Assembly: GCA_026415615.1 (NCBI GenBank) | Contig: JAOAGT010000001.1 | Location: forward strand, 421,455-485,454 | Reading direction: 5' to 3' | Length of the DNA: 64,000 nt | Source: Thermoleophilia bacterium | GTDB taxonomy: Bacteria; Actinomycetota; Thermoleophilia; RBG-16-64-13 | In this document: piece by piece, positions 1-64,000 of the stretch | Position numbering within the stretch: position 1 is the first letter of the stretch | How the letters are laid out: each line of letters begins with the position of its first letter | The notes under the pieces: model-generated | What the model was told of the DNA's origin: nothing | The model's database searches: none | Seen by the model: the letters and a program-made list of their open reading frames with translations, nothing else | Program-made: the position numbers and the translations under genes

Positions 1-404
1 CTCTCCGGCACCTCGGAATGACCACTGCCTGGCTGCGGCTGCCATTCAGCGGCCTGGACGATGGCCACCATGGCCATTCCATTTGTTTCGGGGAGCAAAG
101 CTACGTGGGTACATGCCTGGCGCAGGCTTCCGTCGCCAAGCAGGTAGTCGAGGTTATGAGTACCCTCTGGAAGGAGAACACCGTTAGTGGGAAGCTCGCC
201 TTTGTGGGCAAGATAAGAGACAAACGGAGTACCGACGAGTTGTCCTTGTGGAATTCTTAGGTAATCGCTGAACGCTTTGTTGACGTAAACAAAAACACCA
301 GCAGGCGAGACTATAGCAGTGGGAGTTGGATGTAGCTCCAACACAGCCGCCGCCACATCAAAAGAGGCATCATCCCGTCCGGAGGTCAGGCCTTTGACTG
401 GCAT
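1..404 (-). CDS. PAS domain protein, 5' part only (gene continues beyond the window start)
   Basis: Minus-strand ATG at 404..402 opens a reading frame with no stop to position 1. It translates MPVKGLTSGRDDASFDVAAAVLELHPTPTAIVSPAGVFVYVNKAFSDYLRIPQGQLVGTPF..., a PAS-like sensory fold. The start lies about 30 nt downstream of the hybrid kinase stop (372..370), so it is probably co-transcribed. The ORF track omits it because it has no stop inside the window. Confidence 0.5.
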   Translation of the reverse strand, partial: MPVKGLTSGRDDASFDVAAAVLELHPTPTAIVSPAGVFVYVNKAFSDYLRIPQGQLVGTPFVSYLAHKGELPTNGVLLPEGTHNLDYLLGDGSLRQACTHVALLPETNGMAMVAIVQAAEWQPQPGSGHSEVPE

Positions 405-2418
405 GGCGTTTGTGCCTTAACGTCTCTTGCACGACGCGGGCAAGAGCGGATGCTTCCACCGGCTTAATGAGATAAGCATCTGCCGACAGCTCCCCCGGCT
501 TCCCGCTGATCACTTGGTCGCTGTACCCAGTGCAAAGGATTATCGCCACGCTGGGATCGCGTTCGCGGATTTTCCGGGCAAGGTCATCTCCAGTCATTTC
601 TGGCATAGACACGTCGATCAAAGCAAGATCGAAGTGGCGCGAGCCTTCGTCGATCAGACAAAGCGCCTCCCGGGCGCTGTTTGCCGTGAGTACCTCGTAA
701 CCCAGCCCACCGAGCAGCTCCTGTTGGAGTTTCGTAAAAGCGGGCTCGTCGTCGACCACTAAAATGGTCTCGTGCCCATGCGATTGGGTGGGAGTTTCTC
801 CGGATCCGGATGACTCAACGGGCACCTCTTCTGAAAGCGGCAGGTAGACGCTCACGGTGTTTCCTTTTGCTTGGCTGGAGGTGACCGTAACAAATCCCTG
901 ATGACTTCTTACAATCCCTAGAGTCGCCGCCAGACCTAGATTTCGGCCTCGTCCTCTTCGGTGGGGATCGTAATATGGATCAAAAAGCCGCCCTCTTGAT
1001 TCCTCACTGAGTGGCTGGGCGTTGTCGACTACGGCCAGCACAACGTATTCGCCGGGAGCGGTCTCGTGGAGGCGGGCTTCGTTGTCGTCCACCGTGACAC
1101 GCCTGAGGATGACGCTTATCTGTCCATCTTGCTGACGTTCCACCGCGGCAAGAGCATTGGCACACAGATTGACGACAACCTGCTTTATTTGCCCGGCATC
1201 TGCAAAAACCAGTGTCGGAGCTGTCAGCAGATCTTGAGTGAGCTTCACGTTTTCAGGTACTGAACGGCGGAACAGCCGAATGGCCTCGCTCACAACCGGG
1301 CCAACGTCAACCAGCGTTCGCTGCGTGGGGCGTCGACCCGTAAAAGTGAGTAACTCTCCGGTCACCTCGCTTGCTCTAAGCGCAGCCTGCCTGATCTCTT
1401 CAAGGTTTGAGCGATTTGGATCGTCTTCGGCCATGGCCTGCAGGGTAAGTTCAGCGAAGCCAAGAATTATGGAAAGCATGTTGTTAAAGTCATGAGCTAC
1501 ACCCCCGGCAAGAAGCGTTATGGCCTCTGACTTCTGAGCGGCCCAAAACCGCTGCTCGGCTCTGCGGAGCGCTTGCTCCATCTGCCGCTGGACAGTGATA
1601 TCACGGCCCTGAAACAGGGCGCTCGCGCCCTCGCCCAAATTGACGAGGGGTCGCACACTTATCTCAAGGAGTATTTCTCTGCCCTGGGTAGTCTTAAACC
1701 GCGCCTCGAAGGGCCCGCTGCTGGTCTCATTGGTGCAAGCGCGAGCAAGGGCTTTGCTCAAGACGCCTTTGTGCTCTGGCGAGACAAAATCGAGAAAGTT
1801 AGTACCTAGCAGCTCTGCTGGCGCTATTTCCAAAAGACCGGCTGCACTGGGATTGGCTAACTCCACCAGACCATCTAGGGACAACACTACAAGTGCGTCT
1901 GAGGTGCTCTCAAATACGCTTCGGAACCGGCGCTCTTTGGCAGCAATTTGCTCTTCAGAGCGCTTAAGCTCTGAAACTAGTCTAAGCAGCTCCTCTTCTC
2001 GGCTGTAACGCTCGGTAACATCCTCGATAATGACAACCGCGCCCTGAACTAGGCCGTCTTGCTGTAACGGTAGGATGCGTGTGGTTTGAAGCATCTCCCG
2101 AGTTCCCTCTCCAGGCACTTCGGTTAAGAGGGGGATCAAGTACCGGTGAAAACGGTGGGAGAGCACTTGCGCCTCCCCAGCCAGGGCGCGTCTCAGATAC
2201 TTCATGCGGGTTTCGTTTTGGAGTCCGGGAAGCACCTGAAGGAGCGGTTTTCCCAATGCTTCCTCGGGGGGCACACCGGTCTTGTCTGCTAGCCAACGAT
2301 TCCAGACCAGCACACGTAGGTTCTGGTCTACGGCGAAGATCCCCAGATCTAGGTAATCGCAAAGCCGCCAAACCGGGAAGGGCGTGTCGTGAGCGGATGT
2401 TGCTGTCCTAGCTACCAT
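370..2418 (-). CDS. Hybrid sensor histidine kinase / response regulator (PAS-PAS-HisKA-HATPase_c-REC)
   Basis: 682 aa. Two N-terminal PAS-like segments, an H-box (VAHDFNNMLSIILGFAEL), HATPase G-boxes, and a C-terminal receiver domain (ILVVDDEPAF...DLALIDVSMPEMTGDDL...ILCTGY). The start overlaps the cheC stop. Confidence 0.85.
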   Translation of the reverse strand: MVARTATSAHDTPFPVWRLCDYLDLGIFAVDQNLRVLVWNRWLADKTGVPPEEALGKPLLQVLPGLQNETRMKYLRRALAGEAQVLSHRFHRYLIPLLTEVPGEGTREMLQTTRILPLQQDGLVQGAVVIIEDVTERYSREEELLRLVSELKRSEEQIAAKERRFRSVFESTSDALVVLSLDGLVELANPSAAGLLEIAPAELLGTNFLDFVSPEHKGVLSKALARACTNETSSGPFEARFKTTQGREILLEISVRPLVNLGEGASALFQGRDITVQRQMEQALRRAEQRFWAAQKSEAITLLAGGVAHDFNNMLSIILGFAELTLQAMAEDDPNRSNLEEIRQAALRASEVTGELLTFTGRRPTQRTLVDVGPVVSEAIRLFRRSVPENVKLTQDLLTAPTLVFADAGQIKQVVVNLCANALAAVERQQDGQISVILRRVTVDDNEARLHETAPGEYVVLAVVDNAQPLSEESRGRLFDPYYDPHRRGRGRNLGLAATLGIVRSHQGFVTVTSSQAKGNTVSVYLPLSEEVPVESSGSGETPTQSHGHETILVVDDEPAFTKLQQELLGGLGYEVLTANSAREALCLIDEGSRHFDLALIDVSMPEMTGDDLARKIRERDPSVAIILCTGYSDQVISGKPGELSADAYLIKPVEASALARVVQETLRHKRHASQRPDLRTG

Positions 2419-3020
2419 CTTAGACCTTCGATGGCTGCGAGAAGTCTTTCAAGTGAGGAGACTCCCAGGACCAAGATCATGTACCCACCCACCGATCCGT
2501 GGAGCAAGCTAAAGTTTGTGGCTATCACTAAAGCGTATCTTAGTTCTTGGCTTTCGATCACAAGCGATTCAAGCAACGCCTGTACAGCCTCTATTTTGAG
2601 CCAAGGTACGGAGAAGCTTATGCTCATGTCTAGCATGTTGCTGAAAGTACCAAGGCATGCGTTAAGGAGGATATTGCCTACTTCGGTGAGTACCTCTCGC
2701 TCTGATTCTCCCAACCGCGGAGGCAGGACCCCGGAATCGGTGAGAAGCGAGCACAGGTGTCTGGCTCCCTCCGTGTCAACCATCAAAAGAGCATCTCCAG
2801 CGACGGGTCCAGAGAAGATCTGGTGCACCGTCACTACCTCGCCTGAGATCATGCCGGAAAAAGTACTCTCCAGGTCTTCTATGGCGCACAACGAGACGCG
2901 GGGGACCTCGAGAACCACTCGTCGACCTGTCAGCTCCGAAAGAGAGGCGGCGGCTCGACCGAAAGCTATGTTTATAAGCTCTACGAGACTATCTCGCTCT
3001 TTCTCGCTAAGTAGGGTCAT
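2412..3020 (-). CDS. cheC: CheC-family chemotaxis phosphatase
   Basis: 202 aa with the two duplicated CheC motifs ELINIAFGRAAASLSEL and EVGNILLNACLGTFSNML (compare B. subtilis CheC EVGNIGAGHAATALS / EVGNILTASFLTAVS). Confidence 0.8.
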   Translation of the reverse strand: MTLLSEKERDSLVELINIAFGRAAASLSELTGRRVVLEVPRVSLCAIEDLESTFSGMISGEVVTVHQIFSGPVAGDALLMVDTEGARHLCSLLTDSGVLPPRLGESEREVLTEVGNILLNACLGTFSNMLDMSISFSVPWLKIEAVQALLESLVIESQELRYALVIATNFSLLHGSVGGYMILVLGVSSLERLLAAIEGLRW

Positions 3021-3400
3021 CTTGAGACCTCCGGCTGGGCGGCTTCGCCTAGCTGGTCATGAAGCGCTCGTAATACAGACTCCCGCTGGAAAGGTTTTGT
3101 AACGAAGCCTGCCGCTCCTGCTTCCCGAGTTACTTGTACGCTGCTTTTCTGAATATCCGCAGTAGCTATGATGATTCTTGCGCTTGGGTCAAGCTCTCGC
3201 AAACGTGAGAGGACCTCGATGCCTCGCATCCCACTCATGATCAGATCAAGAAACACCACCTGCGGTTTGTGCAAGTAATATTGCTCGATTGCACTCATAC
3301 CGTCGGAGGCTTCGATGACCTCGTGCCCTTCGGGCTCGATGATGCTGCGCAAGATCTTTCGGGAAAATGCGGAATCATCCACTATGAGGACCCGGGCCAT
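3017..3400 (-). CDS. cheY: Chemotaxis response regulator CheY
   Basis: 127-aa stand-alone receiver (LIVDDSAFSRKIL...FLDLIMSGMRGIEVL...TKPF) with strong CheY similarity. ATGA overlap with cheB. Confidence 0.85.
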   Translation of the reverse strand: MARVLIVDDSAFSRKILRSIIEPEGHEVIEASDGMSAIEQYYLHKPQVVFLDLIMSGMRGIEVLSRLRELDPSARIIIATADIQKSSVQVTREAGAAGFVTKPFQRESVLRALHDQLGEAAQPEVSR

Positions 3401-4476
3401 TAAATCACCTCCAGAATCGCTGCCGCCATTTGGTCAAGGGGAACAACTCTGTCGCTAAGACCAGCCTCCTCCACCGCGCGAGGCATGCCATAAATGACAC
3501 TGGTTTCCTTGGCTTCGCTAAAGACCAACCCTCCTGCCGCTTTTATTTCACGCGCTCCCTTTGCTCCATCGTTCCCCATTCCGGTCATTACTATGCCAAG
3601 GAGGCGCTCGCCATAAACCTTTGCAGCAGAGGAGAACATGACGTCAATCGACGGGCGGTGTAGCGAGTCAACCGGCCGGGTGTCAAGGTGCGCCCTGATC
3701 GATCCGTCGGGGGCGCGTCGAAAGGTGAGATGTTTCCCAGCGGGAGCGATGTAGACGGTTCCGGGTACGAGCGGTTCTCCCTGAGCCGCTTCTTTGACTT
3801 CAAGCGGCACTGCCGCGTTTAGACTTCGTGCGTAAAGCTCGGTATATCCCACCGGCATGTGAAGTACTACGGCAATTGGGACTGATATGGTTGGGGGGAG
3901 GGCCGAAAGGACGTGTTTGAGCGCCTGAGGTCCCCCGGTGGAAAGCCCAATAGCCACCAAATCGATTGTGCCCTTAGGTCGAGCGGGTGTAGGGGCTGGT
4001 CGAGCCGGAGTTCTTGCCGCCACAGCGAGTTTGTCAAGAGAAGCATTAACTGCACTTCGTACTGCCTGAGCTAATCTCTCTGCCACCTCGTACATCCGCT
4101 CGGAGGCCAGGGCTGTTGGTTTCTGCACAAGCTCGACAGCTCCAGCTTCAAGAGCGGCAAGGGCTGTGTCCCCACTCTCACTGGCGATACTCAACACTAC
4201 TACAGGGATCGGCTTCCGACGCATTTGCTCTTTTAGAAACTGGATGCCGTCCATGCGTGGCATGATGAGATCCAGGGTTACCACGTCTGGTTGCAACTGT
4301 TCCACCCGGGCAAGAGCGTCCTCCCCATCTACGGCTGTACCAACAACCTCGACGTCTGGACAGGAATTCAGGATCTCGCGGACCACTTTGCGCACATATG
4401 CTGAGTCGTCCACCACTAGAACCCGAATCTTACCCTTACCGCTGTTTGACGCAGGAGTGTTGAGCTGCAGATTCAT
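3400..4476 (-). CDS. cheB: Protein-glutamate methylesterase CheB (REC + methylesterase)
   Basis: 358 aa. N-terminal REC (IRVLVVDDSAYVRKVV) and C-terminal CheB methylesterase domain (GLSTGGPQALKHVLSALP...HMPVGYTE...GMGNDGAKG). Confidence 0.85.
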   Translation of the reverse strand: MNLQLNTPASNSGKGKIRVLVVDDSAYVRKVVREILNSCPDVEVVGTAVDGEDALARVEQLQPDVVTLDLIMPRMDGIQFLKEQMRRKPIPVVVLSIASESGDTALAALEAGAVELVQKPTALASERMYEVAERLAQAVRSAVNASLDKLAVAARTPARPAPTPARPKGTIDLVAIGLSTGGPQALKHVLSALPPTISVPIAVVLHMPVGYTELYARSLNAAVPLEVKEAAQGEPLVPGTVYIAPAGKHLTFRRAPDGSIRAHLDTRPVDSLHRPSIDVMFSSAAKVYGERLLGIVMTGMGNDGAKGAREIKAAGGLVFSEAKETSVIYGMPRAVEEAGLSDRVVPLDQMAAAILEVI

Positions 4477-5327
4477 GATGATGTCCCTCCCTCACGCTTG
4501 ACATACGCAAACGCGTTCCCAATCATCTGAAACTCAAAGCCGGTTTCCAGTCTGAGCAGCGACTCAGCAGCACCGAGAAAAAGGTATCCGGGGGCCGGCA
4601 TGTGTTGGTAAAGGTTCTGGGCGATCTGTGCCACTGTCTCCTTCGAGAAGTAGATAAACACGTTGCGGCAAAAAACAATGGGAGACGCGTACTTACGGAC
4701 TACCTCCGGGTCTAACAGGTTCGCCTTTTCCCAGGAAATGACTCGCTGCAGTTGGGGGTCTACCCGCCAACCATCGGTCTCCTGGAGAAAGTACTTCTCT
4801 TTGAGCTCCGGTGGCAAGAATCGGAATGCTCTCTCACCATAGACCCCGGCCTTCGCGCGCTCAAGCGCGCGGCTACTTACGTCGGTAGCCACGATTTCGA
4901 CTCGTTTGGGATCAAGCAGTCCCGCTTCGCTCATGGCCATGGCAATCGACAAGGGCTCTTCGCCTGTGGAGCAGGCTGCGCTCCATATCCTAAGTTTTTT
5001 GCCCGGAAATCGCGAAAAGTAATCTGGAGCAATTTGGTTTGCCACTACGAGAATCTGATCAACTTCGCGCCAGAAGAATGTTTCGTTTACGGTCAGGGCG
5101 TCGGCTACCCGGTCCCATTCTTCGGCCGCTCGTTTTTCGTCGTAGCGAAGGAGGTAGTAGTAATCAAGGAGCGAGGGAAGACCCCGTGCCGTTACCAAGG
5201 GGGCTAGACGGTCGACAAGATAGTCGGTCTTGCCATCGTCAAAGTACAGTCCCAAACGGGCCTGTATGAGGTCGCGTAAGATGGCGACTACTTCGGGAAT
5301 CGCACTGTGTGAGCGCGTGGAGTGCAT
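4473..5327 (-). CDS. cheR: Chemotaxis protein methyltransferase CheR
   Basis: 284 aa, SAM-dependent CheR fold (FFWREVDQI...IWSAACSTGEEPLSIAM...FCRNVFIYF). Confidence 0.85.
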   Translation of the reverse strand: MHSTRSHSAIPEVVAILRDLIQARLGLYFDDGKTDYLVDRLAPLVTARGLPSLLDYYYLLRYDEKRAAEEWDRVADALTVNETFFWREVDQILVVANQIAPDYFSRFPGKKLRIWSAACSTGEEPLSIAMAMSEAGLLDPKRVEIVATDVSSRALERAKAGVYGERAFRFLPPELKEKYFLQETDGWRVDPQLQRVISWEKANLLDPEVVRKYASPIVFCRNVFIYFSKETVAQIAQNLYQHMPAPGYLFLGAAESLLRLETGFEFQMIGNAFAYVKREGGTSS

Positions 5328-5339
5328 TGCGCAACTCCC

Positions 5340-7994
5340 TCAGGTATGGACTAACCGTCTTGCGGCGGCGCGCACGCGTGGATCAGGATCAAACTTTTGT
5401 AGTTTCTCAAGGATTGTTTGCTCCACGGCGCTACCGAGAAGCTCAGATAGGCGAAGGGTACCTAGTCTCACGACGGCGTCGCTGTCGGCCAGACCCGCAA
5501 GAGCTTGCTTTGTTGTCTCCGGATGTTTCATTCGCAATAGCGCTTCTACCGCGGTCAATCTGGCTGCTGAGTGAGGATGGTGGACTCCTACGCTTAGCCC
5601 CGGGGCACTTCTTGGGGTCAGGCTTACCAGGGCCTGCACAACCTTTCTGCGGAGAACAGGGTCGACAGATAGAGCAAGCAGAGCCCAGACAGATTCGCTA
5701 CTTCCCAGACGGGCAAGAGTCTGAAGAGCAGCGTCGGTGATGTCCTCGTCTTCCTCTGTCGCAGCCAGGTTAGTGAGCAAGGCTGTGGTCTTGAGGCTCG
5801 GGAACCCTGCAAGTGCGTTGATTGCTGTCACGCGGCTCCGTTTCTCCCCGCGATCGACTAGCCGGTGCAGCTCTTTCTCGGCTGCCGGTGCTGCTGAGCG
5901 ACCAAGTGCGCGAATGGCTGCCGCTTGCACATCGGTTTCGGGTGAATTTGCCAGGGCGACAATAACTTCCAATGAAGCCGCCACTCCCTCTCTGGTGAGC
6001 GCGTCTAGGGCTGCCGCTCGTACTGGGGGGGCAGGGTCGGACTGAGCCGCGCTCAACAGAAGCGCTGTGAAACTTGGATCACGCTTGCGTTCGAGAGAGC
6101 GGCAAGCATAGTAGCGCACCCACATATCTGGGTCTTTGAGAAGCTCGGCAAGTTGTTGACTGATACGTGGTGCCTCGATGTGTGCAGATGCGCGTGTCGC
6201 AGCCGCTCGCACCAACGGGCTAGGGTCGGCAAAAGCTTTAAGCAAACAGTCAATGATCTGCTCCTCTGTGAGAACAGCATCCTGAAAAGGAAGATGCTCT
6301 ACGGCCGCCGCCCGCACAAAATCCTCCGGGTCCTCTGTTCGTGCGAGGAGCAGCGGCACCAAGGTAGTAAACCCAAAATAGCCCGCAATTCTCACTGCCG
6401 ATTCGCGTACCACAGGGTTAGCATCCTCTAGACTCGCCCTTACGCGCTCTTCAGTCTCAGGGTGGCCTAGAGAGTTGATGGCTCCGATAACGGCCTCACG
6501 CACGTCGGCGTCGGCATGACCGATCTGGGAGTAGAGCCCTTCGAAGGCAGATCGGTCCCCAATCTTGGCAAGAGAGTCAGCTGCCACTGCCGCCAGAGCA
6601 GGGTCGCTGGTTAGCACCGTAAGCAAGGTTTCAACCCCGCCTGTGTCGCCAAGCCTTCCCAAAGCGACAACTGCAGCTCGTCTCACTTCTTCGTTCTCAT
6701 GGCGGACTTGATCTCGAATGAGCGACAGCAGACGCCCGCCAGTGCGGCTCAGGCGACTAATCACGGTAGGCGTTGCTTTGCCTCTACCAATAAAGTCAGC
6801 CAGGGCCTGGTCGGCTTCGCTGTCTTGTAGCCAAGTCAAAACAACCGCGATTGCCTCGGCAAGTTCGGCTGTTTCCTCTGTTTGCAGCGCTGTTATCAAC
6901 CTCTCCTTTGCTGCCGGACTCACGCTTTGAGCTACCAGACTTCGGACTTGCTCACCCTCTCCCCAGGTGTTCTCGTATCGCTCCCAAAGACGGACAAGGG
7001 CGCGGGCCACAAGTGAAGTGGAGTCGGGTGCGTTCTCAAGCAGGGCCACAATAGGAATGACAGCTTCGGCCGAGCCTACCTCGGCTAGGACCTCAAGAGC
7101 TTCTTCACGGAAAAGATCGCTGTCTAGGAGCTTAGTCATTGACTCAAAAGCTGCTGGGCTACCGATGTTTCTCAGCGCCTCAAGAGCAACAAACGATAGG
7201 TAAAAGTCATCCGTAGCCGCTATCTCACTAAGTGGCTCAACCGCTTCAGTGGCTCTAAGCCGGCCAAGCGCCTCGATCACGTGATATCTGACGTTGGCGT
7301 CAGAGTCCTCCAACGCCTCTATTAAATCGGGGACCGCTCGAGGATCTTCCCTTTCCGCCAGAACCATGGCGGCATGCATGCGTACCTCAGGGCGGGGATC
7401 CTTTAGTCGCTCGAGAAGCAGAGGCACTACGTCTATGTCGGTTGTGGCCAGTGCAGACACTGCAGAACCTAGGGCGGCTGGGTCGGGATGTTCTGTCTCA
7501 ATGGTGTCCAGAAACGAGGCAACCCGGTTTTCTTGGAGCAGACTGCCTACTTGCTGATCTTCCAGGGGGTGTAGAACCCTTCGAGCTGTTAGCCCGGACT
7601 CCTCTACCAGATTTCGGATGACAATGGCGGCTCCCGTAATGTCCTCTTTTCCTACGGGGAAGATGGTGAGCTCTTGTCGGGCGAGACCGACGGTCGTTTG
7701 TGGGTCGCTAGCCCGAGGGGGAGAACACATGAACCCGTGGGCAGGCAAGGCAAGTACCTGAATAGTTCCCAGGGTAAGTGTTTCTCTCAGTGCCGCAACT
7801 ACGGCGGGCTCTACATCTGGCACAAGGTCCGTAAGAACCCGGCCGCAAGCCTCGGCTGCCGACATCCCGTATGCGCTTTCGAGATCGCTGTCCCAGTGAG
7901 TGATAACCAAATTTGTGTCGACGGCGAGCAGCCCTATTAGAGCCGAGCTTGGCTCCATACCACCGAAGTCCAGATGTTTAGGTGAGTGCTTCAT
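5340..7994 (-). CDS. PAS-like + HEAT-repeat (PBS-lyase-type) protein embedded in the che operon; Cpc7-like
   Basis: 884 aa. The N-terminal roughly 150 aa are PAS-like (LVITHWDSDLESAYGMSAAEA...GAAIVIRNLVEE). The rest is at least 15 HEAT/PBS-lyase-like repeats (DANVRYHVIEALGRL, EVRRAAVVALGRLGD, VRAAAIRALGRS, VRAAALDALTRE...). It sits between the MCP and cheR genes. Confidence 0.7.
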   Translation of the reverse strand: MKHSPKHLDFGGMEPSSALIGLLAVDTNLVITHWDSDLESAYGMSAAEACGRVLTDLVPDVEPAVVAALRETLTLGTIQVLALPAHGFMCSPPRASDPQTTVGLARQELTIFPVGKEDITGAAIVIRNLVEESGLTARRVLHPLEDQQVGSLLQENRVASFLDTIETEHPDPAALGSAVSALATTDIDVVPLLLERLKDPRPEVRMHAAMVLAEREDPRAVPDLIEALEDSDANVRYHVIEALGRLRATEAVEPLSEIAATDDFYLSFVALEALRNIGSPAAFESMTKLLDSDLFREEALEVLAEVGSAEAVIPIVALLENAPDSTSLVARALVRLWERYENTWGEGEQVRSLVAQSVSPAAKERLITALQTEETAELAEAIAVVLTWLQDSEADQALADFIGRGKATPTVISRLSRTGGRLLSLIRDQVRHENEEVRRAAVVALGRLGDTGGVETLLTVLTSDPALAAVAADSLAKIGDRSAFEGLYSQIGHADADVREAVIGAINSLGHPETEERVRASLEDANPVVRESAVRIAGYFGFTTLVPLLLARTEDPEDFVRAAAVEHLPFQDAVLTEEQIIDCLLKAFADPSPLVRAAATRASAHIEAPRISQQLAELLKDPDMWVRYYACRSLERKRDPSFTALLLSAAQSDPAPPVRAAALDALTREGVAASLEVIVALANSPETDVQAAAIRALGRSAAPAAEKELHRLVDRGEKRSRVTAINALAGFPSLKTTALLTNLAATEEDEDITDAALQTLARLGSSESVWALLALSVDPVLRRKVVQALVSLTPRSAPGLSVGVHHPHSAARLTAVEALLRMKHPETTKQALAGLADSDAVVRLGTLRLSELLGSAVEQTILEKLQKFDPDPRVRAAARRLVHT

Positions 7995-8009
7995 ACGGCC
8001 TATCGCCGG

Positions 8010-10061
8010 TTACGCAAGTTCCGCTGCGATCTCAGAAAGCTGATCAGCCGTTTCCACCAACTGCTTTGCGATTGCACGAGTTCTCTCAGAGCCAGTGAGA
8101 TTTTGCTTGGTTACCTCGCCGATTTCGGCGAAGTGCTTGGTTAGCTCTTCTGCCGCTTCCGAGTTCTCCTTGAGAGACTGTGTTATGGTCCTTATTTCTT
8201 GGCTGATCGAATCCACGGCGGTCGAGATTTCCTTCACGGCTCGAGTCTGCTCGAAGCTTGCCTTGGCCACGGCATCGATTTCTTTGCGCATCTGATCTAC
8301 GCTTTGCGCGATCTGCTTGATTGCGGATGCTTGCTCTTCCATGGCTTTATTGAGCGCAGCATTGGTGGCGGTTATGCCATCCATCTCGGAGGCGATGCTT
8401 TCGATTGCGTTGCCTTGTTCGGCAAGGGTCGCCGCTGTTCGTGTCGCTCCCGCCTGGATTGAGGCAAAGATCTTGCGGATTTCCTCCGCTGCGGCTGCCT
8501 GCTGGGAAGTGGCCTGACGCAGCTGCTCAGCCATACGGGCTACGTCCTGGGCTGCTTTTGCAATCTCCTGGGCTGCACGCGATTGCTCTTCTACCGCCTT
8601 GGTTACTTCTGCTGAGGCTCTGCGCACGCTTGCGTTGGAGCGGGTCAGCTGTTCCGCAGCAGCGGCCTGTTGCGCCATGGCTGCGGAGATCTCCCGGGCC
8701 TGTTCTGCCGTGCGAGAGACAGCCTCAAGCACGCGCTGGCCCGCGACCAGCTGCTCCTGGGTCGAGCTGGAAATCTGCTCGACAAACTGGGCCGACTGTT
8801 CCACCGCATTCATAATGCGGCGCAGGCCACCAACGGCCGACTCCGCAAGGCGTGTGCCTTCGTCGGCAACCTGCTGCCCGGCCCTTGTTACTTCGACAGC
8901 GTCTTGGACCGCTTCTTGAAGAGCACGGACTATGGCCGCTATGTCGGCAGTGGCCTGAGCAGACCTTTCTGCCAAGTTGCGGATTTCCTCTGCTACCACA
9001 GCAAAGCCGCGCCCAGCCTCGCCTGCTCTAGCTGCCTCTATAGAAGCGTTGAGCGAAAGCAGGTTGGTCCGCTCGGCCATTAGATTAATAGTCTCCACTA
9101 TCTCGCCGATGGCCGAGGCTCTTCGTCCAGCTTCGTTAACCACAGAGGCAGAGCGGTCAATAGACTCTTTCACGCGTGTTATCGCAGAAATACTCTCCTG
9201 CACCAAGCGGGCGCCCTCCTCCGCGTCTCCGGCGGCCTTGTGGCTCACGTCGCTTGCCTGGCGGGCAAGTTCAGCTACAGCGTGCACAACCCGATCCATT
9301 TCCGTCGCCGAGCCGGCAGCCTCAGCGGACTGCTCAGCAATGTGTTGAGCGCTCTGGGCAACGCTTCTTACCGAGTGAGACAGCTCCTCGGCAGCGCTGG
9401 CGGCGTCTTCAACGTTTGAAGTTAGTCCTCGGGAAATCCCACTGACCTGCTCGATTGAGGCCGCCATCTCGTTTATAGAAGAAAGTGTCTCCGCGGCGGC
9501 GGTGGATAGCGTGTCTGCCATACTTGACACTTCTTCAAACGAGCGCGCCATTTCCTCAACAGAGGCGGTGGTCTCGGTAATCGCGGAGGAAAGCTGGTCG
9601 GTATCCTCGGTCATGCTTGTTACACCGGCAGCCGTGCTACGCAGAGCTTGATTCACTTCTTCGACCGCCTTGGACATCTGTTGCGACATGTCCACCACAG
9701 CGGATATTGACTGGGCGACCTCCTGGGCGGACGTTGCCGTCTCGTCTACGGCAGAAGCGATCTCCCCCATGTTACTAGCGAGACCTTCGAAGGAAGCAGT
9801 CAGCTCCGCTGCAGAAACCGAGATTCTCCCAGCAGCGTCCGAAACAGCGGCCGCCCGAGTGCTTGAATCTCGGAAAGAAGCTGAAGCCTCTGCGACCACT
9901 CCCGAGGTCTTCTGCAGGGTCTCCAACTGTCTTTGAGCTCCCGCAGCTACGTTGTCCGTCTCGGAGGCGACACTATCTGCATGAACCTTTACTTGCTCTG
10001 CCTGGCTGCGTACCTTCTGTGCCAGAGTTCGCACGCGTCTTACTTTGGGAAAGAGCGCCAT
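8010..10061 (-). CDS. Soluble (cytoplasmic) methyl-accepting chemotaxis protein, hairpin-only
   Basis: 683 aa with no hydrophobic or TM segment. The highly conserved MCP signalling tip [34 protein letters not shown] lies near the middle (about residues 330-360), flanked by long Ala/Glu/Ser-rich heptad coiled-coil arms on both sides. Confidence 0.85.
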
Positions 10062-10096
10062 GTTGGGACCTCCTTGGAGAGCGTAAACAACCTACA

Positions 10097-10693
10097 TCAG
10101 GTCCTGCCGCGCCTGGATGGTCGCGGTCTTTTTGGCGAGTCGTCCTGTCTCGCTGGAGTGGGTTGCTCCAAATGGATCACCTCATTGTGAGCGGCCTCCA
10201 CCGCTGTCTTAAGCCAATGATCAGTGCGAGCAGTGCCAGCGAGGAGCTGTTCGACACTTAGGATTAGGATCAGCCTGTCTTTTAGCTTGGCCACTTGGTT
10301 AAGGAGGCCGCCGCTGACTTGATCCAGGTGCTCGGGCGCGGGCAGGATCTCTTCTTCGGAGAGGCGGACAAACTCACGCGCGCTGTCCACAAGCAAGCCC
10401 ACCAAGCGGTTCTCGTGTTCGACAACCAAGATCCTGTTTCTAGGTGAAAAAGCAGCTCTCTCGTGTCCGAAGCAGGAGCGCAAGTTAATTACTGGAATCG
10501 CTTGGCCGCGGGAGAAGGTTATTCCCTCGACAAAGTCTGGAGTATTCGGTACCGGGGTAATGGTCCCAACCATTTCAATATGGCGCACCGCGCTGCTGGG
10601 TATTCCGTACCAAGCTCCTGCTACCTCTGCCACTATCACGGGTTCCAGTTCGGCTGTCGACTTATGCATCGGCCACCTCCAAGCCAGGATCAC
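10097..10693 (-). CDS. cheW: Chemotaxis coupling protein CheW
   Basis: 198 aa CheW domain (YGIPSSAVRHIEMVGTITPVPNTPDFVEGITFSRGQAIPVINLR...LVGLLVDSAREFVRL) with a basic, Pro-rich C-terminal tail. Overlaps the cheA 3' end. Confidence 0.8.
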   Translation of the reverse strand: MILAWRWPMHKSTAELEPVIVAEVAGAWYGIPSSAVRHIEMVGTITPVPNTPDFVEGITFSRGQAIPVINLRSCFGHERAAFSPRNRILVVEHENRLVGLLVDSAREFVRLSEEEILPAPEHLDQVSGGLLNQVAKLKDRLILILSVEQLLAGTARTDHWLKTAVEAAHNEVIHLEQPTPARQDDSPKRPRPSRRGRT

Positions 10694-12719
10694 CCTGCGC
10701 TTCTAGAGTTGCAAGGTTGTCTAGCAGGCTAGAGCCTCTGGCAGCGCGGGCCCACCGCACCAGCCCCAGTGGATCGACAATGAGGACGACCTGTCCTGCA
10801 CCGGTTTCAGAGGCTCCAGCTATTCCAGGGATGCGTAGCAGTGGATCTGGAGTTGCGTGGACCACAATTTCTTGGGAGCCAAGTACGCGGTCAACAAGCA
10901 AACCTGCCCAGTGTGGATGCGCGCCTACCACTAGTGCGTGTCGCACCTGTGCAGATGCCGGACGAAGCTGGTAGATTTCGCCAAGGTCAAGTAAGGGCAG
11001 GATTGTGTCCCGATGGGAGATCATCTTGGTGCCCTCAAAGTCAACGATGGCTTCTTTCTGAACCTCGACGATCTCGCGCAGCGAAAGAAGCGGCACAGCA
11101 AAGACCTGATCTCCCGCGCGAGCAATCACTGCGTCGACAATTGAAAGCGAGAGAGGAAGTTGAAGAATAAACTCGGTGCCCTTCCCGAGTGTGGTCGCGA
11201 GGGAGAGCTCTCCTCCGAGCTGCTCCACAGTCTCGCGTACTATGGTTAGGCCTACTCCTCTTCCGCCTGCCAGGTCCGCCTCTGTCCTCGTGGAAAAGCC
11301 GCTTGCCGTTAGAATGTCGAGTAGCTGGTCGGCGTCAAGCGGTTCATCGAGTTTTAGAAGACCAGCCTCAGCTGCTCGCCTTCGCACCAACGCTTCGTCA
11401 ATTCCCGCCCCGTCGTCTGCTACTGAGATCACGATGACCTCGCCCATGGCTCTTGCTCGAAGCATCACGGTGGCCTGTTCGGGCTTACCCGCCTTAGCTC
11501 GCTCGCCTGGTGTCTCTATCCCGTGCGCGACAGCATTTCTAACCAGGTGGAGGAGGGGATCCAAAAGGCGTTCAACCACCAGCTTATCTATCTCGGCGTC
11601 GCTACCCTCGGTGATTACGCGGACCAGCTTGTTTTCCTCTCGGGCAAGGTCGTACACAGCAAACTTGAGTCTTTCGAAGATTTCGCCGATGGGAACCATG
11701 CGCGCCCGCATGACTGCTTCGCGCAAAGCTCGTACTTGTCTTTCCAAGGTGGCGGAGTGTTGTTGCAGTGTCTGCCACTCCGCGGCCTCGATCTTGCCCC
11801 TAAGCTGTTTAAGGGAAGAGTCAAGCCTATTCCGTGTAAGCACAAGTTCGCCACACATGCGCATGAGCTCGTCGAGGCGGGAGAGCTCCACCCGTACCAA
11901 GGCAGACGGGGCGACTGGCGAGAACTGCTCTTGTCGGACCGTCCCCTTGCCAGCAGGCGTCGGGCGCTCGGCTTGAGACGAGACCTTGGAAACGTCGCTT
12001 TCTCTGTCGTCGGCCTTACTCCAGGAGAGGCCCAATTCTGCAAGTTCGGGGATTTCGCTCACGTCACCTGATAGACGGACCTTGAAGTGAAAAGCGACTG
12101 CCCCACCCTCTTCGATTATGGGATAGGCGCTCAGAATCTCTCCGTTAGCTTTCAGAGTTTCACGTACGGTCTCTACGTTTACGCCTTGCTGCGCCAACTC
12201 CTGGCTTGGCACAAATTTGAACAGGTAAACTTGGGATTCCGGCTTGCCCTGCTTGTTTTTCGCCTCAGCCTCTGGTTCTTGGATAGAACTCTGCGTTTCC
12301 TCCTCTACGGGTGTCTCCAGCGCCGAAACAACCGAGGCAGCCAGGTCGGCGATGTCAACGCTTTCGCCCCTCTTGCGGGCAGTAAGTGCCTGCTCCAGCA
12401 GCTTAACTGCATCTGTCAAAGCTCCCAACGTCTCCGTCCGGAAGGCTACTTCGCCGCTTCCCAAGCTCCGAAGGTAACTTTCCACTTTGTGGGCTAGATC
12501 CCCCGCCTCTGAGAAGCCCACCATCATTGAGAGGCCCTTAATGGTGTGGAAGCGGCGGAGCAATTCAGAGACAAACGCCTCGGAGGCGGTCGGGGTCGCT
12601 GACTCAGAGCCAGCCAGATCCACAATCATGCGCTTAATGTACGATAAGTGCTCGTCACACTCAGCGAAGTAGTCGTCGAGAAAAGCGGAGAAAATCTCTC
12701 TGTCGTTGTTCTGGTTCAT
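10662..12719 (-). CDS. cheA: Chemotaxis histidine kinase CheA
   Basis: 685 aa. Hpt/P1 domain with the phospho-His box (HTIKGLSMMVGFSEAGDLAHKVES), dimerisation region, HATPase_c (HLVRNAVAHGIE...DDGAGID...GRGVGLTIV) and a C-terminal CheW-like P5 domain. Confidence 0.9.
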   Translation of the reverse strand: MNQNNDREIFSAFLDDYFAECDEHLSYIKRMIVDLAGSESATPTASEAFVSELLRRFHTIKGLSMMVGFSEAGDLAHKVESYLRSLGSGEVAFRTETLGALTDAVKLLEQALTARKRGESVDIADLAASVVSALETPVEEETQSSIQEPEAEAKNKQGKPESQVYLFKFVPSQELAQQGVNVETVRETLKANGEILSAYPIIEEGGAVAFHFKVRLSGDVSEIPELAELGLSWSKADDRESDVSKVSSQAERPTPAGKGTVRQEQFSPVAPSALVRVELSRLDELMRMCGELVLTRNRLDSSLKQLRGKIEAAEWQTLQQHSATLERQVRALREAVMRARMVPIGEIFERLKFAVYDLAREENKLVRVITEGSDAEIDKLVVERLLDPLLHLVRNAVAHGIETPGERAKAGKPEQATVMLRARAMGEVIVISVADDGAGIDEALVRRRAAEAGLLKLDEPLDADQLLDILTASGFSTRTEADLAGGRGVGLTIVRETVEQLGGELSLATTLGKGTEFILQLPLSLSIVDAVIARAGDQVFAVPLLSLREIVEVQKEAIVDFEGTKMISHRDTILPLLDLGEIYQLRPASAQVRHALVVGAHPHWAGLLVDRVLGSQEIVVHATPDPLLRIPGIAGASETGAGQVVLIVDPLGLVRWARAARGSSLLDNLATLEAQGDPGLEVADA

Positions 12720-13189
12720 TTCGCAAGAATCTGCGCGATTCGACTGGCGAAAAGGTCGGGAGAAAAAGGCTTTGTGAAGTAATCGGCGGCGCCAAGAGCG
12801 CGAGCCTCGATCTGGGTCTGTTGATCTGTTCTTGTGGTTAGGATGACAACAGGTATGTGACTCAAACTCATGTTATCTCTTAGAAAGCGAAGGAACTGTA
12901 AGCCATGCATGTCTGGCATGTTGATGTCTAGCACTATGAGATCAACTGTTCCTAGGGCCAGCTTCTCAATGGCTTCCAGTCCGCTTGCAGCCTGCACATA
13001 GTTGTAGCTGGGTCCGAGGCAGGCCATCACCATTTTTCGCATGGTGGGCGAGTCGTCCACCACGAGGAGAGTTCTTGCAGTGCTGGTTCCCTTGCTATAT
13101 GACATGTCTGCTATTTGTGGCGTCTTTCCTGTATGGTGTCTTTTCCTGTTCCGGTTACCAATATTTTCGGCAATATTCAAAGATTTCAT
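12716..13189 (-). CDS. CheY-like single-domain response regulator (first gene of the che operon)
   Basis: 157 aa, REC domain (LLVVDDSPTMRKMV...LIVLDINMPDMHGLQFL...TKPFSP). Roughly 28 residues precede the receiver; the alternative ATG at 13105 would give a canonical 129-aa CheY. ATGA overlap with cheA. Confidence 0.75.
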   Translation of the reverse strand: MKSLNIAENIGNRNRKRHHTGKTPQIADMSYSKGTSTARTLLVVDDSPTMRKMVMACLGPSYNYVQAASGLEAIEKLALGTVDLIVLDINMPDMHGLQFLRFLRDNMSLSHIPVVILTTRTDQQTQIEARALGAADYFTKPFSPDLFASRIAQILAK

Positions 13190-13282
13190 GCATGGAAGCC
13201 ATTCACTCTTGTAAAACGTAGAGCGTGGTTACCTAGTAGGCTTTCCCATTCCGATCTTGACCCGCTTGCAAGCCTGTGTTAG

Positions 13283-13475
13283 AAGTAAGGCTCGCGCAGG
13301 AGGCTTTTCCGGGCAAAGGTCCGGGTAAGCTGTTTGGGAAGCCGGTGCAAATCCGGCGCGGTCCCGCCGCTGTAACCGGGGACGAAAGCCGCAGGCGCCA
13401 CTGTCGCCTTGGTGATGGGAAGGCGCGGCAAGTAGGGTGATCCGGAAGCCAGAAGACCGGCCTGCGTGCGGGTGG
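13283..13475 (+). promoter_or_regulatory. Cobalamin (B12) riboswitch aptamer
   Basis: Conserved elements GGGAAGCCGGTGCAAATCCGGCGCGGTCCCGCCGCTGTAACC and GCCACTG, plus the B12 box AAGCCAGAAGACCGGCC (consensus rAGYCMGgAgaCCkGCc), lying 5' of the cob operon. Confidence 0.85.
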
Positions 13476-13530
13476 CCGATCTCCCCTCGTGGAGCGGGGG
13501 ATGTCGGTTGTCCATTGGAGGGCGGAATGC

Positions 13531-13572
13531 GGCGCCCCTGGGCCTCTGCGGCCCAGGGGCGCTTCTTCTTGT
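13531..13572 (+). terminator. Intrinsic terminator (riboswitch expression platform)
   Basis: Perfect 13-bp stem GCGCCCCTGGGCC / GGCCCAGGGGCGC with loop TCTGC, followed by TTCTTCTTGT, between the aptamer and the cobC start. Confidence 0.7.
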
Positions 13573-13625
13573 AGACTCGCTCGTCGCCCTCGGCATGACA
13601 CGTTTCCCTACAGGAAGGCAAACGG

Positions 13626-14345
13626 ATGGCAGATAGGCAGAAGGCCATTTACTTAATCCGTCACGGCCGAACCGAAGGTAATGTCTCGGATCGGCTTGCC
13701 GGTTCCACCGATCAGCCTCTTGATTCGTGTGGCCTAAGCCAGGCGGAGGACCTGGCTGTCTGGTTTGCCTGGCGACTAAAGCTCTCTCCGGAAGACAGGG
13801 TCTTGGCAAGTCCCGGTCGGCCATCGGTGCTTTGCCTTTCAAGCCCGCTTATGCGAGCGCGGCAAACTGCAGAAGTCGTTGCTGCTCGGCTTGGTGTGCC
13901 AGTGGTCATCGACGGGGATCTTGCGGAGATGGACTTTGGCGACTGGGAGGGGCGCACCGTCAAAGACATTGTGACGGAAAACCCTGAAGCCTTCGAAGTG
14001 TGGTTGTCACCCGAGGATGACACTTGTTTTCCGGGAGGGGAGACCTTGCGCGCTTTCGAAGAGCGTACACACCGGGCGCTCAGACGAATCATGGCTGTTG
14101 AGGATGAGGTCGTGCTCGTCTTTACCCACGGGGGAGTTGTACGAACAATGGCTTGCGCTCTCCTCGGGCTTGGGCGCGAGAGCATGTGGAAGTTCAAGCT
14201 GGACCCAGCGGCTGTGCTCTACTTCGACGTGTATGGGGAAAGCGCCGTTCTTGCTGGCCTTTGGAATGCCGTGGACCGGTGGGCGCCGCTCTCAGACAGC
14301 CAGACGCGCCCGTACAAGCGAGCTCCTGGTTGTCCGTCCCCCTAG
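13626..14345 (+). CDS. cobC: Alpha-ribazole-5'-phosphate phosphatase CobC (histidine phosphatase family)
   Basis: 239 aa with the phosphoglycerate-mutase-family RHG motif (IYLIRHGRTEGN). First gene after the B12 riboswitch in the cob cluster. Confidence 0.7.
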   Translation: MADRQKAIYLIRHGRTEGNVSDRLAGSTDQPLDSCGLSQAEDLAVWFAWRLKLSPEDRVLASPGRPSVLCLSSPLMRARQTAEVVAARLGVPVVIDGDLAEMDFGDWEGRTVKDIVTENPEAFEVWLSPEDDTCFPGGETLRAFEERTHRALRRIMAVEDEVVLVFTHGGVVRTMACALLGLGRESMWKFKLDPAAVLYFDVYGESAVLAGLWNAVDRWAPLSDSQTRPYKRAPGCPSP

Positions 14346-14374
14346 AGATTTCAACAGGGAAACAGGAGGCTTAA

Positions 14375-15016
14375 GTGGGAGCCATAATCCTTATCACCGG
14401 AGGATGCCGAAGCGGCAAGAGCAGTCTCGCCCAGCATCTTGCGGAGCTAATTGATCCTCCCAGGATCTTTGTGGCGACGGGGATTGCCACAGACGAGGAG
14501 ATGATGGATCGCATCCGTCGCCACCAGGAGGCCCGGGCCGCTCGGGGCTGGAACACGCTGGAAGAGTCAGTGGAGCTGGCTGGTGTTCTTGCGTATCTGC
14601 CGTCAGAATCTCCGGTTGTTGTCGACTGCCTATCTCTCTGGATAAACAATCTGATGTGGGCGGCGCCCACTTCCCGAGTCGAAAATCAGGGGGAATGCGA
14701 AGTGGCCGCCGCAATGTCGACGCTAAGCGAACAAGAGGTGGCGATCAAGTGCGCAGACATAATTGAAGTCTGTCGCTCCCGCAGTGGGCCAACGATTTTT
14801 GTGACCAACGAAGTCGGTATGGGTGTGGTCCCGGGTACAGCGGCGGGGCGGCTGTTCCGAGATCTACTTGGACGTTGCAACCAGGTTATGGCGCAGGAGG
14901 CGGACTTGGTTGTGTTGATGATAAGCGGCCTTCCTTGCGTCATTAAGAGCTTGGCGAGGACTGACGAGCAGACGAAAAACGAAGTGGAGGGGTATTTCCG
15001 TGAGCTTGTTAACTGA
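14375..15016 (+). CDS. cobU: Adenosylcobinamide kinase / adenosylcobinamide-phosphate guanylyltransferase CobU
   Basis: P-loop ILITGGCRSGKSSLAQ and overall CobU/CobP similarity. 213 aa. Confidence 0.8.
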   Translation: MGAIILITGGCRSGKSSLAQHLAELIDPPRIFVATGIATDEEMMDRIRRHQEARAARGWNTLEESVELAGVLAYLPSESPVVVDCLSLWINNLMWAAPTSRVENQGECEVAAAMSTLSEQEVAIKCADIIEVCRSRSGPTIFVTNEVGMGVVPGTAAGRLFRDLLGRCNQVMAQEADLVVLMISGLPCVIKSLARTDEQTKNEVEGYFRELVN

Positions 15017-16058
15017 AACCATTGGTGCTGTTGTTCCTCCGTCCGCAGAGGCCAGGACTGCCGCACGAGCTCGGCTTGAGCAACTGGCCATGCCCTACTG
15101 GGCTCTTGGACGCCTGATGGATCTGGCTGAAGAGCTAGCGGGCATGACGGGCTCCACAAAGCCGCCTGTGGAGCGCAAGACAGTGGTCGTCATGGCCGGC
15201 GACCACGGCGTGGTTGCCGAGGGCGTCAGTGCTTATCCCCAGGAAGTTACCGTCCAGATGGTGGCTAATTTTGTGGCTGGAGGAGCTTCTATCAATGCTC
15301 TTGCCCGTCACGTCGGGGCCAAGGTAGTAGTGGCGGATATGGGAGTGGCGGGCGACCTCGGTCAACTGGGAGACGCCATTATCCATCGCAAGATAGCTCC
15401 CGGAACACAAAACATCGCTGCCGGCCCAGCCATGACTCGAGAGCAAGCCGTTGCCGCTGTTGAGGCCGGTATTGGTATTGCGCGCGATCTGGCGAATGCC
15501 ACTGATGTGTTTGCGACCGGAGAGATGGGGATAGGCAATACCACCCCTAGCAGCGCTATTGTAGCTGCGCTAACCGGCGCTGACCCCGCCGAGGTGACTG
15601 GAAGAGGCACTGGCCTAGATGATCGTCAGCTCCAACACAAGATAGACGTGGTTAGACGTGCACTTGAGGTTAACAAGGTCTCAACCGAAGACGGCATCGA
15701 TGTGCTAGCTAAACTGGGCGGATTTGAGATTGGCGGGATCGCCGGTCTTATCCTGGGAGCGGCGGCGCTGCGCAAACCAGTTGTGATTGATGGCTTTATA
15801 TCTACAGCTGGCGCGCTTATAGCTCAGGCTTTGTGTCCGCTTGCTACCCACTACATGGTTGCCGCTCACCTGAGTGTGGAGCGAGGTCATCGCTTGGCTT
15901 TGGAGAAGTTGGGGAAAAAGCCGCTTCTTGACATGGATCTAAGGCTGGGAGAGGGCACGGGAGCAGCCTTGGCCATGCATTTGGTGGAGGCTGCCGTGCG
16001 TGTTCTTACCGAAGTGGCTACTTTTGAAGAAGCCGCCGTTTCTCGTTCGGCCGGATGA
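15000..16058 (+). CDS. cobT: Nicotinate-nucleotide--dimethylbenzimidazole phosphoribosyltransferase CobT
   Basis: 352 aa, CobT-family sequence (VVMAGDHGV...GEMGIGNTTPSSAIVAAL...GGFEIGGIAG). Confidence 0.85.
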   Translation: MSLLTETIGAVVPPSAEARTAARARLEQLAMPYWALGRLMDLAEELAGMTGSTKPPVERKTVVVMAGDHGVVAEGVSAYPQEVTVQMVANFVAGGASINALARHVGAKVVVADMGVAGDLGQLGDAIIHRKIAPGTQNIAAGPAMTREQAVAAVEAGIGIARDLANATDVFATGEMGIGNTTPSSAIVAALTGADPAEVTGRGTGLDDRQLQHKIDVVRRALEVNKVSTEDGIDVLAKLGGFEIGGIAGLILGAAALRKPVVIDGFISTAGALIAQALCPLATHYMVAAHLSVERGHRLALEKLGKKPLLDMDLRLGEGTGAALAMHLVEAAVRVLTEVATFEEAAVSRSAG

Positions 16059-16828
16059 TGCCTGGATGCGCTGTGTTTAGAGCACTTTTTGCCGCTCTTA
16101 GTTTTCTAACGATCCTGCCTGTCCCAACCTCATGGGGTGGGGATGGGCAGGGCCTTAGACGCAGCGTTTGGTGGTTTCCCGTCGTGGGGGCGTTTCTGGG
16201 TGGAATAGCGGTGGGAGTCTGCTACGGTCTTGACCGAGTACTCCCACCGCTTGCCGGAGGCGCGCTCATTGTCTGTCTGCTGGTTGTGCTCTCAAGGGGG
16301 CTACATCTGGATGGGCTGGCAGACACAGCGGATGGCCTCTTGAGCTGCCAGCCCAGAGACCGGGCCCTGGCCATCATGCGGGACAGCCGCACTGGCGCCA
16401 TGGGCGTGATAGCTGTCGTCTTGGTCTTGCTCCTTAAGGTGGCGTTTCTTGGCTCCCTGACCATAGACGGTGAGCGTCTTGAAGCTGTATTTCTTATGCC
16501 CTTCCTGGGCCGATGCGCCATCTTGGTGGCCATGGGGGCCTTTAAATACGCACGGCAAGAGGAAGGGCTGGCCACTGCGCTAGCGGTGCAGGGCCGCATA
16601 CGCTTGCTTCTTCTGTTGTGGGCGACCGCTGCGAGTGTCGGGGCGGCCTACGGTGTTGCCGGGCTCTCAGGGGTGGTTGCAGCCGTAGCGTGTATTCTGT
16701 TTGCGGGGATTTTTGGGTTGGTGTGTCGCCGCAGGCTGGGCGGGTACACAGGGGACACGCTAGGGGCCACTAGCGAAATTGCCGAGTGCATTCCTCTCCT
16801 AGTCATTGCTCTTTGGCAGGGAGCGTAG
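16055..16828 (+). CDS. cobS: Cobalamin synthase (adenosylcobinamide-GDP ribazoletransferase) CobS
   Basis: 257-aa polytopic membrane protein with CobS-like segments (LSFLTILP...GLHLDGLADTADGL). Position is between cobT and cobD. Confidence 0.8.
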   Translation: MMPGCAVFRALFAALSFLTILPVPTSWGGDGQGLRRSVWWFPVVGAFLGGIAVGVCYGLDRVLPPLAGGALIVCLLVVLSRGLHLDGLADTADGLLSCQPRDRALAIMRDSRTGAMGVIAVVLVLLLKVAFLGSLTIDGERLEAVFLMPFLGRCAILVAMGAFKYARQEEGLATALAVQGRIRLLLLLWATAASVGAAYGVAGLSGVVAAVACILFAGIFGLVCRRRLGGYTGDTLGATSEIAECIPLLVIALWQGA

Positions 16829-16831
16829 ACG

Positions 16832-18037
16832 TTGGTAACCCACGGCGGGAACCTTAGAGAGTTATCCCAGATTGCCGGGTTGCCCCCAGAGGATTTGCTT
16901 GATTTTTCGGCCAACCTTAACCCTTTGGGGCCGCCGGACTGGCTGGCGGAGGTTATCACCGCTCATCTGGATGAGCTAGCCCACTACCCTGATCCGCAGT
17001 GTTCTGACCTGGTCGCCGCGCTTGTCTCTAAGCATGAGGTCCCAGCGGAAAGAATAGTTCCTGCCAACGGCTCCTCTGAGTTGATTGCCTGGCTACCCCG
17101 CGTGTTTGAAGTGGGGACAGCGGTAATACCCGTTCCGTCTTATACCGAGTACGAGGCAGCGTGCAGGGCGGCGGGACTCGAGGTGCGGCGCCTGCTTCTC
17201 GGCGAGAGTCTGAATTTCGTCATGGATTTTCAAAGACTGGCGGGCTCCCTACGGGGAGGAGAGCTGGTGTTCTTGGCACGGCCGAACAACCCCACGGGTC
17301 AGTTTTTCTGCGCCGCGGAGTTCCTGGATCTGGTCTCGGACTTTCCGTCTTGCTGGTTTGTGGTGGACGAAGCTTTTGTTGAGTTCGTTGAGGAGGAGGA
17401 ACAAGAAGAGACAAGAGGAGGGCAGGGATTCACCAAGGAACGCGAGGCGATCATGCGCGCAGATCTGCCCAACGTGGTGGTACTCCGTTCTCTTACCAAG
17501 CTGTATGCCGTACCGGGCCTCAGGTTAGGATTCGCAGTTGCCTCGTCGCACGTGTGCGACGCACTGCGGACGGCCATGCCTCCGTGGTCGGTCAACGTCC
17601 TTGCGCAGGCGGTAGGAGCCAGGGCTGTCCTGGACGACTCGTATATGGCGGTCACCCGCAAGTTTGTCTCGCAAGAACGCAGATGGCTTGCCGAGCGTCT
17701 TGCGGAAATAGATGGTCTCCGTGTGTTTCCAAGCGTTGCCAACTACATCCTGGTAAAGGTTGAAGGCGGTCCAGCAGGGCTCTTGGGTGACGAACTTGCG
17801 CTTCGTCTTCTTCGCCATGGCATCGCCATCAGAACATGTGGCGACTTTGCTGGTCTTGGCGACCAATATTTTCGCGTAGCGGTGCGCACCAGGTCCGAAA
17901 ACGAAAAACTCATTAAGACTCTTGGCGCTCTGCTGGGCTGCCAAAGGCTTGAGGCGCACCATAAGCATAACCAGGCGCACATTGAGCAGGCGCACATTGA
18001 GCAGGCGCACCCTGGGGGCTTACATATTGAGAGTTAA
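16832..18037 (+). CDS. cobD: L-threonine-O-3-phosphate decarboxylase CobD (class I/II aminotransferase fold)
   Basis: TTG start. HGGNLRELSQIAGLPPEDLLDFSANLNPLGPP and an aminotransferase PLP fold (SLTKLYAVPGLRLG). The C-terminus carries a His/Gln-rich HIEQAHIEQAH repeat. Confidence 0.75.
   Translation: MVTHGGNLRELSQIAGLPPEDLLDFSANLNPLGPPDWLAEVITAHLDELAHYPDPQCSDLVAALVSKHEVPAERIVPANGSSELIAWLPRVFEVGTAVIPVPSYTEYEAACRAAGLEVRRLLLGESLNFVMDFQRLAGSLRGGELVFLARPNNPTGQFFCAAEFLDLVSDFPSCWFVVDEAFVEFVEEEEQEETRGGQGFTKEREAIMRADLPNVVVLRSLTKLYAVPGLRLGFAVASSHVCDALRTAMPPWSVNVLAQAVGARAVLDDSYMAVTRKFVSQERRWLAERLAEIDGLRVFPSVANYILVKVEGGPAGLLGDELALRLLRHGIAIRTCGDFAGLGDQYFRVAVRTRSENEKLIKTLGALLGCQRLEAHHKHNQAHIEQAHIEQAHPGGLHIES
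17972..18010 (+). repeat. 15-bp tandem repeat (caggcgcacattgag, about 2.6 copies) at the cobD 3' end
   Basis: Direct reading: caggcgcacattgag caggcgcacattgag caggcgcac. It encodes AHIEQAHIEQAH and produces the spurious RRTLSRRTLSRRTL in the overlapping frame. Confidence 0.8.
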
Positions 18038-18038
18038 C

Positions 18039-19007
18039 GTGGAACTGGAGCTAACGCAGCGTACAAGACTCATCCTCGTCTCCCTGGCAGTGGACGCTCT
18101 TCTTGGTGATCCGCGCTGGTTTCCTCACCCTGCCAAGTTGACTGGTCGGCTTGCTCTACGGCTCGAAGCTCTTACGAGAAAACATATTGCCAACGAGCGG
18201 CTTGCGGGCTTTGCAACTGCAACTGCTGTGATCTTGTCTTCTGGACTGGTTACCTTTGCCTGCACCCGGGCAGCGCGTCTGATTCACCCCCGCCTTGGCC
18301 AAGCCGCTCAGATACTGGTGTTTTGGACAGCTATCGCCCCTCGCGATCTGGCCGATCATGCGCTTGCCGTACATCGAGCTCTTGTTAGAGGAGACCTAGA
18401 TGCGGCAAGGACCTTGGTGGGCAGGATGGTGGGGCGTGATGTGGCGGAGCTTGGTCCACCCGAGGTAGTGCGGGCAGCCGTGGAGAGCGTGGCGGAAAAC
18501 ACCGTGGACGGAGTAACTTCGCCGCTTTTTTACGCGTTTGTGGGCGGGCCGGTGGGCGCGGCGGTGTTTAAGGCCATAAGCACATTGGATTCAACGTTTG
18601 GCTATCGCAACGAGCGGTATCTGAAATTTGGCTGGGCCTCAGCCCGGGCGGACGACATAGCCAACTACATTCCGGCCCGGGGGAGTCTCGGCGCTTTTGT
18701 CCTGGCGGCGGCTGTGTTGCGTCGGCGCGCACGGCGGGCCTTACAGGTAGCTCTGCGCGATGGCTCCAAACACGCAAGTCCAAATTCTGGCCTCGCGGAA
18801 GCAGCTATGGCCGGGGCGCTCGGGGTTCAGCTGGGGGGTCCGCTAAAGCGAGGGGGAGAGACCATACAGCTTCCCACTCTCGGTGATCCAGACCATCCTC
18901 TGGAGCCTGGCCACATAAGACAGGCTGTCGCGCTCATGGCGGCCACTACCGTTGTGTGGACGGCTCTTCTCTGTATGGGGACGCGGGTTCTAGCTCGGCT
19001 TATGTGA
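18039..19007 (+). CDS. cbiB: Adenosylcobinamide-phosphate synthase CbiB (CobD/CbiB membrane family)
   Basis: Membrane protein with LAVDALLGDPRWFPHPAKLTGRL and LDSTFGYRNERYLKFGWASARADD motifs. Start reset to the GTG at 18039, just after the cobD stop; the track ORF from 17922 is an artefact of the overlapping repeat frame. Confidence 0.8.
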   Translation: MELELTQRTRLILVSLAVDALLGDPRWFPHPAKLTGRLALRLEALTRKHIANERLAGFATATAVILSSGLVTFACTRAARLIHPRLGQAAQILVFWTAIAPRDLADHALAVHRALVRGDLDAARTLVGRMVGRDVAELGPPEVVRAAVESVAENTVDGVTSPLFYAFVGGPVGAAVFKAISTLDSTFGYRNERYLKFGWASARADDIANYIPARGSLGAFVLAAAVLRRRARRALQVALRDGSKHASPNSGLAEAAMAGALGVQLGGPLKRGGETIQLPTLGDPDHPLEPGHIRQAVALMAATTVVWTALLCMGTRVLARLM

Positions 19008-19176
19008 CCGCTGGGACTGGCACAATCTCTTAAGCCATATCTGGCATCCCGCTGCCGCCAGAGTGACGATCAAAATAATGGCAATGATCCCCAAAGCATG
19101 CTCCTTATCGGCTGCCTGTCACTTGGTCAACGCTGCTTAGAACCAAAATTGCCCTTCTGGGGCCTCTGGCTCTTCG

Positions 19177-21039
19177 CTACCTACGGATATTCGCGAAGCT
19201 GGGGATTGACTCCTGCAGCGGAACCGCAGAACTCGGAGTGTTTGGCGTGGAGGTATCGGTTGCGGGGTTAGGCGCCATCATGTCTCTTGACGCAGCGCCG
19301 GCTATTTCCAGATTAGGGATACCAAGCACGTCCAGCACGTTAGTGAGTGGGGCGTTCACTGTATGCTTGGCGGCTTCTTCTACGATCTTGCTCTTTGGCT
19401 CGAAAGCAACAGACGTCCCTACGCTGCGAAGCAGACAAACGTCATTTACATTGTCGCCTACAGCCACTGTTTCGGACGGTCTTAGCCCGGCAGCAGCGGC
19501 CAGATGCAAAAGCACGTTTGCCTTGCAGGAATAGTGCTCTTTGCAGCCGTACTCTGCGATGGTTGCTGGAGCAACCGTGAGCTCTCCGGTTGCGCGCCCG
19601 TGACGGAAATGCATCAGGTGGGCCACGCAAGAGTCAGCAAAAACACGCCGGCGTACAATCTCAGCAGCTACGTGAAAACTGTCGGTGACCACAACCACTC
19701 GGTATCCAGCTTTGCGCAAGGCTACAACAGTTTCGGGAGCGCCGGGTACTAGAGGCATCGAACGCGCCGCTTCTTCGAAGATTTCCTTGTGAACGCCGGC
19801 GAAAAGCGAGGCAATCATTTGGGCTCTTTGCTCATTCGTAAGAGTGTGGTTATCGAGCAACAGGTCAAGCTCTGTGCTTACACCTACGCGTTCGGCAACT
19901 TCAGCCACGTACCGACCGTTCAACAGGACGCCATCCATGTCCAGCAAGGCATGTCGCGCGGGAGCGGTCGTTAGGTCGGCATTCGGAAGCAACGCGGCGC
20001 GGACTCTGCGTTCGGCTTCCTCCATCTCACGCACTGAGTTGATGCTCAACCGTTCGTATCTCCATGCTCGGTCGAGGATCACTCTGGCTACTTGTTTGGC
20101 CATTACGCCCAGCGCCTCAAGAGACTGGCTTTCGTGAACAATCCGCCCAATGTGGACCTCGCATACTGCGGCTCCTTTTGCCACCACCGAGTCGATGAGA
20201 AGTCCAACGTCGACCCCGTAGTCGTTTTCGAAGCGAAGTCCGCGAAAGAGGGAGGTGCGCGCAGCCACGATGCCTCCCAGCGGTTGTTGGAATCGCTCTA
20301 GCTCGGGGAAAAACGCGGAGAGAAGAGGGCGGGCGGTTAGCACTGTGACTCGACCAGCCTCGCGACTGAAGGCGGCCTTCACTAGGTCGGCCTCTCCCGC
20401 CAGGATGGGGTCGGTCATAACTTCGACAATATCCGGCCTGATATCTTCAAGGTCAGCGTCAAGGAACAATATGATTTTGCCCTGGGCTACCCTAACGCCA
20501 TCTTCCATGGAAGCACCCTTGCCCAAGAGGGTGCTCATCATGACACGCGCTCCCGCCTGGGCGGCCATCTCCACGGTGTCGTCAGTGGATCCGTCGTCAA
20601 CTACTATGACTTCTCGCACTCTGGAGCTCTTCTTGACCACACGCACGAGGCGGCCGATCGTTCGAGCTTCGTTGAGGGCTGGAATGATCACGGTTACTGG
20701 AGCCGGGCCAAATTGCGTCCTGCTGTGCAAAAAGATCTCGGTTGGACGAAAATTTTCGCGCAGAGCCGCGGCAAGCAACTCTTTGCCACGGACAGTGGGG
20801 AGCAGGTGGCCCAGGCACGGCCACTCCACGGCTTCTGCGTTAGTCAAGCGATGGGCTGATTCCTCAACGGTTAGGCGTGACCAACTCAGGTGTTCGGCAA
20901 GGTCGTCTAGGGAGACAGCCGTCTGAAACTCTTCGCTGAGTTGAAACAGAAGTTGGAGAAAAGCAATCTCCCGCTCGCCAATCGCAGCTGGCGGGTTGGT
21001 AAAGTCCGAGGGATGGTAGTTGGGATTTCCTTTTGCCAT
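19177..21039 (-). CDS. Three-domain fusion: N-terminal winged-helix-like domain + glucosyl-3-phosphoglycerate-synthase-like retaining glycosyltransferase + HAD-IB (phosphoserine-phosphatase-like) phosphatase
   Basis: The middle region resembles GpgS (VTVIIPALNEARTIGRLV...VIVVDDGSTDDT...ILFLDADL...VLTARPLLSAFFPELERFQQPLGGIVAARTS...YGVDVGLLID). The C-terminal HAD has motif I (LLDMDGVLL) and motifs III/IV (VAVGDNVNDVCLL). The N-terminal roughly 110 aa look like a wHTH. Start placed at the ATG at 21039 (MAKGNPNY); the upstream 48 codons in the track overlap the divergent gene. Confidence 0.65.
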   Translation of the reverse strand: MAKGNPNYHPSDFTNPPAAIGEREIAFLQLLFQLSEEFQTAVSLDDLAEHLSWSRLTVEESAHRLTNAEAVEWPCLGHLLPTVRGKELLAAALRENFRPTEIFLHSRTQFGPAPVTVIIPALNEARTIGRLVRVVKKSSRVREVIVVDDGSTDDTVEMAAQAGARVMMSTLLGKGASMEDGVRVAQGKIILFLDADLEDIRPDIVEVMTDPILAGEADLVKAAFSREAGRVTVLTARPLLSAFFPELERFQQPLGGIVAARTSLFRGLRFENDYGVDVGLLIDSVVAKGAAVCEVHIGRIVHESQSLEALGVMAKQVARVILDRAWRYERLSINSVREMEEAERRVRAALLPNADLTTAPARHALLDMDGVLLNGRYVAEVAERVGVSTELDLLLDNHTLTNEQRAQMIASLFAGVHKEIFEEAARSMPLVPGAPETVVALRKAGYRVVVVTDSFHVAAEIVRRRVFADSCVAHLMHFRHGRATGELTVAPATIAEYGCKEHYSCKANVLLHLAAAAGLRPSETVAVGDNVNDVCLLRSVGTSVAFEPKSKIVEEAAKHTVNAPLTNVLDVLGIPNLEIAGAASRDMMAPNPATDTSTPNTPSSAVPLQESIPSFANIRR

Positions 21040-21142
21040 GTCGCCTCTTCTTCTGCTTTTCTTGTCTGGCGCGTATGGTTTTTCGAAGGGCTTAGACGCT
21101 GGCTGTCGGGCGCAAAGCGTAGGTACTTGGTGTAACAGATGT

Positions 21143-21160
21143 GTAACAAAGAAGTTACAG
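21143..21160. promoter_or_regulatory. Perfect palindrome TGTAAC-N6-GTTACA (candidate operator) in the divergent promoter region
   Basis: tgtaacaaagaagttaca is seen directly, with an extra TGTAACA half-site 12 bp upstream (21131..21137). It lies between the GT-HAD fusion (minus) and the EamA transporter (plus). Confidence 0.4.
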
Positions 21161-21210
21161 AGAGCGCAGTTGAACCTGACCACGATCCAGGTTTGGTTGG
21201 ACCAGCGTCT

Positions 21211-22098
21211 TTGAAGACACGCGTGTTGCCTCTAGTCGCCCTCTTGCTCTTGGCTTTGATCTGGGGTTACTCCTGGGTGGTAATGAAGGTAGCTCTCGAC
21301 TACTGCCCGCCGTTCTTGTTTGCCGCTCTGAGAACCTTTCTGGGAGCGATTGCGTTGTTCGTGGCGCTCATACTGCTCCGTCGACCTCTACGACCACGAG
21401 CGCTTGGTGGCACAGCAGTGCTTGGTCTGCTTCAGACCACCGGATTTGTTGGATTTCTCACCTGGGCTTTGGCTACGGGAGCAGCAGGGAGGACCTCCGT
21501 TCTGACGTATACGATGCCCTTTTGGCTATTGCTCATGGCCAGCGCGCTCTTGGGGGAGAGACTGAGCCGCGCTCAATGGGGCGCGGTCTTGCTGGCTTTT
21601 GTGGGTCTACTTCTCATAGTCTCTCCCTGGAACTTGCACGGGGGAGCAAGCCCTTTTCTTGCGGTTGCTGGTGCAGTCTTTTGGGCGGCTAGCGCAGTGC
21701 AGGCCAAACTTCTCCGTGCCAAGCATCAGCTTGATCTGCTTGCTTTGACTTTCTGGCAAATGCTGGCGGGGGCAATTCCTTTGGCATTGGTAGCGGTACT
21801 CGCAGAACGTGAGTGGCTGGTTTGGAGTGCGACGTTTGCGGTGGCTTTGGCCTATGTGGCGATACTGGGTAACGCCGTGGCGTGGCTCCTCTGGATGTAC
21901 ATACTTGATAGCATGCCCGCGGGAACAGCCGGGCTTGCTACTCTTCTTACCCCAGTAGTTGGCGTTCTTTCTTCATGGTTTCAGTTGGGAGAACGTCCCG
22001 GCGCTGTTGAGGGGATAGGCATGATAGCCATCGTGGGGGCGCTCTTGTGGACGGTGCTTTCCGAACTTACTAGAGGAAGAAAACGGCTGTCACGATAA
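21211..22098 (+). CDS. EamA/DMT-family transporter
   Basis: Ten predicted TM helices and two EamA-like halves (LIWGYSWVVMKVALDY...; ...LWMYILDSMPAGTAG). The start is uncertain: the track's ATG at 21139 lies inside the palindrome, and an in-frame TTG at 21211 or GTG at 21223 is more plausible. Confidence 0.65.
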   Translation: MKTRVLPLVALLLLALIWGYSWVVMKVALDYCPPFLFAALRTFLGAIALFVALILLRRPLRPRALGGTAVLGLLQTTGFVGFLTWALATGAAGRTSVLTYTMPFWLLLMASALLGERLSRAQWGAVLLAFVGLLLIVSPWNLHGGASPFLAVAGAVFWAASAVQAKLLRAKHQLDLLALTFWQMLAGAIPLALVAVLAEREWLVWSATFAVALAYVAILGNAVAWLLWMYILDSMPAGTAGLATLLTPVVGVLSSWFQLGERPGAVEGIGMIAIVGALLWTVLSELTRGRKRLSR

Positions 22099-23407
22099 CA
22101 AAGATGGGGCCAAGGATGCCTACCGAGTAAAGCATGTAGCCAAAAAACGAGGGCATCTTGACCCCGGCTCGCTCGGCGATGGAGCGCACGGCGAAGTTGG
22201 GGGCATTGCCTATATAAGTCATGGCTCCAAACATGACTGCCCCGCAGGAAATGGCTCTTAGGAAATCGGCGGGGGAGAAGCCTAACCCGGGCACAACATG
22301 GGTTGCAGTTAGTGCCCCTACTGTGTGTACACCCACCAAACCTTGGGCAACCGAAGCAAAAGTCAGGTAGGTAGGCGCATTATCCAGGAAGGATGAAAGA
22401 CCTCCGGTAAGCCAGTAAAAATGCCATGGTTTGGTGAGGCCAATGGAGGCTCCATGGGCCTCGAGCAGGGCCAAGGCTGGGATCATGGTGGCGAATATAC
22501 CGGCGAAAAGCACAGCGACTTCCACAATAGGATGCCAGCTGAAATGGTTCGCTGCCCTCGGTCCCTTGGGACCCAGGGTGAGCGATATCACGGCTAGGGC
22601 GACGAGAATTACCTCGCGCAAGAACGGGAAGTGGATCTTTGCGCCTGCGTTGGCGAGGGGGGCCGAGAAGAGCACAGTGACTATAACCAACGCCAGGAGA
22701 ACGAGGTTGATCATGCCTTTGAGTCTCATGGGCACGTAGTCACCCACGTCCATCTGTTTGGCGGGAACCGGCTCCTTGCGGTAGTAGTAGAGCTCAAAAG
22801 CAAGATAGGCGACCAACACTAGGCCTACCACCAACAACCACTCGGCCCAAAGCCCCAAGGTCCAGGAGAAAGGCACTCCCCGCAAGAAGCCTAGAAACAG
22901 GGGCGGATCGCCAAGTGGGGTGAGAAGCCCGCCCACATTGCTTACCGCAAAGATAAAAAAGACCACAGTGTGGCGAGTGTACTTGCGCTCCGAGTTTGCT
23001 CGAAGCAGCGGCCTGATTAGCACCATGGATGCACCCATGGTTCCGATGAAGCTAGCAATTACCGAGCCTAAAGCCAAGAAAGCTAGATTGGTGCTTGGTC
23101 TGGCCACAAGATTTCCTGTCAGATACAGACCTCCGGAAATCGTGTACAGGGAGAACAAAAGGAGAATAAAAGACACGTACTCGGCTGCCGTGTGGCCTGC
23201 CATCTCTAGCCCAAGATGCCCGAAGTCTGCCACGAGATAGATGACCATAGGGGCCCCCAGGACAGCAGCCACTATTGCCTTGTTCCGATTGCGTTCAAAC
23301 CAGTGGGGGCAGGTAAGGGGAAGAACAGCTATCGCCAGCAACATGCAGGCGAAAGGGGCAAGAGTCCAAAGTCCGAGTTGTTGGCCCAGTTCTACGTTGG
23401 CGTTCAA
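22070..23407 (-). CDS. ArsB/NhaD-superfamily permease (putative Na+/H+ antiporter NhaD-type)
   Basis: 445 aa with about 12 TM segments and the ion-transporter-superfamily signature IGNAPNFAV near the C-terminus. Confidence 0.5.
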   Translation of the reverse strand: MNANVELGQQLGLWTLAPFACMLLAIAVLPLTCPHWFERNRNKAIVAAVLGAPMVIYLVADFGHLGLEMAGHTAAEYVSFILLLFSLYTISGGLYLTGNLVARPSTNLAFLALGSVIASFIGTMGASMVLIRPLLRANSERKYTRHTVVFFIFAVSNVGGLLTPLGDPPLFLGFLRGVPFSWTLGLWAEWLLVVGLVLVAYLAFELYYYRKEPVPAKQMDVGDYVPMRLKGMINLVLLALVIVTVLFSAPLANAGAKIHFPFLREVILVALAVISLTLGPKGPRAANHFSWHPIVEVAVLFAGIFATMIPALALLEAHGASIGLTKPWHFYWLTGGLSSFLDNAPTYLTFASVAQGLVGVHTVGALTATHVVPGLGFSPADFLRAISCGAVMFGAMTYIGNAPNFAVRSIAERAGVKMPSFFGYMLYSVGILGPIFVIVTAVFFL

Positions 23408-23608
23408 TTCCTCTCCCTTTTGGGTAGCTCGCCCAGCTTATCGTGGAATGCTGTGCTAAGGCAACACTTGCTGAAAAACCAGTTGACTTCCTCCTAAGAC
23501 ATCTGTCAATCTGTAAGCGCTGGCGGTGTAAAGCAGCTTCGGGGCCGTTGTCGCTAGGGCGATATGCGAGCAAATGGGCCCCGGCTGCCAAAATAGGATT
23601 TTAGTTTC

Positions 23609-24280
23609 ATGGTGAAGGACGGAAGAGAGGGCGCTCATCCGGGGGAATACCCCTATCCATCTAGCTGGCTGGGCCGGCTTCGCGCACGGGCGGTCAGAAT
23701 CGCGCTAGACATCTGGAACGGGCGTGAAACCGAACCTGAGATGCTAGCAGGCGAGGAGCCGCCTCGCCTTGAGTACAGCCGTTTAGACTCCTGGTACACG
23801 CGATTTACCCGTTGGCTGTCATACCTTGCGGCTCTGTCACTAGGGGCAGTTGCAATTATCTGCTTCGTTGACGTGATCGGGTGGAAATTCTTCGGCTGGA
23901 CCGTGCCGAGTGCGCAATCGCTTATCAAGCATTTGAATCTTGTTTTGGTGTTTCTTGGGGTGGCCTATGTCCAAATGGATAGGGGAAGCATCGGCATTGA
24001 GCTGCTGCAAAACAAGTTCCACCGCGTAGGCAAACTAGTCGTGCGGATGTTTGGTTCCCTGCTTGGCATTGGAGTGTGCAGTTTTGCGGCCATACGGGGC
24101 TGGGCTTATGCGGCTGAGCTGATGAAGGAGCATGCAGTAGCCGAGGGTTTGTGGAGGTTCAAGCTCTGGCCGTTCCAAGTCGTGCTGGTCATCGGCTTTG
24201 CCGCTTTGGCGCTTGCTTTCGTTTTTGCCATAGCTCGTGATCTAACTGATTTTCGCAAGCGACGGGGCAGGTACGCCTAG
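23609..24280 (+). CDS. dctQ: TRAP transporter small permease DctQ
   Basis: Four-TM small subunit immediately upstream of dctM. The N-terminal roughly 45 aa may not be translated; an alternative ATG is at 23741. Confidence 0.65.
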   Translation: MVKDGREGAHPGEYPYPSSWLGRLRARAVRIALDIWNGRETEPEMLAGEEPPRLEYSRLDSWYTRFTRWLSYLAALSLGAVAIICFVDVIGWKFFGWTVPSAQSLIKHLNLVLVFLGVAYVQMDRGSIGIELLQNKFHRVGKLVVRMFGSLLGIGVCSFAAIRGWAYAAELMKEHAVAEGLWRFKLWPFQVVLVIGFAALALAFVFAIARDLTDFRKRRGRYA

Positions 24281-24294
24281 GAGAGGCGGGCAAC

Positions 24295-25611
24295 GTGGAA
24301 TTTCAGGCGATAGTGGGACTGGCTGGGTTTGCTGCGATGCTGGTAATGATTCTTGCCGGCATCCCTATTTTTGTCACGCTGCTCTCGGTGACCTTTGTTG
24401 GCATGTTGATCTTGGAGGGCGGCGATCTAACCATGGTGTTTCAGCAGTTCAAGACTGCCCCCTATGCCCGGGCGGCGGACTATTCCTTTGCCGTGCTGCC
24501 TCTGTTCATGTTGCTCGGGGTTCTTGCGGGTGAAACAGGAGTGGGCAGGAATTCCTATGACGCCATTGCCCGGTGGACAAACCGGATGCCCGGGGGTCTG
24601 CTTGCCGCCACAATCGGCGGGAACGCAGTTTTTGGCGCTGTCAGTGGCATGTCTTTGGCTGCCAACATGGTTTTCGCCAAGATCGCCTTACCCGAGCTAA
24701 CTCGAGCCGGTTACGACAAACGTCTTTCCATGGCCACCATCGTTGCTTCGGGCTGCCTGGACAATCTTATTCCCCCAAGCATGGCCATCATCATCTTCTG
24801 TGTACTTGTTCAGAATCTCTCTCTGGGAAGGGCGCTCATGTGCGGCATAGGGCCGGCGCTCTTGCTTATGGTTCTCTTGTATGGGGTGGTGTTGGTTCAG
24901 TATTGGCTACATCCGGAGCGCGTTCCCCGGGCTGGAGCGGTGCGCTACACGTGGCGCGAGAGGATGGCCTCGCTCAAATTCCTGCTCCCCGTGGCTGCAT
25001 TCTTCGTCTTGGTGATCGGCGGCACCTTCTGGGGCGTGTTCTCAGCTACCGTGGCGGGCGCGATAGGATCAGTGATCTTGATTGTCTATGGGCTCATCCG
25101 CCGGGTGGCTCTTAAGAAGATTCTGCGTGCGATGTGGGAAGCGTGCGTTATGAACGCTGGCATCTTCCCCATAGTTATAGCAGGCACGATGTTTAGCCGC
25201 TTCATTAGTTTGAGTCGACTACCTTTCCATCTGACCGAGTGGTTCCAAAGCCTGAATATGCCAGGGTACGTAGTGTTTTTGATCGTGCTGATCTTTTATG
25301 TCTTCTGCGGCTGCATCATGGATATCGCCTCAGTGATCATTATCACTATTCCTGTGGTTTTCCCGCTCCTGGTGGATGGTTTCGGGTTTGATCCGTACAT
25401 GCTGGTTATTGTTCTTGTGTTTGTAGGCGAGATGGCCGGTCTAACGCCGCCAATTGGGATGAACGTGTTCGCGACGGCCAGTGCGCTTAAAGTAGATCCT
25501 GGCGAGATATTCCGCGGAGTGTGGCCGTTTGTAGCGGTGGAGTTCGCGACTGCTCTTGTGATTGGAGCATTTCCTGTGTTAGTGACGTGGCTTCCAGATC
25601 TACTAGGATAG
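24295..25611 (+). CDS. dctM: TRAP transporter large permease DctM
   Basis: 438-aa polytopic membrane protein of the DctM family. GTG start preceded by AGGAGAGG. Confidence 0.85.
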   Translation: MEFQAIVGLAGFAAMLVMILAGIPIFVTLLSVTFVGMLILEGGDLTMVFQQFKTAPYARAADYSFAVLPLFMLLGVLAGETGVGRNSYDAIARWTNRMPGGLLAATIGGNAVFGAVSGMSLAANMVFAKIALPELTRAGYDKRLSMATIVASGCLDNLIPPSMAIIIFCVLVQNLSLGRALMCGIGPALLLMVLLYGVVLVQYWLHPERVPRAGAVRYTWRERMASLKFLLPVAAFFVLVIGGTFWGVFSATVAGAIGSVILIVYGLIRRVALKKILRAMWEACVMNAGIFPIVIAGTMFSRFISLSRLPFHLTEWFQSLNMPGYVVFLIVLIFYVFCGCIMDIASVIIITIPVVFPLLVDGFGFDPYMLVIVLVFVGEMAGLTPPIGMNVFATASALKVDPGEIFRGVWPFVAVEFATALVIGAFPVLVTWLPDLLG

Positions 25612-25729
25612 GTAGGGGAGGTGATGCAGGGCCTGATCCGATGGTGCGGCATGAGTTTTGATGCGGCTACGTCTTAGACTGACAGGGTAAGCGGGGAGCC
25701 CCGCAAAGCAAAGCGAAGGAGGGCGAGTC

Positions 25730-26878
25730 ATGAAGAAGCTATGGATATTAGGTCTGGCTATACTTGTGGCGCTGGCCGTGGGGCTTGTCGCTTGCGGCGA
25801 GGAAGAGCAAACAACCACGACGGCAGCTCCCACCACGGCTACTACTCAGGCTGCGAGCACCACGACCAGCACGGCTGCTCCTGAGACTACAACTACGTCA
25901 GTGGCCAAGGAACCCATTGTCTTCAAGATGGCTAGCACTTTCCAAGAGACCGAAACCGGCGGGTTGATGGCCCAACATTTCATTGATCTTATCCACGAGC
26001 GGACCCAGGGAGCGGTAAAGATCGAGCTTTACCCGGGAGGGACGCTCGGTGGGCCACCCGAAGTCCTTGGTCTGCTTGAGTCTGGCGCAGCCGACATCGC
26101 TCCATTTGGCCATCCGGCGGCTGCCGCATCTTTGCCTCTGCTTAACTTCCCTATGTGGGCGCCTGGGGATCAGCAGACCGCCATCGCCTACTTCAATCAC
26201 ATGGTGTTTGAGAATCCCGACACTGCTCCTCTAATCCAGGCTGAGGCGGAGGCGCACAACATCAAGTATCTGGGCTTCAACGCGGGTGGCTCTAATGTGT
26301 TTGTCTCCAAGGTGCCCTTCACCAAGCTGGCCGACCTCAAGGGAAAGAAGTGCGCCGTAGGTGGGGCCATCCCGGCGTTCCAGGCCATCGGGCTCGAACC
26401 GGTTGAATCTTTCCCACCCGACACGTACGAGAACTTGTCGCGCGGCATTGCCGACTGTGCACAGATGGGCTTCTCACCGACTGTCCAGCTTAAGTGGTAC
26501 GAAGTGGCAAAGTACTACATGTTTGACGGCACTTATGCCGCTGGGAACCCCTGGACCGTCAATTTGAAGAGCTGGGCCAAGCTAAGCCCCGAGCTTCAGC
26601 AGGTATTTCTGGACGTAGCCAAAGAAATGGAGGCTTGGAGTACTGAGCTCACGTTAAACGAAGAGCAGAAGGCTCTCGAAACGCTCAAAGCGGCTGGCGT
26701 AACCGTGGGCACTTTGAGCGCGGAAGACCAGAAACTGTGGTGGGATGCACTGTTCAAGGCGTGCGCCGACTCGCAGTATAAACTGGCCAAGGATGGGGGA
26801 TTTGCTGATCAGATGGTCACCGTGCTAAAAGCTGCGGCGGCCTTCACAAAGACTACCTGGGAACCGCCAGCGCAGTGA
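25730..26878 (+). CDS. dctP: TRAP transporter substrate-binding lipoprotein DctP
   Basis: Lipoprotein signal with lipobox LVAC, then the Thr-rich linker GEEEQTTTTAAPTTATTQAASTTTSTAAPETTTTS, then a DctP-family fold. Confidence 0.8.
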   Translation: MKKLWILGLAILVALAVGLVACGEEEQTTTTAAPTTATTQAASTTTSTAAPETTTTSVAKEPIVFKMASTFQETETGGLMAQHFIDLIHERTQGAVKIELYPGGTLGGPPEVLGLLESGAADIAPFGHPAAAASLPLLNFPMWAPGDQQTAIAYFNHMVFENPDTAPLIQAEAEAHNIKYLGFNAGGSNVFVSKVPFTKLADLKGKKCAVGGAIPAFQAIGLEPVESFPPDTYENLSRGIADCAQMGFSPTVQLKWYEVAKYYMFDGTYAAGNPWTVNLKSWAKLSPELQQVFLDVAKEMEAWSTELTLNEEQKALETLKAAGVTVGTLSAEDQKLWWDALFKACADSQYKLAKDGGFADQMVTVLKAAAAFTKTTWEPPAQ

Positions 26879-26894
26879 GAGAGGCAGCCCTTGG

Positions 26895-26938
26895 CGCGGC
26901 CGGCAAGAAAACCTTGCCGGCCGCGCGCTTCTTTTTCG
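26895..26938 (+). terminator. Rho-independent terminator after dctP
   Basis: GCGCGGCCGGCAAG-aaaacc-TTGCCGGCCGCGCGC followed by TTCTTTTT. Confidence 0.8.
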
Positions 26939-27043
26939 GTCCCGCTATTCTGTTCCGGCCCTGCTGTTCTTCTCCGCTTCCTTGCGGGGGTTGGTCGTTT
27001 TCCGCGGCATTAGCTGTTCAAGCGTCCAAACTCTCCAAGTCTG

Positions 27044-27751
27044 CTAGGCGTCTGTGGCGGTTGAGCTCTGGCTGCTGCTTGTGCCTGAATCTTGGCACGA
27101 TCTTCTTGCGAAAAAGTCGTAAATTTGCTTGCCTCCTGAAAGAACCGCGAGGGCAAGAGCTGCCCAAAGAAGGTATACGGCGATAGTCTTCAGACTTCCC
27201 AGATCGAGAAAACCAGCGACAAGAAAGACGATCAGCGCAACGCTCTGCAGAATCATCTTAATCTTTCCAAAAGTATTAGCGCCTCGGGTTGCTCCTGTGC
27301 GCACCAGCATACCCACGCCTATTGCCGACAGGACGAGCTCTAGGGCGATTAATGCCAGGATGATCTGAACAACCAGGAATTCCCACCCAATCCAAGCTAG
27401 TACTGCGGCGATGAGTAGTTTGTCTGCGAGAGGATCAATGTAGGTGCCGAGCGTAGTTATCTGGCTGCGGGTGCGCGCCATGGCGCCGTCAATAAAGTCG
27501 GTGCTCACCGCTACCACAAAAGTGGCAAAGGCCCACCACGCGTGTCTCAAGTCAAGAAGAACCAGGATCACTGGAATTAGCAAGAACCGCAAGACAGTGA
27601 GGTGGTTAGGTTTTATCCAGCGCGGGAACATCCACAGCAAGGTCTTGGCTACCAAACGGTCGGTGTAGCGTTGAAACGAGGCGGCGCTGGCGGCAGCCTT
27701 AGCTGCAGGTCGTTCTTCAGTTTGCCGTTGTTCGTGTACCCCTGGTTTCAT
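27044..27751 (-). CDS. CDP-alcohol phosphatidyltransferase (PgsA-like)
   Basis: Signature DFIDGAMARTRSQITTLGTYIDPLADK (D-G-x2-A-R...G-x3-D-x3-D) in a polytopic membrane protein. Confidence 0.75.
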   Translation of the reverse strand: MKPGVHEQRQTEERPAAKAAASAASFQRYTDRLVAKTLLWMFPRWIKPNHLTVLRFLLIPVILVLLDLRHAWWAFATFVVAVSTDFIDGAMARTRSQITTLGTYIDPLADKLLIAAVLAWIGWEFLVVQIILALIALELVLSAIGVGMLVRTGATRGANTFGKIKMILQSVALIVFLVAGFLDLGSLKTIAVYLLWAALALAVLSGGKQIYDFFARRSCQDSGTSSSQSSTATDA

Positions 27752-27901
27752 TAATGGCGCATCCTACTAGCTCGCGGGGTTTCTGTCGACCAGTTTTTCG
27801 CATTTGTGCGAGCCTGGAGTGTTAACATGACCGAGACGAGGTTGCCTACCTTGGATTCCAGGGAGTCTAGTCCGCGAATTCAGCACTGGGAGTAAGCAAA
27901 G

Positions 27902-29365
27902 ATGAAAGAACCTGATCTCAGCCTATCCGATTTAGGCTCACTTTTTCCCCAAGATTTCACTCCGGATGAGAAAGCAAGGGCTCAGACTATGTTTCTTAAG
28001 GAGCTAGCTAGGCTGGCCCATGCCTACTACCGGGGCAAGACCATGACAATTCCCAAGGCTGGGATCTACGGCTTCAACTGGTTCAACGTTTACTACACAC
28101 CTGGGGTTTCTGCAATTTCAACCACCATCAGAGACAACAACGACGCCTCTTTTGAGCTCACCAATAGGGGCAATCTGGTGGCTGTGGTGTCCGATTCCAC
28201 TCGGGTCTTGGGCGATGGAGACGTCACCCCTCCTGGCGGCCTGGGCGTCATGGAGGGGAAAGCCTTCTTGATGAAGTATCTCGCCGGGATCGACGCGGTT
28301 GCCTTGTGCATAGACAGTCACGATGGTGAGGGCCGACACGACCCGCAAAGAATCATCGATTTTGTGAAGATGGTTGAACCCAGTTTTGGGGCCGTGAATT
28401 TGGAGGACATCTCTCAGCCCAACTGCTTTAAGGTGTTAGATACTCTTCGCGAGGAGTGCGATATCCCGGTATGGCACGACGACGCTCAGGGAACGGCCAG
28501 CGTGACTCTGGCAGGTTTGATCAACGCTCTGCGCGTGGTTGGGAAAGAGCTGAGCCGTGTAAAGATCGTGCTCTTGGGTGCGGGCGCGGCCAACACTACT
28601 GCGGCCCGTCTTTTGATCGCCGACGGGGCTGATCCAGAGAAGATGATTGTGTTTGACAGCAAGGGCGCGCTGCATAAGGGGCGTGACGATGTCAAAGCTG
28701 ATCCTGCCTACTACCGCAAATGGGAGATATGTGAGTCTACCAATCCTGACCGTGTCGAAAGCGAGGAAGAGGCTTTCAAGGGAGCCGACGTGGTGATTGC
28801 TGCGTCGACGCCGGGTCCGGGGACCATAAAGCCTGAGTGGGTGCGGTCGATGGCTTCGAAGGCTATTGTGTTTGCTTGCGCCAACCCGGTTCCGGAGATT
28901 TATCCGTACGCGGCGAAGGAGGCAGGGGCGTACGTGGTGGCTACTGGAAGGGGAGACTTTCCCAATCAGGTCAACAACTCTCTAGGTTTTCCGGGCATTC
29001 TGAAAGGGGCGTTGCTTGTGCGTGCGCGCAAAATCACTGACGAAATGGCCATCGCTGCCGCTCATGCTGTTGCTGACTTTGCTGAGAAAAAGGGAATCCA
29101 CCCGGACTACATCATGCCGACCATGGAAGAGACCGAAGTTTTTGCCGTAGAAGCAGCGGCTGTGGCCTCACAAGCTATCAAGGACGGTGTAGCTCGCGTG
29201 GAGGTAGGCTCAGACGACGTTTACCGTGCGGTTATCACGGACATTACGGAGACAAGGAAACTCATTGACTGTATGTTGCAGAATGGGTTCATCAAGACCC
29301 CGCCCCTGGAAATGCTGAAGGAGGCCAGGGATCGCGCAGTTGCCCAGGTCAGCGGATCGGCGTAA
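27902..29365 (+). CDS. NAD(P)-dependent malic enzyme (oxaloacetate-decarboxylating)
   Basis: 487 aa with a malic-enzyme N-terminal domain (GIYGFNWFNVYYTPGVSAIS...VVSDSTRVLGDGD) and an NAD-binding domain (VLLGAGAANTTAARLL). Confidence 0.85.
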   Translation: MKEPDLSLSDLGSLFPQDFTPDEKARAQTMFLKELARLAHAYYRGKTMTIPKAGIYGFNWFNVYYTPGVSAISTTIRDNNDASFELTNRGNLVAVVSDSTRVLGDGDVTPPGGLGVMEGKAFLMKYLAGIDAVALCIDSHDGEGRHDPQRIIDFVKMVEPSFGAVNLEDISQPNCFKVLDTLREECDIPVWHDDAQGTASVTLAGLINALRVVGKELSRVKIVLLGAGAANTTAARLLIADGADPEKMIVFDSKGALHKGRDDVKADPAYYRKWEICESTNPDRVESEEEAFKGADVVIAASTPGPGTIKPEWVRSMASKAIVFACANPVPEIYPYAAKEAGAYVVATGRGDFPNQVNNSLGFPGILKGALLVRARKITDEMAIAAAHAVADFAEKKGIHPDYIMPTMEETEVFAVEAAAVASQAIKDGVARVEVGSDDVYRAVITDITETRKLIDCMLQNGFIKTPPLEMLKEARDRAVAQVSGSA

Positions 29366-29414
29366 CCGGCCTCAGTCTGGCGGCTATAAACCGCCAGGCG
29401 AAAGGAGGTAGCAA

Positions 29415-30065
29415 ATGATGTACGCATGGCATTGGGATTGGACCTGGGGCTGGCTCCCCCTGGCTGGGGGGATTGTGGTCTTGGGGATCTTTGTCCTCCC
29501 GTGGTTCTTCTTTCTCCTCAATCTCCACACCTTGCTTGAGCGGGTAAGCCCCGAGAATCGAGCTATGCCGCCGGCACATGTGTGGCTCAACTTTATCCCG
29601 CTCTTCTCACTGGGCTGGTATCTGTACACAGTCCACCAGGTGCGTGACTCGGTCAGAGCTGAGTACAGAGCTCGAGGATGGCCGCTAGACCAAGACTTTG
29701 GCTACAACTTGGGTTTGGCTTCCGGCGTGCTGGGGGTGGCTTCTTTCTTCATGGGCTGGGTGCCGCTCATTGGCTGGGCGTGCTCCATTGGCGCTCTCGT
29801 ATGCTGGATAATGTACTGGCTTAAGACTCATGAAATCAGCGCTGTGTTGTTCCGGATGGCACCCGCCTATGGCTCTCCGGGCGCCACTGGCTCTGGGGGC
29901 CCTGCCGGGGACGAGAAAGCTTCGGCATCAGCTCAGGCTGAGAAAAGAGCGCGAGAAGAGCAGGAGACGTCTTCTGGAGGAGGCATCTGCGCGGCGTGCG
30001 GCACTCGTTACGACTCAAGTGACAGATACTGCCGCTACTGTGGTCTTACTCTGCCTCGAGTTTAA
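29415..30065 (+). CDS. Hypothetical Trp-rich membrane protein with C-terminal zinc-ribbon
   Basis: Four predicted TM helices, then CAACGTRYDSSDRYCRYCG (CxxC...CxxC). AAAGGAGG lies 8 nt upstream of the ATG. Confidence 0.55.
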   Translation: MMYAWHWDWTWGWLPLAGGIVVLGIFVLPWFFFLLNLHTLLERVSPENRAMPPAHVWLNFIPLFSLGWYLYTVHQVRDSVRAEYRARGWPLDQDFGYNLGLASGVLGVASFFMGWVPLIGWACSIGALVCWIMYWLKTHEISAVLFRMAPAYGSPGATGSGGPAGDEKASASAQAEKRAREEQETSSGGGICAACGTRYDSSDRYCRYCGLTLPRV

Positions 30066-31248
30066 GTTTAGGTTCATCGGACTTGTCGATAAACAGCCGC
30101 TCGCTTCGGTCTAGGGCGATCACGCAGGTGATCTCGTAGTTGATCGTCCCTACCCTTTGGGCGACTTCCTCTACGGTTATTCGCTCTTTTCCGTCGGCCC
30201 CAATGAGGGTGACTGTATCACCAACTTTGACCGAGGGGTGTTCTCCAACATCAACGGCAAATGAATCCATGGAGACTCGGCCGACCATGGGGTATCGTCT
30301 TCCACCGATAAGCACTTCACCCCGATCGCCCAGGGCTCTAAACACTCCGTCACCATACCCAATGGGCACAAGGGCGATGGTTGTCGGTCGTTGAGGTCGA
30401 AAAGTGTGCCCATATCCTACGCCTTCGCCAGCAGGGACCCGTTTTAGGAGTACGACTTGCGACCGCCAACTGAGAGCAGGGCGAAGACCTTCGGCCAGAG
30501 GGTCTTGCTGCCAAGGCGATAGCCCGTAAACTGCGCATCCGCACCGCACCATGTCAAAGTGGGAATGGGGAGCGGACAAGGTCGCCGCGCTGTTGGCTGC
30601 GTGGACAATGACCTGCGGCCACTCCCGTCGCACCTGCTCTACTACTGGGACAAACCGAGAGAGTTGAAAATCTACGGAACTGGGATCCTCGGCGGCGCAG
30701 GCAAAATGCGTCATCACGCCCGCCAAATGAACGGTTGGGAGCTCGCGCAGTACCTCAAGGAACCGCGGGACTTCTGAGGGGTAGAGCCCCTGGCGGTTCA
30801 TACCGGTGTCAACTTTTAGGTGTACTCTGGCCGGAATCTCTGTGTTACCCAGCTCGCGCAACATGGGGACCATTTCGGGGGTAACAATTGCGAACTCGAC
30901 TCCTAGGCGGACCATTTCTTTGCATTGATCTACGCTGTACAAGGGACCCATGACTAGGATCATCTTGTCAAAACCGGCTTCCCTTAGTTTCACAGCTTCT
31001 TCGGCAGTGGCCACCGCCACACCACAGGCGCCGGCGGCTATCGCGGCTTGACTAACAGGGAGCATCCCGTGTCCATAGGCGTCAGCCTTTACAGGCACAA
31101 GCAACTGCGTTTGCGGCTTAAGCCTAGATTTTATGTACGCCACGTTGTGGCGGATGGCATCGAGATCAATTAGTACGCTGCTTCGAGGCGAGGTTCTCAT
31201 GAAGCCAAAGGCTAACACAGCTCTCGGCATCCCAGCTAGGGCAAACAC
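30046..31248 (-). CDS. alr: Alanine racemase
   Basis: PLP-lysine motif VKADAYGHG and full-length Alr similarity. GTG start; internal ATGs at 31230 and 31200 are alternatives. Confidence 0.85.
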   Translation of the reverse strand: MFALAGMPRAVLAFGFMRTSPRSSVLIDLDAIRHNVAYIKSRLKPQTQLLVPVKADAYGHGMLPVSQAAIAAGACGVAVATAEEAVKLREAGFDKMILVMGPLYSVDQCKEMVRLGVEFAIVTPEMVPMLRELGNTEIPARVHLKVDTGMNRQGLYPSEVPRFLEVLRELPTVHLAGVMTHFACAAEDPSSVDFQLSRFVPVVEQVRREWPQVIVHAANSAATLSAPHSHFDMVRCGCAVYGLSPWQQDPLAEGLRPALSWRSQVVLLKRVPAGEGVGYGHTFRPQRPTTIALVPIGYGDGVFRALGDRGEVLIGGRRYPMVGRVSMDSFAVDVGEHPSVKVGDTVTLIGADGKERITVEEVAQRVGTINYEITCVIALDRSERLFIDKSDEPKLKLEAE

Positions 31249-31306
31249 ATTCCGTTAGCCATGGGTGAGGCTTCGCAGCAGCCCTCTTAGCGCTTGTTTG
31301 TCGCGA

Positions 31307-33553
31307 CTAGCGCTTGTTTGCTACGACTAGCACCGCAACGTCATCGACAAAGCGTCCACCGGCGGCGTGTCGCATACTCTCCACCACGGCTTCAGCAGCT
31401 TCCTCGAGAATTCGTCGGCCACTGTCTCTTACAGCGGAATTCTGAGCTGGTAAGAGCGATAGCGTCTGCCACGTACGAAGCTCACTGAGGAGGTAGCCCT
31501 CGTTGGTTTGGGTAGGAACTCCTGTTCCCGTACGCGCTTGGGTGAGCCCATCGGTGTAGCAGAACAGAATCCAGCGCTCGGGCAATCGGAAGCAGTTGAG
31601 CGCCCTTTCTCTGTCGCCGCCGAACCCGAGCGGCGGTTGCGGGGGCGTGGAGAGTGTCTTCACGTCTGCGGAGATAACCACAGGCGGCGGGTGTCCGGCG
31701 TTGAGCAGCTCAAGAGTGTTGCTCCCCGGCTCTACGCTCCCCAGCAACACGCTGGCAAAACTGTTAGGCTCTCTTTTTTCGTCAAGAAGTACTTGCTCCA
31801 TGGTCTCGGCAATTTGTTTAAGTGTGTGTTTCTGCAATGCCAGCGCTCTCCAGGTGGACCGCAGAGTGGTTCCCAGAGCGGCGGCGTCAGGCCCGTGTCC
31901 GCTCACATCGCCGAGTACAAAGGCCAGCCGTCCGTCGGGGGTTGGTAAAGAGCCAACGAAATCTCCGCCCAACCGCAGGCGTTGCTCTCCCGGCCGGTAG
32001 CAAGTGGCTACGTGCAGATCGGGATGCTCTACTGCGGTGGGGGGCAGAAGACCGGCTTCTAGCCGAGCGTGTAGTTCTTCCGCGGCAGCATTGGTAAGGG
32101 CCAAGGCGACCTGATCAGCAAAGCGCTCCACAATGGCGAGAAGATCGCGATCAGGCTCTTCCTGAATGGTGTCCCACGAGAGCACGAGAAGATTCCGCGC
32201 TCCTTTCTCGTCGAAACGCAGCGGCACATACAGGGCAGAACGGACGTGTGCCTCGCGAATGACCTGCGCCGGCCATGGGCCGAGCACTTCAAAGGCGCTC
32301 TGCACATCGCGGACGAACGTGGGTACGCGAGAGCGTAGGTCTCTGGCGAGCGGCGTCCGGCTGCCAAGCGGAAAGGAGGCACCCCGTTGAAGGACCGCAA
32401 CTGGCGGTCTTCGTTCCAGGAGAACTAGCCGATCTTGCTCTACTTCATACAGCGCCGCTCCTGTGCATCCAAAAGTGGCTAGAGCGGCTTCGCAGGCGGC
32501 CTGGGCAACGTCCTCTCTGGACCCAGTGATGTGAAAGCTAGGCGCCAGCTCTACAAGAAGCTTTAGGGTTTCGTATAGCGCGTCGGCGCGTTTTTGCGCC
32601 AGTTGGCGTAGGGTGCTTTCCCACGCAATTGCTGCTTGGTCCGCAAAGCGCTGCATTAGAGCAAGGAGCTCTTCGGATGGCCTTTCCAAGCGGTGGGACC
32701 AGTTGAGGGCCAACAGTCCCGTGACCTCCCCGGAGACAATTAGCGGGATTCTCACTGTGGAGACAATTCCGAGTGTTTGCCGTAACTCATCTGCGCGAGG
32801 ACCAAGGGCTTCCCTACGCAGATCATGGACAAAGGTAGGGCGCCGCTCTCGGAATAGTTCTTCAAGGTCAGGAATGTCTGCCCTAGGCACCTGAAATCCC
32901 GCGTGAATTGTCTCAGATGTGGGAGATAGGGCTTCAAGTTCAAGAACGTCACCTTTCACGGTGTAAAGGCGTGCGCCATCGGCTCCAAAAGTTTGGCGAG
33001 CGGCGACACATATCGCTTCGAGTACTTCTTCGGGCGAGGCGCCAGGCCGAAAAGAGGGCGCGAAAGAAACAATCTGCTCAAGCTGCTTACGAGTGCGTTG
33101 AGAATGAGCAAGCGCCTCTCTCAAAGCAAGTTGACGACGAGCTACGCGACTGCGTTCCTGACCCGCTATTAGCCCTGCTGTGACTGCCACCCCGGCCCAC
33201 AGAACCACAGAGAAGACAGTGCTTGTTACCTGGCGAGTATCTCCCGGGCTGTTCACCAGGAACGCCGAGCCTGCAGCAGCGATCGCCAAGGCAACAATTC
33301 CTCCCCCCAACCCGACTGCAGCAGACACGAAGGCAATGATGATGGTCATGGCGATGGCTTCTGGGTCAAGGGGGAATGGGTTACTGGAGGTGAGTTTTCC
33401 CAAGATCAACAGACCAATCAGGCAGGGGATGGCAACAACCAGAATCTTCCAGCGTCGGCGAAGGAGGTCCAGGGCGAGAAAGCTAGGTCCCCCGGGTGTC
33501 TTGACAGCGAGCTGTTCTAGGCCCGTGAGAAACCTTTTTAACTGCCTAGTCAT
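31307..33553 (-). CDS. Membrane-anchored GAF-GAF-PP2C (SpoIIE/RsbU-family) serine phosphatase
   Basis: 748 aa. N-terminal TM helices, two GAF-like domains, and a C-terminal PP2C domain (GGDFVGSLPTPDGRLAFVLGDVSGHGPDAAALG...). Confidence 0.75.
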   Translation of the reverse strand: MTRQLKRFLTGLEQLAVKTPGGPSFLALDLLRRRWKILVVAIPCLIGLLILGKLTSSNPFPLDPEAIAMTIIIAFVSAAVGLGGGIVALAIAAAGSAFLVNSPGDTRQVTSTVFSVVLWAGVAVTAGLIAGQERSRVARRQLALREALAHSQRTRKQLEQIVSFAPSFRPGASPEEVLEAICVAARQTFGADGARLYTVKGDVLELEALSPTSETIHAGFQVPRADIPDLEELFRERRPTFVHDLRREALGPRADELRQTLGIVSTVRIPLIVSGEVTGLLALNWSHRLERPSEELLALMQRFADQAAIAWESTLRQLAQKRADALYETLKLLVELAPSFHITGSREDVAQAACEAALATFGCTGAALYEVEQDRLVLLERRPPVAVLQRGASFPLGSRTPLARDLRSRVPTFVRDVQSAFEVLGPWPAQVIREAHVRSALYVPLRFDEKGARNLLVLSWDTIQEEPDRDLLAIVERFADQVALALTNAAAEELHARLEAGLLPPTAVEHPDLHVATCYRPGEQRLRLGGDFVGSLPTPDGRLAFVLGDVSGHGPDAAALGTTLRSTWRALALQKHTLKQIAETMEQVLLDEKREPNSFASVLLGSVEPGSNTLELLNAGHPPPVVISADVKTLSTPPQPPLGFGGDRERALNCFRLPERWILFCYTDGLTQARTGTGVPTQTNEGYLLSELRTWQTLSLLPAQNSAVRDSGRRILEEAAEAVVESMRHAAGGRFVDDVAVLVVANKR

Positions 33554-33613
33554 GATCTCAGGCTATCAGGGCTGCAAAAAACGAACAAGTTTCTCGTTCC
33601 AGGCACGTTTCTG

Positions 33614-33642
33614 GTTGGCCCGGTGAGGGTTGTGTGCTAGCA
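33614..33642 (+). promoter_or_regulatory. Candidate sigma-70 promoter for the tRNA cluster (TTGGCC-N17-TGcTAGCAT, extended -10)
   Basis: Located about 80 nt upstream of tRNA-Glu; spacing counted directly from the sequence. Confidence 0.4.
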
Positions 33643-33724
33643 TCTGCGCGCTTAAGTTTGGTAGCGGCGAGGTTGCGCCGCGCGGCGCTGGAGCGCCGCG
33701 CGGCGGCATCTTGTAGCTACTTTT

Positions 33725-33797
33725 GCCCCCATCGTCTAGTGGCCTAGGACACCGCCCTTTCAAGGCGGCGGCGGGGATTCGAATTCCCCTGGGGGCA
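33725..33797 (+). tRNA. tRNA-Glu (anticodon TTC)
   Basis: Cloverleaf GCCCCCA/TGGGGGC acceptor, anticodon loop CTTTCAA, T-arm GGGGATTCGAATTCCCC. Confidence 0.85.
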
Positions 33798-33841
33798 TTT
33801 GGGAGTAAGCGGCATCCCGGAGCGGGTAGGCGACCTTATCG

Positions 33842-33913
33842 GGGCGCATAGCTCAGGGGGAGAGCACCTGCCTTACAAGCAGGGGGTCGCAGGTTCAAAT
33901 CCTGCTGCGCCCA
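33842..33913 (+). tRNA. tRNA-Val (anticodon TAC)
   Basis: GGGCGCATAGCTCAG..., anticodon loop CTTACAA, T-arm GCAGGTTCAAATCCTGC. Confidence 0.85.
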
Positions 33914-33985
33914 CCTCGGTTTCAAAAGCTCCGGGAGGGCACTTGTCTAGGCGCCAGACGTGCGATAATCTCCCAGCTTGCACAC

Positions 33986-34059
<74 letters not shown>

Positions 34060-34067
34060 TATCTTGT

Positions 34068-34143
34068 GGCGGGGTAGCTCAGTTGGTAGAGCACATGACT
34101 GAAAATCATGGTGTCCCCGGTTCGATTCCGGGCCCCGCCACCA
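34068..34143 (+). tRNA. tRNA-Phe (anticodon GAA), CCA encoded
   Basis: GGCGGGGTAGCTCAGTTGGTAGAGC, anticodon loop CTGAAAA, T-arm CCCGGTTCGATTCCGGG, 3' CCA present. Confidence 0.85.
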
Positions 34144-34204
34144 CCTTTCTGTTCGGCTGGCTTTTTCGTGCGGGTCGTGTGTGTTTCAAGCCCCTGCTTG
34201 AGTT

Positions 34205-35164
34205 CTATATACCCTTAAGTCTTCGGAAATTCGCCACAATTGTGGCAAGTGCCATGTCGGGCATGAAGAGTTGCGAGATTGGCTTAAAGCCAAGTGCGGC
34301 CGGTAGACCTTCTATAACTCGGTCAGCGGCCACTAGGACGCCATCGCGCTCAGCAGTCTCTACCTCAGCCTCAAGGCGAGCCTCAAGCAACTGAGCAAAC
34401 TCCAAAGACTCCGAGAGAAAGCGCTTGACCTCATCACCCTCGCGAATTGTTGCCGGGGGAGAAGAAGGACTGCGGAAAGGATGAGTGGTGTGTAGCACCC
34501 TAATGTCCCGCTCAAGAAGCCGCCGAAGCGAGGCCTGGTAGGTCGAGACGTCCGCAATTACGGGCAGGCTGCCATCCGGGCCACCAAGCCCGGGCGTTGA
34601 GTCTCCAGTAATCAAAACCTTCTCTTCTTCAATCCAAAAACCAACTGACCCCGGCGTGTGCCCAGGAAGACCCACAACCTCCACCGTGACTCCGTCGCCC
34701 AGGTCGACTACCTCTCCGTCTTGCAGCCTACGATCAACTGGACAGTCGGGACCTGCAAACTCAAGAAACACAGCTTTGTGTTTGCTAGCCTCCTCCGATC
34801 CCCTCAGCGCGGCAAAAACTGGCAAGTGAAACTCCTCGTAGTAGCGAGCGTGGTCTTCCACACACACCGCGTCATCCGCATGGATCCAGATCGAGGCACC
34901 GCCTTCGTTTTTCATGAAGGCGTTATTCCCGGTATGGTCGGGGTGGCCGTGAGTATTTAGTACGAGATCAATATCCTGGGGCGAAAGTCCGCGCTCGTTA
35001 AGAGCTTGTTTCAGATCCGCTCCATAGGCGGCGGTGTCCACCAGGGCAAGCTTTGCGCCCCGAATGAGATACACGTTGAGAGACCCCTGCACCTGTGGCC
35101 AGAAAACCGGGATAACCTGGACCTTGGAGTGTGCGTTTATGAGCGACTCACTAGCTTGACCCAT
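34205..35164 (-). CDS. MBL-fold metallo-hydrolase
   Basis: HxHxDH motif (NTHGHPDHTGNNAF). AAAGGAG RBS upstream of the ATG. Confidence 0.75.
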   Translation of the reverse strand: MGQASESLINAHSKVQVIPVFWPQVQGSLNVYLIRGAKLALVDTAAYGADLKQALNERGLSPQDIDLVLNTHGHPDHTGNNAFMKNEGGASIWIHADDAVCVEDHARYYEEFHLPVFAALRGSEEASKHKAVFLEFAGPDCPVDRRLQDGEVVDLGDGVTVEVVGLPGHTPGSVGFWIEEEKVLITGDSTPGLGGPDGSLPVIADVSTYQASLRRLLERDIRVLHTTHPFRSPSSPPATIREGDEVKRFLSESLEFAQLLEARLEAEVETAERDGVLVAADRVIEGLPAALGFKPISQLFMPDMALATIVANFRRLKGI

Positions 35165-35189
35165 TCTAGCTTCTCCTTTCCTGGCCCCT

Positions 35190-35302
35190 TCTCGTTGGCA
35201 CCGGTCGCCTCATTGGCGCCCCGTTGGCGTGGGCGCCACGTTGGCGTCCCGTTAGCGCCCCCTTGGCGTCGGCGCACGTTGGCCTCGCGTTGGCGTCGGC
35301 CC
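35190..35302. repeat. Imperfect direct-repeat array of about 8 units, core CGTTGGCG(T/C)C, period 11-17 bp
   Basis: tcgttggcaccggtcgcc / tcattggcgcccc / gttggcgtgggcgccac / gttggcgtccc / gttagcgccccc / ttggcgtcggcgcac / gttggcctcgc / gttggcgtcggcc. Intergenic, between the SDR stop and the MBL start. Confidence 0.7.
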
Positions 35303-35310
35303 GTCCTTTG

Positions 35311-36069
35311 CTAGAGCATACTGGCTCCACCGTCGACAATGAGGGTTTGGCCAGTAACAAATAGGTCATCTACGAGAAACATCATGATAGCCCGCGCGAC
35401 ATCCTCTGGCTGGCACAGTCGACGAAGAGCGGTGCGCTGTCTGATCATCTCTAGCACTTCGGGCTTTTCGCCGGCATGCATGTCGGTGTCAACAAAACCG
35501 GGAGCGATGCAGTTTATGGTGATGTTATAGGGGCCAAACTCGGTGGCCAAGGATTTGACTAGCACGATAATGGCTGCCTTTGAGGCACAGTAGTGAGGAG
35601 AGGCAACCTGGCCGTTTATCCCGGTGGTCGAGCTCACGCACACTATACGCCCATAGTTCTGCCTTACCATCATGGGAAGAAACGCCTTGCACACAAAGAA
35701 GGTACCCTTGGCGTTGGTGTCCATGACTAGATCCCAGATGGGTTCGTCAATTTCGAGGGTGCGCGGCGGCAGGTTCTGCTCGTTGTGGGGGTGAATGCCA
35801 GCGTTACTGACCAGTAGATCGACTCGCCCGTAGTGTTCCTCCACCCGGCGCGCAAGCTCCTCGATGTCAGAGCACACAGACACATCGGTTCTTACTGCCA
35901 TTGCCTCGCCGCCAAAAGACTCAATCTCAGCCTTTACTTTGTTTATGTTGCTTTCTCCCTTGGCGGCCAACACTACTTTGGCGCCAGCCCGGGCAAGGGC
36001 GATGGCAGTGGCTCTGCCGATACCTCTTCCTGCCCCGGTAACCACAGCCACTTTGCCTGCAAAGGACAT
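35311..36069 (-). CDS. SDR-family oxidoreductase (FabG-like)
   Basis: GKVAVVTGAGRGIGRA Rossmann motif and catalytic YxxxK. AGGAGG RBS. Confidence 0.8.
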   Translation of the reverse strand: MSFAGKVAVVTGAGRGIGRATAIALARAGAKVVLAAKGESNINKVKAEIESFGGEAMAVRTDVSVCSDIEELARRVEEHYGRVDLLVSNAGIHPHNEQNLPPRTLEIDEPIWDLVMDTNAKGTFFVCKAFLPMMVRQNYGRIVCVSSTTGINGQVASPHYCASKAAIIVLVKSLATEFGPYNITINCIAPGFVDTDMHAGEKPEVLEMIRQRTALRRLCQPEDVARAIMMFLVDDLFVTGQTLIVDGGASML

Positions 36070-36135
36070 CGCACAACCTCCTAGAATTTATGTGCGGGCG
36101 GCTCGGGCCTCCGTGGCCCAGAGCGAGCTCTCTTC

Positions 36136-37686
36136 TTATTCGTGTGCGGGGTATTCCCCTCTTACAAAGGTAGCCCAGGCTACAATCCCTGAGAACAGGA
36201 TCACGCACCCGGCCACGATTAGGGAAAAGGTGACACCGTTGTGGACGGCGTCAAAAGCTGCGCCCACCACCTTGCCTACTATAGGTCCGTACAGGGCCTC
36301 TGCTTCTTCCACACTTGTACTACTTTGCCCAGTCAAAACCATGTTGATGATGTACTCCCGGTATTCAGGCGGGATTTCGAGCTCAATTAGTTTCTGAGTG
36401 AGAAACTCGATCAGGCGGGAGTTAAACAGCGAACCTAGGACCGCCACGCCCAACACTGTTCCTACCTCACGGCTGGTGGTGGTAGCAGAGGCGGCCATTC
36501 CCGAATGACGAGCTGGTACTGCGGAAAGCGCCACCGAGGTTATGGGTACTACCGCAATGCCGAATCCGATCCCCGAAACCGTCATGGCGAGCACCAGCGG
36601 GATATAGGCCACTTCGCCGGTCAAGGCTAGGTCAGTCAAAAGCACGCCAGCGCCGGCCAGAAAGCACCCTACTCCAACAGGAACTCGCGGACCGCTTGTA
36701 GCAACCCACTTACCGGCGAACGCCGAAGCGATGATCATGCCAAGGGCCATGGGCACAAACAAAGCAGTAATACGGAAAGCCGAGTAGCCCACCACGATCT
36801 GAAGATAAAGAGCGGTGAGGAAGAAAATCGAAAATACGCCAAAGTAGGTGGCTAGCCCCACTAGCAAGGAGCCTGAGAATGGGGGGCGCCTGAGGTAGTC
36901 AATGCGCAACATCGGGGCCTTGGCTTTTAGTTCAACGAAGCCAAAGATGATGGCGGCAACTATGCCCACGGCAAACAAGGTGAGCACGTGAGGCGCTGTA
37001 TATCCGGCGGACTCGCCCACGATGATGGCAAACACTACAGTGCCGAGCGCTACCGGCCCAAGAACATAACCGGCAAAATCAAAGCGCGCCGTCTCTGGGT
37101 CCGCACTTTCGGGAACCGAAGGCACAGAAATAGCCAGGATAAGAATGCCCGCGGCAAGGTTGAACCAGAAAATCGCAGGCCAGCCACCCAGTCCAACAAG
37201 CACCCCGCCGATCACCGGACCCATGGCCAAAGCAAAGCCGGCCACCGCGGCCCACAACCCCAAAGCTCTTGCGCGCTCAGCCTGATCGGGATAGACCTGG
37301 CGAATTATGGACAAAGTACCCGGCTCGCAGGCTGCGGCTCCCAGTCCCATGATGGCACGGGCAGCGATAAGGCATGGAATGTTTGGGGCAAGGGCGCCGA
37401 ACAGGGACCCGGCTATGAACACCACAAGACCGCCCAGCATCACGCGTTTTCTTCCTAGCCGGTCTCCGAGAGTGCCAAATGCCAGCATGAAGCTAGCAAA
37501 GACCAGGGCGTAAGCGTTTACGATCCACTGTAGGTCGCTTACGCTTGTGTGCAAGGTTGACTGCAGGTCGTAAAGACCCACGCTCAAAATGGTGGTGTCG
37601 AGAAAAGTAAGAAAAAGGATGGCGGTAAGAGTGATGAGCACTCTACGAGTACCCACCCGAAACTCAAGTGCATCCGCAAACGACAT
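36136..37686 (-). CDS. MFS transporter, 14-TMS DHA2 (EmrB/QacA-like) family
   Basis: 14 predicted TM helices with an MFS signature (GTLGDRLGRKRVML). Start moved to the ATG at 37686 (MSFADAL...) with an upstream GGGGG; the track's upstream TTG at 37725 is less likely. Confidence 0.75.
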   Translation of the reverse strand: MSFADALEFRVGTRRVLITLTAILFLTFLDTTILSVGLYDLQSTLHTSVSDLQWIVNAYALVFASFMLAFGTLGDRLGRKRVMLGGLVVFIAGSLFGALAPNIPCLIAARAIMGLGAAACEPGTLSIIRQVYPDQAERARALGLWAAVAGFALAMGPVIGGVLVGLGGWPAIFWFNLAAGILILAISVPSVPESADPETARFDFAGYVLGPVALGTVVFAIIVGESAGYTAPHVLTLFAVGIVAAIIFGFVELKAKAPMLRIDYLRRPPFSGSLLVGLATYFGVFSIFFLTALYLQIVVGYSAFRITALFVPMALGMIIASAFAGKWVATSGPRVPVGVGCFLAGAGVLLTDLALTGEVAYIPLVLAMTVSGIGFGIAVVPITSVALSAVPARHSGMAASATTTSREVGTVLGVAVLGSLFNSRLIEFLTQKLIELEIPPEYREYIINMVLTGQSSTSVEEAEALYGPIVGKVVGAAFDAVHNGVTFSLIVAGCVILFSGIVAWATFVRGEYPAHE

Positions 37687-37800
37687 GTGTCTAAACCCCC
37701 GAATGCAAGATAGCTGCTTGTGCAATTCTCACGTTACCAGCGGGGGAAAGGACTGACAATAGACCAAACCTCGAGCAGGACCGGTCAGCAGGAGTCGCTG

Positions 37801-38466
37801 CTACTCCAGCTCTTGCAGCCGGTCAAGGTCCACTCGCCGACCTATGACGGTAAGGATGTCGTCCCTATATAGCCGGCAGTCAGGCCCAGGGATGAATTCT
37901 ACCTCGCCAGACTCTGCCCGCTGCACAGCGATCACGTATGCGCCGTACCGGCTGCGCAGCTTCACCTCCATCAATGTCTGGCCATCGAAACTAGAAGGCA
38001 CCCGCCACTCTATGACTTCGTATTCCGCTCCCAAAGGCACGAAGTCAAGCAGGTTGGGGTTGGCAATGCGAGCTGCCAGGCGATGAGCGGTTTCCCGTTC
38101 CGGGAAAATAACCTCGTCTGCGCCAATTTGTCGCAAGACTACAGCGTGGTCGTCACTTAGCGCTTTTACTCGCACAAAGGGGACTCCAAGTCGTTTAAGG
38201 TACAAAGTGCACAGGATGCTCCCCTCGAGGTTTTCGCCCATGCTGACCACAGCTTCGTCTAGATCTTCCGGAAGCACGGAGGCTAGGGCGGTCTCGTCGC
38301 GAACATCAAGCGCTCGGGCATAGTGAACCCGCTCAGCCACTGCATCTACAAGTTCTGGGTCACGGTCAATGGCCAAAACTTCACAGTGACTCGCGAGGGC
38401 ACAGGCTAGTTCCCAGCCAAAATGCCCCAGACCAATTACGGCAACTCGTTTTTTGCGCTTGCTCAT
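37801..38466 (-). CDS. ktrA: K+ uptake regulatory subunit KtrA/TrkA (NAD-binding)
   Basis: TrkA-N Rossmann (VAVIGLGHFGWELACAL) plus a TrkA-C domain. 221 aa. Confidence 0.8.
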   Translation of the reverse strand: MSKRKKRVAVIGLGHFGWELACALASHCEVLAIDRDPELVDAVAERVHYARALDVRDETALASVLPEDLDEAVVSMGENLEGSILCTLYLKRLGVPFVRVKALSDDHAVVLRQIGADEVIFPERETAHRLAARIANPNLLDFVPLGAEYEVIEWRVPSSFDGQTLMEVKLRSRYGAYVIAVQRAESGEVEFIPGPDCRLYRDDILTVIGRRVDLDRLQELE

Positions 38467-38481
38467 AAAGTCAACACCTGC

Positions 38482-39897
38482 CTAGCCAATTGTGATTTTG
38501 GCCTCTGGAAAAGTCACTTGCGCGGGTCTGCGAAATGCAGCCAGAGAAGCGAGTGTTAGCGGACCCAAGCGCCCCACGTACATGGTAGCAATCAACCAGA
38601 GCTTAGCCCCCACGCTTAGCGTAGGGGTGATTCCGGTAGACAGCCCCACTGTACCAAAAGCGGAGATCTGTTCAAACAAAAGATCCTGAAGAGCGAGGTC
38701 TCCTTTTGCTCCCTCAAAATGGGAAAGCACCAGTAGGCCGACCAGGTTCCATAGCACGGAGAGAAAGACGAGCAGCTCGGCGCTTCGCACAGCAACGGGG
38801 TTGAGTCGCCACCCGCCAAGGACGGTGTCTCTGCGCCCAGTGACTAAACTGCGCAAGCGAGCACATAGCACCGCGGCCGAGGTGGTCTTGATTCCCCCGG
38901 CACACGAGCCCGGTGAGCCCCCGATAAACATCAACACTACTAACACTACAAGAGAGGCCAGCGGCAGAGCACCAATGGGGACGGTGTTAAAGCCGCACGT
39001 ACGTGCACTTACTGACTGGAAAAAGGCGGCGCTTACTTTCTCTCCCACCCCTTGCTCTTGGGGGGCAGCTCCAAACAAGAGCAATAGGCCTGCCCCGGCG
39101 ACAATGAGAATGAAGCTGGCGGCAAGAACAACCCGAGTGTGAAGCGAGAGACGGTTGCGCAAGGGCAAAGGCTCAGCAGCAGAAAAGCACGATCTGTTCC
39201 GACTTTTGGCCCGTCCATCAACAAACCAAAATCGGAACTTCTCACTGAGTTCAGCTAGCACAATGAAGCCGAGCCCCCCCAAGACTATGAGCAGGCTGAC
39301 AACCAAGAGAAACAAGTGGTTGTTTCTCGCGGCTTCAAGGTTGTTGGGATAGATGGAAAAACCCGCATTGCAAAAGGCCGAAACTGAGTGAAAAACCGCT
39401 GACCAGGCTGCCTTGCCCACGGAGTGTTTCGGGAGGAGAGTAAAGAAAAGAAGTACGGCCCCCAACATCTCGATGCTGAGCGCGAAGGTGAATACCTGGC
39501 GCAGTCTGGCTGAAAAGAGACGGCCGGTCTCTTGTTGGAACAGTGAGCTTTCAAGGGCGGCGCGCGTGCGCAGCGAGACGCGAAGGCTTATTAGGGAAAG
39601 GGCTAGGGCTGCGTAAGCCATTATCCCCAGACCGCCCAGCTGAATAAGAATGAGGATGACTGTTTGACCGCCGACGGTAAAGTCCGTGGCTGTGTTAACT
39701 GTAGTAAGCCCAGTGACGCACAGAGCCGAAGTAGAGGTAAACAGTGCGTCGACGTAGGAAACCGCTCCTGCTTGGTGCATAGGAGGGAGGGCAAGCAGCA
39801 AAGACCCGACCAGGATCAGCCCCAAGAATCCGCATAGGGGAATGAGCTCCGGAGCTGCCCAGAAAACTTGCGAAATGCGCTTTGCTAAGCGGCGCAC
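38482..39897 (-). CDS. ktrB: K+ transporter KtrB/TrkH family
   Basis: 471-aa polytopic membrane protein with repeated selectivity-filter-like glycine motifs (ITPTLSVGAKL, TVGLSTGIT). Confidence 0.8.
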   Translation of the reverse strand: MRRLAKRISQVFWAAPELIPLCGFLGLILVGSLLLALPPMHQAGAVSYVDALFTSTSALCVTGLTTVNTATDFTVGGQTVILILIQLGGLGIMAYAALALSLISLRVSLRTRAALESSLFQQETGRLFSARLRQVFTFALSIEMLGAVLLFFTLLPKHSVGKAAWSAVFHSVSAFCNAGFSIYPNNLEAARNNHLFLLVVSLLIVLGGLGFIVLAELSEKFRFWFVDGRAKSRNRSCFSAAEPLPLRNRLSLHTRVVLAASFILIVAGAGLLLLFGAAPQEQGVGEKVSAAFFQSVSARTCGFNTVPIGALPLASLVVLVVLMFIGGSPGSCAGGIKTTSAAVLCARLRSLVTGRRDTVLGGWRLNPVAVRSAELLVFLSVLWNLVGLLVLSHFEGAKGDLALQDLLFEQISAFGTVGLSTGITPTLSVGAKLWLIATMYVGRLGPLTLASLAAFRRPAQVTFPEAKITIG

Positions 39898-39933
39898 GAC
39901 CTGCTTGTTATCACTGCCTGGTCAAACTTGAGC

Positions 39934-40332
39934 CTACCGCGCAATCATGACGGGGACCTTCGCGTATCTGAGGACTCGCTCCGAGGTCGAACCGAGCAGC
40001 AGATTCGCAAAAGTACCGCGGCCGCGGCTTCCCATGAGAATCAAATCGGCGTGGTGCTCTTCGGCGGCATCAAGAATCCCCTGTGCGGGCAATGCATCGG
40101 GTACCGCTACGAGAGTAGGGATGCCCAGCTTGGCAAGTCTGTCAACCAACGGATTTACCAATCGTCTTACTTCGCTTGGCTTTGAGGTCTGGGGCATGTG
40201 GCCAAAAGCGTGGCAGACGATGATGGTTGAGTCGAATTTCTCGGCCAGTGTGATAGCAAGAGCCGCAGCCTTTTCAGAGTCCTCCGACCCGTCGTATGCA
40301 AGCAGGATCCTACGGAAACCTTTTTCTTCCAT
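39934..40332 (-). CDS. Universal stress protein (UspA family)
   Basis: 132 aa, [15 protein letters not shown]...MGSRGRG...GSTSERV. Confidence 0.8.
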
Positions 40333-40391
40333 CGCCCCTCCAGCATGCCGAAACAGACATGCTCACTATAGCAGCAAGGTATACTTCCTAC

Positions 40392-41561
40392 ATGAGCCAG
40401 AATCAGAAGAATGAAACCACCGAACTCTACGGAACCGTCGCCATCCGGGAGAACCGGCTAGAGCGTTGGCCAAATCCCCAGCCGGAGAGGCCTTACCTCA
40501 TCTCGCTGGATATTCCGGAGTTTACCTGTCTTTGCCCGCGCTCGGGCTTTCCGGACTTTGCTTTGATCAAGATCCGCTACCAGCCCAAGGACTGGATAGT
40601 GGAGCTGAAGTCGCTCAAGCTCTACATCAACGGTTACCGCGATCGTCACATCTCCCACGAGGCGGCCGCTAACGAGATATTGAACGACCTCGTGGCCCTA
40701 CTTGAGCCCCGTTGGATGCGGGTTGTGGCGGATTTCAACGTGAGAGGCAACATAAAGACGGTGATACGGGTTGAGCACGGAGTTAGAGAGCGGGTGTCAA
40801 CGGAACCAAGCGCAGGAGAAAACCGTGGGGGGACTCAGTTCCAGGACAAAGACGCTAAGGGTGACCCCAAGGACGGCGTGGCGGACGGAGAGCCAATCGG
40901 CTTAACTCACTGCGTTCTTCTGAGCGGCGGACTTGATTCCACAACCCTTGTTGCCTGGGTCAAGAACCAACATCCTTCGGAACGCGTGGTGGCTTACACG
41001 TTTGTGTACGGACAAAAGCACGCGGTCGAAGTTGAGGCGGCTCAGTCGGTGGCCAACTATTACGGGATAGAGCATCATGTGGTGGAGATTCCGGTAATAC
41101 ACGGTTCTGCGCTCACCGAGCCACACATTCCTTTGCCAGAGGGGCGAGACCTTTCTAGGGTCTCGGGTGTGGCTCCCTCGTATGTGCCGGCTCGTAATCT
41201 TGTCTTTCTTGCACAGATGGCAGCTGTACAGGATGCCGTAGGGCCCGGGGTGCTATGGTTGGGCGTCCACTATGACGACCATACGGGATACCCGGACACT
41301 CGCCCGCAGTTCATCCAGGCGGTTGATCAAGCGGTGCGTCAAGGCACAAAGCATGCTCTAAGGGTGCAGGCGCCGTTTGTCACTTGGTCGAAGGCGCAGA
41401 TCATCCGCTGGGGTCTTGAGCACGGTGTGCCTTATGAACTCACTCATTCCTGCTACCAGGGCCTGCGTCCTGCGTGTGGGGTGTGTGACACCTGTCAAGC
41501 GAGGCTAAAGGCTTTCGCGGAAGCTGGTGCGCAGGATCCTATCCCTTACGCGGCAAGATGA
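40392..41561 (+). CDS. queF/queC: In-frame fusion: NADPH-dependent preQ0 reductase QueF (N-terminal) + 7-cyano-7-deazaguanine synthase QueC (C-terminal)
   Basis: The QueF part has catalytic [14 protein letters not shown] and the QueF motif ELKSLKLY. A Gly/Asp/Lys-rich linker of about 40 aa follows. The QueC part has the PP-loop [10 protein letters not shown] and the C-terminal Zn-site [16 protein letters not shown]. There is no stop between the two halves; start placed at the ATG at 40392. Confidence 0.75.
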
Positions 41562-41920
41562 GAACTCGCGTCACAGTCTCTACGACCTTTGCTGCCGCTC
41601 ACCGTTTGCCTTCATACGAGGGGAAATGTTCTCGCCTTCACGGCCACACGTATGCCCTGGAGGTTACGGTGGAGGGTGTTCCGCAGCAGAGTGGACCAGC
41701 TGCTGGCATGGTCATGGACTTTGCCGAACTTAGGGACAAGGTCAACGAAATTGTTGTGCGGAAACTCGATCACCAACTGTTAAACGAACTGTTTGAGTTT
41801 GTCCCCACGACTGAGGCGCTTGCCGCTTGGATTTTCTCCCGGCTGCGCGAGGCGGGTCTTGCCGTAGCCAGGGTTCGCTTGGCGGAAAGCCCCAACTCTT
41901 ACGTCGAGGTCACCGACTAG
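41558..41920 (+). CDS. queD: 6-carboxy-5,6,7,8-tetrahydropterin synthase QueD
   Basis: 120 aa, PTPS fold with the CxxxHGH motif (CSRLHGHTY). Confidence 0.8.
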
Positions 41921-41961
41921 CTTACGCCGAAGTCATAGACTAGCTTTTCTGACTTTTTGCC

Positions 41962-42594
41962 ATGGCTACTTTGCGTGTGGCTGAGGTGTTCGAATCTGTC
42001 CAAGGCGAGGGCTGGTGGTCCGGCATGCCGATGACCTTTGTGCGCCTGGCCGGGTGTAATGCTCACGCTCTCGGTTTGTGGTGCACAGAGTGGTGTGATA
42101 CGTCGCGGGCGTGGGCGACTGAGGCTGCAAGCGAAACTAGCGCGGCAGCCGTGCTTGAACAAGTGCGGCTGCCGCGGCTGTGTCTTACCGGAGGCGAGCC
42201 CCTTCTACAGCCAGAGGGAGTGGTCGAGCTGGTCACTCTTGCCAAGGCACGGAATGTGAAAGTTCACCTGGAAACAAACGGTACGGTTAGTCCGCCCGAA
42301 TGTGCTTTCGACTGGGCTGTGGTTAGTCCTAAGCCGCCAGAATATCGGGTAGCGCCCGGCTGGGAGGGGCGGGTCCAGGAGCTCAAGATGATTGTTGATG
42401 ATTACTTGGATGTGGCGGTTGTTGAGCGTCTTGCTCGGTTATATCCGGAGGCGGTTGTTAGTATCCAACCGCTTTGGGCCGGGCCTGATTGTAGACACTC
42501 CGAGAAATACCACAAAAGGGCGGTACAGCTGGTCCTGGATCACCCGGTCTGGCGCCTTTCCCTGCAGATTCACAAGATGCTTGGACTTCCCTAA
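41962..42594 (+). CDS. queE: 7-carboxy-7-deazaguanine synthase QueE (radical SAM)
   Basis: QueE N-terminus VFESVQGEGWWSGMPMTFVRLAGC and a Cys cluster CNAHALGLWCTEWC with non-canonical spacing. Sits in the que cluster. Confidence 0.6.
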   Translation: MATLRVAEVFESVQGEGWWSGMPMTFVRLAGCNAHALGLWCTEWCDTSRAWATEAASETSAAAVLEQVRLPRLCLTGGEPLLQPEGVVELVTLAKARNVKVHLETNGTVSPPECAFDWAVVSPKPPEYRVAPGWEGRVQELKMIVDDYLDVAVVERLARLYPEAVVSIQPLWAGPDCRHSEKYHKRAVQLVLDHPVWRLSLQIHKMLGLP

Positions 42595-42650
42595 CCGGCG
42601 GGCTGTAATGGGCGCGGGGCCTCCTTAACAGGAAGCCCCGCGCAGCTCGC

Positions 42651-43793
42651 TCACAGATCAAAGAAATCGCGGCCCTTCTCAAGCCATTCTGTGATGGACA
42701 GTCTTTTGGCGCAACGTTGTTCGCAGAGGCCGCAGGCGTTGCACAGTTCGGGGTGAATATCCTCCTGGGCCAACAAGAACTTTGCGGTTTCTTTGTCTCC
42801 GTAGATGACAGCGTCGTTGTAAATCTCAAAAAAGCGCGGCACGTCGATGCCCACGGGGCAGGGCATACACGGCCGGCAAGAAGGACATGGGACAAGTTGC
42901 CTATTGCGGTAAGCGTCCCGAACTGCCCCCAAGGTGACCTCGTCGGCGATGGTGAGGCTCTTACTATCTGCTTCGTCGGCGATCCTCATGTCTTCTTGTA
43001 GTTGCTCGCGGCTACTTGCGTCAACCACAGCTACGGCTACTTCTGGCTGGTTCCACACAAACCGCAGCGCCCATTCCACGGGAGACCAGTCTCTGCCGGA
43101 TTGCCTCCATATCTGTCCGATCAGGTCCGGTGGGTTGGCGGCTAGTTGGCCTCTCTTGAGAGGATCGGTTACCACTACGGCTAGGCCCTTAGAGGCCGCT
43201 AAACGTAGTCCTGTAAGACCAGGGTCGTGTCCGACGTCCATGAAACTAAACTGGAAGCTGGCCAAGGTCCACCGGTCATAGGCTTCAAGGATCCCGCGCA
43301 AAATCTGGTAATGATCATGAAAAGAAAAGCCAGAATAGGCAAAGAGCCCTGAACTCTGCGCCGTTTCCATTTGCTCGAGAATGCCCAACTCTTGCAGTCT
43401 AGGCCAATTCTCGCGGGTCAGGCGCCCAAGCAGACAAAAGTCCACGCTGTCTAGCTCGAGAACACGGAGTTGGTCTGTAAGAAAACGGAGTAGGTCATCT
43501 TTGTTCTGCAGCTTAGCAGCTGGAGCAGTGAGGGCAAGCCGCACTCTGTCTCGATAACCGTCTTTCAGCGCCTCGCGGATGACTTGGGCGACCGGCTCGT
43601 ACCAGGCCTGATTCCACGGAAATCCCAGGTCAACGTAATTGACGCCATTATCAATGGCGCCGCGGATCAGGGCGACTGCTGCCTCCTGATCCACTGTTCC
43701 CCAGCCGCTGTCTTGTCTGCCCGGAAGTCTCATGACTCCCAAGCCAAGTACCGAAGCTTCCCAGTTTAGTTTTCCAAAAACGCGATACTTCAT
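42651..43793 (-). CDS. Aldo/keto reductase fused to a C-terminal Fe-S (ferredoxin-like) domain (COG1453-type)
   Basis: AKR barrel N-terminus (VFGKLNWEASVLGLGVMRL) and C-terminal cysteine clusters CPSCRPCMPCP ... CNACGLCEQRC. Confidence 0.7.
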   Translation of the reverse strand: MKYRVFGKLNWEASVLGLGVMRLPGRQDSGWGTVDQEAAVALIRGAIDNGVNYVDLGFPWNQAWYEPVAQVIREALKDGYRDRVRLALTAPAAKLQNKDDLLRFLTDQLRVLELDSVDFCLLGRLTRENWPRLQELGILEQMETAQSSGLFAYSGFSFHDHYQILRGILEAYDRWTLASFQFSFMDVGHDPGLTGLRLAASKGLAVVVTDPLKRGQLAANPPDLIGQIWRQSGRDWSPVEWALRFVWNQPEVAVAVVDASSREQLQEDMRIADEADSKSLTIADEVTLGAVRDAYRNRQLVPCPSCRPCMPCPVGIDVPRFFEIYNDAVIYGDKETAKFLLAQEDIHPELCNACGLCEQRCAKRLSITEWLEKGRDFFDL

Positions 43794-43814
43794 CTTGCTT
43801 GTGGTTCTCCTCGA

Positions 43815-43874
43815 TCAAAAAGAAGAAACTACGGGGCGGGCGCAGCCGCCCCTCTGGGCCGGCTGCGCCCGCCT
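43815..43874 (-). terminator. Rho-independent terminator downstream of the bicupin gene (minus strand)
   Basis: 14-bp stem GGCGGGCGCAGCCG / CGGCTGCGCCCGCC with an 11-nt loop; on the minus strand it is followed by TTTCTTCTTTTTGA. Confidence 0.65.
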
Positions 43875-43899
43875 CACTTCTGCCGATGTCGTTCAGTAG

Positions 43900-44880
43900 C
43901 TAGCAGTCGTCCTCTTCCTCAACCTCGACCCACGGAGAGGCATGCTCGCCGCTTAGGCACACGACCGAAAAAGCGTAGCGCTTGTCTACCCACCGAGTGA
44001 TTAGCGGCAGATGCGGGAACCCCTCCGGGCACACAGCGATGGTGGGAGTATTAAACACGTGGCGCTCCCGCTCCTTGCCCATGCCAAGCTCGAGCTCTGC
44101 CCCGAGGTACTCTAGGTTGTCCGGATCGAGCCCCAGGTAGCAGAGAATCTCAGCCTCCGGATGCACGTGTACCTCCCCGCCGCGGTGCCACTTGCCGCAC
44201 TGGGTGTACGTGCCCCAGCTGAAGTTTACGTTAAAGCCTTCCAGGTTGTCACCGAAAAGCCAGACGATTTCGTCGCCGTTGCCCGGCCCGACGCCTTTCT
44301 CAGCCGGATGGAGAATGCCGTCTTCGTCCATAATGTCGGCGTAAGTAGGCCCTTGCACCTGTTCGTCGCCGCTCATACTCTTCATGATGCTCTCGGTAAT
44401 CTGGCAACGGAGCGGCTTGATCAGATGGGCATACTTGTCGCCTTTGGTGGGCTCCACAGCTGGAAGTGTTTCTGCTTTGTACTCGGGATCAAGGGCGACA
44501 ATAAAGTGGGCAATGGGCCTGTCCACCCAGTGCACAGTGGCTGGACCGTGGGGCAAGCCCTTCGGAACGCACACGACTGTGGGCTTATGGAAGGTGTGGA
44601 CCTCGCCCTCCGGGCCAAGCTGGATAGAAATCTCCGCCTCCATACGACGGATGTCGCCGTCCTGATAACCGGCAAAAACAATGCACTCGTCGTACGGATG
44701 TACGACCATGCCCTCGATGGGATGGAGGGTGCCGGGCTCCTTGATAAAGCCGTAGCAGAACTGAGCGTTAAAGCCCTCCATGTCCTTGCCTTCCATCCAG
44801 ATCAGCTTCTGGGGATAAAGGCCGGGGGGGCTTTCACGGACGATGCATTTCTTGATGAGATGCGCGTACTTCTTGGGCAC
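43900..44880 (-). CDS. Hypothetical bicupin protein (internal tandem duplication of a cupin-like module)
   Basis: The two halves align: KKYAHLIKK...MEGFNAQFCYGF...VHPYDECIVFAGY...HTFHKPTVVCVPKGLPHGPATVHW versus DKYAHLIKP...LEGFNVNFSWGT...VHPEAEILCYLG...HVFNTPTIAVCPEGFPHLPLITRW. Strong RBS AAGGAGGAAG. Confidence 0.6.
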   Translation of the reverse strand: MPKKYAHLIKKCIVRESPPGLYPQKLIWMEGKDMEGFNAQFCYGFIKEPGTLHPIEGMVVHPYDECIVFAGYQDGDIRRMEAEISIQLGPEGEVHTFHKPTVVCVPKGLPHGPATVHWVDRPIAHFIVALDPEYKAETLPAVEPTKGDKYAHLIKPLRCQITESIMKSMSGDEQVQGPTYADIMDEDGILHPAEKGVGPGNGDEIVWLFGDNLEGFNVNFSWGTYTQCGKWHRGGEVHVHPEAEILCYLGLDPDNLEYLGAELELGMGKERERHVFNTPTIAVCPEGFPHLPLITRWVDKRYAFSVVCLSGEHASPWVEVEEEDDC

Positions 44881-45117
44881 TTTACTTCCTCCTTCTCTTC
44901 CGGTCGGCGAGACACCGAAAACTCGGGCTATCCGTACAAGGACATATTAGACTCTATCAGATACCAGTCTTGTCAAGGGGTATGTTTTGACGAACGGCAA
45001 CCCTCAGTTATGCCTTTCAGCACGCAGTTTTGGCCGTGCTAGTAGGAATACTACTTAGCGACTGTGTTGCGACAACGTCAACTTTTTCCGGGCCCCCAAT
45101 CTTGCTGCTGTCTAGTC

Positions 45118-45146
45118 TTGACTTGGCCGCGACCGGCGTGATAACT
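45118..45146 (+). promoter_or_regulatory. Candidate sigma-70 promoter (TTGACT-N17-ATAACT) for the URO-D/ABC operon
   Basis: Counted directly from the sequence, about 50 nt upstream of the ATG at 45195. Confidence 0.3.
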
Positions 45147-45194
45147 CTATGCAGCCTGGAACTTCTATCAACGGCTGATCCGAGAAGGGAGAGG

Positions 45195-46445
45195 ATGTTT
45201 CTAGAACAGTCGCCCGCAGAGCTGTACGAAGAGCGGCGGAAACGTTTTGAGGCGGCGGTTCGCCTTGAGGTTCCGGACCGTGTGCCTCTGGAAATGCACT
45301 TCGGTTACTTCCCTGCTAAGTATTGCGGTATCCGTTACGACGCAGCCTACTACGACTACGACGCATGGCTTGCCGCCTGTAAGAAGACCTTGTTGGACTT
45401 TGGCGGCGATATGGTTGGAGTGCAGCCCTTCTTCCCCGGGCGAATTCTGGAGTTGGTCGACCCACGCGTGCTGCGTTGGCCTGGCCAAGGGGGCTCTCAG
45501 ATTCAGTCTCACCAGTTTATCGACGGGGAGTACATGAGGGAAAACGAGTACAGGCAGCTGCTCTCTGACCTTACTGGCTTTGTGCTCACCCGCTACATGC
45601 CGCGCATGTCTGGGGCGATGAGAGGCTTTGGCTGCGTTACGATGCTGCCCACGCCTGACATGGGTTACCGCTCTGTCATCCACCTGGCCGAGATTCTCAC
45701 CGATCCTGAGGTCGAGGCTTCTCTTGAGATTTTGCGCGAGATAGGCCGGGAGAGCAGGGCCTGGGGTCCCAAGTTAGTCGCTTTCGCTCAGGAGATTGAG
45801 GCTCTGGGCTTCCCGCCGTTTGCTGACAAATTTGCGCTGGCTCCGTATGACGTGATCGCCGATAATCTCCGCGGTATGCGGGGCACCATGATGGATCTTT
45901 ACAAGCATCCCGATGAGCTACTGGAGGCTTGCCAGGCTTTGCTCAAGGTTATGCTTGACCATATCGGGATGCCGGTGGAGGGAGCCATTAATCGCGTGAG
46001 CATACCGCTTCACTTCGGGTCTGAAGGTTTCTGCTCGCTTAAGCAGTTTGAGACGTTCTACTGGCCTACACTGCGAGATCTAGTGGTGGAGCTTGTGCGA
46101 CGTGGCTTCACGCCGTTGGTGATGACGGAGGGCGACTACACTTCCCGCCTTGAGTACCTTCTAGAGCTGCCCAAGGGCAAGGTTTTTGTGCATTTTGACG
46201 CAACGGACATGTTCAAGGCCAAAGACGTACTGGGGGGACATCTGTGTATCAGCGGCAACGTCCCGCTAACTCTGCTTGCGGCTGGTTCTCCCGAGGAAGT
46301 CCGGGAGTACGCCAAGCAACTGATCGACTACTGCGGGCGAGATGGGGGATTTGTAATGTCCCCACGGACCCCTGTGGACGACGCCAAGCCCGAAAACGTC
46401 AAAGCGTTGATAGACTTTACTATCGAATACGGGGTATACCGGTAG
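45195..46445 (+). CDS. Uroporphyrinogen-decarboxylase (URO-D) family protein (MtaA/CmuA-like fold), function unknown
   Basis: 416 aa from the ATG at 45195 (MFLEQSPAELYEERRKRFEAA...). URO-D-family C-terminal half (GFTPLVMTEGDYTSRLEYL...HLCISGNVP...GGFVMSP). The upstream 55 codons in the track are hydrophobic read-through. Confidence 0.6.
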   Translation: MFLEQSPAELYEERRKRFEAAVRLEVPDRVPLEMHFGYFPAKYCGIRYDAAYYDYDAWLAACKKTLLDFGGDMVGVQPFFPGRILELVDPRVLRWPGQGGSQIQSHQFIDGEYMRENEYRQLLSDLTGFVLTRYMPRMSGAMRGFGCVTMLPTPDMGYRSVIHLAEILTDPEVEASLEILREIGRESRAWGPKLVAFAQEIEALGFPPFADKFALAPYDVIADNLRGMRGTMMDLYKHPDELLEACQALLKVMLDHIGMPVEGAINRVSIPLHFGSEGFCSLKQFETFYWPTLRDLVVELVRRGFTPLVMTEGDYTSRLEYLLELPKGKVFVHFDATDMFKAKDVLGGHLCISGNVPLTLLAAGSPEEVREYAKQLIDYCGRDGGFVMSPRTPVDDAKPENVKALIDFTIEYGVYR

Positions 46446-46521
46446 GTGCCGTCAACTCTAGTGATACTCAAAGTTTCAACACGCGCCGTGGCTGTAGTGC
46501 CTGCAAGGTGAGAGGGCGGGG

Positions 46522-47481
46522 ATGATAACTTACATAATCCGACGATTGCTCTGGCTGATTGTAGTAGTGTTCCTAGTCTCCGTGATCGTGTTCTTCTCCA
46601 TCCGGCTGCTTCCTGGGGACCCGGTGCTCATTTACGCCGCGCAGCTTCAGTCGGGAGGAAGCATCACTCAGGAGCAGCTAGAAAAACTGCGAGTGGAACA
46701 CGGCCTGGACAAACCGGTTATTGTCCAGTTCGCAAACTGGCTGGGGGGCATCTTTAAGGGAAATCTGGGCAAGTCAATTCGCTACCATGACGATGTGGGC
46801 AAGCTCCTAGCCCAGAAGTACCCCGTGACCATATACCTCGGCATTGTGTCGATGATCGTGGCTACGCTGTTTGGCATCTTCTTCGGGCTGATGGCCGCGA
46901 TTCGCCGAGGAACGTGGATAGACTCTGTGGTGACCGTACTGTCGTATATCGGACTTTGCATCCCGGTATTCCTGCTAGCCTTTGCATTGATCTACGTCTT
47001 TGCTCTTAAGCTGGATTTGCTCCCGATTGTGGGATATACGCATCCGTGGGTTAACTACTGGACCAGTGTGAAGCAGTCCATCATGCCCGTTATTTGCCTG
47101 GCGGTTACTCCAATGGCTGTAACAGCCAGGCAGATGAGATCGAGCGTGCTCGAAGTCGCCAATATGGACTACATACGGACCGCGTGGTCAAAGGGTCTTC
47201 GGGAAAGACTGGTGGTAACGAGACATATTCTCAAGAACAGCCTAATCCCGGTGATCACGTCGGTTGGTATTGGCGTCGGTCTGATCTTTGGTGGATCAGT
47301 CATCATCGAAAGCATCTTCGCAATTCCCGGCGTGGGTCAACTTCTGGTAAACAGCATCTTTGCTCGTGACTACGTGGTAATCCAGAGCGGGACTCTGGTG
47401 GTGGCTTTCGCGGTGATCTTGGTCAATCTCATCGTGGACATTTCGTACGGCTGGCTCGATCCGAGGATACGCTATGAGTGA
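46522..47481 (+). CDS. ABC transporter permease (OppB/DppB family)
   Basis: N-terminal YIIRRLLWLIVVVF and an EAA-loop region (DYIRTAWSKGLRERLVV). Confidence 0.85.
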   Translation: MITYIIRRLLWLIVVVFLVSVIVFFSIRLLPGDPVLIYAAQLQSGGSITQEQLEKLRVEHGLDKPVIVQFANWLGGIFKGNLGKSIRYHDDVGKLLAQKYPVTIYLGIVSMIVATLFGIFFGLMAAIRRGTWIDSVVTVLSYIGLCIPVFLLAFALIYVFALKLDLLPIVGYTHPWVNYWTSVKQSIMPVICLAVTPMAVTARQMRSSVLEVANMDYIRTAWSKGLRERLVVTRHILKNSLIPVITSVGIGVGLIFGGSVIIESIFAIPGVGQLLVNSIFARDYVVIQSGTLVVAFAVILVNLIVDISYGWLDPRIRYE

Positions 47482-48373
47482 GATCTCAACTACAGCTCAG
47501 GGACTACAATCCATCGAAGCTCCCCACGTCAGTGAGTGGAAACGCTTCCTGCGCGTGTTCTTCCAGCGCAAGTTGGTGGTGCTGGGTGTTGTGGTGCTCG
47601 TGATCTGGGTCGTTGTGGCGATTTTTGCTCCCTGGATTGCCCCTCATGACCCCTACAAGAACAACATGTCCATGGCGCTTAAACCGCCCAGCGCCGAGTA
47701 TCCACTTGGCACTGATAGCCTAGGACGATGTGCGCTTAGCCGTCTCATTTACGGAACGAGGACGGCTTTGTACGTGGGCTTTGGGACGGTGGTTGTGTCG
47801 GCCATCGCTGGCATGATTCTCGGCTTGCTGGCTGGTTACATAGGTGGGGCCGTCAACACCGTGATCATGCGGGTCATGGACGCTCTAATGGGATTCCCCA
47901 TGTTGGTGTTGGCCTTGCTGTTGGCCTCAGTGTTGGGAGGGGGCCTTCACAACGTGATAATCGCCCTGGCAATTGCAACCGTGCCTGGTTATACCCGTCT
48001 TATGTGCGCGCAGACTCTGAGCGTAAAAGAAAACGAATACATCATGGCGGCTCGGGCGGTTGGCTCTAAAAGCTTTAGAACAATGATTCGCCATGTTTTC
48101 CCGAATGCGTTCCAGCCGCTCTTGGTGATGATCACCACAATGCTGGGAAGCGTCATCCTGGCGGAAGCAGGTCTTAGCTTTATAGGAATCGGTATACAGC
48201 CGCCAGGCGCAGCATGGGGGAGCATGGCTGCAGATGGCTACCGCTATCTAGAATCATATCCTCTGCTTTCGTTTGCTCCGTCTCTAGCCATCATGATCGT
48301 GGTGTTTGCTCTCAACATGGTGGGCGACGGGTTGCGTGACGCACTTGATCCAAGGCTTCGGGGGACGCTGTGA
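47474..48373 (+). CDS. ABC transporter permease (OppC/DppC family)
   Basis: Six-TM permease with an EAA loop (ENEYIMAARAVGSKSFRTM). Confidence 0.85.
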   Translation: MSEISTTAQGLQSIEAPHVSEWKRFLRVFFQRKLVVLGVVVLVIWVVVAIFAPWIAPHDPYKNNMSMALKPPSAEYPLGTDSLGRCALSRLIYGTRTALYVGFGTVVVSAIAGMILGLLAGYIGGAVNTVIMRVMDALMGFPMLVLALLLASVLGGGLHNVIIALAIATVPGYTRLMCAQTLSVKENEYIMAARAVGSKSFRTMIRHVFPNAFQPLLVMITTMLGSVILAEAGLSFIGIGIQPPGAAWGSMAADGYRYLESYPLLSFAPSLAIMIVVFALNMVGDGLRDALDPRLRGTL

Positions 48374-49416
48374 CAACGACGGTTACAACCACATTAGAGC
48401 AAGCTGGGTGCGAGCGTGATCTTGGGATCAAGGAAGAGCTGCTCCAGGTCAAAAACTTGGTGACGGAGTTCCGCACCGAGGGAGGCATTGTCAAGGCTGT
48501 TAACGGTGTCTCCTATCACGTGGACACCCACGAGATCGTGGGTATGGTGGGTGAAAGCGGCTGCGGTAAGACGGTCTCTCAGCTCTCAGTACTCCAGTTG
48601 ATTAGAAATCCCGGCAGAATTGTGGGGGGCGAAGTTTGGTTTGAAGGCCGGAACCTCCTGGCGTACAAGCCTAACAGCCCTGAGATGCGGGCGGTCCGCG
48701 GGGCCAAGATAGGCATGATTTTCCAAGAGCCCATGACTTCGCTTAACCCCACGATGACCATCGGTCGTCAGTTGATGGAGGGTTTGGAGCTTCACCTGGG
48801 CATGAGTAAGCGGGAAGCTCGCGAGCGGGCGATCGAGCTTCTTCAGCTGGTGGGAATTCCTAGTCCAGAAAGCCGCCTGGAGGACTACCCGCATCAGTTC
48901 AGTGGAGGCATGCGCCAGCGGGTCATGATAGCCATTGGAGTGTCGTGCAATCCCAAATTGGTGATTGCAGATGAGCCCACCACTTCATTGGATGTTACTA
49001 CTCAGGCCCAGCTGCTTGAGCTCATGCTCAAGGTGATTGAGGAAGTCAAAGGCTCGCTTGTGTTGGTGACGCACAACCTAGGCGTTGTAGCTCGCTACGC
49101 GCAGCGCATCTACATCATGTACGCGGGCAAGATTGTGGAAGAAGGTACTTGTCGTGACATTTTCTACCGGCCCAGCCATCCGTACACATTAGGTTTGCTT
49201 AAGAGCGTACCAAGACTGGACGAGAGCCCGGGTAGACGTCTGGTGCCCATCGAGGGCAAGCCGCCGGATTTGATCAACTTGCCTCCAACATGTGCGTTCT
49301 TGCCGCGCTGTCCAGAGGCGGGCGAGCGGTGTCGGCAGGAGCCGTGGCCCGAGCTTGTCGAGGTGGACGGCGCTGGCCATCGGGTACGTTGCTATATGCG
49401 CGGCAAGGGGGCGTAG
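48370..49416 (+). CDS. ABC transporter ATP-binding protein (OppD/DppD family)
   Basis: Walker A GESGCGKT, signature FSGGMRQR, and a C-terminal oligopeptide-ABC Cys-rich extension. Confidence 0.85.
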
Positions 49417-49418
49417 AG

Positions 49419-50492
49419 ATGGCAGAAGTGCAGGAAAAGCAGGTTCTTGCCGAGAAGCCGGTCAGCTCTACTAGCGATACCGGCTCCACTAACAACCTCC
49501 TCCTCGAGGTGGACTCGCTTAAGATGTACTTCCCCATCCGGCGAGGCCTCCTCAAGCGGAAAGTGGGAGAGGTAAAGGCTGTAGACGGAGTCTCCTTCAC
49601 TATGAAGCGGGGCGAGACTCTTGGTCTGGTGGGTGAAAGCGGGTGCGGCAAGACCACTGTGGGGCGGTGCATAAGCCGTCTTTACACTCCTACCGGCGGG
49701 CGGATTATGTTTGACCACATAGACATTTCGTCTATGTCGGAAAAAGAATTCTGGCCTTTGCGTCGCCGGATCTCGGTGATCTTCCAGGATCCCTACGGGT
49801 CGCTGGATCCTCGGCAAACGGCGGGGAGCATTGTGGGCGAACCGCTTAAGGTGCACAAGCTGGTCAAAGATAAAAAGGAGTACTTCGAGCGCGTAGAGCA
49901 GCTCTTCGTAAAAGTTGGCCTAGACCCAAAGCTAATGTCGCGCTACCCCCACGAGTTCAGCGGTGGTCAGCGCCAACGCATAGGCATTGCTCGGGCGCTA
50001 GCGGCTGATCCCAGCCTGATCATCTGCGACGAACCTGTATCTGCGCTCGACGTATCTATTCAAGCCCAGATCATCAACCTCCTGATGGATCTTAAGGAGG
50101 GCATATCAGGGCTGAGCTACATTTTCATCGCCCACGATCTTTCTGTGGTCAAGCATTTCAGCGACCGCATTGCGGTCATGTACCTAGGAAGAATTGTCGA
50201 GATAACCACGCCCACCGAGCTTTACAGCAATCCTCTGCATCCATACACCCAAGCGCTGTTGTCGGCGGTGTGCGTGCCTGACCCGGATGTAGAGGCGACT
50301 CGGGAACGAATAGTTTTGGAGGGTGAAGTGCCAAGCCCGGTTAATCCTCCTTCGGGTTGCACCTTCCATCCTCGTTGTCCTTATGCGTTGCCAGAATGCA
50401 GCAAAACCATTCCTCAGCTTGAAGAGATTGAACAGGATCATCAGGTAGCCTGCTTGGTGGTCAGCAGGAAAGAGGGTGAAAAACGTGGGTGA
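49419..50492 (+). CDS. ABC transporter ATP-binding protein (OppF/DppF family)
   Basis: Start at the ATG at 49419 (MAEVQEK...). Walker A GESGCGKT, signature FSGGQRQR. Confidence 0.85.
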
Positions 50493-51507
50493 GTATCTCA
50501 AGGGAAAAGTTGTTGTGGTGACTGGGTCCGGTCGCGGGATCGGTCGGGCTATCGCCATTGGCATGGCGGCCGAGGGTGCCAAAGTGGTCACCAACAGTCG
50601 CAAGCCCGGCTCTACCGGGACGGCGCTCCTGAGCGAGCGGCACCTGGCAGCGTTAAGTCCAGAAGATCGCGCTCGTGTGGAGCAAGAGCTTGAGGCGCTT
50701 ACCGGCGACGCCGAAACCACGGCGGAGGCTATCCGCAAGGCAGGAGGCGAGGCGGTTGCGTTTTTTGGCGATATTTCTGACTTTAAAGTGGCGGGAGAGC
50801 TTATTAAGACCGCTGTGGACACCTTTGGGGGTGTCGACGTGCTGGTTAATGTGGCGGGCACCTTTGGCTTTTCCCCAATTTGGGAGCTTTCCGAAGAGCT
50901 ATGGGACAAGGTTACGCGGGTAAAACCAAAGGGCTACTTCAACACTATCCGCCACGCTGTGCCCTACATGATGGAGAAACGCTGGGGCCGGATTCTCAAC
51001 TGCACTTCGCGGGCTTTCTTTGGTGATACTTTAAGACATGCTGAGTACTGCGCCGCAAATGCCGGGGTTGTGGGGCTGACCCGAGCAGTGGCTATTGAGC
51101 TTTTCCCTTACGGAATCACCTGCAACGCTTTCTCTCCTTGGGCCTATACGCGGGCTTCCGTTGAGCTTGAGGCGCATGAACTCGCCGCTTCTCCGGAGGA
51201 AAGAGCCTGGGTGGACGAGGGGTTCAATTTTCCGGCCTCTATTACTCCGGGGCCTGAATACGTGGTTCCCTTCCTTGTCTTCCTGGCCAGTGACGCTGCG
51301 GCTGACGTGAGTGGTTCGATATTTGAGATGGGTGGCAACCGCATCGCTCTATACTCCGAGCCCAAAACCGCGCACACGATGTACAAGCAGGACCCGGCGC
51401 CGTGGACCGTAGATGAAATAGTTCAGCATGCTCGCATGGGAATCCTAGCTGGGTATCAGACGTCGGTAGCGGTCAAGCCGCCCAGAAGCAGCGGCGAGTC
51501 AAGCTGA
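50476..51507 (+). CDS. SDR-family oxidoreductase (long form, 343 aa)
   Basis: [18 protein letters not shown] Rossmann motif. GTG start overlapping the preceding ATPase gene. Confidence 0.75.
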
Positions 51508-51633
51508 CCTTGTTTTCTGGGGGTAGTACTTCGAGTCTGAGCTAGGCTCTTTGGATTTTCTTGTGAGAAACACCGAGCCCAGAGTTGGGTTCAACGCTTC
51601 GGTCTGTGAAGTTTTGGGCGTAAGGAGTGAGCC

Positions 51634-52299
51634 ATGAACGTGATTGAGGCCATCCGGGCAAGAAAATCTGTAAGAGCTTTCCGGCCAGATCCCATACCCA
51701 AAGAGACCCTGCTTGCCATTCTTGAGGCTGCCAACTGGTCGCCCTCTTGGGCCGATACGCAGCCCTGGGAAGTTTATGTGGCTGCGGGTGAGGTTGTTGA
51801 GCGGATTCGAAAGCGGTTCCTTGAGCGTTACGAGGCAGGCGTACCCCCAGCCAACGACATTCCGCGCCCGACTGACTGGCCCTCTGGGCCAAAGCAGCGG
51901 ATGCTTGACTTCATTGCCGCTCGGGCGGCGGCTCTAGGCTTTGTTCCTGGCGACGAAGAGGAGCGTGCCCGGAGTATGCGCCGCAATTTTGAGTTTTTTG
52001 GCGCCCCGGTGGTGGTTTATCTCTGCCTACATAAGGATCTTTCCCCGTGGTCTTACTTTGATCTCGGGCTATATGCGCAAAGTGTGATGCTCGCAGCTTT
52101 AGAGCACTCCGTAGGCTCGGTGGTGGCGGTCAACCTAGCCGCGTATCCGGACATTCTCCGGGAGGAGCTGGGCATCCCGGATGAATACGCTGTCATGATA
52201 GGAATTGCTCTCGGCTACGAAGACCCCGATGCCGAAGTCAACAAGGTACGAAGCATCCGACGGCCTGTCGAGCAGGCAGTGACTTTCAAAGGTATCTAG
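51634..52299 (+). CDS. Nitroreductase-family protein
   Basis: ARKSVRAFRPDPIPKETLLAILEAANWSPSWADTQPW. AAGGAG RBS. Confidence 0.8.
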   Translation: MNVIEAIRARKSVRAFRPDPIPKETLLAILEAANWSPSWADTQPWEVYVAAGEVVERIRKRFLERYEAGVPPANDIPRPTDWPSGPKQRMLDFIAARAAALGFVPGDEEERARSMRRNFEFFGAPVVVYLCLHKDLSPWSYFDLGLYAQSVMLAALEHSVGSVVAVNLAAYPDILREELGIPDEYAVMIGIALGYEDPDAEVNKVRSIRRPVEQAVTFKGI

Positions 52300-52604
52300 C
52301 AGATCTCGCAAGCTTTTGAGCAAGAAGGTTGTGACTGGAACCTTCAGAGGATCACAAGCTACGAGCACAAACCTAGGGAAAACACGTGGGAGGTGGTGCA
52401 CTGGAACAAGGGGGAACAGGCTTTGGCGTTGCTTCGCGATTAGGGCGCATTAGTCTGCGTATATCTAGAGACGCACCTGTATAGACTGACACACATTGTC
52501 TAGATAACTTCTTGCGCAGAGTGGCTAAGGCTTGTATAGTGAGGCTCAAGATTTCTCAGGCTCAGCCTTGGCGTATATGTGCGCACAAAGTGGGAGGAGC
52601 TGAA

Positions 52605-53066
52605 TTGGAAAAGCTGGAGAAATCGCCCTACAGAAAGTATTTTCGCATCGGCGAAGAGATCAAGATTCCGTCCCATCCGCATGAGCATGAAGTACCCAGC
52701 CCCGCAATCTTTTTGGTTGGCACAGACGTAAAAGAGAGCAAGGGTTTCCGCATCGCGACTTTTGCTATTACTCAGCCTTTCACAATGGTCCACGAGACCC
52801 ATACTCACGACTTCGACCAGTATTTGTCTTTTTTTGGCGGGGACATGCGCAACATGCTGGACCTCGGCGGAGAGGTTGAGTTCACTATAGGCGACCCCGA
52901 CGGGGAGCTTGAGACCTTTGTGTTTACAGTGCCGTTTATGGTCCACATACCGCCGGGAGTCCGCCACTGTCCGCTTCGGTACACCAAGGTGTACGACCCA
53001 GCTAAGCCAATCATCCACCAGGACCTGGTCTTCACGGGAGAGTACATTCGCAAGCCTTCTTCTTAG
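52605..53066 (+). CDS. Single-cupin protein, paralog of the bicupin at 43900..44880
   Basis: Shares the module ...FVFTVPFMVHIPPGVRHCPLRY with the bicupin halves. Start set at the TTG at 52605, preceded by GGGAGGAG; the track ORF starts at 52512. Confidence 0.5.
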   Translation: MEKLEKSPYRKYFRIGEEIKIPSHPHEHEVPSPAIFLVGTDVKESKGFRIATFAITQPFTMVHETHTHDFDQYLSFFGGDMRNMLDLGGEVEFTIGDPDGELETFVFTVPFMVHIPPGVRHCPLRYTKVYDPAKPIIHQDLVFTGEYIRKPSS

Positions 53067-53210
53067 ACAGGGGCTGAAGCAAAGGGGGTGAGAACGGAAA
53101 TAACGACATAGGCGACTTGGAGCTTTCGTACACGAGGCGCGAAACAGGCGTCTCGCCTGGCGAAAGACAACAAGGAAGTACGATCGCAGACTCAGAACGG
53201 GGGTAAAAGA

Positions 53211-54863
53211 GTGAGGAGGAAGACAGCAAAAGCAGCGTGGCTTGTTGGGATCATTCTTCTGGTCGGGCTGCTCACGGTTTTGGTAGCTGCCTGCGGCGAG
53301 GAAGAGACTACAACTACCACCGCGGCTCCTGCTACTACTGCCACCACTAGTGGGGGGACAACTGAGACCACTGCCGCCGAAAGCACCACCACAAGCGCTG
53401 CTGGCCCGCAGCCAGTTTATGGTGGCGTTTTGCGTCTCATTCACAACTCACCAGCTCAGGTTCTAGGCTACTGGCCCGAGCAAGGTCCTGTAGATGAGGC
53501 CGCGGTGTTCCCCGGTGTGGAGCGCATCATGCGGTTTGCGCCGGGCCGCACGTTGGTGCCTGACCTGGCAAAAGAGGTCACGGAGGATCCTGATGGTTTG
53601 ACCATCACGGTCAAGCTCAATGAGGGCATTCTCTTCCACGATGGTACCGAGCTGACGGCAGAGGTAGCCAAGTGGAACTACGACCTGGCAGCTCCTACTG
53701 GGAAGCTCCAGTTCGCAGATGCCATCAAAGAGTTTGAGATTGTTGATAAGTACACTTATGTCCTGCACCTGAACTACTGGCACAACCAGTTGCTGCAGTC
53801 GCTGGCCTGGGTGCCCATGTATTCCAAGGAAGCCTACGAGAAGAATGGCGGCCAGGAGTGGGCTCGGACTCACTGCGTAGGTACGGGTCCGTTCATTCTC
53901 AAGGAGTTCAACCGTGACCAGAATATGATCTGGGAAAAGAACCCCAACTACTGGCGCAAGGGCCAGCCCTACCTGGACGGTGTCGAAGTCACCTACATCA
54001 TGGACTCCACTACTGCTGCGGCTATGATGGAGGCGGGACAGGCTGACATTTGGCAGTCGGCAAACGCCCAGGAGCGGTCCGAGATGCTCAAGAAGGGCTT
54101 CAAGGTGCAGTCTGGATGGGCTGGTTTCCAGTTCCACCTGATGCCGAACACCAAGGATCCGAACTCGCCGTTCAAGGATCAGAGAGTGCGCGAAGCGGTG
54201 GAGTATGCGCTTGACAAGCCGGCCATCTGCGAGGCCATCGGTTACGGTTTCTACGAACCCATCTACGCTGTTTCTCCTCCGGGCGAGTGGGGTAGTGATC
54301 GTATCGTGGTCAAGCGTGAGTACAATCCCGAAAAGGCTAAGCAGCTCTTGGCCGAGGCTGGCTATGGTAACGGGCTTGCCATCGACCTGCTTGCTCCGAT
54401 CGAAGCTGGTGGCCGCAACACTGGGGCCGAGGCGGTCAAGGGATACTTGGATGCTGCCGGTTTCATTACCAACATCGACATTGCTGATCCGGGTCGGTTC
54501 TACGGATCGGTGTTTGGAACCGGTTGGAAGGACCTTGCTCTCATGTTCAGCGGCAACGACGTGACTTATCTCATGTCTGCCTGCGCTTGGTGGGGTCCGC
54601 AGCCCAAGACCAACCTGGCCAGCTTCGAGCGTCCTGAAGAGTTCAAGGCTCTGTTTGATAAAGCTCTCATGGCTCGCGATCTCAAGGAGCAGGAGAAGCT
54701 AACTGGCGACATTGTTGCTTACATGAACGAGCACGCTCTCATGATCCCGTTGTTCCATTACCCAGCGGCTATCGTGTGCCAGAACTACGTGCACACCGAG
54801 TACCCGATGGAGGGTGGCTTTGTGCGCTGGTCCTGGAACGAGACGTGGATGGAGGCTCACTGA
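53211..54863 (+). CDS. ABC transporter substrate-binding lipoprotein, family 5 (OppA/DppA/NikA-like)
   Basis: Lipobox LVAAC, Thr-rich linker GEEETTTTTAAPATTATTSGGTTETTAAESTTTSAAG, then the SBP_bac_5 fold. GTG start. Confidence 0.8.
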   Translation: MRRKTAKAAWLVGIILLVGLLTVLVAACGEEETTTTTAAPATTATTSGGTTETTAAESTTTSAAGPQPVYGGVLRLIHNSPAQVLGYWPEQGPVDEAAVFPGVERIMRFAPGRTLVPDLAKEVTEDPDGLTITVKLNEGILFHDGTELTAEVAKWNYDLAAPTGKLQFADAIKEFEIVDKYTYVLHLNYWHNQLLQSLAWVPMYSKEAYEKNGGQEWARTHCVGTGPFILKEFNRDQNMIWEKNPNYWRKGQPYLDGVEVTYIMDSTTAAAMMEAGQADIWQSANAQERSEMLKKGFKVQSGWAGFQFHLMPNTKDPNSPFKDQRVREAVEYALDKPAICEAIGYGFYEPIYAVSPPGEWGSDRIVVKREYNPEKAKQLLAEAGYGNGLAIDLLAPIEAGGRNTGAEAVKGYLDAAGFITNIDIADPGRFYGSVFGTGWKDLALMFSGNDVTYLMSACAWWGPQPKTNLASFERPEEFKALFDKALMARDLKEQEKLTGDIVAYMNEHALMIPLFHYPAAIVCQNYVHTEYPMEGGFVRWSWNETWMEAH

Positions 54864-54927
54864 GTTAGGCGTGTTCGGGCATGCTCGGATGAGCTAGCCT
54901 GGCAAGTTGATGGCTTGTAGGCAACCA

Positions 54928-54967
54928 GGCCCGGCCCGCCCCAGCGGCGGGCCGGGCCCTTTTGTTC
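54928..54967 (+). terminator. Rho-independent terminator after the SBP gene
   Basis: GGCCCGGCCCGCC-ccagc-GGCGGGCCGGGCC followed by CTTTTGTT. Confidence 0.8.
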
Positions 54968-55032
54968 AGGACAAGTTCAGGTTCCCCTCGGCATACTAAT
55001 CACGATTTCTCCACGCCAAGAAGGGAGGCGCC

Positions 55033-55305
55033 ATGCGCGTGCTCGAAAGTACAACGGCCCTTCAGCAAGAGATCTTGCGGGTCACGTACGAGCTAGCCGG
55101 GGGGGAGGCGAGAAAACCTGTCTTCTTTGGCGACTTGCGTTCGGATTTGGACGCGACAGCGGAAGAGGTCGAAAGAGCCTGCGAATTTTGGGCCGAACGG
55201 GGCATCCTTGACTGGGTGACTCTTGGTCACGTGGCTCTCACGCACATGGGAGTACGAAGGGCTGAGAGGCTGGCTGCGAGAGGATGGTCTTTGGCGCCGT
55301 TCTAG
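55033..55305 (+). CDS. Small hypothetical protein (90 aa), stand-alone transcription unit
   Basis: AAGGGAGG RBS 7 nt before the ATG. Flanked by intrinsic terminators on both sides. Sequence: MRVLESTTALQQEILRVTYELAGGEARKPVFFGDLRSDL.... Confidence 0.5.
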   Translation: MRVLESTTALQQEILRVTYELAGGEARKPVFFGDLRSDLDATAEEVERACEFWAERGILDWVTLGHVALTHMGVRRAERLAARGWSLAPF

Positions 55306-55355
55306 CACTACTTATGCGGTTGGCTGGTAGTTTCGTCTGACCCCCTAATCCCCGA

Positions 55356-55394
55356 GCCTGACGCCCCGACTAGTCGGGGCGTCAGGCTTTTTAG
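55356..55394 (+). terminator. Rho-independent terminator after the small ORF
   Basis: Near-perfect palindrome GCCTGACGCCCCGAC-ta-GTCGGGGCGTCAGGC followed by TTTTTAG. Confidence 0.8.
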
Positions 55395-55475
55395 CGGGCG
55401 CGGGATTTTACAAGTGTGGGATAATACGGGTCACATCAAGCCTCGGCGGTGCCGCAGGCAAGGGGGTTGGTTCTT

Positions 55476-58133
55476 ATGCCCGTAGTTCATCAGTTTAGCG
55501 TCCGTCCCGAGATACCGGAGCGTCTGAGCAGCCTAGAGGAGCTTGCTCTTAACCTGCGCTGGACCTGGGACCCGCGCGCTTACAAGGTCTTTCAGCATCT
55601 TGACCCCCAACTGTTGGAGAAGTCCGGGGGAAATCCAGTCTTTGTGCTTCGGCGTATCTCGCGAGAACGACTGGAGCAAGCGGCAACCGAGGCTGCCTTT
55701 CTCACTCATCTTGACGAAGCAGTGGCGGATCTAAGGCGCTACCTGGCTGAGCCTGGGTGGTTTCAGGCCTACTACCCGGAGCGCAAGGATCTTCGTATAG
55801 CGTATTTCTGCATGGAGTACGGGCTGACGCACTGTTTGCCCATATATTCCGGCGGTCTTGGCGTTCTGGCAGGAGATCACCTAAAGGCCGCTAGCGCTCT
55901 GGGGATTCCCCTGGTGGCTGTGGGGCTTCTTTATCACCGTGGCCACTTCACACAGCGGCTTACGGATGAGTACTGGCAAACCGAGGAGTATCGTCTCTAT
56001 GACTTTAGCCATATGCCGATTGTCCCGGTGGTGGAGGGGGAAAGGTGGCGTCCGCCGGGAGAGGCGGCTGTTCCACCCGAGCCACATGTCTCTGCTTCTC
56101 CAGTCTCATCCTCGCCGGCAGCGCCTGGGTCGCGGCAGCTTAAGATCTCCGTGGAGATTAGCGGCCGGACGGTCTGGGCAAGGGTGTGGAAAGCGCAGGT
56201 GGGCCGCGTGCCGCTGTATCTGCTTGATTCTTTCTTGCCCGAGAACGATCTCTTTGGACAACGCATTACTGGGGAGCTTTACGGCGGCGGTCTAGAGGAG
56301 CGTCTGGCTCAGGAGCTCTTGTTGGGCATTGGCGGCATGCGGGCGCTGAAAGCCCTGGGCGTCGATCCCCAGGTGTGCCACCTGAACGAAGGACATACGG
56401 TCTTTGCGAGCCTAGAACGCGTGCGGGAAATCATGGAGCAGGAGGGAGCTTCGTTCATGGAGGCTCGTCTTGCGGCGGGAGCGGGAACTCTCTTTACCAC
56501 TCACACTACAGTACCCGCCGGTTTTGATCTTTTCCCGCAAGCGCTGATCGAATCGTATCTGGGGAGCTTTCTTGCGCAGCTGGGTCTGACGGGCGAGGAG
56601 TTTATGCGGATGGGCAGAGTCTGCCCAGATGACCCGCACGAGGACTTCAATGTAGCGGTGCTGGCTCTGAGACATGCGCCGCGGCGAAACGCTGTGAGCA
56701 GGCTTCACCGCCGCGCTACAGCCCGCATGATGGCGCCTGGTTGGCCCGGTTTTCCTCTGCGTGAGATTCCGGTGGAGACCGTGACCAACGGGGTTCACAT
56801 TAAGAGCTGGGTGGCTCCCGAGATGGCGCAATTGTTTGACCACTATCTGGGCCCAAGGTGGAGAGAAGACACCTGGGCCCCTGATGCGTGGCAGAGGGTG
56901 GAGCGGATCCCCGATCTTGAGCTCTGGCACGCTCACAGCCGGCTACGGGCACGGCTGGTGGCTTACGCTCGTGAGCAAGCGCTTAAACAACGGCGGGGCA
57001 GACTATCGGGCGGGGCCCGCGGCCTGCACTCGGGGACAAACGGGCTGGGCGGGCCGCTTCGGCCCGATGTGCTTACCATAGGCTTCGCCCGGCGCTTTGC
57101 GGCCTACAAGCGCGCGGACCTCATCTTTCGCGACGTGGAGCGCCTCAAGAAGATCTTGCTCTCTGAGACTCGTCCAGTGCAGCTCATTTTTGCTGGTAAA
57201 GCTCATCCTCGCGACGGAGCTGGAAAAGAAATCCTGCGTAGGATTTTGGAGACCGTAGATCGGGAAGGTCTGAGCAACCACGTAGTTTTCTTGGAGGATT
57301 ACGACTTAAGCAAGGCAGCAATGCTGGTCCAAGGCGTGGATGTCTGGCTAAACACTCCACGACGTCCGTGGGAGGCATGTGGCACTAGCGGCATGAAGGC
57401 GGTGGCTAACGGCGGGCTACATCTTTCGGTGCTGGACGGCTGGTGGGCGGAAGCCTACCGCCCAGGAGTGGGCTGGGCCATCGGCGAGGGTCAGGAGTTC
57501 GTGCATGCAGACTATCAAGATGAGGTTGACGCTGAGTCTTTGTACTCTCTGCTCGAGAACGAAGTTGTGCCCTTGTTTTATGAGCGCGATGCGGACGGCT
57601 TGCCCCGTGGCTGGATTGCTATGATGAAGAACTCCATCCGGGTGCTCAGTCCAGTCTTCTCGGCAGAGAGAATGCTAAAGCAATACACCGAGCGCTTTTA
57701 CCTGCCCATGAGTGAGCGATACCAGCGCGTGTCCGCGGGCGGTTTGGCTAAAGCAAGGCAGCTAGCTTCCTGGAGGGAGCGGGTAAGAGAAGCCTGGCCG
57801 GCGGTTAGGATATCCGCGGTGGAGGTGGAGGGCTCTCGGGAGCTCACCGTAGGCCAGACGTTCGAAGTAAAGGCCAGAGTCTCCTTGGGTGCTCTCGACC
57901 CGGCCGACGTTTCGGTTGAGGCTTACGTGAGTGGTCTCAAGCCGGACGGTACTCTAAAGGATGGTCATGCGGTTCCTCTTCAGTGGGCTGGTTTTTCGGA
58001 AGGTGAGCATCTGTACCGGGGTTGCATCACTGCCAAGAGAGCGGGCCTACAAGGCTTTGCTGTGCGGGTGCTTCCCTATCACGAGGATCTTCTCATCCCC
58101 AATGAGCTGCCGCTGATCACCTGGCACGAGTAG
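55476..58133 (+). CDS. glgP: Alpha-glucan (glycogen/maltodextrin) phosphorylase, GT35, GlgP 'alpha-glucan phosphorylase' subfamily
   Basis: N-terminal DUF3417-like LALNLRWTWDP, a GT35 core (LAGDHLKAASALGIPLVAVGLLYHRGHF...), and the PLP-Lys region (ACGTSGMKAVANGG). Start at the ATG at 55476 with AGGGGG 9 nt upstream; the track starts at the GTG at 55449. Confidence 0.85.
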   Translation: MPVVHQFSVRPEIPERLSSLEELALNLRWTWDPRAYKVFQHLDPQLLEKSGGNPVFVLRRISRERLEQAATEAAFLTHLDEAVADLRRYLAEPGWFQAYYPERKDLRIAYFCMEYGLTHCLPIYSGGLGVLAGDHLKAASALGIPLVAVGLLYHRGHFTQRLTDEYWQTEEYRLYDFSHMPIVPVVEGERWRPPGEAAVPPEPHVSASPVSSSPAAPGSRQLKISVEISGRTVWARVWKAQVGRVPLYLLDSFLPENDLFGQRITGELYGGGLEERLAQELLLGIGGMRALKALGVDPQVCHLNEGHTVFASLERVREIMEQEGASFMEARLAAGAGTLFTTHTTVPAGFDLFPQALIESYLGSFLAQLGLTGEEFMRMGRVCPDDPHEDFNVAVLALRHAPRRNAVSRLHRRATARMMAPGWPGFPLREIPVETVTNGVHIKSWVAPEMAQLFDHYLGPRWREDTWAPDAWQRVERIPDLELWHAHSRLRARLVAYAREQALKQRRGRLSGGARGLHSGTNGLGGPLRPDVLTIGFARRFAAYKRADLIFRDVERLKKILLSETRPVQLIFAGKAHPRDGAGKEILRRILETVDREGLSNHVVFLEDYDLSKAAMLVQGVDVWLNTPRRPWEACGTSGMKAVANGGLHLSVLDGWWAEAYRPGVGWAIGEGQEFVHADYQDEVDAESLYSLLENEVVPLFYERDADGLPRGWIAMMKNSIRVLSPVFSAERMLKQYTERFYLPMSERYQRVSAGGLAKARQLASWRERVREAWPAVRISAVEVEGSRELTVGQTFEVKARVSLGALDPADVSVEAYVSGLKPDGTLKDGHAVPLQWAGFSEGEHLYRGCITAKRAGLQGFAVRVLPYHEDLLIPNELPLITWHE

Positions 58134-58190
58134 TCGCGAGCTATGCTGCACGAGTAGTCGCGAGCCGCGCGGCACGAGTAGTCACTGGTT
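58120..58190. repeat. 23-24-bp tandem repeat (GCACGAGTAGTCGCGAGC core, about 2.7 copies) spanning the glgP stop codon
   Basis: Copies at 58125..58142, 58148..58165 and 58172..58183, read directly from the sequence. Confidence 0.75.
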
Positions 58191-58411
58191 TACAACGAGC
58201 TGCGAGCAAGCCGCCTGGTCAAGACAAGCGCGCCACCAAGCGCGCCACGCGGGCGGCGTCTTGACGTCGTTTTCTTTTACCGAGTGCTTCTCTCATCGGG
58301 TTTTTTCATCAGGCCCTGATAAAAACTGCTTGACTCCAGTCTTGGCTTGGCGATAGGATTCTGGGCGGCAGGGACCAACTCAGGGCTCACAAACCGAGGA
58401 ACGGGGGGATA

Positions 58412-59257
58412 TTGAAGGGGGGAAAGCCTCATACAGAGGCAAGCGAGGATCCGATTATTCGGATCGACGATATCTCGCTTAGCTTCGGTGGTGTTAACGC
58501 GCTTTCGAGCGTAAGCCTCGATGTTCGCAGAAATGAAATCCTGGCCATTATCGGGCCCAACGGGGCCGGCAAGACCGCTCTTCTGAACTGCATTACCGGT
58601 TTCTACAAACCACAAAAGGGCGAGATCTACTTTGAAGGACACAAGATCACTCGGCAGCGGCCGGACAAGCTGGCCAAGTTAGGCATCGCCCGCACGTTCC
58701 AAAACATCGAGCTTTACACCGGTCTTACGACGCAGGACAACCTCATGGCCGCTCGGCACGTTTTCATGAAGCAGACCTTCGTTGACGGCGCAGTCTATTT
58801 TGGGCGTTCCCGCAAAGAGGAGCTAAAGCACCGGCAAAGAGTGGAAGAGATCATTGATTTCCTTGAGATGCAGTCCATCCGCAAACAGATAGTGGGCTCG
58901 CTGCCTTATGGACTGCGCAAGCGAGTGGAGCTCGGCCGGGCTTTGGCTTTGGAGCCCAAGGTCCTGCTCTTGGACGAGCCGATGGCGGGCATGAACCTCG
59001 AAGAAAAAGAAGACATCGCCCGTTTTATTCTCGACGTGTACGAGGGCCAGGGTGACACCTATCCGGACAATCCGGTTCTTAGAGATGGGGTGCGGAGCAT
59101 AATCCTGGTGGAGCATGACATGGGCGTAGTCATGGACCTCGCCGAGCGCATCGCGGTGCTCAACTTCGGTCGCAAGATCGCAGAAGGCACTCCGGCTGAG
59201 GTGAGGTCCGATCCGTTGGTCATCGAGGCATATCTGGGTCAAGGGACAGGTCTATAG
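58412..59257 (+). CDS. livG: Branched-chain amino acid-type ABC transporter ATP-binding protein LivG
   Basis: TTG start. Walker A GPNGAGKT and a LivG-type N-terminus (ISLSFGGVNALSSVSLDV). The signature region is present. Confidence 0.8.
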   Translation: MKGGKPHTEASEDPIIRIDDISLSFGGVNALSSVSLDVRRNEILAIIGPNGAGKTALLNCITGFYKPQKGEIYFEGHKITRQRPDKLAKLGIARTFQNIELYTGLTTQDNLMAARHVFMKQTFVDGAVYFGRSRKEELKHRQRVEEIIDFLEMQSIRKQIVGSLPYGLRKRVELGRALALEPKVLLLDEPMAGMNLEEKEDIARFILDVYEGQGDTYPDNPVLRDGVRSIILVEHDMGVVMDLAERIAVLNFGRKIAEGTPAEVRSDPLVIEAYLGQGTGL

Positions 59258-60051
59258 TGCTCGAGGTTAGAAACATCGAAGTTGCCTATCTGGGCGTAAT
59301 CAGGGTTCTCCACGGAGTCTCTCTTCAGGTAGGGCCTGGACAGGTGGTTGCTCTCCTGGGGGCAAACGGAGCGGGCAAGACCACTACTCTTAAGGCGATT
59401 TCTGGGTTGCTCAAAGTCGAGCAAGGCCAGATCACAAGCGGCGAGATTTACCTAGAAGGCAAGAGGATCGATCACCTCGGTCCCGAGGACATCGCCGCTC
59501 TGGGTATCAGCCAAGTGATGGAAGGTAGGCGAGTCCTCGAGCACTTGACTGTCGAGGAAAACCTGTTGGTGGGAGCCTACCGGCGCCGCGACCGCGCAGC
59601 CGTGAAGAGGGATCTGGAGATGGTATACGACTACTTCCCGCGGCTGCGTGAATACCGCAAGCGCGTAAGCGGCTACTTGTCCGGCGGGGAGCAGCAGATG
59701 ATGGTTATCGGCCGGGCGCTGATGGCGGATCCCCGGCTTATGCTGCTCGATGAGCCCTCGCTAGGTTTGGCCCCATTGGCGGTGGCCGAGATCTACAAGA
59801 TCGTGGAGCGAATCAGCCGGGAGCGCGGCGTTTCCCTACTAATTGTGGAGCAGAACGTGAAGGCTGCCTTGGGGGTAGCCAGTTACGGCTACGTTATGGA
59901 AAACGGGCGCATCGTGCTAGATGGGCCCGCCGACAAACTCAAGGATAACGAGGACGTGAAGGAATTCTACATGGGGATTTCCTCCAGCGGCACTCGCAAG
60001 AGCTACCGCGAGATCAAGCATTACCGGCGGCGCAAGAGGTGGTTGGCGTGA
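59257..60051 (+). CDS. livF: Branched-chain amino acid-type ABC transporter ATP-binding protein LivF
   Basis: Walker A GANGAGKTT, signature LSGGEQQM. Confidence 0.8.
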   Translation: MLEVRNIEVAYLGVIRVLHGVSLQVGPGQVVALLGANGAGKTTTLKAISGLLKVEQGQITSGEIYLEGKRIDHLGPEDIAALGISQVMEGRRVLEHLTVEENLLVGAYRRRDRAAVKRDLEMVYDYFPRLREYRKRVSGYLSGGEQQMMVIGRALMADPRLMLLDEPSLGLAPLAVAEIYKIVERISRERGVSLLIVEQNVKAALGVASYGYVMENGRIVLDGPADKLKDNEDVKEFYMGISSSGTRKSYREIKHYRRRKRWLA

Positions 60052-62000
60052 CAGCTCTCAAAGCGCATCTGGATCTCACTGAGCTCAACACCTGGCCCAA
60101 GGTTCTTAAGTATAACGCCTCCCACTACGGCTCAGCCCATGCCGCCATGCGCTTTAAGCACTACGGTATTTGGCAGACGTATTCCTGGCAGGATTATCTG
60201 CAGCGGGTCAAGGAGATCGCATTGGGACTGCGGTCTTTGGGTTTTGGTCCGGGTAGCCGGCTCCTGGTGATTGGCGATAACTGCCCGGAGTGGTATTTCG
60301 CGGAGATGGCGGCTCAGTGTAACCGGGGGGTGTGTGTCGGGCTCTATGCCGATTTCTCAGCCGCCGAGATTGAGTACGTCGCTCGGGATTCCGCGGCCGA
60401 GTTTGCTCTGGTGGAGGACCAGGAGCAGGTGGACAAGATTCTTCAGGTGCGGGACCGTCTGCCCGCGTTAAAGCATGTGCTCTTTTGGCGGTACAAAGGC
60501 CTTGACCGACCAGAGTACGAGGGGCTTGTGGGTATCCGTGAACTTACGGCCCAAGGGCGGGCGTATGAAGCGGCGCACCCCGGCGAGTTTGAGTCCACGG
60601 TGGCCGCAGGCGAGCCTGATGATCTTTGCGCCATCGTTTACACCTCAGGAGCGACGGGGGAGTGGCCGAAGGGGGCGTTGCACAGTCATCGCAGCTTGAT
60701 GGCAAGCGCTCGCCCTTATTTTGAACTAGACGACTTACACGCCAGCGACAGCATGGCTACTGCTCTACCTCCCGCGTGGATCACGGAGCAGATCTTGGGG
60801 TACTGCTGTCACCTCTTGTCTGGCGCCACAATGAACTTTCCTGAAAACTCTGAGACTCTGCGAGAAGACATCCGCGAAGTGGCTCCCACCGTGGTGGTTT
60901 ACAGTGCCCGACTGTGGGAAGGTCAGATTGGACAAATTGAGGCGGGTCTACGCGGAGCCACTCGGCTCAAACGATGGTTTTCGGACCGGCTCTTGCCGGT
61001 GGGCGATCAGTTGGCGGCGGCAAGGTATAGCGGCAGGTCGCTAGGCTGGAAGCTTGCGATTCTGCGTATTGCGGCAGAGCTTTTCGTATTTCGCAAGATC
61101 CGGGATGGCCTTGGTTTGCCGCGAGTGAGACTGGCGTACACTTTCGGGTCAGTTCTTTCACCGGACGCTCTCCGCTTTTTTCACGGTTTAGGAGTCCGGG
61201 TGAAGAACGTCTATTGCTCTGCTGAGGCGGGAGCCGTTACCGGCGCGGGAGACCGCGTGCAAACTCCGGGAACAGTGGGCCGCCTGAACCCCGGGGTGGA
61301 GGTGTCTGTGAGTGACCGAGGCGAGCTCCTGGTGCGTAGTGAGGGACGCTTCCGGGGCTACTGCAGCGGCGAGGTGGTGTCGGAGAGAGCTGACCTTGGA
61401 GCAGGGTTGGACGGCTGGCTTCATACAGGAGACACCGGACACATTAACGGCGACCGGGAACTTGTATTCGTCGACCGCCTGGAAGACCTGATGCTGCTTC
61501 CCTGTGGCGACCTTCTTGCTCCTCAGGCCATCGAGAGTCGCCTGCGCCATAGCCCGTATATCCGCGACGCCTGGGTTCTGGCTGGCGCCGATTGTCCTTT
61601 TGTATCGGCTGTCATTGTGGTTGATGCTGAAAACGCGGGCCGCTGGGCCGATCGCCACAAGGTAACCTACACGACTTTTAGCGATCTCTCGCAAAAGCCC
61701 GAAATCTATGACCTCATCGAAAAAGAGATCGCTCGGGTTAACAATCACCTGCCAGCCAGTCACCAAATCCAGAAGTTCGTCAACCTGCACAAAGAACTTG
61801 ATCCCGATGAAAGCGAGCTTACTCGCGATCGGAAACTTCGGCGTAGCGTGCTTAAAAAGCGATACGCGGACTTGGTCAGGGCTCTTAGCGAGGAGTGCTA
61901 TTTGGTGGACGTCGAGGCCGAGATCACTTATCAAGACGGACGAACGGGCAAGCTGAGAACGGCACTTAAGATAGCTGTCGTCGGGTCAGGTGGCGTATGA
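60039..62000 (+). CDS. AMP-dependent synthetase/ligase (long-chain or aromatic acyl-CoA ligase) embedded in the liv-type operon
   Basis: 653 aa, AMP-binding motif IVYTSGATGEWPKGALHSH and an adenylation-domain fold. Confidence 0.75.
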   Translation: MVGVTALKAHLDLTELNTWPKVLKYNASHYGSAHAAMRFKHYGIWQTYSWQDYLQRVKEIALGLRSLGFGPGSRLLVIGDNCPEWYFAEMAAQCNRGVCVGLYADFSAAEIEYVARDSAAEFALVEDQEQVDKILQVRDRLPALKHVLFWRYKGLDRPEYEGLVGIRELTAQGRAYEAAHPGEFESTVAAGEPDDLCAIVYTSGATGEWPKGALHSHRSLMASARPYFELDDLHASDSMATALPPAWITEQILGYCCHLLSGATMNFPENSETLREDIREVAPTVVVYSARLWEGQIGQIEAGLRGATRLKRWFSDRLLPVGDQLAAARYSGRSLGWKLAILRIAAELFVFRKIRDGLGLPRVRLAYTFGSVLSPDALRFFHGLGVRVKNVYCSAEAGAVTGAGDRVQTPGTVGRLNPGVEVSVSDRGELLVRSEGRFRGYCSGEVVSERADLGAGLDGWLHTGDTGHINGDRELVFVDRLEDLMLLPCGDLLAPQAIESRLRHSPYIRDAWVLAGADCPFVSAVIVVDAENAGRWADRHKVTYTTFSDLSQKPEIYDLIEKEIARVNNHLPASHQIQKFVNLHKELDPDESELTRDRKLRRSVLKKRYADLVRALSEECYLVDVEAEITYQDGRTGKLRTALKIAVVGSGGV

Positions 62001-62887
62001 CGTTTTTCTTCCAATTGGTTATTAGCGGTCTTTCCCTGGGCATGATGTACGCCCTGATCGGAGTGGGCTTTGTAGTCATTTTCAAATGCTCCAAGGCTTT
62101 CAACATCGCCGCCGGGCAAATTGTGATGTTGGGGGCATACGTCGGCTACACCTTCCTTAAGCCCTGCGGCCTACCAGTGTGGCTGGCCATTATTCTCTCG
62201 ATCGCGGTGGCCATCATTCTCGGCCTTGTGGTGGAACGGCTTGCCCTCAGGCCGCTCTTGGGGCAGCCGGCGCTTGCCATCGTTATGATGACCATCGCCC
62301 TTGCCGGCGTCATGGACGGGGTGGCCATCGTGGGATGGGGCGGCGAGTACGTCACCTATCACGACTCTCTTCCGGCGGTGACGCTGCATCTCGGGTCGGT
62401 GTCGGTGCCTCCGTCTTCGGTGCTTGCCCTGATCGTGTCTGTGGTGGTAGTGGCGGCCCTGCTCTTTGTGTTTCGGTTTACCAAGATCGGACTTGCCATG
62501 CGGGCTACCGCCGAGGACGAACAGGTGACCCGCAGTCTTGGCATACGGGCCACCATGGTGTACGCGCTTTCGTGGGTCATTGCCAGTGTGGTCGGGGTGG
62601 TGGCCGGAGTTCTGTTGGGCGGGGTTTCGGGAGTATCGCCACCGCTTGCCGATGTGGGCTTGAAAGCGCTTGCTGTGGTTATTTTGGGCGGTCTTGATTC
62701 AGTCGGAGGAGCCGTGGTGGCGGGCGTCATTCTTGGCATCGCAGAGAACTTGGCCGCTGGCTATCTGGATTCCTTACTCCCGTCCGGTGGCGGCCTTGCC
62801 AACGTTTTCCCCTTCATCGTGATGTTGCTTGTGCTGATCTTTAAGCCGCACGGCTTGTTCGGGCTAAAGACCATCGAGAGGGTGTAG
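61997..62887 (+). CDS. livH: ABC permease LivH family
   Basis: 296-aa polytopic permease. Stop/start overlap with the ligase gene. Confidence 0.8.
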   Translation: MTFFFQLVISGLSLGMMYALIGVGFVVIFKCSKAFNIAAGQIVMLGAYVGYTFLKPCGLPVWLAIILSIAVAIILGLVVERLALRPLLGQPALAIVMMTIALAGVMDGVAIVGWGGEYVTYHDSLPAVTLHLGSVSVPPSSVLALIVSVVVVAALLFVFRFTKIGLAMRATAEDEQVTRSLGIRATMVYALSWVIASVVGVVAGVLLGGVSGVSPPLADVGLKALAVVILGGLDSVGGAVVAGVILGIAENLAAGYLDSLLPSGGGLANVFPFIVMLLVLIFKPHGLFGLKTIERV

Positions 62888-62890
62888 ACG

Positions 62891-63928
62891 ATGAGACTGC
62901 CAAGCGGTGTCTTTGCTACAAGCTATGCCAAGGACATGGCCTTGCTGCGGACAAAGCGGCACTGGGTGCTGCTGGTTGTCCTCTTGGCCATTGTTTTTAC
63001 CGTTCCCCAGTGGGCTTCGCATTCTCTGCTTTCGATCTGTACGGTAATCGGCATCACTATCATCGCCGCTCACGGTCTTAACATCCTAACGGGCGCCTGC
63101 GGCCTAGTGTCGCTGGGGCATGCGGGCTTCATGATGGTAGGCGGCTACACCATGGCCATTCTATGCCACTATGCGCACTTTCCGTTCATAGGAGCGTTGC
63201 CGCTGGCTGGTCTGGTGGCCGGAGTGATCGGCCTTATCTTTGGTCTGCCTTCGCTTCGGATAAAGGGCTTTTATCTCATCATGTCAACGGTGGCCGCTTA
63301 CTTCATTATTCACTGGCTGGTGCTTCAGTTCCGCGATCTTACCGGTGGGACCGAGGGGCTTTCCCTACCCTCTCCGGACCTGTTTGGCTGGTCGATTAGG
63401 CCCAAGCCCAACTACTACTATGTGGTGATGGTCATCGCCGTCCTCGCCACCATTGTGGCTAAGAACATTATTCGCACCAGAGCTGGCCGAGCGTTCGTCG
63501 CAATCCGTGACAACGATCTTGCCGCCGAAGCTATGGGGGTAAACCTGTTTTCGTACAAGCTTCAGGCGTTCTTTATCGGTAATGTGTTTGCGGGTGTCGC
63601 TGGAGCGCTGTCTGCCCAGTACTACATGTTTGCCAATGTGGAGCAATTTCCGTTTTTCGACTCGGTCTGGATCATGGGTATGTTGATCGTGGGAGGAATG
63701 GGCAGCGTTTCCGGCACCATTTACGGCGCCATATTCATCAAACTGCTTCAACAGGTGGCGGTGCAACTCGGGCCGGCGCTGGGTCAGATTGCTAACCCTC
63801 AGACTGCTACCGGCCTTGGTCTCGTTCTGCCCAGCCTGGCCATTATCCTGTTCTTGATTTTTGCTCCGAGAGGGATTGCCAACCTACTTGAGCGGGTTCG
63901 CAATTACCTACAAGCCTGGCCCTATTAG
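62891..63928 (+). CDS. livM: ABC permease LivM family
   Basis: 345-aa polytopic permease. It is followed by AAAGGAGGTG, presumably the RBS of the next gene beyond the window end. Confidence 0.8.
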   Translation: MRLPSGVFATSYAKDMALLRTKRHWVLLVVLLAIVFTVPQWASHSLLSICTVIGITIIAAHGLNILTGACGLVSLGHAGFMMVGGYTMAILCHYAHFPFIGALPLAGLVAGVIGLIFGLPSLRIKGFYLIMSTVAAYFIIHWLVLQFRDLTGGTEGLSLPSPDLFGWSIRPKPNYYYVVMVIAVLATIVAKNIIRTRAGRAFVAIRDNDLAAEAMGVNLFSYKLQAFFIGNVFAGVAGALSAQYYMFANVEQFPFFDSVWIMGMLIVGGMGSVSGTIYGAIFIKLLQQVAVQLGPALGQIANPQTATGLGLVLPSLAIILFLIFAPRGIANLLERVRNYLQAWPY

Positions 63929-64000
63929 ATTTTTTCGGCGCTCCAACGGCGCCTTGAAAGGAGGTGGGTTTTCGGAAGGAGCAGTGAGGGCTTAAGACTT

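Follow-up and report, generated by a model that had tools for sequence, protein, structure and literature searches.

To our knowledge, only a few types of enzyme are known to make the stress solutes glucosylglycerate and mannosylglycerate, the first of which also primes the mycobacterial methylglucose lipopolysaccharide. In mycobacteria the glycosyltransferase, GpgS (Rv1208 in Mycobacterium tuberculosis, PDB 3E25/4Y6N), carries no DNA-binding-type domain, and the phosphatase, GpgP (Rv2419c), is a separate protein of the histidine-phosphatase family. The MpgS/GpgS of the deep-branching actinobacterium Rubrobacter xylanophilus (PDB 3F1Y), like GpgS a member of GT81, is also a stand-alone enzyme with neither a fused phosphatase nor a winged helix. 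MgsD of Dehalococcoides is reportedly an MPGS/MPGP fusion. A fused GG-phosphate phosphatase/synthase is described for Marinobacter (PMC10873239).

The gene described here lies in a 64-kb stretch of DNA (the whole of which we call the window) from another deep-branching actinobacterium, a member of the Thermoleophilia, and it differs from the mycobacterial system in that the phosphatase is a HAD-IB domain fused to the glycosyltransferase and that a winged helix-turn-helix (wHTH) precedes both (Table 1). We consider it somewhat better than an even bet that a single polypeptide, this three-domain protein, produces a hexosyl-glycerate as compatible solute and that its winged helix binds a repeat array upstream of its own gene.

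Table 1. Features of the three-domain gene and its surroundings, with positions in the window.
Feature	Position	Strand	Evidence and remarks
Whole gene, wHTH + GT81-like + HAD-IB protein, 620 aa	19177..21039, stop codon included	-	ORF, Shine-Dalgarno, homologue start, domain searches, AlphaFold2 model
Shine-Dalgarno GAAGAGG	21044..21050	-	4 nt ahead of ATG at 21039; read from sequence
DtxR/MntR-type winged helix-turn-helix domain, aa ~20-96	20752..20982	-	Profile against PDB, AlphaFold2, Foldseek
GT-A glycosyltransferase, GT81 GpgS/MpgS-like, aa 113-334	20038..20703	-	NF010496, PDB GpgS matches, Foldseek, residue mapping
HAD-IB phosphatase, PSP-like fold, not SerB, aa 362-572	19324..19956	-	TIGR01488, MjPSP 1f5s match, TM-score
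Pro/Ser/Thr-rich C-terminal tail (aa 573-620) and stop codon	19177..19323	-	Not conserved in family alignment
Phased repeat array TCAGGT-N15-GTAAC-N6-GTTAC-N6-GTTAC, 11-nt period	21132..21179	-	Candidate operator, divergent promoter region; kept in L085, L086
EamA/DMT-family transporter gene, divergent	21139..22098	+	Pfam EamA E=1.4e-42; synteny kept in L085, L086
CitMHS_2 (IT-superfamily) permease	22070..23407	-	PF16980 E=4e-151
TRAP transporter genes dctQ (23609-24280), dctM (24295-25611), dctP (25730-26878)	23609..26878	+	Pfam and NCBIfam

The minus-strand open reading frame extends over 19177-21183, and a 668-residue version could begin at the GTG at 21183. This version was rejected, because GAAGAGG-N4 precedes the ATG at 21039 and a 90%-identical homologue (P0001) begins at the same residue; the start given in the initial annotation is thus upheld. 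The AlphaFold2 model of the 620-residue protein (pLDDT 87.4, pTM 0.80) contains three folded domains and no membrane segments, with pLDDT below 50 from residue 586 onwards, and as modelled the product is most likely soluble. Domain HMM searches and PDB matches agree with the model on the architecture that had been read from the letters alone, a winged helix followed by a glycosyltransferase and a HAD phosphatase.

The fusion of glycosyltransferase and HAD domains (GT-HAD) is itself common, with 1174 matches across many phyla, all uncharacterised, including Verrucomicrobiota, Planctomycetota (among them anammox bacteria), Acidobacteriota, Actinomycetota, Bacteroidota, CPR and DPANN. Database labels for its members are inconsistent ('glycosyltransferase', 'HAD-IB phosphatase' or 'phosphoserine phosphatase'), and our literature searches found no description of a fused gpgS-phosphatase. 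That the phosphatase is obligately fused to the glycosyltransferase in more than 1000 homologues points to a phosphorylated intermediate. The winged helix is borne by only a subclade; in a quick neighbor-joining tree the three-domain forms make up 13 pure sub-clades interleaved with two-domain forms, and a metagenome scan for further wHTH loci gave only two. The additional winged helix had been described as unusual for this enzyme class; it is indeed uncommon, while the GT-HAD fusion is widespread. The occurrence of the family in CPR and DPANN is unusual for a compatible-solute pathway.

The glycosyltransferase domain matches Pfam Glycos_transf_2 over residues 116-237 (E=3e-21) and the NCBIfam GpgS model NF010496 over residues 113-334 (196 bits, E=7e-58), under the equivalog cut-off of 262. 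Its best PDB sequence matches are mycobacterial GpgS (E~5e-30) and then Rubrobacter MpgS (6e-25), and Foldseek aligns it with M. tuberculosis GpgS (5jqx/4y6n) at an rmsd of 1.6-1.7 Å over 227 columns and 38-39% identity; this is the same level as the 37% between the M. tuberculosis and Rubrobacter enzymes, which supports a GpgS-type reading. The GT-A fold, the DxD motif, the metal histidine, the donor pocket and the GRVT site are common to the window domain and M. tuberculosis GpgS, and the predicted reaction is alike. D134-S-D136 of the latter corresponds to D194-A-D196 and the metal-binding H258 to H302, while the donor-pocket residues K114/D134/L209/Y229/E232/M269 become K174/D194/L254/Y274/D277/M313, the change at E232 being conservative; D136, also counted in the donor pocket, is kept. 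These pocket residues are invariant or nearly so among 117 sequences. The glycerate-carboxylate site (backbone N of V186, and T187) maps to G229-R230-V231-T232, of which T232 is invariant in the same 117 sequences, and the nearly invariant basic residues R226 and R230 flank the acceptor site. Judged by sequence, the domain is a GT81 enzyme of GpgS/MpgS type and no polyprenol-phosphate GT2.

All of the GpgS motifs quoted in the initial annotation (IPALNE, DDGSTDDT, LDADL, PLLSAFFPEL and GVDVGLLID) are present, but a 'motif-for-motif' match was an overstatement, given two missing elements: the flexible loop 169-182 of the M. tuberculosis enzyme (beta6-alpha6, 14 residues) is deleted, and R256/R259/N260/R261 read I/E/S/Q. 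In M. tuberculosis GpgS this loop is thought to close over the 3-phosphate, and both the loop and the R256/R259/N260/R261 segment change position when ligand binds and touch the phosphates of the nucleotide. Their loss and alteration imply that acceptor and nucleotide recognition differ from those of this enzyme.

The phosphatase domain matches Pfam HAD over residues 364-538 (E=4.5e-16) and scores above the cut-off of the HAD-IB model TIGR01488 (46.4 against 45) and below that of the SerB model TIGR00338 (86 bits against 144). It matches the Methanocaldococcus jannaschii phosphoserine phosphatase (PSP) 1f5s with E=9e-17, and its fold has target TM-scores of 0.85-0.90 to PSPs (1f5s, 3m1y), in agreement with the earlier assignment as HAD-IB and phosphoserine-phosphatase-like. 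It resembles the M. jannaschii enzyme in its fold, in all four HAD motifs, in the Asp that serves as nucleophile and in the Lys of motif III, and it differs by an invariant C499-x2-H502-x2-C505 insert ahead of that Lys. Motifs I-IV are all intact (DMDG, TDS, K506 and GDxxxD, with key residues D367/D369, S454, K506 and D529/D533), and by these motifs the domain is catalytically intact. In phosphoserine phosphatase Glu20 binds the amino group and Arg56 the carboxylate of phosphoserine (PMC6321591). Here they are replaced by the nearly invariant Arg376 and by Ile409, so that by its residues the domain is no true SerB; the Arg at the Glu20 position and an invariant Arg405 suit a phosphoester that is anionic and bears a carboxylate better than they suit phosphoserine. 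Pfam Hydrolase_3 (HAD-IIB) matches only residues 506-561, the last 56 of the domain, no MPGP model is among its top NCBIfam matches, and its best fold matches are C1-cap PSPs, not HAD-IIB proteins.

The N-terminal domain, suspected at the outset of being winged-helix-like, proves to be a genuine winged helix. Its profile matches 5zr4 best in the PDB (E=2.8e-4) and then many DtxR/IdeR entries, the Foldseek top matches are MntR/IdeR/DtxR (rmsd 2.5 Å over 72 columns), and the AlphaFold2 model shows the order H-H-H-beta-beta-H (H22-38, H44-51, H55-67, E71-75, E78-81, H83-94), after which a disordered linker leads to the glycosyltransferase. Pfam PF01325 (Fe_dep_repress) scores 12.8 bits against a cut-off of 26, with weak matches in 6 of 23 members, and a Pfam search of the window protein gave no match to Fe_dep_repr_C, the domain with which DtxR dimerises and binds metal. 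The wHTH core has an acidic composition (net -7 here, and -2 to -8 in 22 of the 23 members), with Asp/Glu at positions where IdeR has SGPTVSQTVARM, and the presumed recognition helix (helix 3) is acidic too; an interim reading that such a domain would not bind DNA was downgraded once the repeat array was found. A word-indexed search had suggested that the module is exclusive to this enzyme, which is refuted by 333 matches in an exhaustive HMMER search, among them stand-alone proteins as well as modules at the N-terminus of others. We also set aside a 129-residue wHTH-like protein encoded beside two-domain genes at five Verrucomicrobiota loci, which has no Pfam match and is unrelated to the fused module (hhalign probability 0.2%).

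Automatic scans for palindromes and promoters found nothing in the intergenic region, and the repeat array upstream of the gene came to light only through cross-genome alignment. The composite repeat is unique within the window, with a chance expectation of 0.00 (0.00-0.04 for the array), and an Rfam search of the upstream region gave no match. The array (TCAGGT...GTWAC-N6-GTTAC) stands upstream of wHTH-first genes at 12 of 96 loci representing seven independent lineages, among which the flanking sequence has diverged; three of these instances (L091, L093/94 and L095/96) were obtained after the hypothesis was formed, and in one lineage (L089) the wHTH gene behind the array stands alone, without an enzyme in its vicinity. 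None of the approximately 80 two-domain loci has the array, the Actinomycetota loci L005-L007 included. Because the array co-occurs with the winged helix in seven lineages and is missing from two-domain loci, it suggests autoregulation. The notion that the enzyme might be self-regulating or DNA-associated, raised in the initial annotation, thereby gains support as far as regulation goes, DNA binding itself being putative.

The gene neighborhood offers some hints of physiology. The first ATG of the divergent EamA gene is not conserved in L086, and its real start is probably downstream of 21139. The CitMHS_2 permease, for which there is no curated name, is the most recurrent neighbor of the fusion across lineages, adjoining it in L004, L007, L079, L088 and the clade of the window; in L088 the two are on the same strand with a 7-nt gap, an apparent operon. 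In L001 a TRAP operon also comes after the fusion gene. Six ion/osmolyte membrane protein types, chosen post hoc (CitMHS_2, Na_H_antiport_3, MscS, CLC and two Na/H exchanger types), account for 14 of the 174 ORFs next to the fusion and for 11 of the 829 at greater distance (odds ratio 6.5, p=1e-5). No family recurs as a conserved operon partner, none being found in more than 3 of 127 adjacent genes (Pfam counts, and unbiased neighbor clustering over 85 loci), and no glucosylglycerate-specific partner (hydrolase, phosphorylase or MggA/B) recurs among the neighbors at those 85 loci. The transporter neighbors fit an osmoadaptive role, and the enzyme may serve in osmotic or ionic adaptation.

In the mechanism that we propose, the GT81-type domain would act as a retaining enzyme that moves glucose, or less likely mannose, from an NDP-sugar onto the 2-OH of 3-phosphoglycerate, and the fused PSP-fold HAD-IB domain would strip the 3-phosphate to yield glucosylglycerate (or mannosylglycerate). 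In the wHTH subclade the DtxR-type winged helix would bind the phased TCAGG/GTTAC array, which lies approximately 90-140 nt ahead of the start codon of the gene. The enzyme would then act as a regulator of this gene too, and in the window probably of the divergent EamA transporter gene. A bolder version, which we regard as doubtful, is a 'sense, synthesise and regulate' device in which 3-phosphoglycerate, NDP-sugar or product in the catalytic domains alters binding of the winged helix to the array, solute synthesis feeding back on transcription of the gene itself and of the divergent transporter, and in which the HAD-IB domain is a third, independently evolved GpgP distributed across bacterial phyla, CPR and DPANN.

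Several other readings of the catalytic domains must be weighed. The least probable, to which we give almost no credence, is an ordinary polyprenol-phosphate GT2 fused to a genuine SerB; there are weak GT2 matches to AglJ, Dol-P-hexose transferases and ArnC, and SerB models are the best-named HAD matches, but no polyprenol glycosyltransferase exceeds 77 bits against 196 for GpgS, the PDB match to GpgS (E~5e-30) compares with 5e-5 for Dol-P-Man synthase, the model lacks membrane segments, the SerB score is below its cut-off, and the equivalents of Glu20 and Arg56 are lost. The sequence tests refute this identity, which the initial annotation had named (a dolichol-phosphate or polyprenol GT2, or a genuine SerB) as what would overturn its own proposal. 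The same chemistry with the other sugar would make the protein a GDP-mannose-using, one-polypeptide mannosylglycerate synthase, the counterpart within GT81 of the GT55 MPGS/MPGP fusion. Rubrobacter MpgS, which accepts both sugars, is the second-best match in sequence and fold, the position of E232 is Asp as in the mannosylglycerate synthase MgS, and the PLSGE motif, whose Ser is linked to mannose exclusion, reads PLGGI. The Gly is not diagnostic for mannose, because the bona fide GpgS of M. avium and M. hassiacum read PLGGE, and GpgS is nearer to the window domain than MpgS is (108 against 91 bits, and 38-39% against 32% identity). We think mannose unlikely. The PLGGI motif means that glucose and mannose donors are not discriminated by sequence. 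The single-polypeptide glucosylglycerate synthase originally put forward keeps the support of a GpgS-like site and an intact HAD domain; the sub-cut-off score and the undiscriminated sugar stand against it. It is more improbable than a mannose donor that the catalytic order is other than GpgS followed by GpgP, with the HAD domain supplying the acceptor (for example D-glycerate from phosphoglycerate) or the glycosyltransferase acting on another alpha-hydroxy-acid phosphate to give an undescribed solute or precursor. The missing loop, the altered R256-R261 segment, the sub-equivalog score, the small C1-cap PSP fold with its family-specific insert and the presence of the family in CPR and DPANN genomes would all be compatible with this, but the GRVT carboxylate site and its neighboring Arg residues are conserved, and synthase before phosphatase is the rule in all two-step solute pathways that are known (PMC10873239).

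The regulatory half of the proposal faces an explanation of its own, namely that the winged helix is degenerate, does not bind DNA and has taken on a role in oligomerisation, in contacts with proteins or in the sensing of a ligand; the array would then be a promoter, the site of another regulator or an RNA leader co-inherited with the wHTH-coding segment. We hold this to be possible, if less than likely. It would account for the acidic core and recognition helix, the absent dimerisation domain, the sub-threshold Pfam score and the direct repeats without a palindrome (direct repeats are read by, for example, OmpR/PhoB-type proteins), and some other multidomain proteins begin with related modules in tandem. 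It does not readily explain the strict co-occurrence of array and winged helix in seven lineages with diverged flanks, one with a stand-alone winged helix, nor the absence of the array from two-domain genes of related Actinomycetota; the uniqueness of the array in the window and the lack of an Rfam match also argue against it. Binding of the array by the winged helix is the reading that we prefer.

If the proposal is true, a large family, with more than 1000 sequences and so far uncharacterised, gains a function, the HAD-IB domain becomes a third, convergent or independent type of GpgP phosphatase, and a solute of commercial interest can be reached compactly with a single gene. The wHTH subclade would in addition provide a new and easily testable case of an enzyme that serves as transcription factor for its own gene, one for which a candidate operator is defined.

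Comparison with known systems places the parts of this protein in different company. The Rubrobacter enzyme, at 32% identity and approximately 24 residues longer over the aligned region, shows that GT81 enzymes this divergent can use mannose or glucose donors. The Dehalococcoides and Marinobacter fusions follow the same logic, with the glycosyltransferase and phosphatase of a two-step solute pathway on one polypeptide, but both of their catalytic domains are of other families (GT55 or GT20 with HAD-II) and they have no winged helix. The HAD-type GpgP/MpgP enzymes ('DDDD' MpgP homologues; Persephonella, Methanococcoides, Thermus) share the proposed function and the HAD superfamily, but belong to another subfamily than this C1-cap HAD-IB domain with its PSP fold. 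DtxR, IdeR and MntR resemble the winged helix in fold and in sequence signature, the wing motif GH-x-x-LT-x-x-G, for example, being similar to RHLELTKAG of IdeR; the window protein differs in lacking the dimerisation and metal-binding domain, in its acidic helix 3 and in being fused to enzymes, and DtxR-family operators are palindromes whereas the candidate operator here is a direct-repeat array. BirA, PutA and NadR are 'trigger enzymes', both enzyme and repressor, an arrangement that would couple catalysis to transcription. The window protein is like them in having a DNA-binding-type domain on a metabolic enzyme and a candidate operator in its own promoter; the DNA-binding fold and the enzymes are different, and here both DNA binding and its control by ligands are putative.

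Within the fusion-gene open reading frame the ATG at 21039 is the biologically sensible start, because it is preceded by GAAGAGG-N4 and because the closest homologue (P0001, 620 aa, 90% identity) opens with the same N-terminal residues. This is the start assumed in the initial annotation, and every motif quoted there is found in the translation. The tri-domain fusion that it described, of a winged helix (wHTH), a GpgS-like glycosyltransferase (GT) and a HAD phosphatase, is correct by Pfam (Glycos_transf_2 at aa 116-237, E=3e-21; HAD at aa 364-538, E=4.5e-16), by NCBIfam and by a confident AlphaFold2 model built with 117 homologues (pLDDT 87.4, pTM 0.80), in which short linkers lie between three folded domains and the C-terminal tail is disordered.

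GT-HAD fusions are common, and databases already annotate them automatically. A search of 5.8 billion proteins gives 1174 matches below 1e-5. The best 120 all combine GT and HAD, share 50-65% identity and are for the most part 460-500 aa long; their source names are inconsistent ('glucosyl-3-phosphoglycerate synthase', 'phosphoserine phosphatase', 'HAD-IB family phosphatase' and 'glycosyltransferase'); literature searches for a fused gpgS-phosphatase gave no paper. GT-HAD loci are found in Verrucomicrobiota, Planctomycetota (including Brocadiaceae), Acidobacteriota, Actinomycetota, Bacteroidota, CPR bacteria and DPANN archaea. The DPANN (Micrarchaeota, 'ainarchaeum') and CPR (Peribacteria, Gracilibacteria) examples, at loci L068, L069, L072, L077 and L083, are 39-41% identical. 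In such reduced genomes one would not expect a compatible-solute pathway, and the presence of the fusion there may point to a more fundamental function or to horizontal transfer. About one-fifth of the top matches (26 of 117) have an N-terminal extension, and a quick NJ tree places the three-domain forms interleaved among two-domain forms. What really sets the window protein apart is the wHTH together with a conserved upstream repeat array.

The N-terminal winged-helix-like domain noted at the outset is related by both profile and structure to DtxR/IdeR/MntR. A profile built from 23 N-terminal domains and searched against the PDB matches these regulators (best 5zr4, E=2.8e-4, then a long DtxR/IdeR series over the whole wHTH), and when the domain is modelled alone (pLDDT 95-98, residues 21-90) the closest structures are those of MntR, IdeR and DtxR (rmsd ~2.5 A), with ArsR/SmtB and MarR behind. 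Unlike DtxR, the window protein is without the dimerisation and metal-binding domain. The wHTH is also acidic, with a net charge of -2 to -8 in 22 of the 23 members, and the helix that aligns with IdeR's SGPTVSQTVARM carries Asp/Glu in the fused wHTH; DNA binding was therefore initially in doubt.

An exhaustive HMMER search of 1.84 billion representatives gave 333 wHTH matches, the closest being fragments of the fusion. Remoter relatives are stand-alone proteins of 90-110 aa, two examples of which have no GT-HAD gene nearby, or N-terminal modules, single or tandem, of other proteins, and these distant relatives form a modular wHTH family that is undescribed so far. Six proteins (P0145, P0147, P0150, P0165, P0167 and P0174) have one to three tandem N-terminal copies; some of the module proteins end in a weakly Nuc_deoxyrib_tr-like region, in one the C-terminal part resembles a nucleotide cyclase by eye with no Pfam match, and others share a conserved 'PEQPTEHFP' segment. 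A conserved protein of ~129 aa adjoins two-domain GT-HAD genes in five Verrucomicrobiota loci (L008, L014, L022, L030 and L044); it gives no match in a Pfam search, and although it looks like a winged helix by eye, kinship to the fused wHTH is ruled out (hhalign probability 0.2%).

When the DNA upstream of the window gene is aligned with that of its two syntenic relatives, L085 (protein identity 90%) and L086 (74%), a repeat array stands out as a conserved block amid diverged flanks; in the window it reads TCAGGT-N15-GTAAC-N6-GTTAC-N6-GTTAC. Three of the 12 occurrences of GTTACA in the 64 kb lie inside it, and the composite patterns occur nowhere else in the window, where chance would give 0.00-0.04 matches. 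The distant three-domain genes at L002 and L088 are preceded by TCAGGT-N5-TCAGG-N4/5-GTTAC-N6-GTTAC, with a period of ~11 nt throughout, and that at L001 by a degenerate form. GTTAC-N6-GTTAC occurs in 7 of 90 loci (~1.35 Mb), each time upstream of a gene opening with this wHTH; one of them, L089, encodes the stand-alone wHTH protein P0138 alone. In a prospective test the array was found at the expected place in three further independent lineages (L091, L093/94 and L095/96), which brings the count to 12 of 96 loci in seven lineages, all on the coding strand and 90-135 nt ahead of the ATG. The array is absent from every one of the ~80 two-domain loci, L005-L007 of the Actinomycetota included.

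The simplest reading of this sequence pattern is that the array is a candidate operator of the wHTH, in which case the three-domain proteins would autoregulate. The suggestion in the initial annotation of a self-regulating or DNA-associated enzyme gains from the way the array tracks genes that open with the wHTH, and is weakened by the acidity of that domain and the missing dimerisation domain. The same association could arise if the array were a promoter, or were bound by a different regulator, and had been passed on together with the wHTH-coding segment; it could also be an RNA leader, against which stands an Rfam search with the upstream region that matched no family. In the window clade the array lies in the divergent region that the fusion gene shares with a gene for an EamA transporter. 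The long EamA ORF has its first ATG within the array; L086 does not conserve this codon and reads CAC there, and the annotated 319-aa EamA reading probably starts too early.

Directly before the conserved GAAAGGTGGAGTG ATG ribosome-binding region of several main-clade three-domain genes there is a short hairpin, GACGG-loop-CCGTC, with differing loops. This hairpin, which the window clade does not have, may serve to control translation.

Features of the window and of homologous loci (L numbers), in the coordinates of each sequence
Feature	Sequence	Position	Strand	Remark
Fusion-gene ORF	window	19177-21183	minus	
C499-x2-H502-x2-C505	window	19528-19548		aa 499-505
Repeat array	window	21132-21179	minus	92-140 nt upstream of ATG
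First ATG of EamA ORF	window	21139-21141		
CAC at the same place	L086	~5826		
Hairpin upstream of ATG	L001	~3500-3545		
Hairpin upstream of ATG	L088	~7950-7995		
Hairpin upstream of ATG	L091	~690-740		
CitMHS_2 permease	window	22070-23407	minus	
CitMHS_2 permease	L088	9850-11184		
CitMHS_2 permease	L004	6116-7723		
Cobalamin nucleotide-loop cluster	window	13626-19007	plus	CobC-like histidine phosphatase, CobU, CobT, CobS, CobD-type aminotransferase, CbiB
GAF-SpoIIE (PP2C) phosphatase	window	31307-33553	minus	
TrkH-type K+ uptake protein	window	38482-39897	minus	
QueF-QueC ORF	window	40296-41561	plus	QueF domain aa 53-161, QueC aa 207-403
Alpha-glucan phosphorylase	window	55449-58133	plus	

No operon partner is conserved: among 127 adjacent genes, any one family is found three times at most. 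Membrane proteins for ions or osmolytes of six types (CitMHS_2, Na_H_antiport_3, MscS, CLC and two Na/H exchanger types) make up 14 of 174 adjacent ORFs versus 11 of 829 farther away (odds ratio 6.5, p=1e-5), and as these families were picked post hoc only the decay with distance is informative. The most recurrent GT-HAD neighbour, distant lineages included, is the CitMHS_2 (PF16980) permease, which is uncharacterised and has no curated name. It is divergent from or adjoins the fusion gene in L004, L007 and L079, in L088 lies downstream of it on the same strand after a gap of 7 nt, and in the window clade belongs to a conserved block TRAP - CitMHS_2 - EamA - fusion; a TRAP operon follows the fusion gene in L001. 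The substrate of the permease might be the product of the fusion enzyme, glycerate or an ion, and the neighbourhood is compatible with a part in osmotic or ionic homeostasis. Farther off in the window, the TrkH-type protein and the alpha-glucan phosphorylase could provide a link to osmotic adjustment and to glucose-1-phosphate, hence to NDP-glucose supply.

The cobalamin cluster is convergent with the fusion gene, and its histidine phosphatase, of the same superfamily as mycobacterial GpgP, is CobC by its context and a score of 139 bits on the alpha-ribazole phosphatase model. A further ORF in the window fuses two consecutive steps of the queuosine pathway, a QueF-type preQ1 synthase and a QueC 7-cyano-7-deazaguanine synthase.

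The top NCBIfam match of the GT domain is the GpgS model NF010496 (196 bits, E=7e-58, aa 113-334; cut-off 262). In a sequence search of solved structures the closest are mycobacterial GpgS (E~5e-30) and the Rubrobacter GT81 mannosyl-3-phosphoglycerate synthase (6e-25), and polyprenol-phosphate GT2 enzymes first appear at E~5e-5, which excludes that identity. In structure too, the model is closest to Mtb GpgS (1.6-1.7 A over 227 columns, 38-39% identity), with MpgS next at 32%; Mtb GpgS and the dual-specificity Rubrobacter enzyme are the same distance apart (37%, rmsd 1.7 A). Residues were mapped through the 3e25 chain, whose numbering is the native Mtb numbering so that the mapping is exact, and conservation was taken from a 117-sequence alignment. 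The donor pocket is kept (Mtb K114, D134, D136, L209, Y229 and M269 are here K174, D194, D196, L254, Y274 and M313), with E232 replaced by D277, as is the metal site (H258, here H302). The acceptor carboxylate site of Mtb GpgS, formed by the V186 backbone N and T187 side chain according to the structure paper, corresponds to G229-R230-V231-T232 with an invariant Thr. Two basic side chains flank the acceptor, R226 (Mtb R167) and R230 (Mtb R185), and both are almost invariant. By contrast, the 14-residue loop 169-182, suggested in the same paper to contact the remainder of the acceptor, is missing, and R256, R259, N260 and R261, the last of which touches the UDP phosphates in Mtb GpgS, are I, E, S and Q. 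PLSGE, whose Ser has been linked to discrimination against mannose, is PLGGI, although Gly at this position also occurs in GpgS of M. avium and M. hassiacum.

The 'motif-for-motif' match to GpgS originally claimed therefore holds for the fold and the donor and carboxylate sites, and fails at the NF010496 cut-off and loop 169-182. The domain is GT81-type and GpgS-like, though no strict equivalog of studied GpgS; its predicted activity is almost certainly glycosylation of a glycerate-like alpha-hydroxy acid, and the sequence would fit either glucose or mannose as donor sugar without deciding between them.

The phosphatase domain has all four HAD motifs, passes the HAD-IB superfamily model TIGR01488 (46.4 vs 45) and falls below the cut-off of the SerB model TIGR00338 (86 bits vs 144). 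It shares its fold with the PSP of M. jannaschii and the SerB of H. pylori (target TM-scores 0.85-0.90). In MjPSP Glu20 holds the phosphoserine amino group and Arg56 its carboxylate (PMC6321591); both equivalents are present in mycobacterial SerB2, whereas here they are replaced by Arg376, almost invariant across the GT-HAD family, and the unconserved Ile409, one helical turn after an invariant Arg405. This rules out a true SerB that keeps every phosphoserine-specific residue, so that both identities named beforehand as fatal to the proposal, polyprenol GT2 and true SerB, are excluded by sequence tests. The switch from acidic to basic at Arg376 would fit an anionic substrate such as glycosyl-3-phosphoglycerate.

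Directly before motif III Lys506 the family alignment has an invariant C-x2-H-x2-C, part of a ~9-residue insert that MjPSP is without, and C535 after motif IV is almost invariant. The insert may be a metal-binding or structural site. The domain passes Put_Phosphatase in Pfam (30.0, cut-off 27), and the insert recalls the Cys-rich motif of PHOSPHO1/PS2-type HAD-IB phosphatases.

The most likely function predicted for the protein is two-step glucosylglycerate synthesis on one polypeptide, mannosylglycerate being less likely, and in the wHTH subclade synthesis would be coupled to autoregulation through the predicted DtxR-derived winged helix; we infer both catalysis and DNA binding. The original interpretation was largely reasonable, although the fusion is widespread, the GT is no GpgS equivalog and the donor sugar is left between glucose and mannose. 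Known GpgPs are either of the HAD-IIB type or the mycobacterial histidine phosphatase, and the window domain falls outside the HAD-IIB MpgP/GpgP type; if the predicted function is right, the HAD-IB domain would be a third type of GpgP.

Follow-up and report, generated by a model that had tools for sequence, protein, structure and literature searches.

An Opp-type importer, a corrinoid methyltransferase homologue and an undescribed cupin family in a modular gene cluster of a Thermoleophilia bacterium

Type-I methyltransferases methylate the cobalt of a corrinoid protein with a methyl group taken from their substrate, and those of the URO-D type (MT1) are known from the systems MtvABC, OdmABCD, VdmB, MtoABCD and CdmBCA. 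Among the characterised relatives in this clade, some O-demethylate methoxylated aromatics and others are haloalkane methyltransferases (PMC13222342), and the transporter partners reported for the described systems are of the MFS type (PMC8359953). As described, these systems contain no Opp-type ABC importer, cupins, SDR or AKR-FeS protein, whereas all of these are found in the cluster reported here, which lies in a 64-kb stretch of DNA (the window) from a Thermoleophilia bacterium and includes a 10-kb plus-strand operon headed by a clear homologue of CdmB. We tentatively propose that this modular cluster takes up a methylated small molecule, removes its methyl group and then carries the product through redox and isomerase steps without oxygen. 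It would represent a candidate oxygen-free route by which an uncultured anaerobic actinobacterium could use methylated compounds, perhaps derived from lignin, and one that combines an ABC importer with a B12-type demethylase homologue and an undescribed cupin family.

All of the genes listed in an initial annotation of this region are present, at or very near the positions given there, and the families of all but the two cupins are borne out by Pfam and NCBIfam domain assignments. The unit had been bounded wrongly, however, in that an AKR-like gene with a predicted pair of 4Fe-4S clusters (42651-43793, minus strand), the most constant partner of the bicupin gene, was omitted. From the URO-D gene through the SDR gene the plus-strand genes either overlap or are separated by 77 bp; the SDR/nitroreductase, nitroreductase/cupin and cupin/binding-protein gaps are 127, 306 and 145 bp, with a weak hairpin 3′ of the SDR gene. 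Strong terminators that would break the operon between genes were not found, the only strong one in the plus-strand unit being the intrinsic-terminator-like hairpin that closes it downstream of the binding-protein gene (54928..54958, plus strand), with 13 G-C pairs followed by a T run (CTTTTGTT). Base composition is uniform across the locus (GC 0.54-0.58), so that the initial description of an 'island', if taken to mean foreign DNA, is not borne out.

The bicupin gene (43900..44880, minus strand) encodes a 326-aa member of a highly conserved, unannotated family. The AKR-like gene that follows it encodes a 380-aa protein with an Aldo_ket_red barrel (Pfam, 66.3 bits) and a C-terminal two-cluster 4Fe-4S ferredoxin domain; the Fer4_9 and Fer4_8 matches fall under their Pfam cut-offs, and the two CxxCxxCxxxC motifs are kept across the AKR-FeS family. 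A barrel followed by two such motifs is also the plan of the COG1453-type AKR-ferredoxin fusions, but the window protein differs from them in having three of the four catalytic-tetrad residues replaced (D-Y-K-H to D-W-T-G, aligned to PDB 5dan), and its subfamily is defined by its place directly after a bicupin gene. The tetrad is not conserved among 61 homologues, and a literature search on COG1453 returned one proteomics paper, no functional work and no characterised member. In 55 of 64 related loci the bicupin gene is followed, on the same strand and within 2.6 kb, by an AKR-FeS homologue, and the window protein is 43% identical to the product of the gene after the bicupin in a Chloroflexi MAG. 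In one relative (L009) glgP adjoins the pair directly, with no operon in between. The ancestral core of the cluster is the bicupin-AKR pair, to which the 10-kb operon on the plus strand is a variable addition. No characterised enzyme is known from the cupin family or from this AKR-FeS subfamily, which we count against our interpretation, as we do a G+C-rich hairpin (43852-43833) within the 106-bp gap between the two genes.

The cluster is repeated in at least two bacterial phyla: genes for the URO-D protein, OppBCDF, the SDR, one or more small cupins, the bicupin and the binding protein recur together in the Thermoleophilia/Gaiellales loci L007, L056 and L080 and in the Dehalococcoidales locus L172, with partial gene sets in a Desulfobacteraceae locus (L025), and this agrees with the initial view that they act as a functional unit. 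In L056, from a Gaiellales MAG, the order on one strand is IclR, then URO-D-OppBCDF-SDR-nitroreductase-cupin-bicupin-AKR-FeS-cupin-cupin-corrinoid protein-SBP (SBP being the solute-binding protein); this cluster is orthologous, with proteins 58-79% identical to those in the window except for the AKR-FeS protein (37%). The L172 cluster, from a Dehalococcoidales MAG and also seen in the same arrangement on a metagenome contig, is homologous (URO-D identity about 38%) and reads corrinoid protein-URO-D-URO-D-SBP-OppBCDF-SDR-cupinA-cupinB-[MatE, MarR]-bicupin-bicupin-AKR. Both equivalent clusters thus carry a corrinoid protein internally, and both L172 URO-D paralogues match CdmB at about 1e-41. 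An independently found URO-D homologue (L088) lies beside four small cupins of the window family and an AKR-FeS gene, and a Bathyarchaeia bicupin of the wider family adjoins a corrinoid protein and two URO-D genes. The binding proteins of the other versions are only 24-32% identical to that in the window, so the substrate may differ between lineages.

This modularity invites a different reading, in which the bicupin-AKR-FeS pair serves on its own in redox or stress functions, such as quinone or electrophile detoxification, and the operon is an ordinary (oligo)peptide importer with passengers. In most loci the pair has neither importer nor URO-D gene nearby (about two thirds of the well-flanked loci lack the importer), and the close relatives L009-L011 are without the plus-strand operon; both observations also count against our proposal. 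The two units are divergently transcribed in the window, electrophile-stress regulons typically hold nitroreductase, SDR, AKR, MarR regulators and efflux pumps, and rubrerythrin/ferritin-like, ODP-family and flavin-reductase-rubredoxin genes recur as neighbours in the Dehalococcoidales. Nevertheless, we regard separate units as unlikely. A bicupin paralogue is encoded in the operon itself; the pair lies within the operon, on the same strand, in L056 and L080; a single block in the Dehalococcoidales unites the corrinoid protein and URO-D genes with the importer, the SDR, two small cupins, two bicupins and the AKR-FeS gene; and uptake genes are at odds with detoxification. Among the 33 loci with at least 8 kb of flank on each side, a small cupin paralogue occurs in 20, an Opp permease in 11, an SDR in eight and a URO-D gene in five, the last an underestimate because the Dehalococcoidales URO-D genes sit outside the 10-kb flank. 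URO-D paralogues may be numerous in carrier genomes (there are six in the single L087 cluster and three in L086), so some of their adjacency could be due to chance.

The importer contains all five parts of an Opp/Dpp/Nik (PepT-family) system with their diagnostic domains, and homology assigns substrate import to them. The permeases are of OppB/NikB type (46522..47481, plus strand; BPD_transp_1 and BPD_transp_1_N) and OppC/NikC type (47474..48373, plus strand; OppC_N and BPD_transp_1), and the ATPases, each with ABC_tran and oligo_HPY domains, of OppD/DppD type (48370..49416, plus strand; DppD 349.6 bits, cut-off 541) and OppF/DppF type (49419..50492, plus strand; OppF 418.6 bits, cut-off 540). 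The family-5 solute-binding lipoprotein (53211..54863, plus strand; SBP_bac_5 242.7 bits) has a lipobox, LVAAC, and a Thr-rich linker; it reaches no NCBIfam equivalog cut-off, and its nearest solved relatives (YliB/GsiB, HbpA, AgaA, AppA and NikA, all at E≥5e-32) bind varied ligands. Unlike in Opp/Dpp/Nik operons, the binding-protein gene comes last rather than first, a methyltransferase homologue heads the operon, and no component reaches a curated cut-off, whether for peptide, dipeptide, glutathione, nickel, opine or microcin; for this last reason a ligand cannot be assigned. It is improbable that the system serves uptake of a metal or metallophore (nickel or cobalt), glutathione or peptides, with the histidine-rich cupins as metal-binding proteins or chaperones and the URO-D protein acting on a tetrapyrrole. 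Nickel or nickel/cobalt families supply the top NCBIfam models for the permeases (Opp2B at 307.8 bits for the OppB/NikB type and Opp1C at 294.5 bits for the OppC/NikC type, both against a cut-off of 350, with NikC at 282.8 bits). The GsiB and NikA models give the binding protein near-equal scores, canonical motifs for metal binding are present in the cupins, and cobamide genes lie 25 kb off in the window and adjoin the bicupin in several Chloroflexi. Yet every one of these importer scores is under its curated cut-off, the methyltransferase matches of the URO-D protein surpass its decarboxylase matches by 37 orders of magnitude, and a bicupin so strongly conserved and linked to SDR, Fe-S protein and TRAP/MFS genes fits an enzyme better than a chaperone.

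In our preferred reading, import followed by demethylation, the methyltransferase is the product of the first gene of the operon (45195..46445, plus strand), a 416-aa protein (PF01208, 56.7 bits). Among solved structures it comes closest to the chloromethane:corrinoid methyltransferase CdmB (9rui, E=6e-41), and it falls in the same length class as CdmB-type enzymes (about 415-445 aa), although with an identity of only about 30% the substrate specificity of CdmB is not transferable. It had initially been likened, tentatively, to MtaA-type corrinoid methyltransferase partners; the corrinoid methyltransferase kinship is strengthened by the CdmB match, but the MtaA type is not (26.7 bits against a cut-off of 400). 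Judged by homology, the protein belongs with the corrinoid-dependent type-I (substrate:corrinoid) methyltransferases and is neither a decarboxylase nor of MtaA type. One homologue, at 56% identity, belongs to a canonical O-demethylase-type cluster that also encodes a corrinoid protein, RACo and a Pterin_bind methyltransferase. A B12-binding corrinoid protein alongside close homologues and in the equivalent clusters, in one instance together with RACo and a pterin-binding second methyltransferase (MT2), is a feature shared with the O-demethylase and CdmBCA systems (PMC13222342). Unlike these systems, the window contains no detectable corrinoid protein, as the initial annotation had noted, nor RACo activator or pterin methyltransferase anywhere in its 64 kb, and this counts against our proposal; cobamide nucleotide-loop and salvage genes are encoded at 13.6-19 kb, making corrinoid enzymes plausible in this host. 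The same lack would suit a cofactor-free, corrinoid-independent decarboxylase whose substrate is a carboxylated compound brought in by the importer, the cupins and reductases completing the pathway, as would the decarboxylase origin of the URO-D fold and the TRAP transporters (for carboxylates) that replace the Opp system in five loci. We hold little confidence in this explanation, because the hemE model gives only 21.5 bits against a cut-off of 303, true uroporphyrinogen decarboxylases align over the C-terminal half only (E≥5.5e-4), and the equivalent clusters embed corrinoid proteins.

The second cupin of the locus is a single-domain protein that we term type A (52605..53066, plus strand; 153 aa), a paralogue of each bicupin half. 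Neither cupin matches a Pfam or NCBIfam model at E≤0.01, and the trimmed small cupin matches none at E≤0.1; a profile built from the small cupins of other genomes does match both bicupin halves (7e-14 and 5e-13). The internal duplication that had been suspected in the bicupin is confirmed by alignment of its halves (E=5e-24, 32% identity over 113 aa), and the small cupin aligns to them at E=3e-8 and 2e-6 (BLASTP), as expected of true paralogues. AlphaFold2 models both proteins confidently: the bicupin reaches a pLDDT of 89.8, and the small cupin, which takes a cupin fold in the model, one of 85.7. The motif V-P-x-G-x-x-H-x-P-L, pointed out initially, is the conserved second cupin motif of the family: P116, H121 and P123 are invariant in one alignment, and a different alignment adds C122 and L124. 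The small cupin motifs are HxHDFDQ and IPxGxxHCPL, and the protein is 50% identical to a Moorellales protein adjoining an SDR, a LysR regulator and a bicupin. With a His/His/Glu-or-Gln/His site in each domain, the cupins appear to form an undescribed family of metal-binding proteins. The structurally nearest bicupins (OxdC, quercetinase YxaG, pirins and the BacB/AerE isomerases) share the two-domain fold and His-rich metal motifs in both domains, but are only 7-14% identical; the bicupin N-domain has an unusual motif-1 spacing, H-x7-H-x3-E, and, unlike in these proteins, each unit of the window cupins carries an N-terminal K-Y-x-x-(L/Y)-(I/V) segment of its own. The lineages carrying the family are generally regarded as anaerobes and the loci lie among oxygen-sensitive Fe-S and corrinoid components, so that a dioxygenase role, one of those floated initially, is unlikely, as is the oxygen-requiring chemistry of OxdC and quercetinase.

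The SDR (50476..51507, plus strand; adh_short 133.7 bits) is a long, 343-aa enzyme in which an insertion follows the second beta strand, closest among solved structures to an MFE-2-type (3R)-hydroxyacyl-CoA dehydrogenase (2et6, E=2.4e-50). Homologues at 61-70% identity occur in 12 of 81 bicupin loci, and in seven of these a BLAST-detected small cupin starts less than 400 bp away. The 221-aa nitroreductase-family flavoprotein (51634..52299, plus strand; PF00881 105.5 bits) has its nearest solved relatives among NfnB-type nitroreductases (E=3e-31) and has orthologues of at least 50% identity only in L007 and L056, as a lineage-specific accessory. A small cupin, bicupin and SDR beside an importer or TRAP transporter recall the folds of KdgF, KduI and KduD, which act on unsaturated uronates; an Opp-type importer of the kind that carries sugars in thermophiles would feed such a pathway, and among solved structures the AKR comes closest to a 2,5-diketo-D-gluconate reductase. 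But the likeness is architectural only and a sugar-acid pathway of this kind is very improbable, for there is no KduI, KdgF or KduD family match (KduD 111 bits, cut-off 339), no sugar genes lie nearby, glycoside hydrolase, KDG kinase and aldolase are absent from the recurrent neighbours in 81 loci, the AKR lacks its catalytic tetrad, and the corrinoid and URO-D genes would have no place.

In the demethylation pathway that we favour, the URO-D-superfamily enzyme would pass the methyl group of the imported compound to corrinoid cobalt, with the corrinoid protein, second methyltransferase and reductive activator presumably encoded elsewhere in the genome. The product would be handled by the metal-dependent single-domain and fused cupins, probably as oxygen-independent isomerases, tautomerases or lyases, and reducing power may come from the NADPH-type SDR, the flavin nitroreductase and the AKR-FeS protein, the last as a putative electron-transfer partner of the bicupin. 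Taken as a whole, the initial interpretation is partly supported. The weakest step is the substrate: methoxylated lignin- or humus-derived aromatics are the likeliest class, a plausible one with circumstantial support. Aromatics are not among the known ligands of Opp-type importers or of the nearest solved binding proteins, which take peptides, glutathione, opines, nickel and haem; this counts against the step. Hints towards aromatics include the characterised relatives of the methyltransferase clade, the MarR, IclR and LysR regulators of other cluster versions, the MatE/MFS or TRAP transporters that accompany the bicupin-AKR pair elsewhere, the absence of sugar-catabolic genes among the recurrent neighbours of bicupin loci, and Sporobacter termitidis, the only cultured carrier found. 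Growth of this organism is confined to methoxylated aromatics, with O-demethylation and ring cleavage. We count against this hint that its protein is a distant family member, 43% identical across part of the query, and that it is a single case.

The most likely starts are ATG 45195 for the URO-D gene, ATG 49419 for OppF and TTG 52605 for the small cupin. The last is preceded by a GGGAGGAG ribosome-binding site and gives 153 aa, in agreement with homologue lengths of 146-153 aa, rather than the 184-aa open reading frame from 52512. The divergent intergenic region (44881..45194), which has no Rfam match, contains promoter-like sites for both transcription units, matched by consensus only: TTGATA-16-TAGAGT (45171-45144) on the minus strand, and TTGACT (45118-45123) followed by GATAAC on the plus strand. 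A TCTTGACT block of this region is kept in the relative L007.

The region is organized as two transcription units. On the minus strand, the gene for the 326-aa bicupin (43900-44880) is accompanied by one for an AKR-like protein with a ferredoxin domain (42651-43793), here called AKR-FeS. The plus-strand unit runs from a URO-D-family protein (45195-46445) through OppB, OppC, OppD and OppF (46522-50492), an SDR (50476-51507), a nitroreductase (51634-52299) and the 153-aa small cupin (52605-53066) to a family-5 solute-binding lipoprotein (SBP; 53211-54863), and is closed by a strong terminator-like hairpin on the same strand (54928-54958). Housekeeping genes flank the region, with queF-queC (fused), queD and queE on one side and an alpha-glucan phosphorylase gene on the other. 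The initial annotation had drawn the unit at 43900-54863, limits that enclose the plus-strand genes but just miss the AKR-FeS gene; the operon that it proposed is unbroken, with the single strong terminator standing at the end of the unit, and all of the domains that it named other than the cupins are matched by Pfam and NCBIfam.

The start of the small cupin gene should be placed at the TTG at 52605, which is preceded by a GGGAGGAG site. A permissive Rfam scan of the 42-56 kb segment gave only a chance-level match (E=0.7), and therefore no riboswitch was found in either the 306-bp or the 314-bp intergenic region; a search for intergenic repeats revealed no clear operator, only one direct repeat of 21 nt and some inverted repeats that are short and weak. 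Through the direct repeat (52386-52406 and 52590-52610), the cupin gene's ribosome-binding site and start region are present twice. Within the 106-bp gap between the bicupin and AKR-FeS genes there is a G+C-rich hairpin of seven G-C pairs (43833-43852, minus strand), which may attenuate read-through between these otherwise constant partners.

The two cupins had been proposed to be related, and they align far beyond chance, the halves of the bicupin matching each other at E=5e-24 and the small cupin matching those halves at E=3e-8 and 2e-6; a profile built from the small cupins of other genomes likewise matches the bicupin halves at 7e-14 and 5e-13. Confident AlphaFold2 models were obtained for both (pLDDT 89.8 for the bicupin and 85.7 for the small cupin), and both have the small beta-barrel fold of the cupin superfamily. 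The motif V-P-x-G-x-x-H-x-P-L, noted earlier as common to the pair, is the second cupin motif of the family, the first being H-x-H-D-(F/Y)-D-(Q/E). The predicted metal ligands are H238-x-H240-x3-E244 and P-x-G-x-x-H290 in the C-terminal domain of the bicupin, H66-x-H68-x3-Q72 and P116-x-G-x-x-H121 in the small cupin, and a variant arrangement, H53-x7-H61-x3-E65 with H111, in the N-terminal domain of the bicupin. These residues are invariant or nearly so in all three domains, which, judged from sequence, carry the two-motif His/His/Glu plus His set of putative metal ligands of cupins.

Neither protein matches a curated cupin subfamily (Cupin_2, KduI, pirin, OxdC-type, gentisate dioxygenase or others) in Pfam or NCBIfam at E<=0.01, the trimmed small cupin has no match in these libraries even at E<=0.1, and a phmmer comparison of the bicupin with the PDB gave nothing relevant. 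Both are members of the cupin superfamily and belong to no curated subfamily. The bicupin family is compact, with 887 clusters at 50% identity among 1.84 billion representatives, 55 of them matching at E<=1e-30, and there is a wider branch of bicupins of about 290 aa. Some genomes hold several copies, as in one delta-proteobacterial MAG with three loci (L012, L072 and L083) and in the tandem pairs of Dehalococcoidales (L019 and L172); counting bicupin copies together with the type-A and type-B small cupins, a locus may contain up to six cupin domains.

A pattern scan using one genome per species yielded 80 bicupin loci, all in MAGs. Dehalococcoidales dominate the set, and the remainder come from Thermoleophilia/Gaiellales, Acidobacteriota, Desulfobacteraceae, Moorellales, other Bacillota and one member of the Bathyarchaeia, with bicupin homologues of 54-77% identity across these phyla. 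The AKR-FeS gene is a near-constant companion: a homologue is present in 71 of 81 non-redundant loci, and of the 64 loci with sufficient sequence 55 have it on the bicupin strand, at most 2.6 kb downstream. The protein combines an AKR barrel (66.3 bits) with two CxxCxxCxxxC motifs, and alignment to 5dan shows D-W-T-G at the positions of the classical AKR tetrad Asp-Tyr-Lys-His. Because the tetrad is altered, and its positions are not conserved among 61 members of the family, AKR-FeS is, as far as its sequence tells, unlikely to be a classical hydride-transfer AKR. We infer instead that it is an Fe-S electron-transfer partner of the bicupin.

The opposite orientation of the two units raises the question as to whether they form one system or two. 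In L009, a close relative that lacks the operon, glgP directly adjoins the bicupin-AKR pair with no gene between, so that one of the two genomes has gained or lost the 10-kb plus-strand operon. This difference is real despite the uniform GC content, although the uniformity of both GC content and skew led us to drop the idea of a foreign-DNA island as a compositional claim. An Opp-type importer lies within 10 kb in about one third of the well-flanked bicupin loci. The linkage between the units is nonetheless real, because a bicupin paralogue is among the products of the operon, because two related loci (L056, from Gaiellales, and L080) hold the bicupin-AKR pair inside the operon on the same strand, and because one Dehalococcoidales block unites the importer, SDR, cupins, bicupins and AKR in the order SBP-OppBCDF-SDR-cupin A-cupin B, MatE and MarR (opposite strand), bicupin-bicupin-AKR. 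Homologues of the long SDR (61-70% identity) occur at 12 loci, at seven of which the start of a BLAST-detected small cupin is no more than 400 bp away; the order in two Moorellales loci (L004 and L030) is SDR, cupin, LysR, bicupin; and at five loci TRAP transporters take the place of the Opp system. We describe the cluster as modular, comprising bicupin plus AKR-FeS, SDR plus small cupin(s), and an importer, with URO-D proteins, nitroreductases, regulators and efflux pumps added in a lineage-specific manner.

The version in the window is without two components seen in relatives, a type-B small cupin and a corrinoid protein. A type-B cupin gene occupies exactly the position of the 306-bp non-coding gap between nitroreductase and small cupin (52300-52604) in L007 and L056, and neither tblastn nor blastn detected a remnant of it in 52250-52700 or elsewhere in the window. 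Further downstream in the two Dehalococcoidales loci with tandem bicupins (L172, 16094-18972; L019, 13185-17121) there is a recurring set of opposite-strand genes for MFS, DUF169, NifX/NifB-like (Nitro_FeMo-Co) and CoA-binding proteins, to which L019 adds two HGD-D (2-hydroxyacyl-CoA dehydratase/BCR-like) genes.

The URO-D-family protein (PF01208, 56.7 bits) has as its closest solved relative CdmB, the chloromethane:corrinoid methyltransferase of Acetobacterium (E=6e-41), and in both fold and similarity it falls with the type-I corrinoid methyltransferases (CdmB/MtvB/OdmB/MtoB) rather than with the decarboxylases or MtaA. CdmB has been grouped with the URO-D-superfamily type-I methyltransferases, beside the O-demethylases MtvB, OdmB, VdmB and MtoB, a superfamily in which the substrates of many clades are unknown (PMC13222342). 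Assignment as an MtaA/MtbA-type second methyltransferase (methylcobamide:CoM methyltransferase) is rejected on its scores (NF040654, 26.7 vs 400 bits; TIGR01463, 19.5 vs 235.4 bits). A role as HemE fares no better: TIGR01464 scores 21.5 bits (cut-off 302.95) and aligns with the C-terminal half alone, as do true uroporphyrinogen decarboxylases, which match at E of 5.5e-4 or above.

Genomic context in other organisms adds evidence. One 56%-identical homologue belongs to a canonical cluster in which six URO-D paralogues are joined by a RACo activator, a pterin-binding methyltransferase and a corrinoid protein of the B12-binding type; a second 56%-identical homologue adjoins four small cupins of the bicupin's family and an AKR-FeS gene; and one of 59% identity lies amid Opp-type importers and a nitroreductase-ferredoxin fusion. 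The orthologous Gaiellales cluster (L056) has a corrinoid protein between the cupin and the SBP that is 58.7% identical to that of the canonical cluster, in Dehalococcoidales (including L172) a corrinoid protein and two CdmB-like URO-D genes precede the importer, and a Bathyarchaeia bicupin of the wider family adjoins a corrinoid protein and two URO-D genes. The initial annotation was correct that no corrinoid protein is present: none is encoded in the 64-kb window, where we also found no activator or second methyltransferase and no tblastn or blastn trace of a decayed corrinoid-protein gene. The window does contain a cobamide nucleotide-loop and salvage cluster (13626-19007, plus strand) with a CobC-like phosphatase, CobU, CobT (DBI_PRT, 454 bits), CobS, a CobD-like aminotransferase and CbiB, and the organism therefore uses corrinoids. 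These cobamide genes and the homologue clusters upgrade the cautious earlier suggestion of an MtaA-like corrinoid methyltransferase partner: the corrinoid methyltransferase part is strengthened by the match to CdmB and by the corrinoid genes in equivalent clusters, but the MtaA class is not sustained. Its most probable role is that of a substrate:corrinoid methyltransferase, with partners that would be encoded at other places in the genome. In 6-8 Chloroflexi loci the bicupin likewise has CobD, CobS and CobU a few kb upstream; unrelated GYD and SpoU genes intervene, and we attribute the arrangement to synteny that close relatives share.

The importer has all five components of the Opp/Dpp/Nik type, namely SBP_bac_5, two BPD_transp_1 permeases (with the OppB N-terminus and OppC_N) and two ABC_tran plus oligo_HPY ATPases. 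All substrate-specific equivalogs (OppA, DppA, GsiB, NikA, CntA and others) score under their cut-offs, for example GsiB (123 vs 594) and NikA (121 vs 393). The importer, like the methyltransferase, belongs to a known kind. The C-termini of OppD and OppF (49250-49416 and 50380-50470) carry four-cysteine motifs, C-x5-C-x6-C...C, a pattern that in some Opp ATPases can bind an Fe-S cluster. By homology, the SDR is an NAD(P)-dependent enzyme of the MFE-2 branch and the nitroreductase an NfnB-like flavoprotein.

In the model that we tentatively favor, while regarding it as somewhat less than an even prospect, a methylated small molecule would be imported by the binding-protein-dependent system and then demethylated by the type-I methyltransferase homologue with a corrinoid, after which the metal-type cupins could act as O2-independent isomerases, tautomerases or lyases and AKR-FeS would deliver electrons. 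A more specific form is that the single and fused cupins, with the tetrad-less AKR-FeS, constitute a new O2-independent metalloenzyme system acting on the phenolic products of corrinoid-dependent O-demethylation; this we consider unlikely. There are hints in favor of methoxylated aromatics as the substrate. The characterized relatives of the methyltransferase clade point that way, as do the regulators (MarR, IclR, LysR) and transporters (MatE, MFS, TRAP) of other cluster versions, recurrent neighbors without sugar genes, and the habitats that can be read from MAG sample and isolate names, namely SPRUCE (peat), AnMBR (bioreactor), RBG, MFD and Kamch. The sole cultured carrier found, Sporobacter termitidis, depends for growth entirely on methoxylated aromatics, which it O-demethylates and whose ring it cleaves, but its protein (SAMN02745823_02357 in strain DSM 10068), which has an SDR and an enoate reductase as neighbors, is a distant relative. 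Moreover, the known ligands of Opp-type systems and of the nearest solved binding proteins are peptides, glutathione, opines, nickel or haem, and the binding proteins are poorly conserved between cluster versions. A sugar-acid pathway (KdgF/KduI/KduD, uronate) is rejected, with no KduI or KdgF match, KduD at 111 vs 339 bits, and KDG kinase, aldolase and other sugar genes absent from the recurrent neighbors of bicupin loci.

Were the aromatic reading true, the cupin/AKR-FeS system would provide a missing ring-transforming step in the use of lignin-derived methoxylated aromatics by uncultured members of the Dehalococcoidia, Bathyarchaeia, Thermoleophilia and related groups living in anoxic soils and sediments. 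The question touched is the fate of methoxylated lignin fragments in anaerobes beyond acetogens and a small number of methanogens; the genome of Bathyarchaeia from lignin enrichments is reported to lack known ring-cleavage genes, and the steps following O-demethylation are stated to be unknown in these organisms (PMC10989822). The cluster offers concrete, testable candidate genes, which in several abundant, uncultured lineages neighbor corrinoid proteins and methyltransferases of the demethylase type. Even with a non-aromatic substrate, the coupling of an Opp-type importer to a corrinoid methyltransferase and the constant pairing of a bicupin with a catalytically altered AKR-ferredoxin fusion would be new; our literature searches, methyltransferase papers included, yielded neither, nor any paper describing the bicupin family or the gene cluster. 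The cupin family and the AKR-FeS subfamily are not described by current profile libraries. We regard the finding as moderately interesting and worth experimental follow-up.

Several other features of the window deserve mention. The queF-queC gene (40296-41561, plus strand) encodes a 421-aa protein with a QueF-like domain (residues 86-163) and QueC (206-410), an unusual fusion of two queuosine-precursor enzymes, and is followed by QueD and QueE. A Liv-type (branched-chain) ABC operon (58412-63928, plus strand) has a gene for a 653-aa AMP-binding (acyl-CoA ligase-like) protein between its ATPase and permease genes, and in L056, too, genes of both kinds, AMP-binding and Liv-type, come directly after the SBP. 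A TRAP transporter (23609-26878, plus strand) consists of small and large membrane parts and DctP, its binding protein having a lipobox and Thr-rich linker as in the family-5 SBP; TRAP systems adjoin the bicupin in five other genomes. A large chemotaxis cluster (370-13189, minus strand) encodes CheB, CheR, MCP, CheW, CheA and CheY, together with an 884-aa HEAT-repeat protein and a PAS/histidine-kinase/receiver hybrid.
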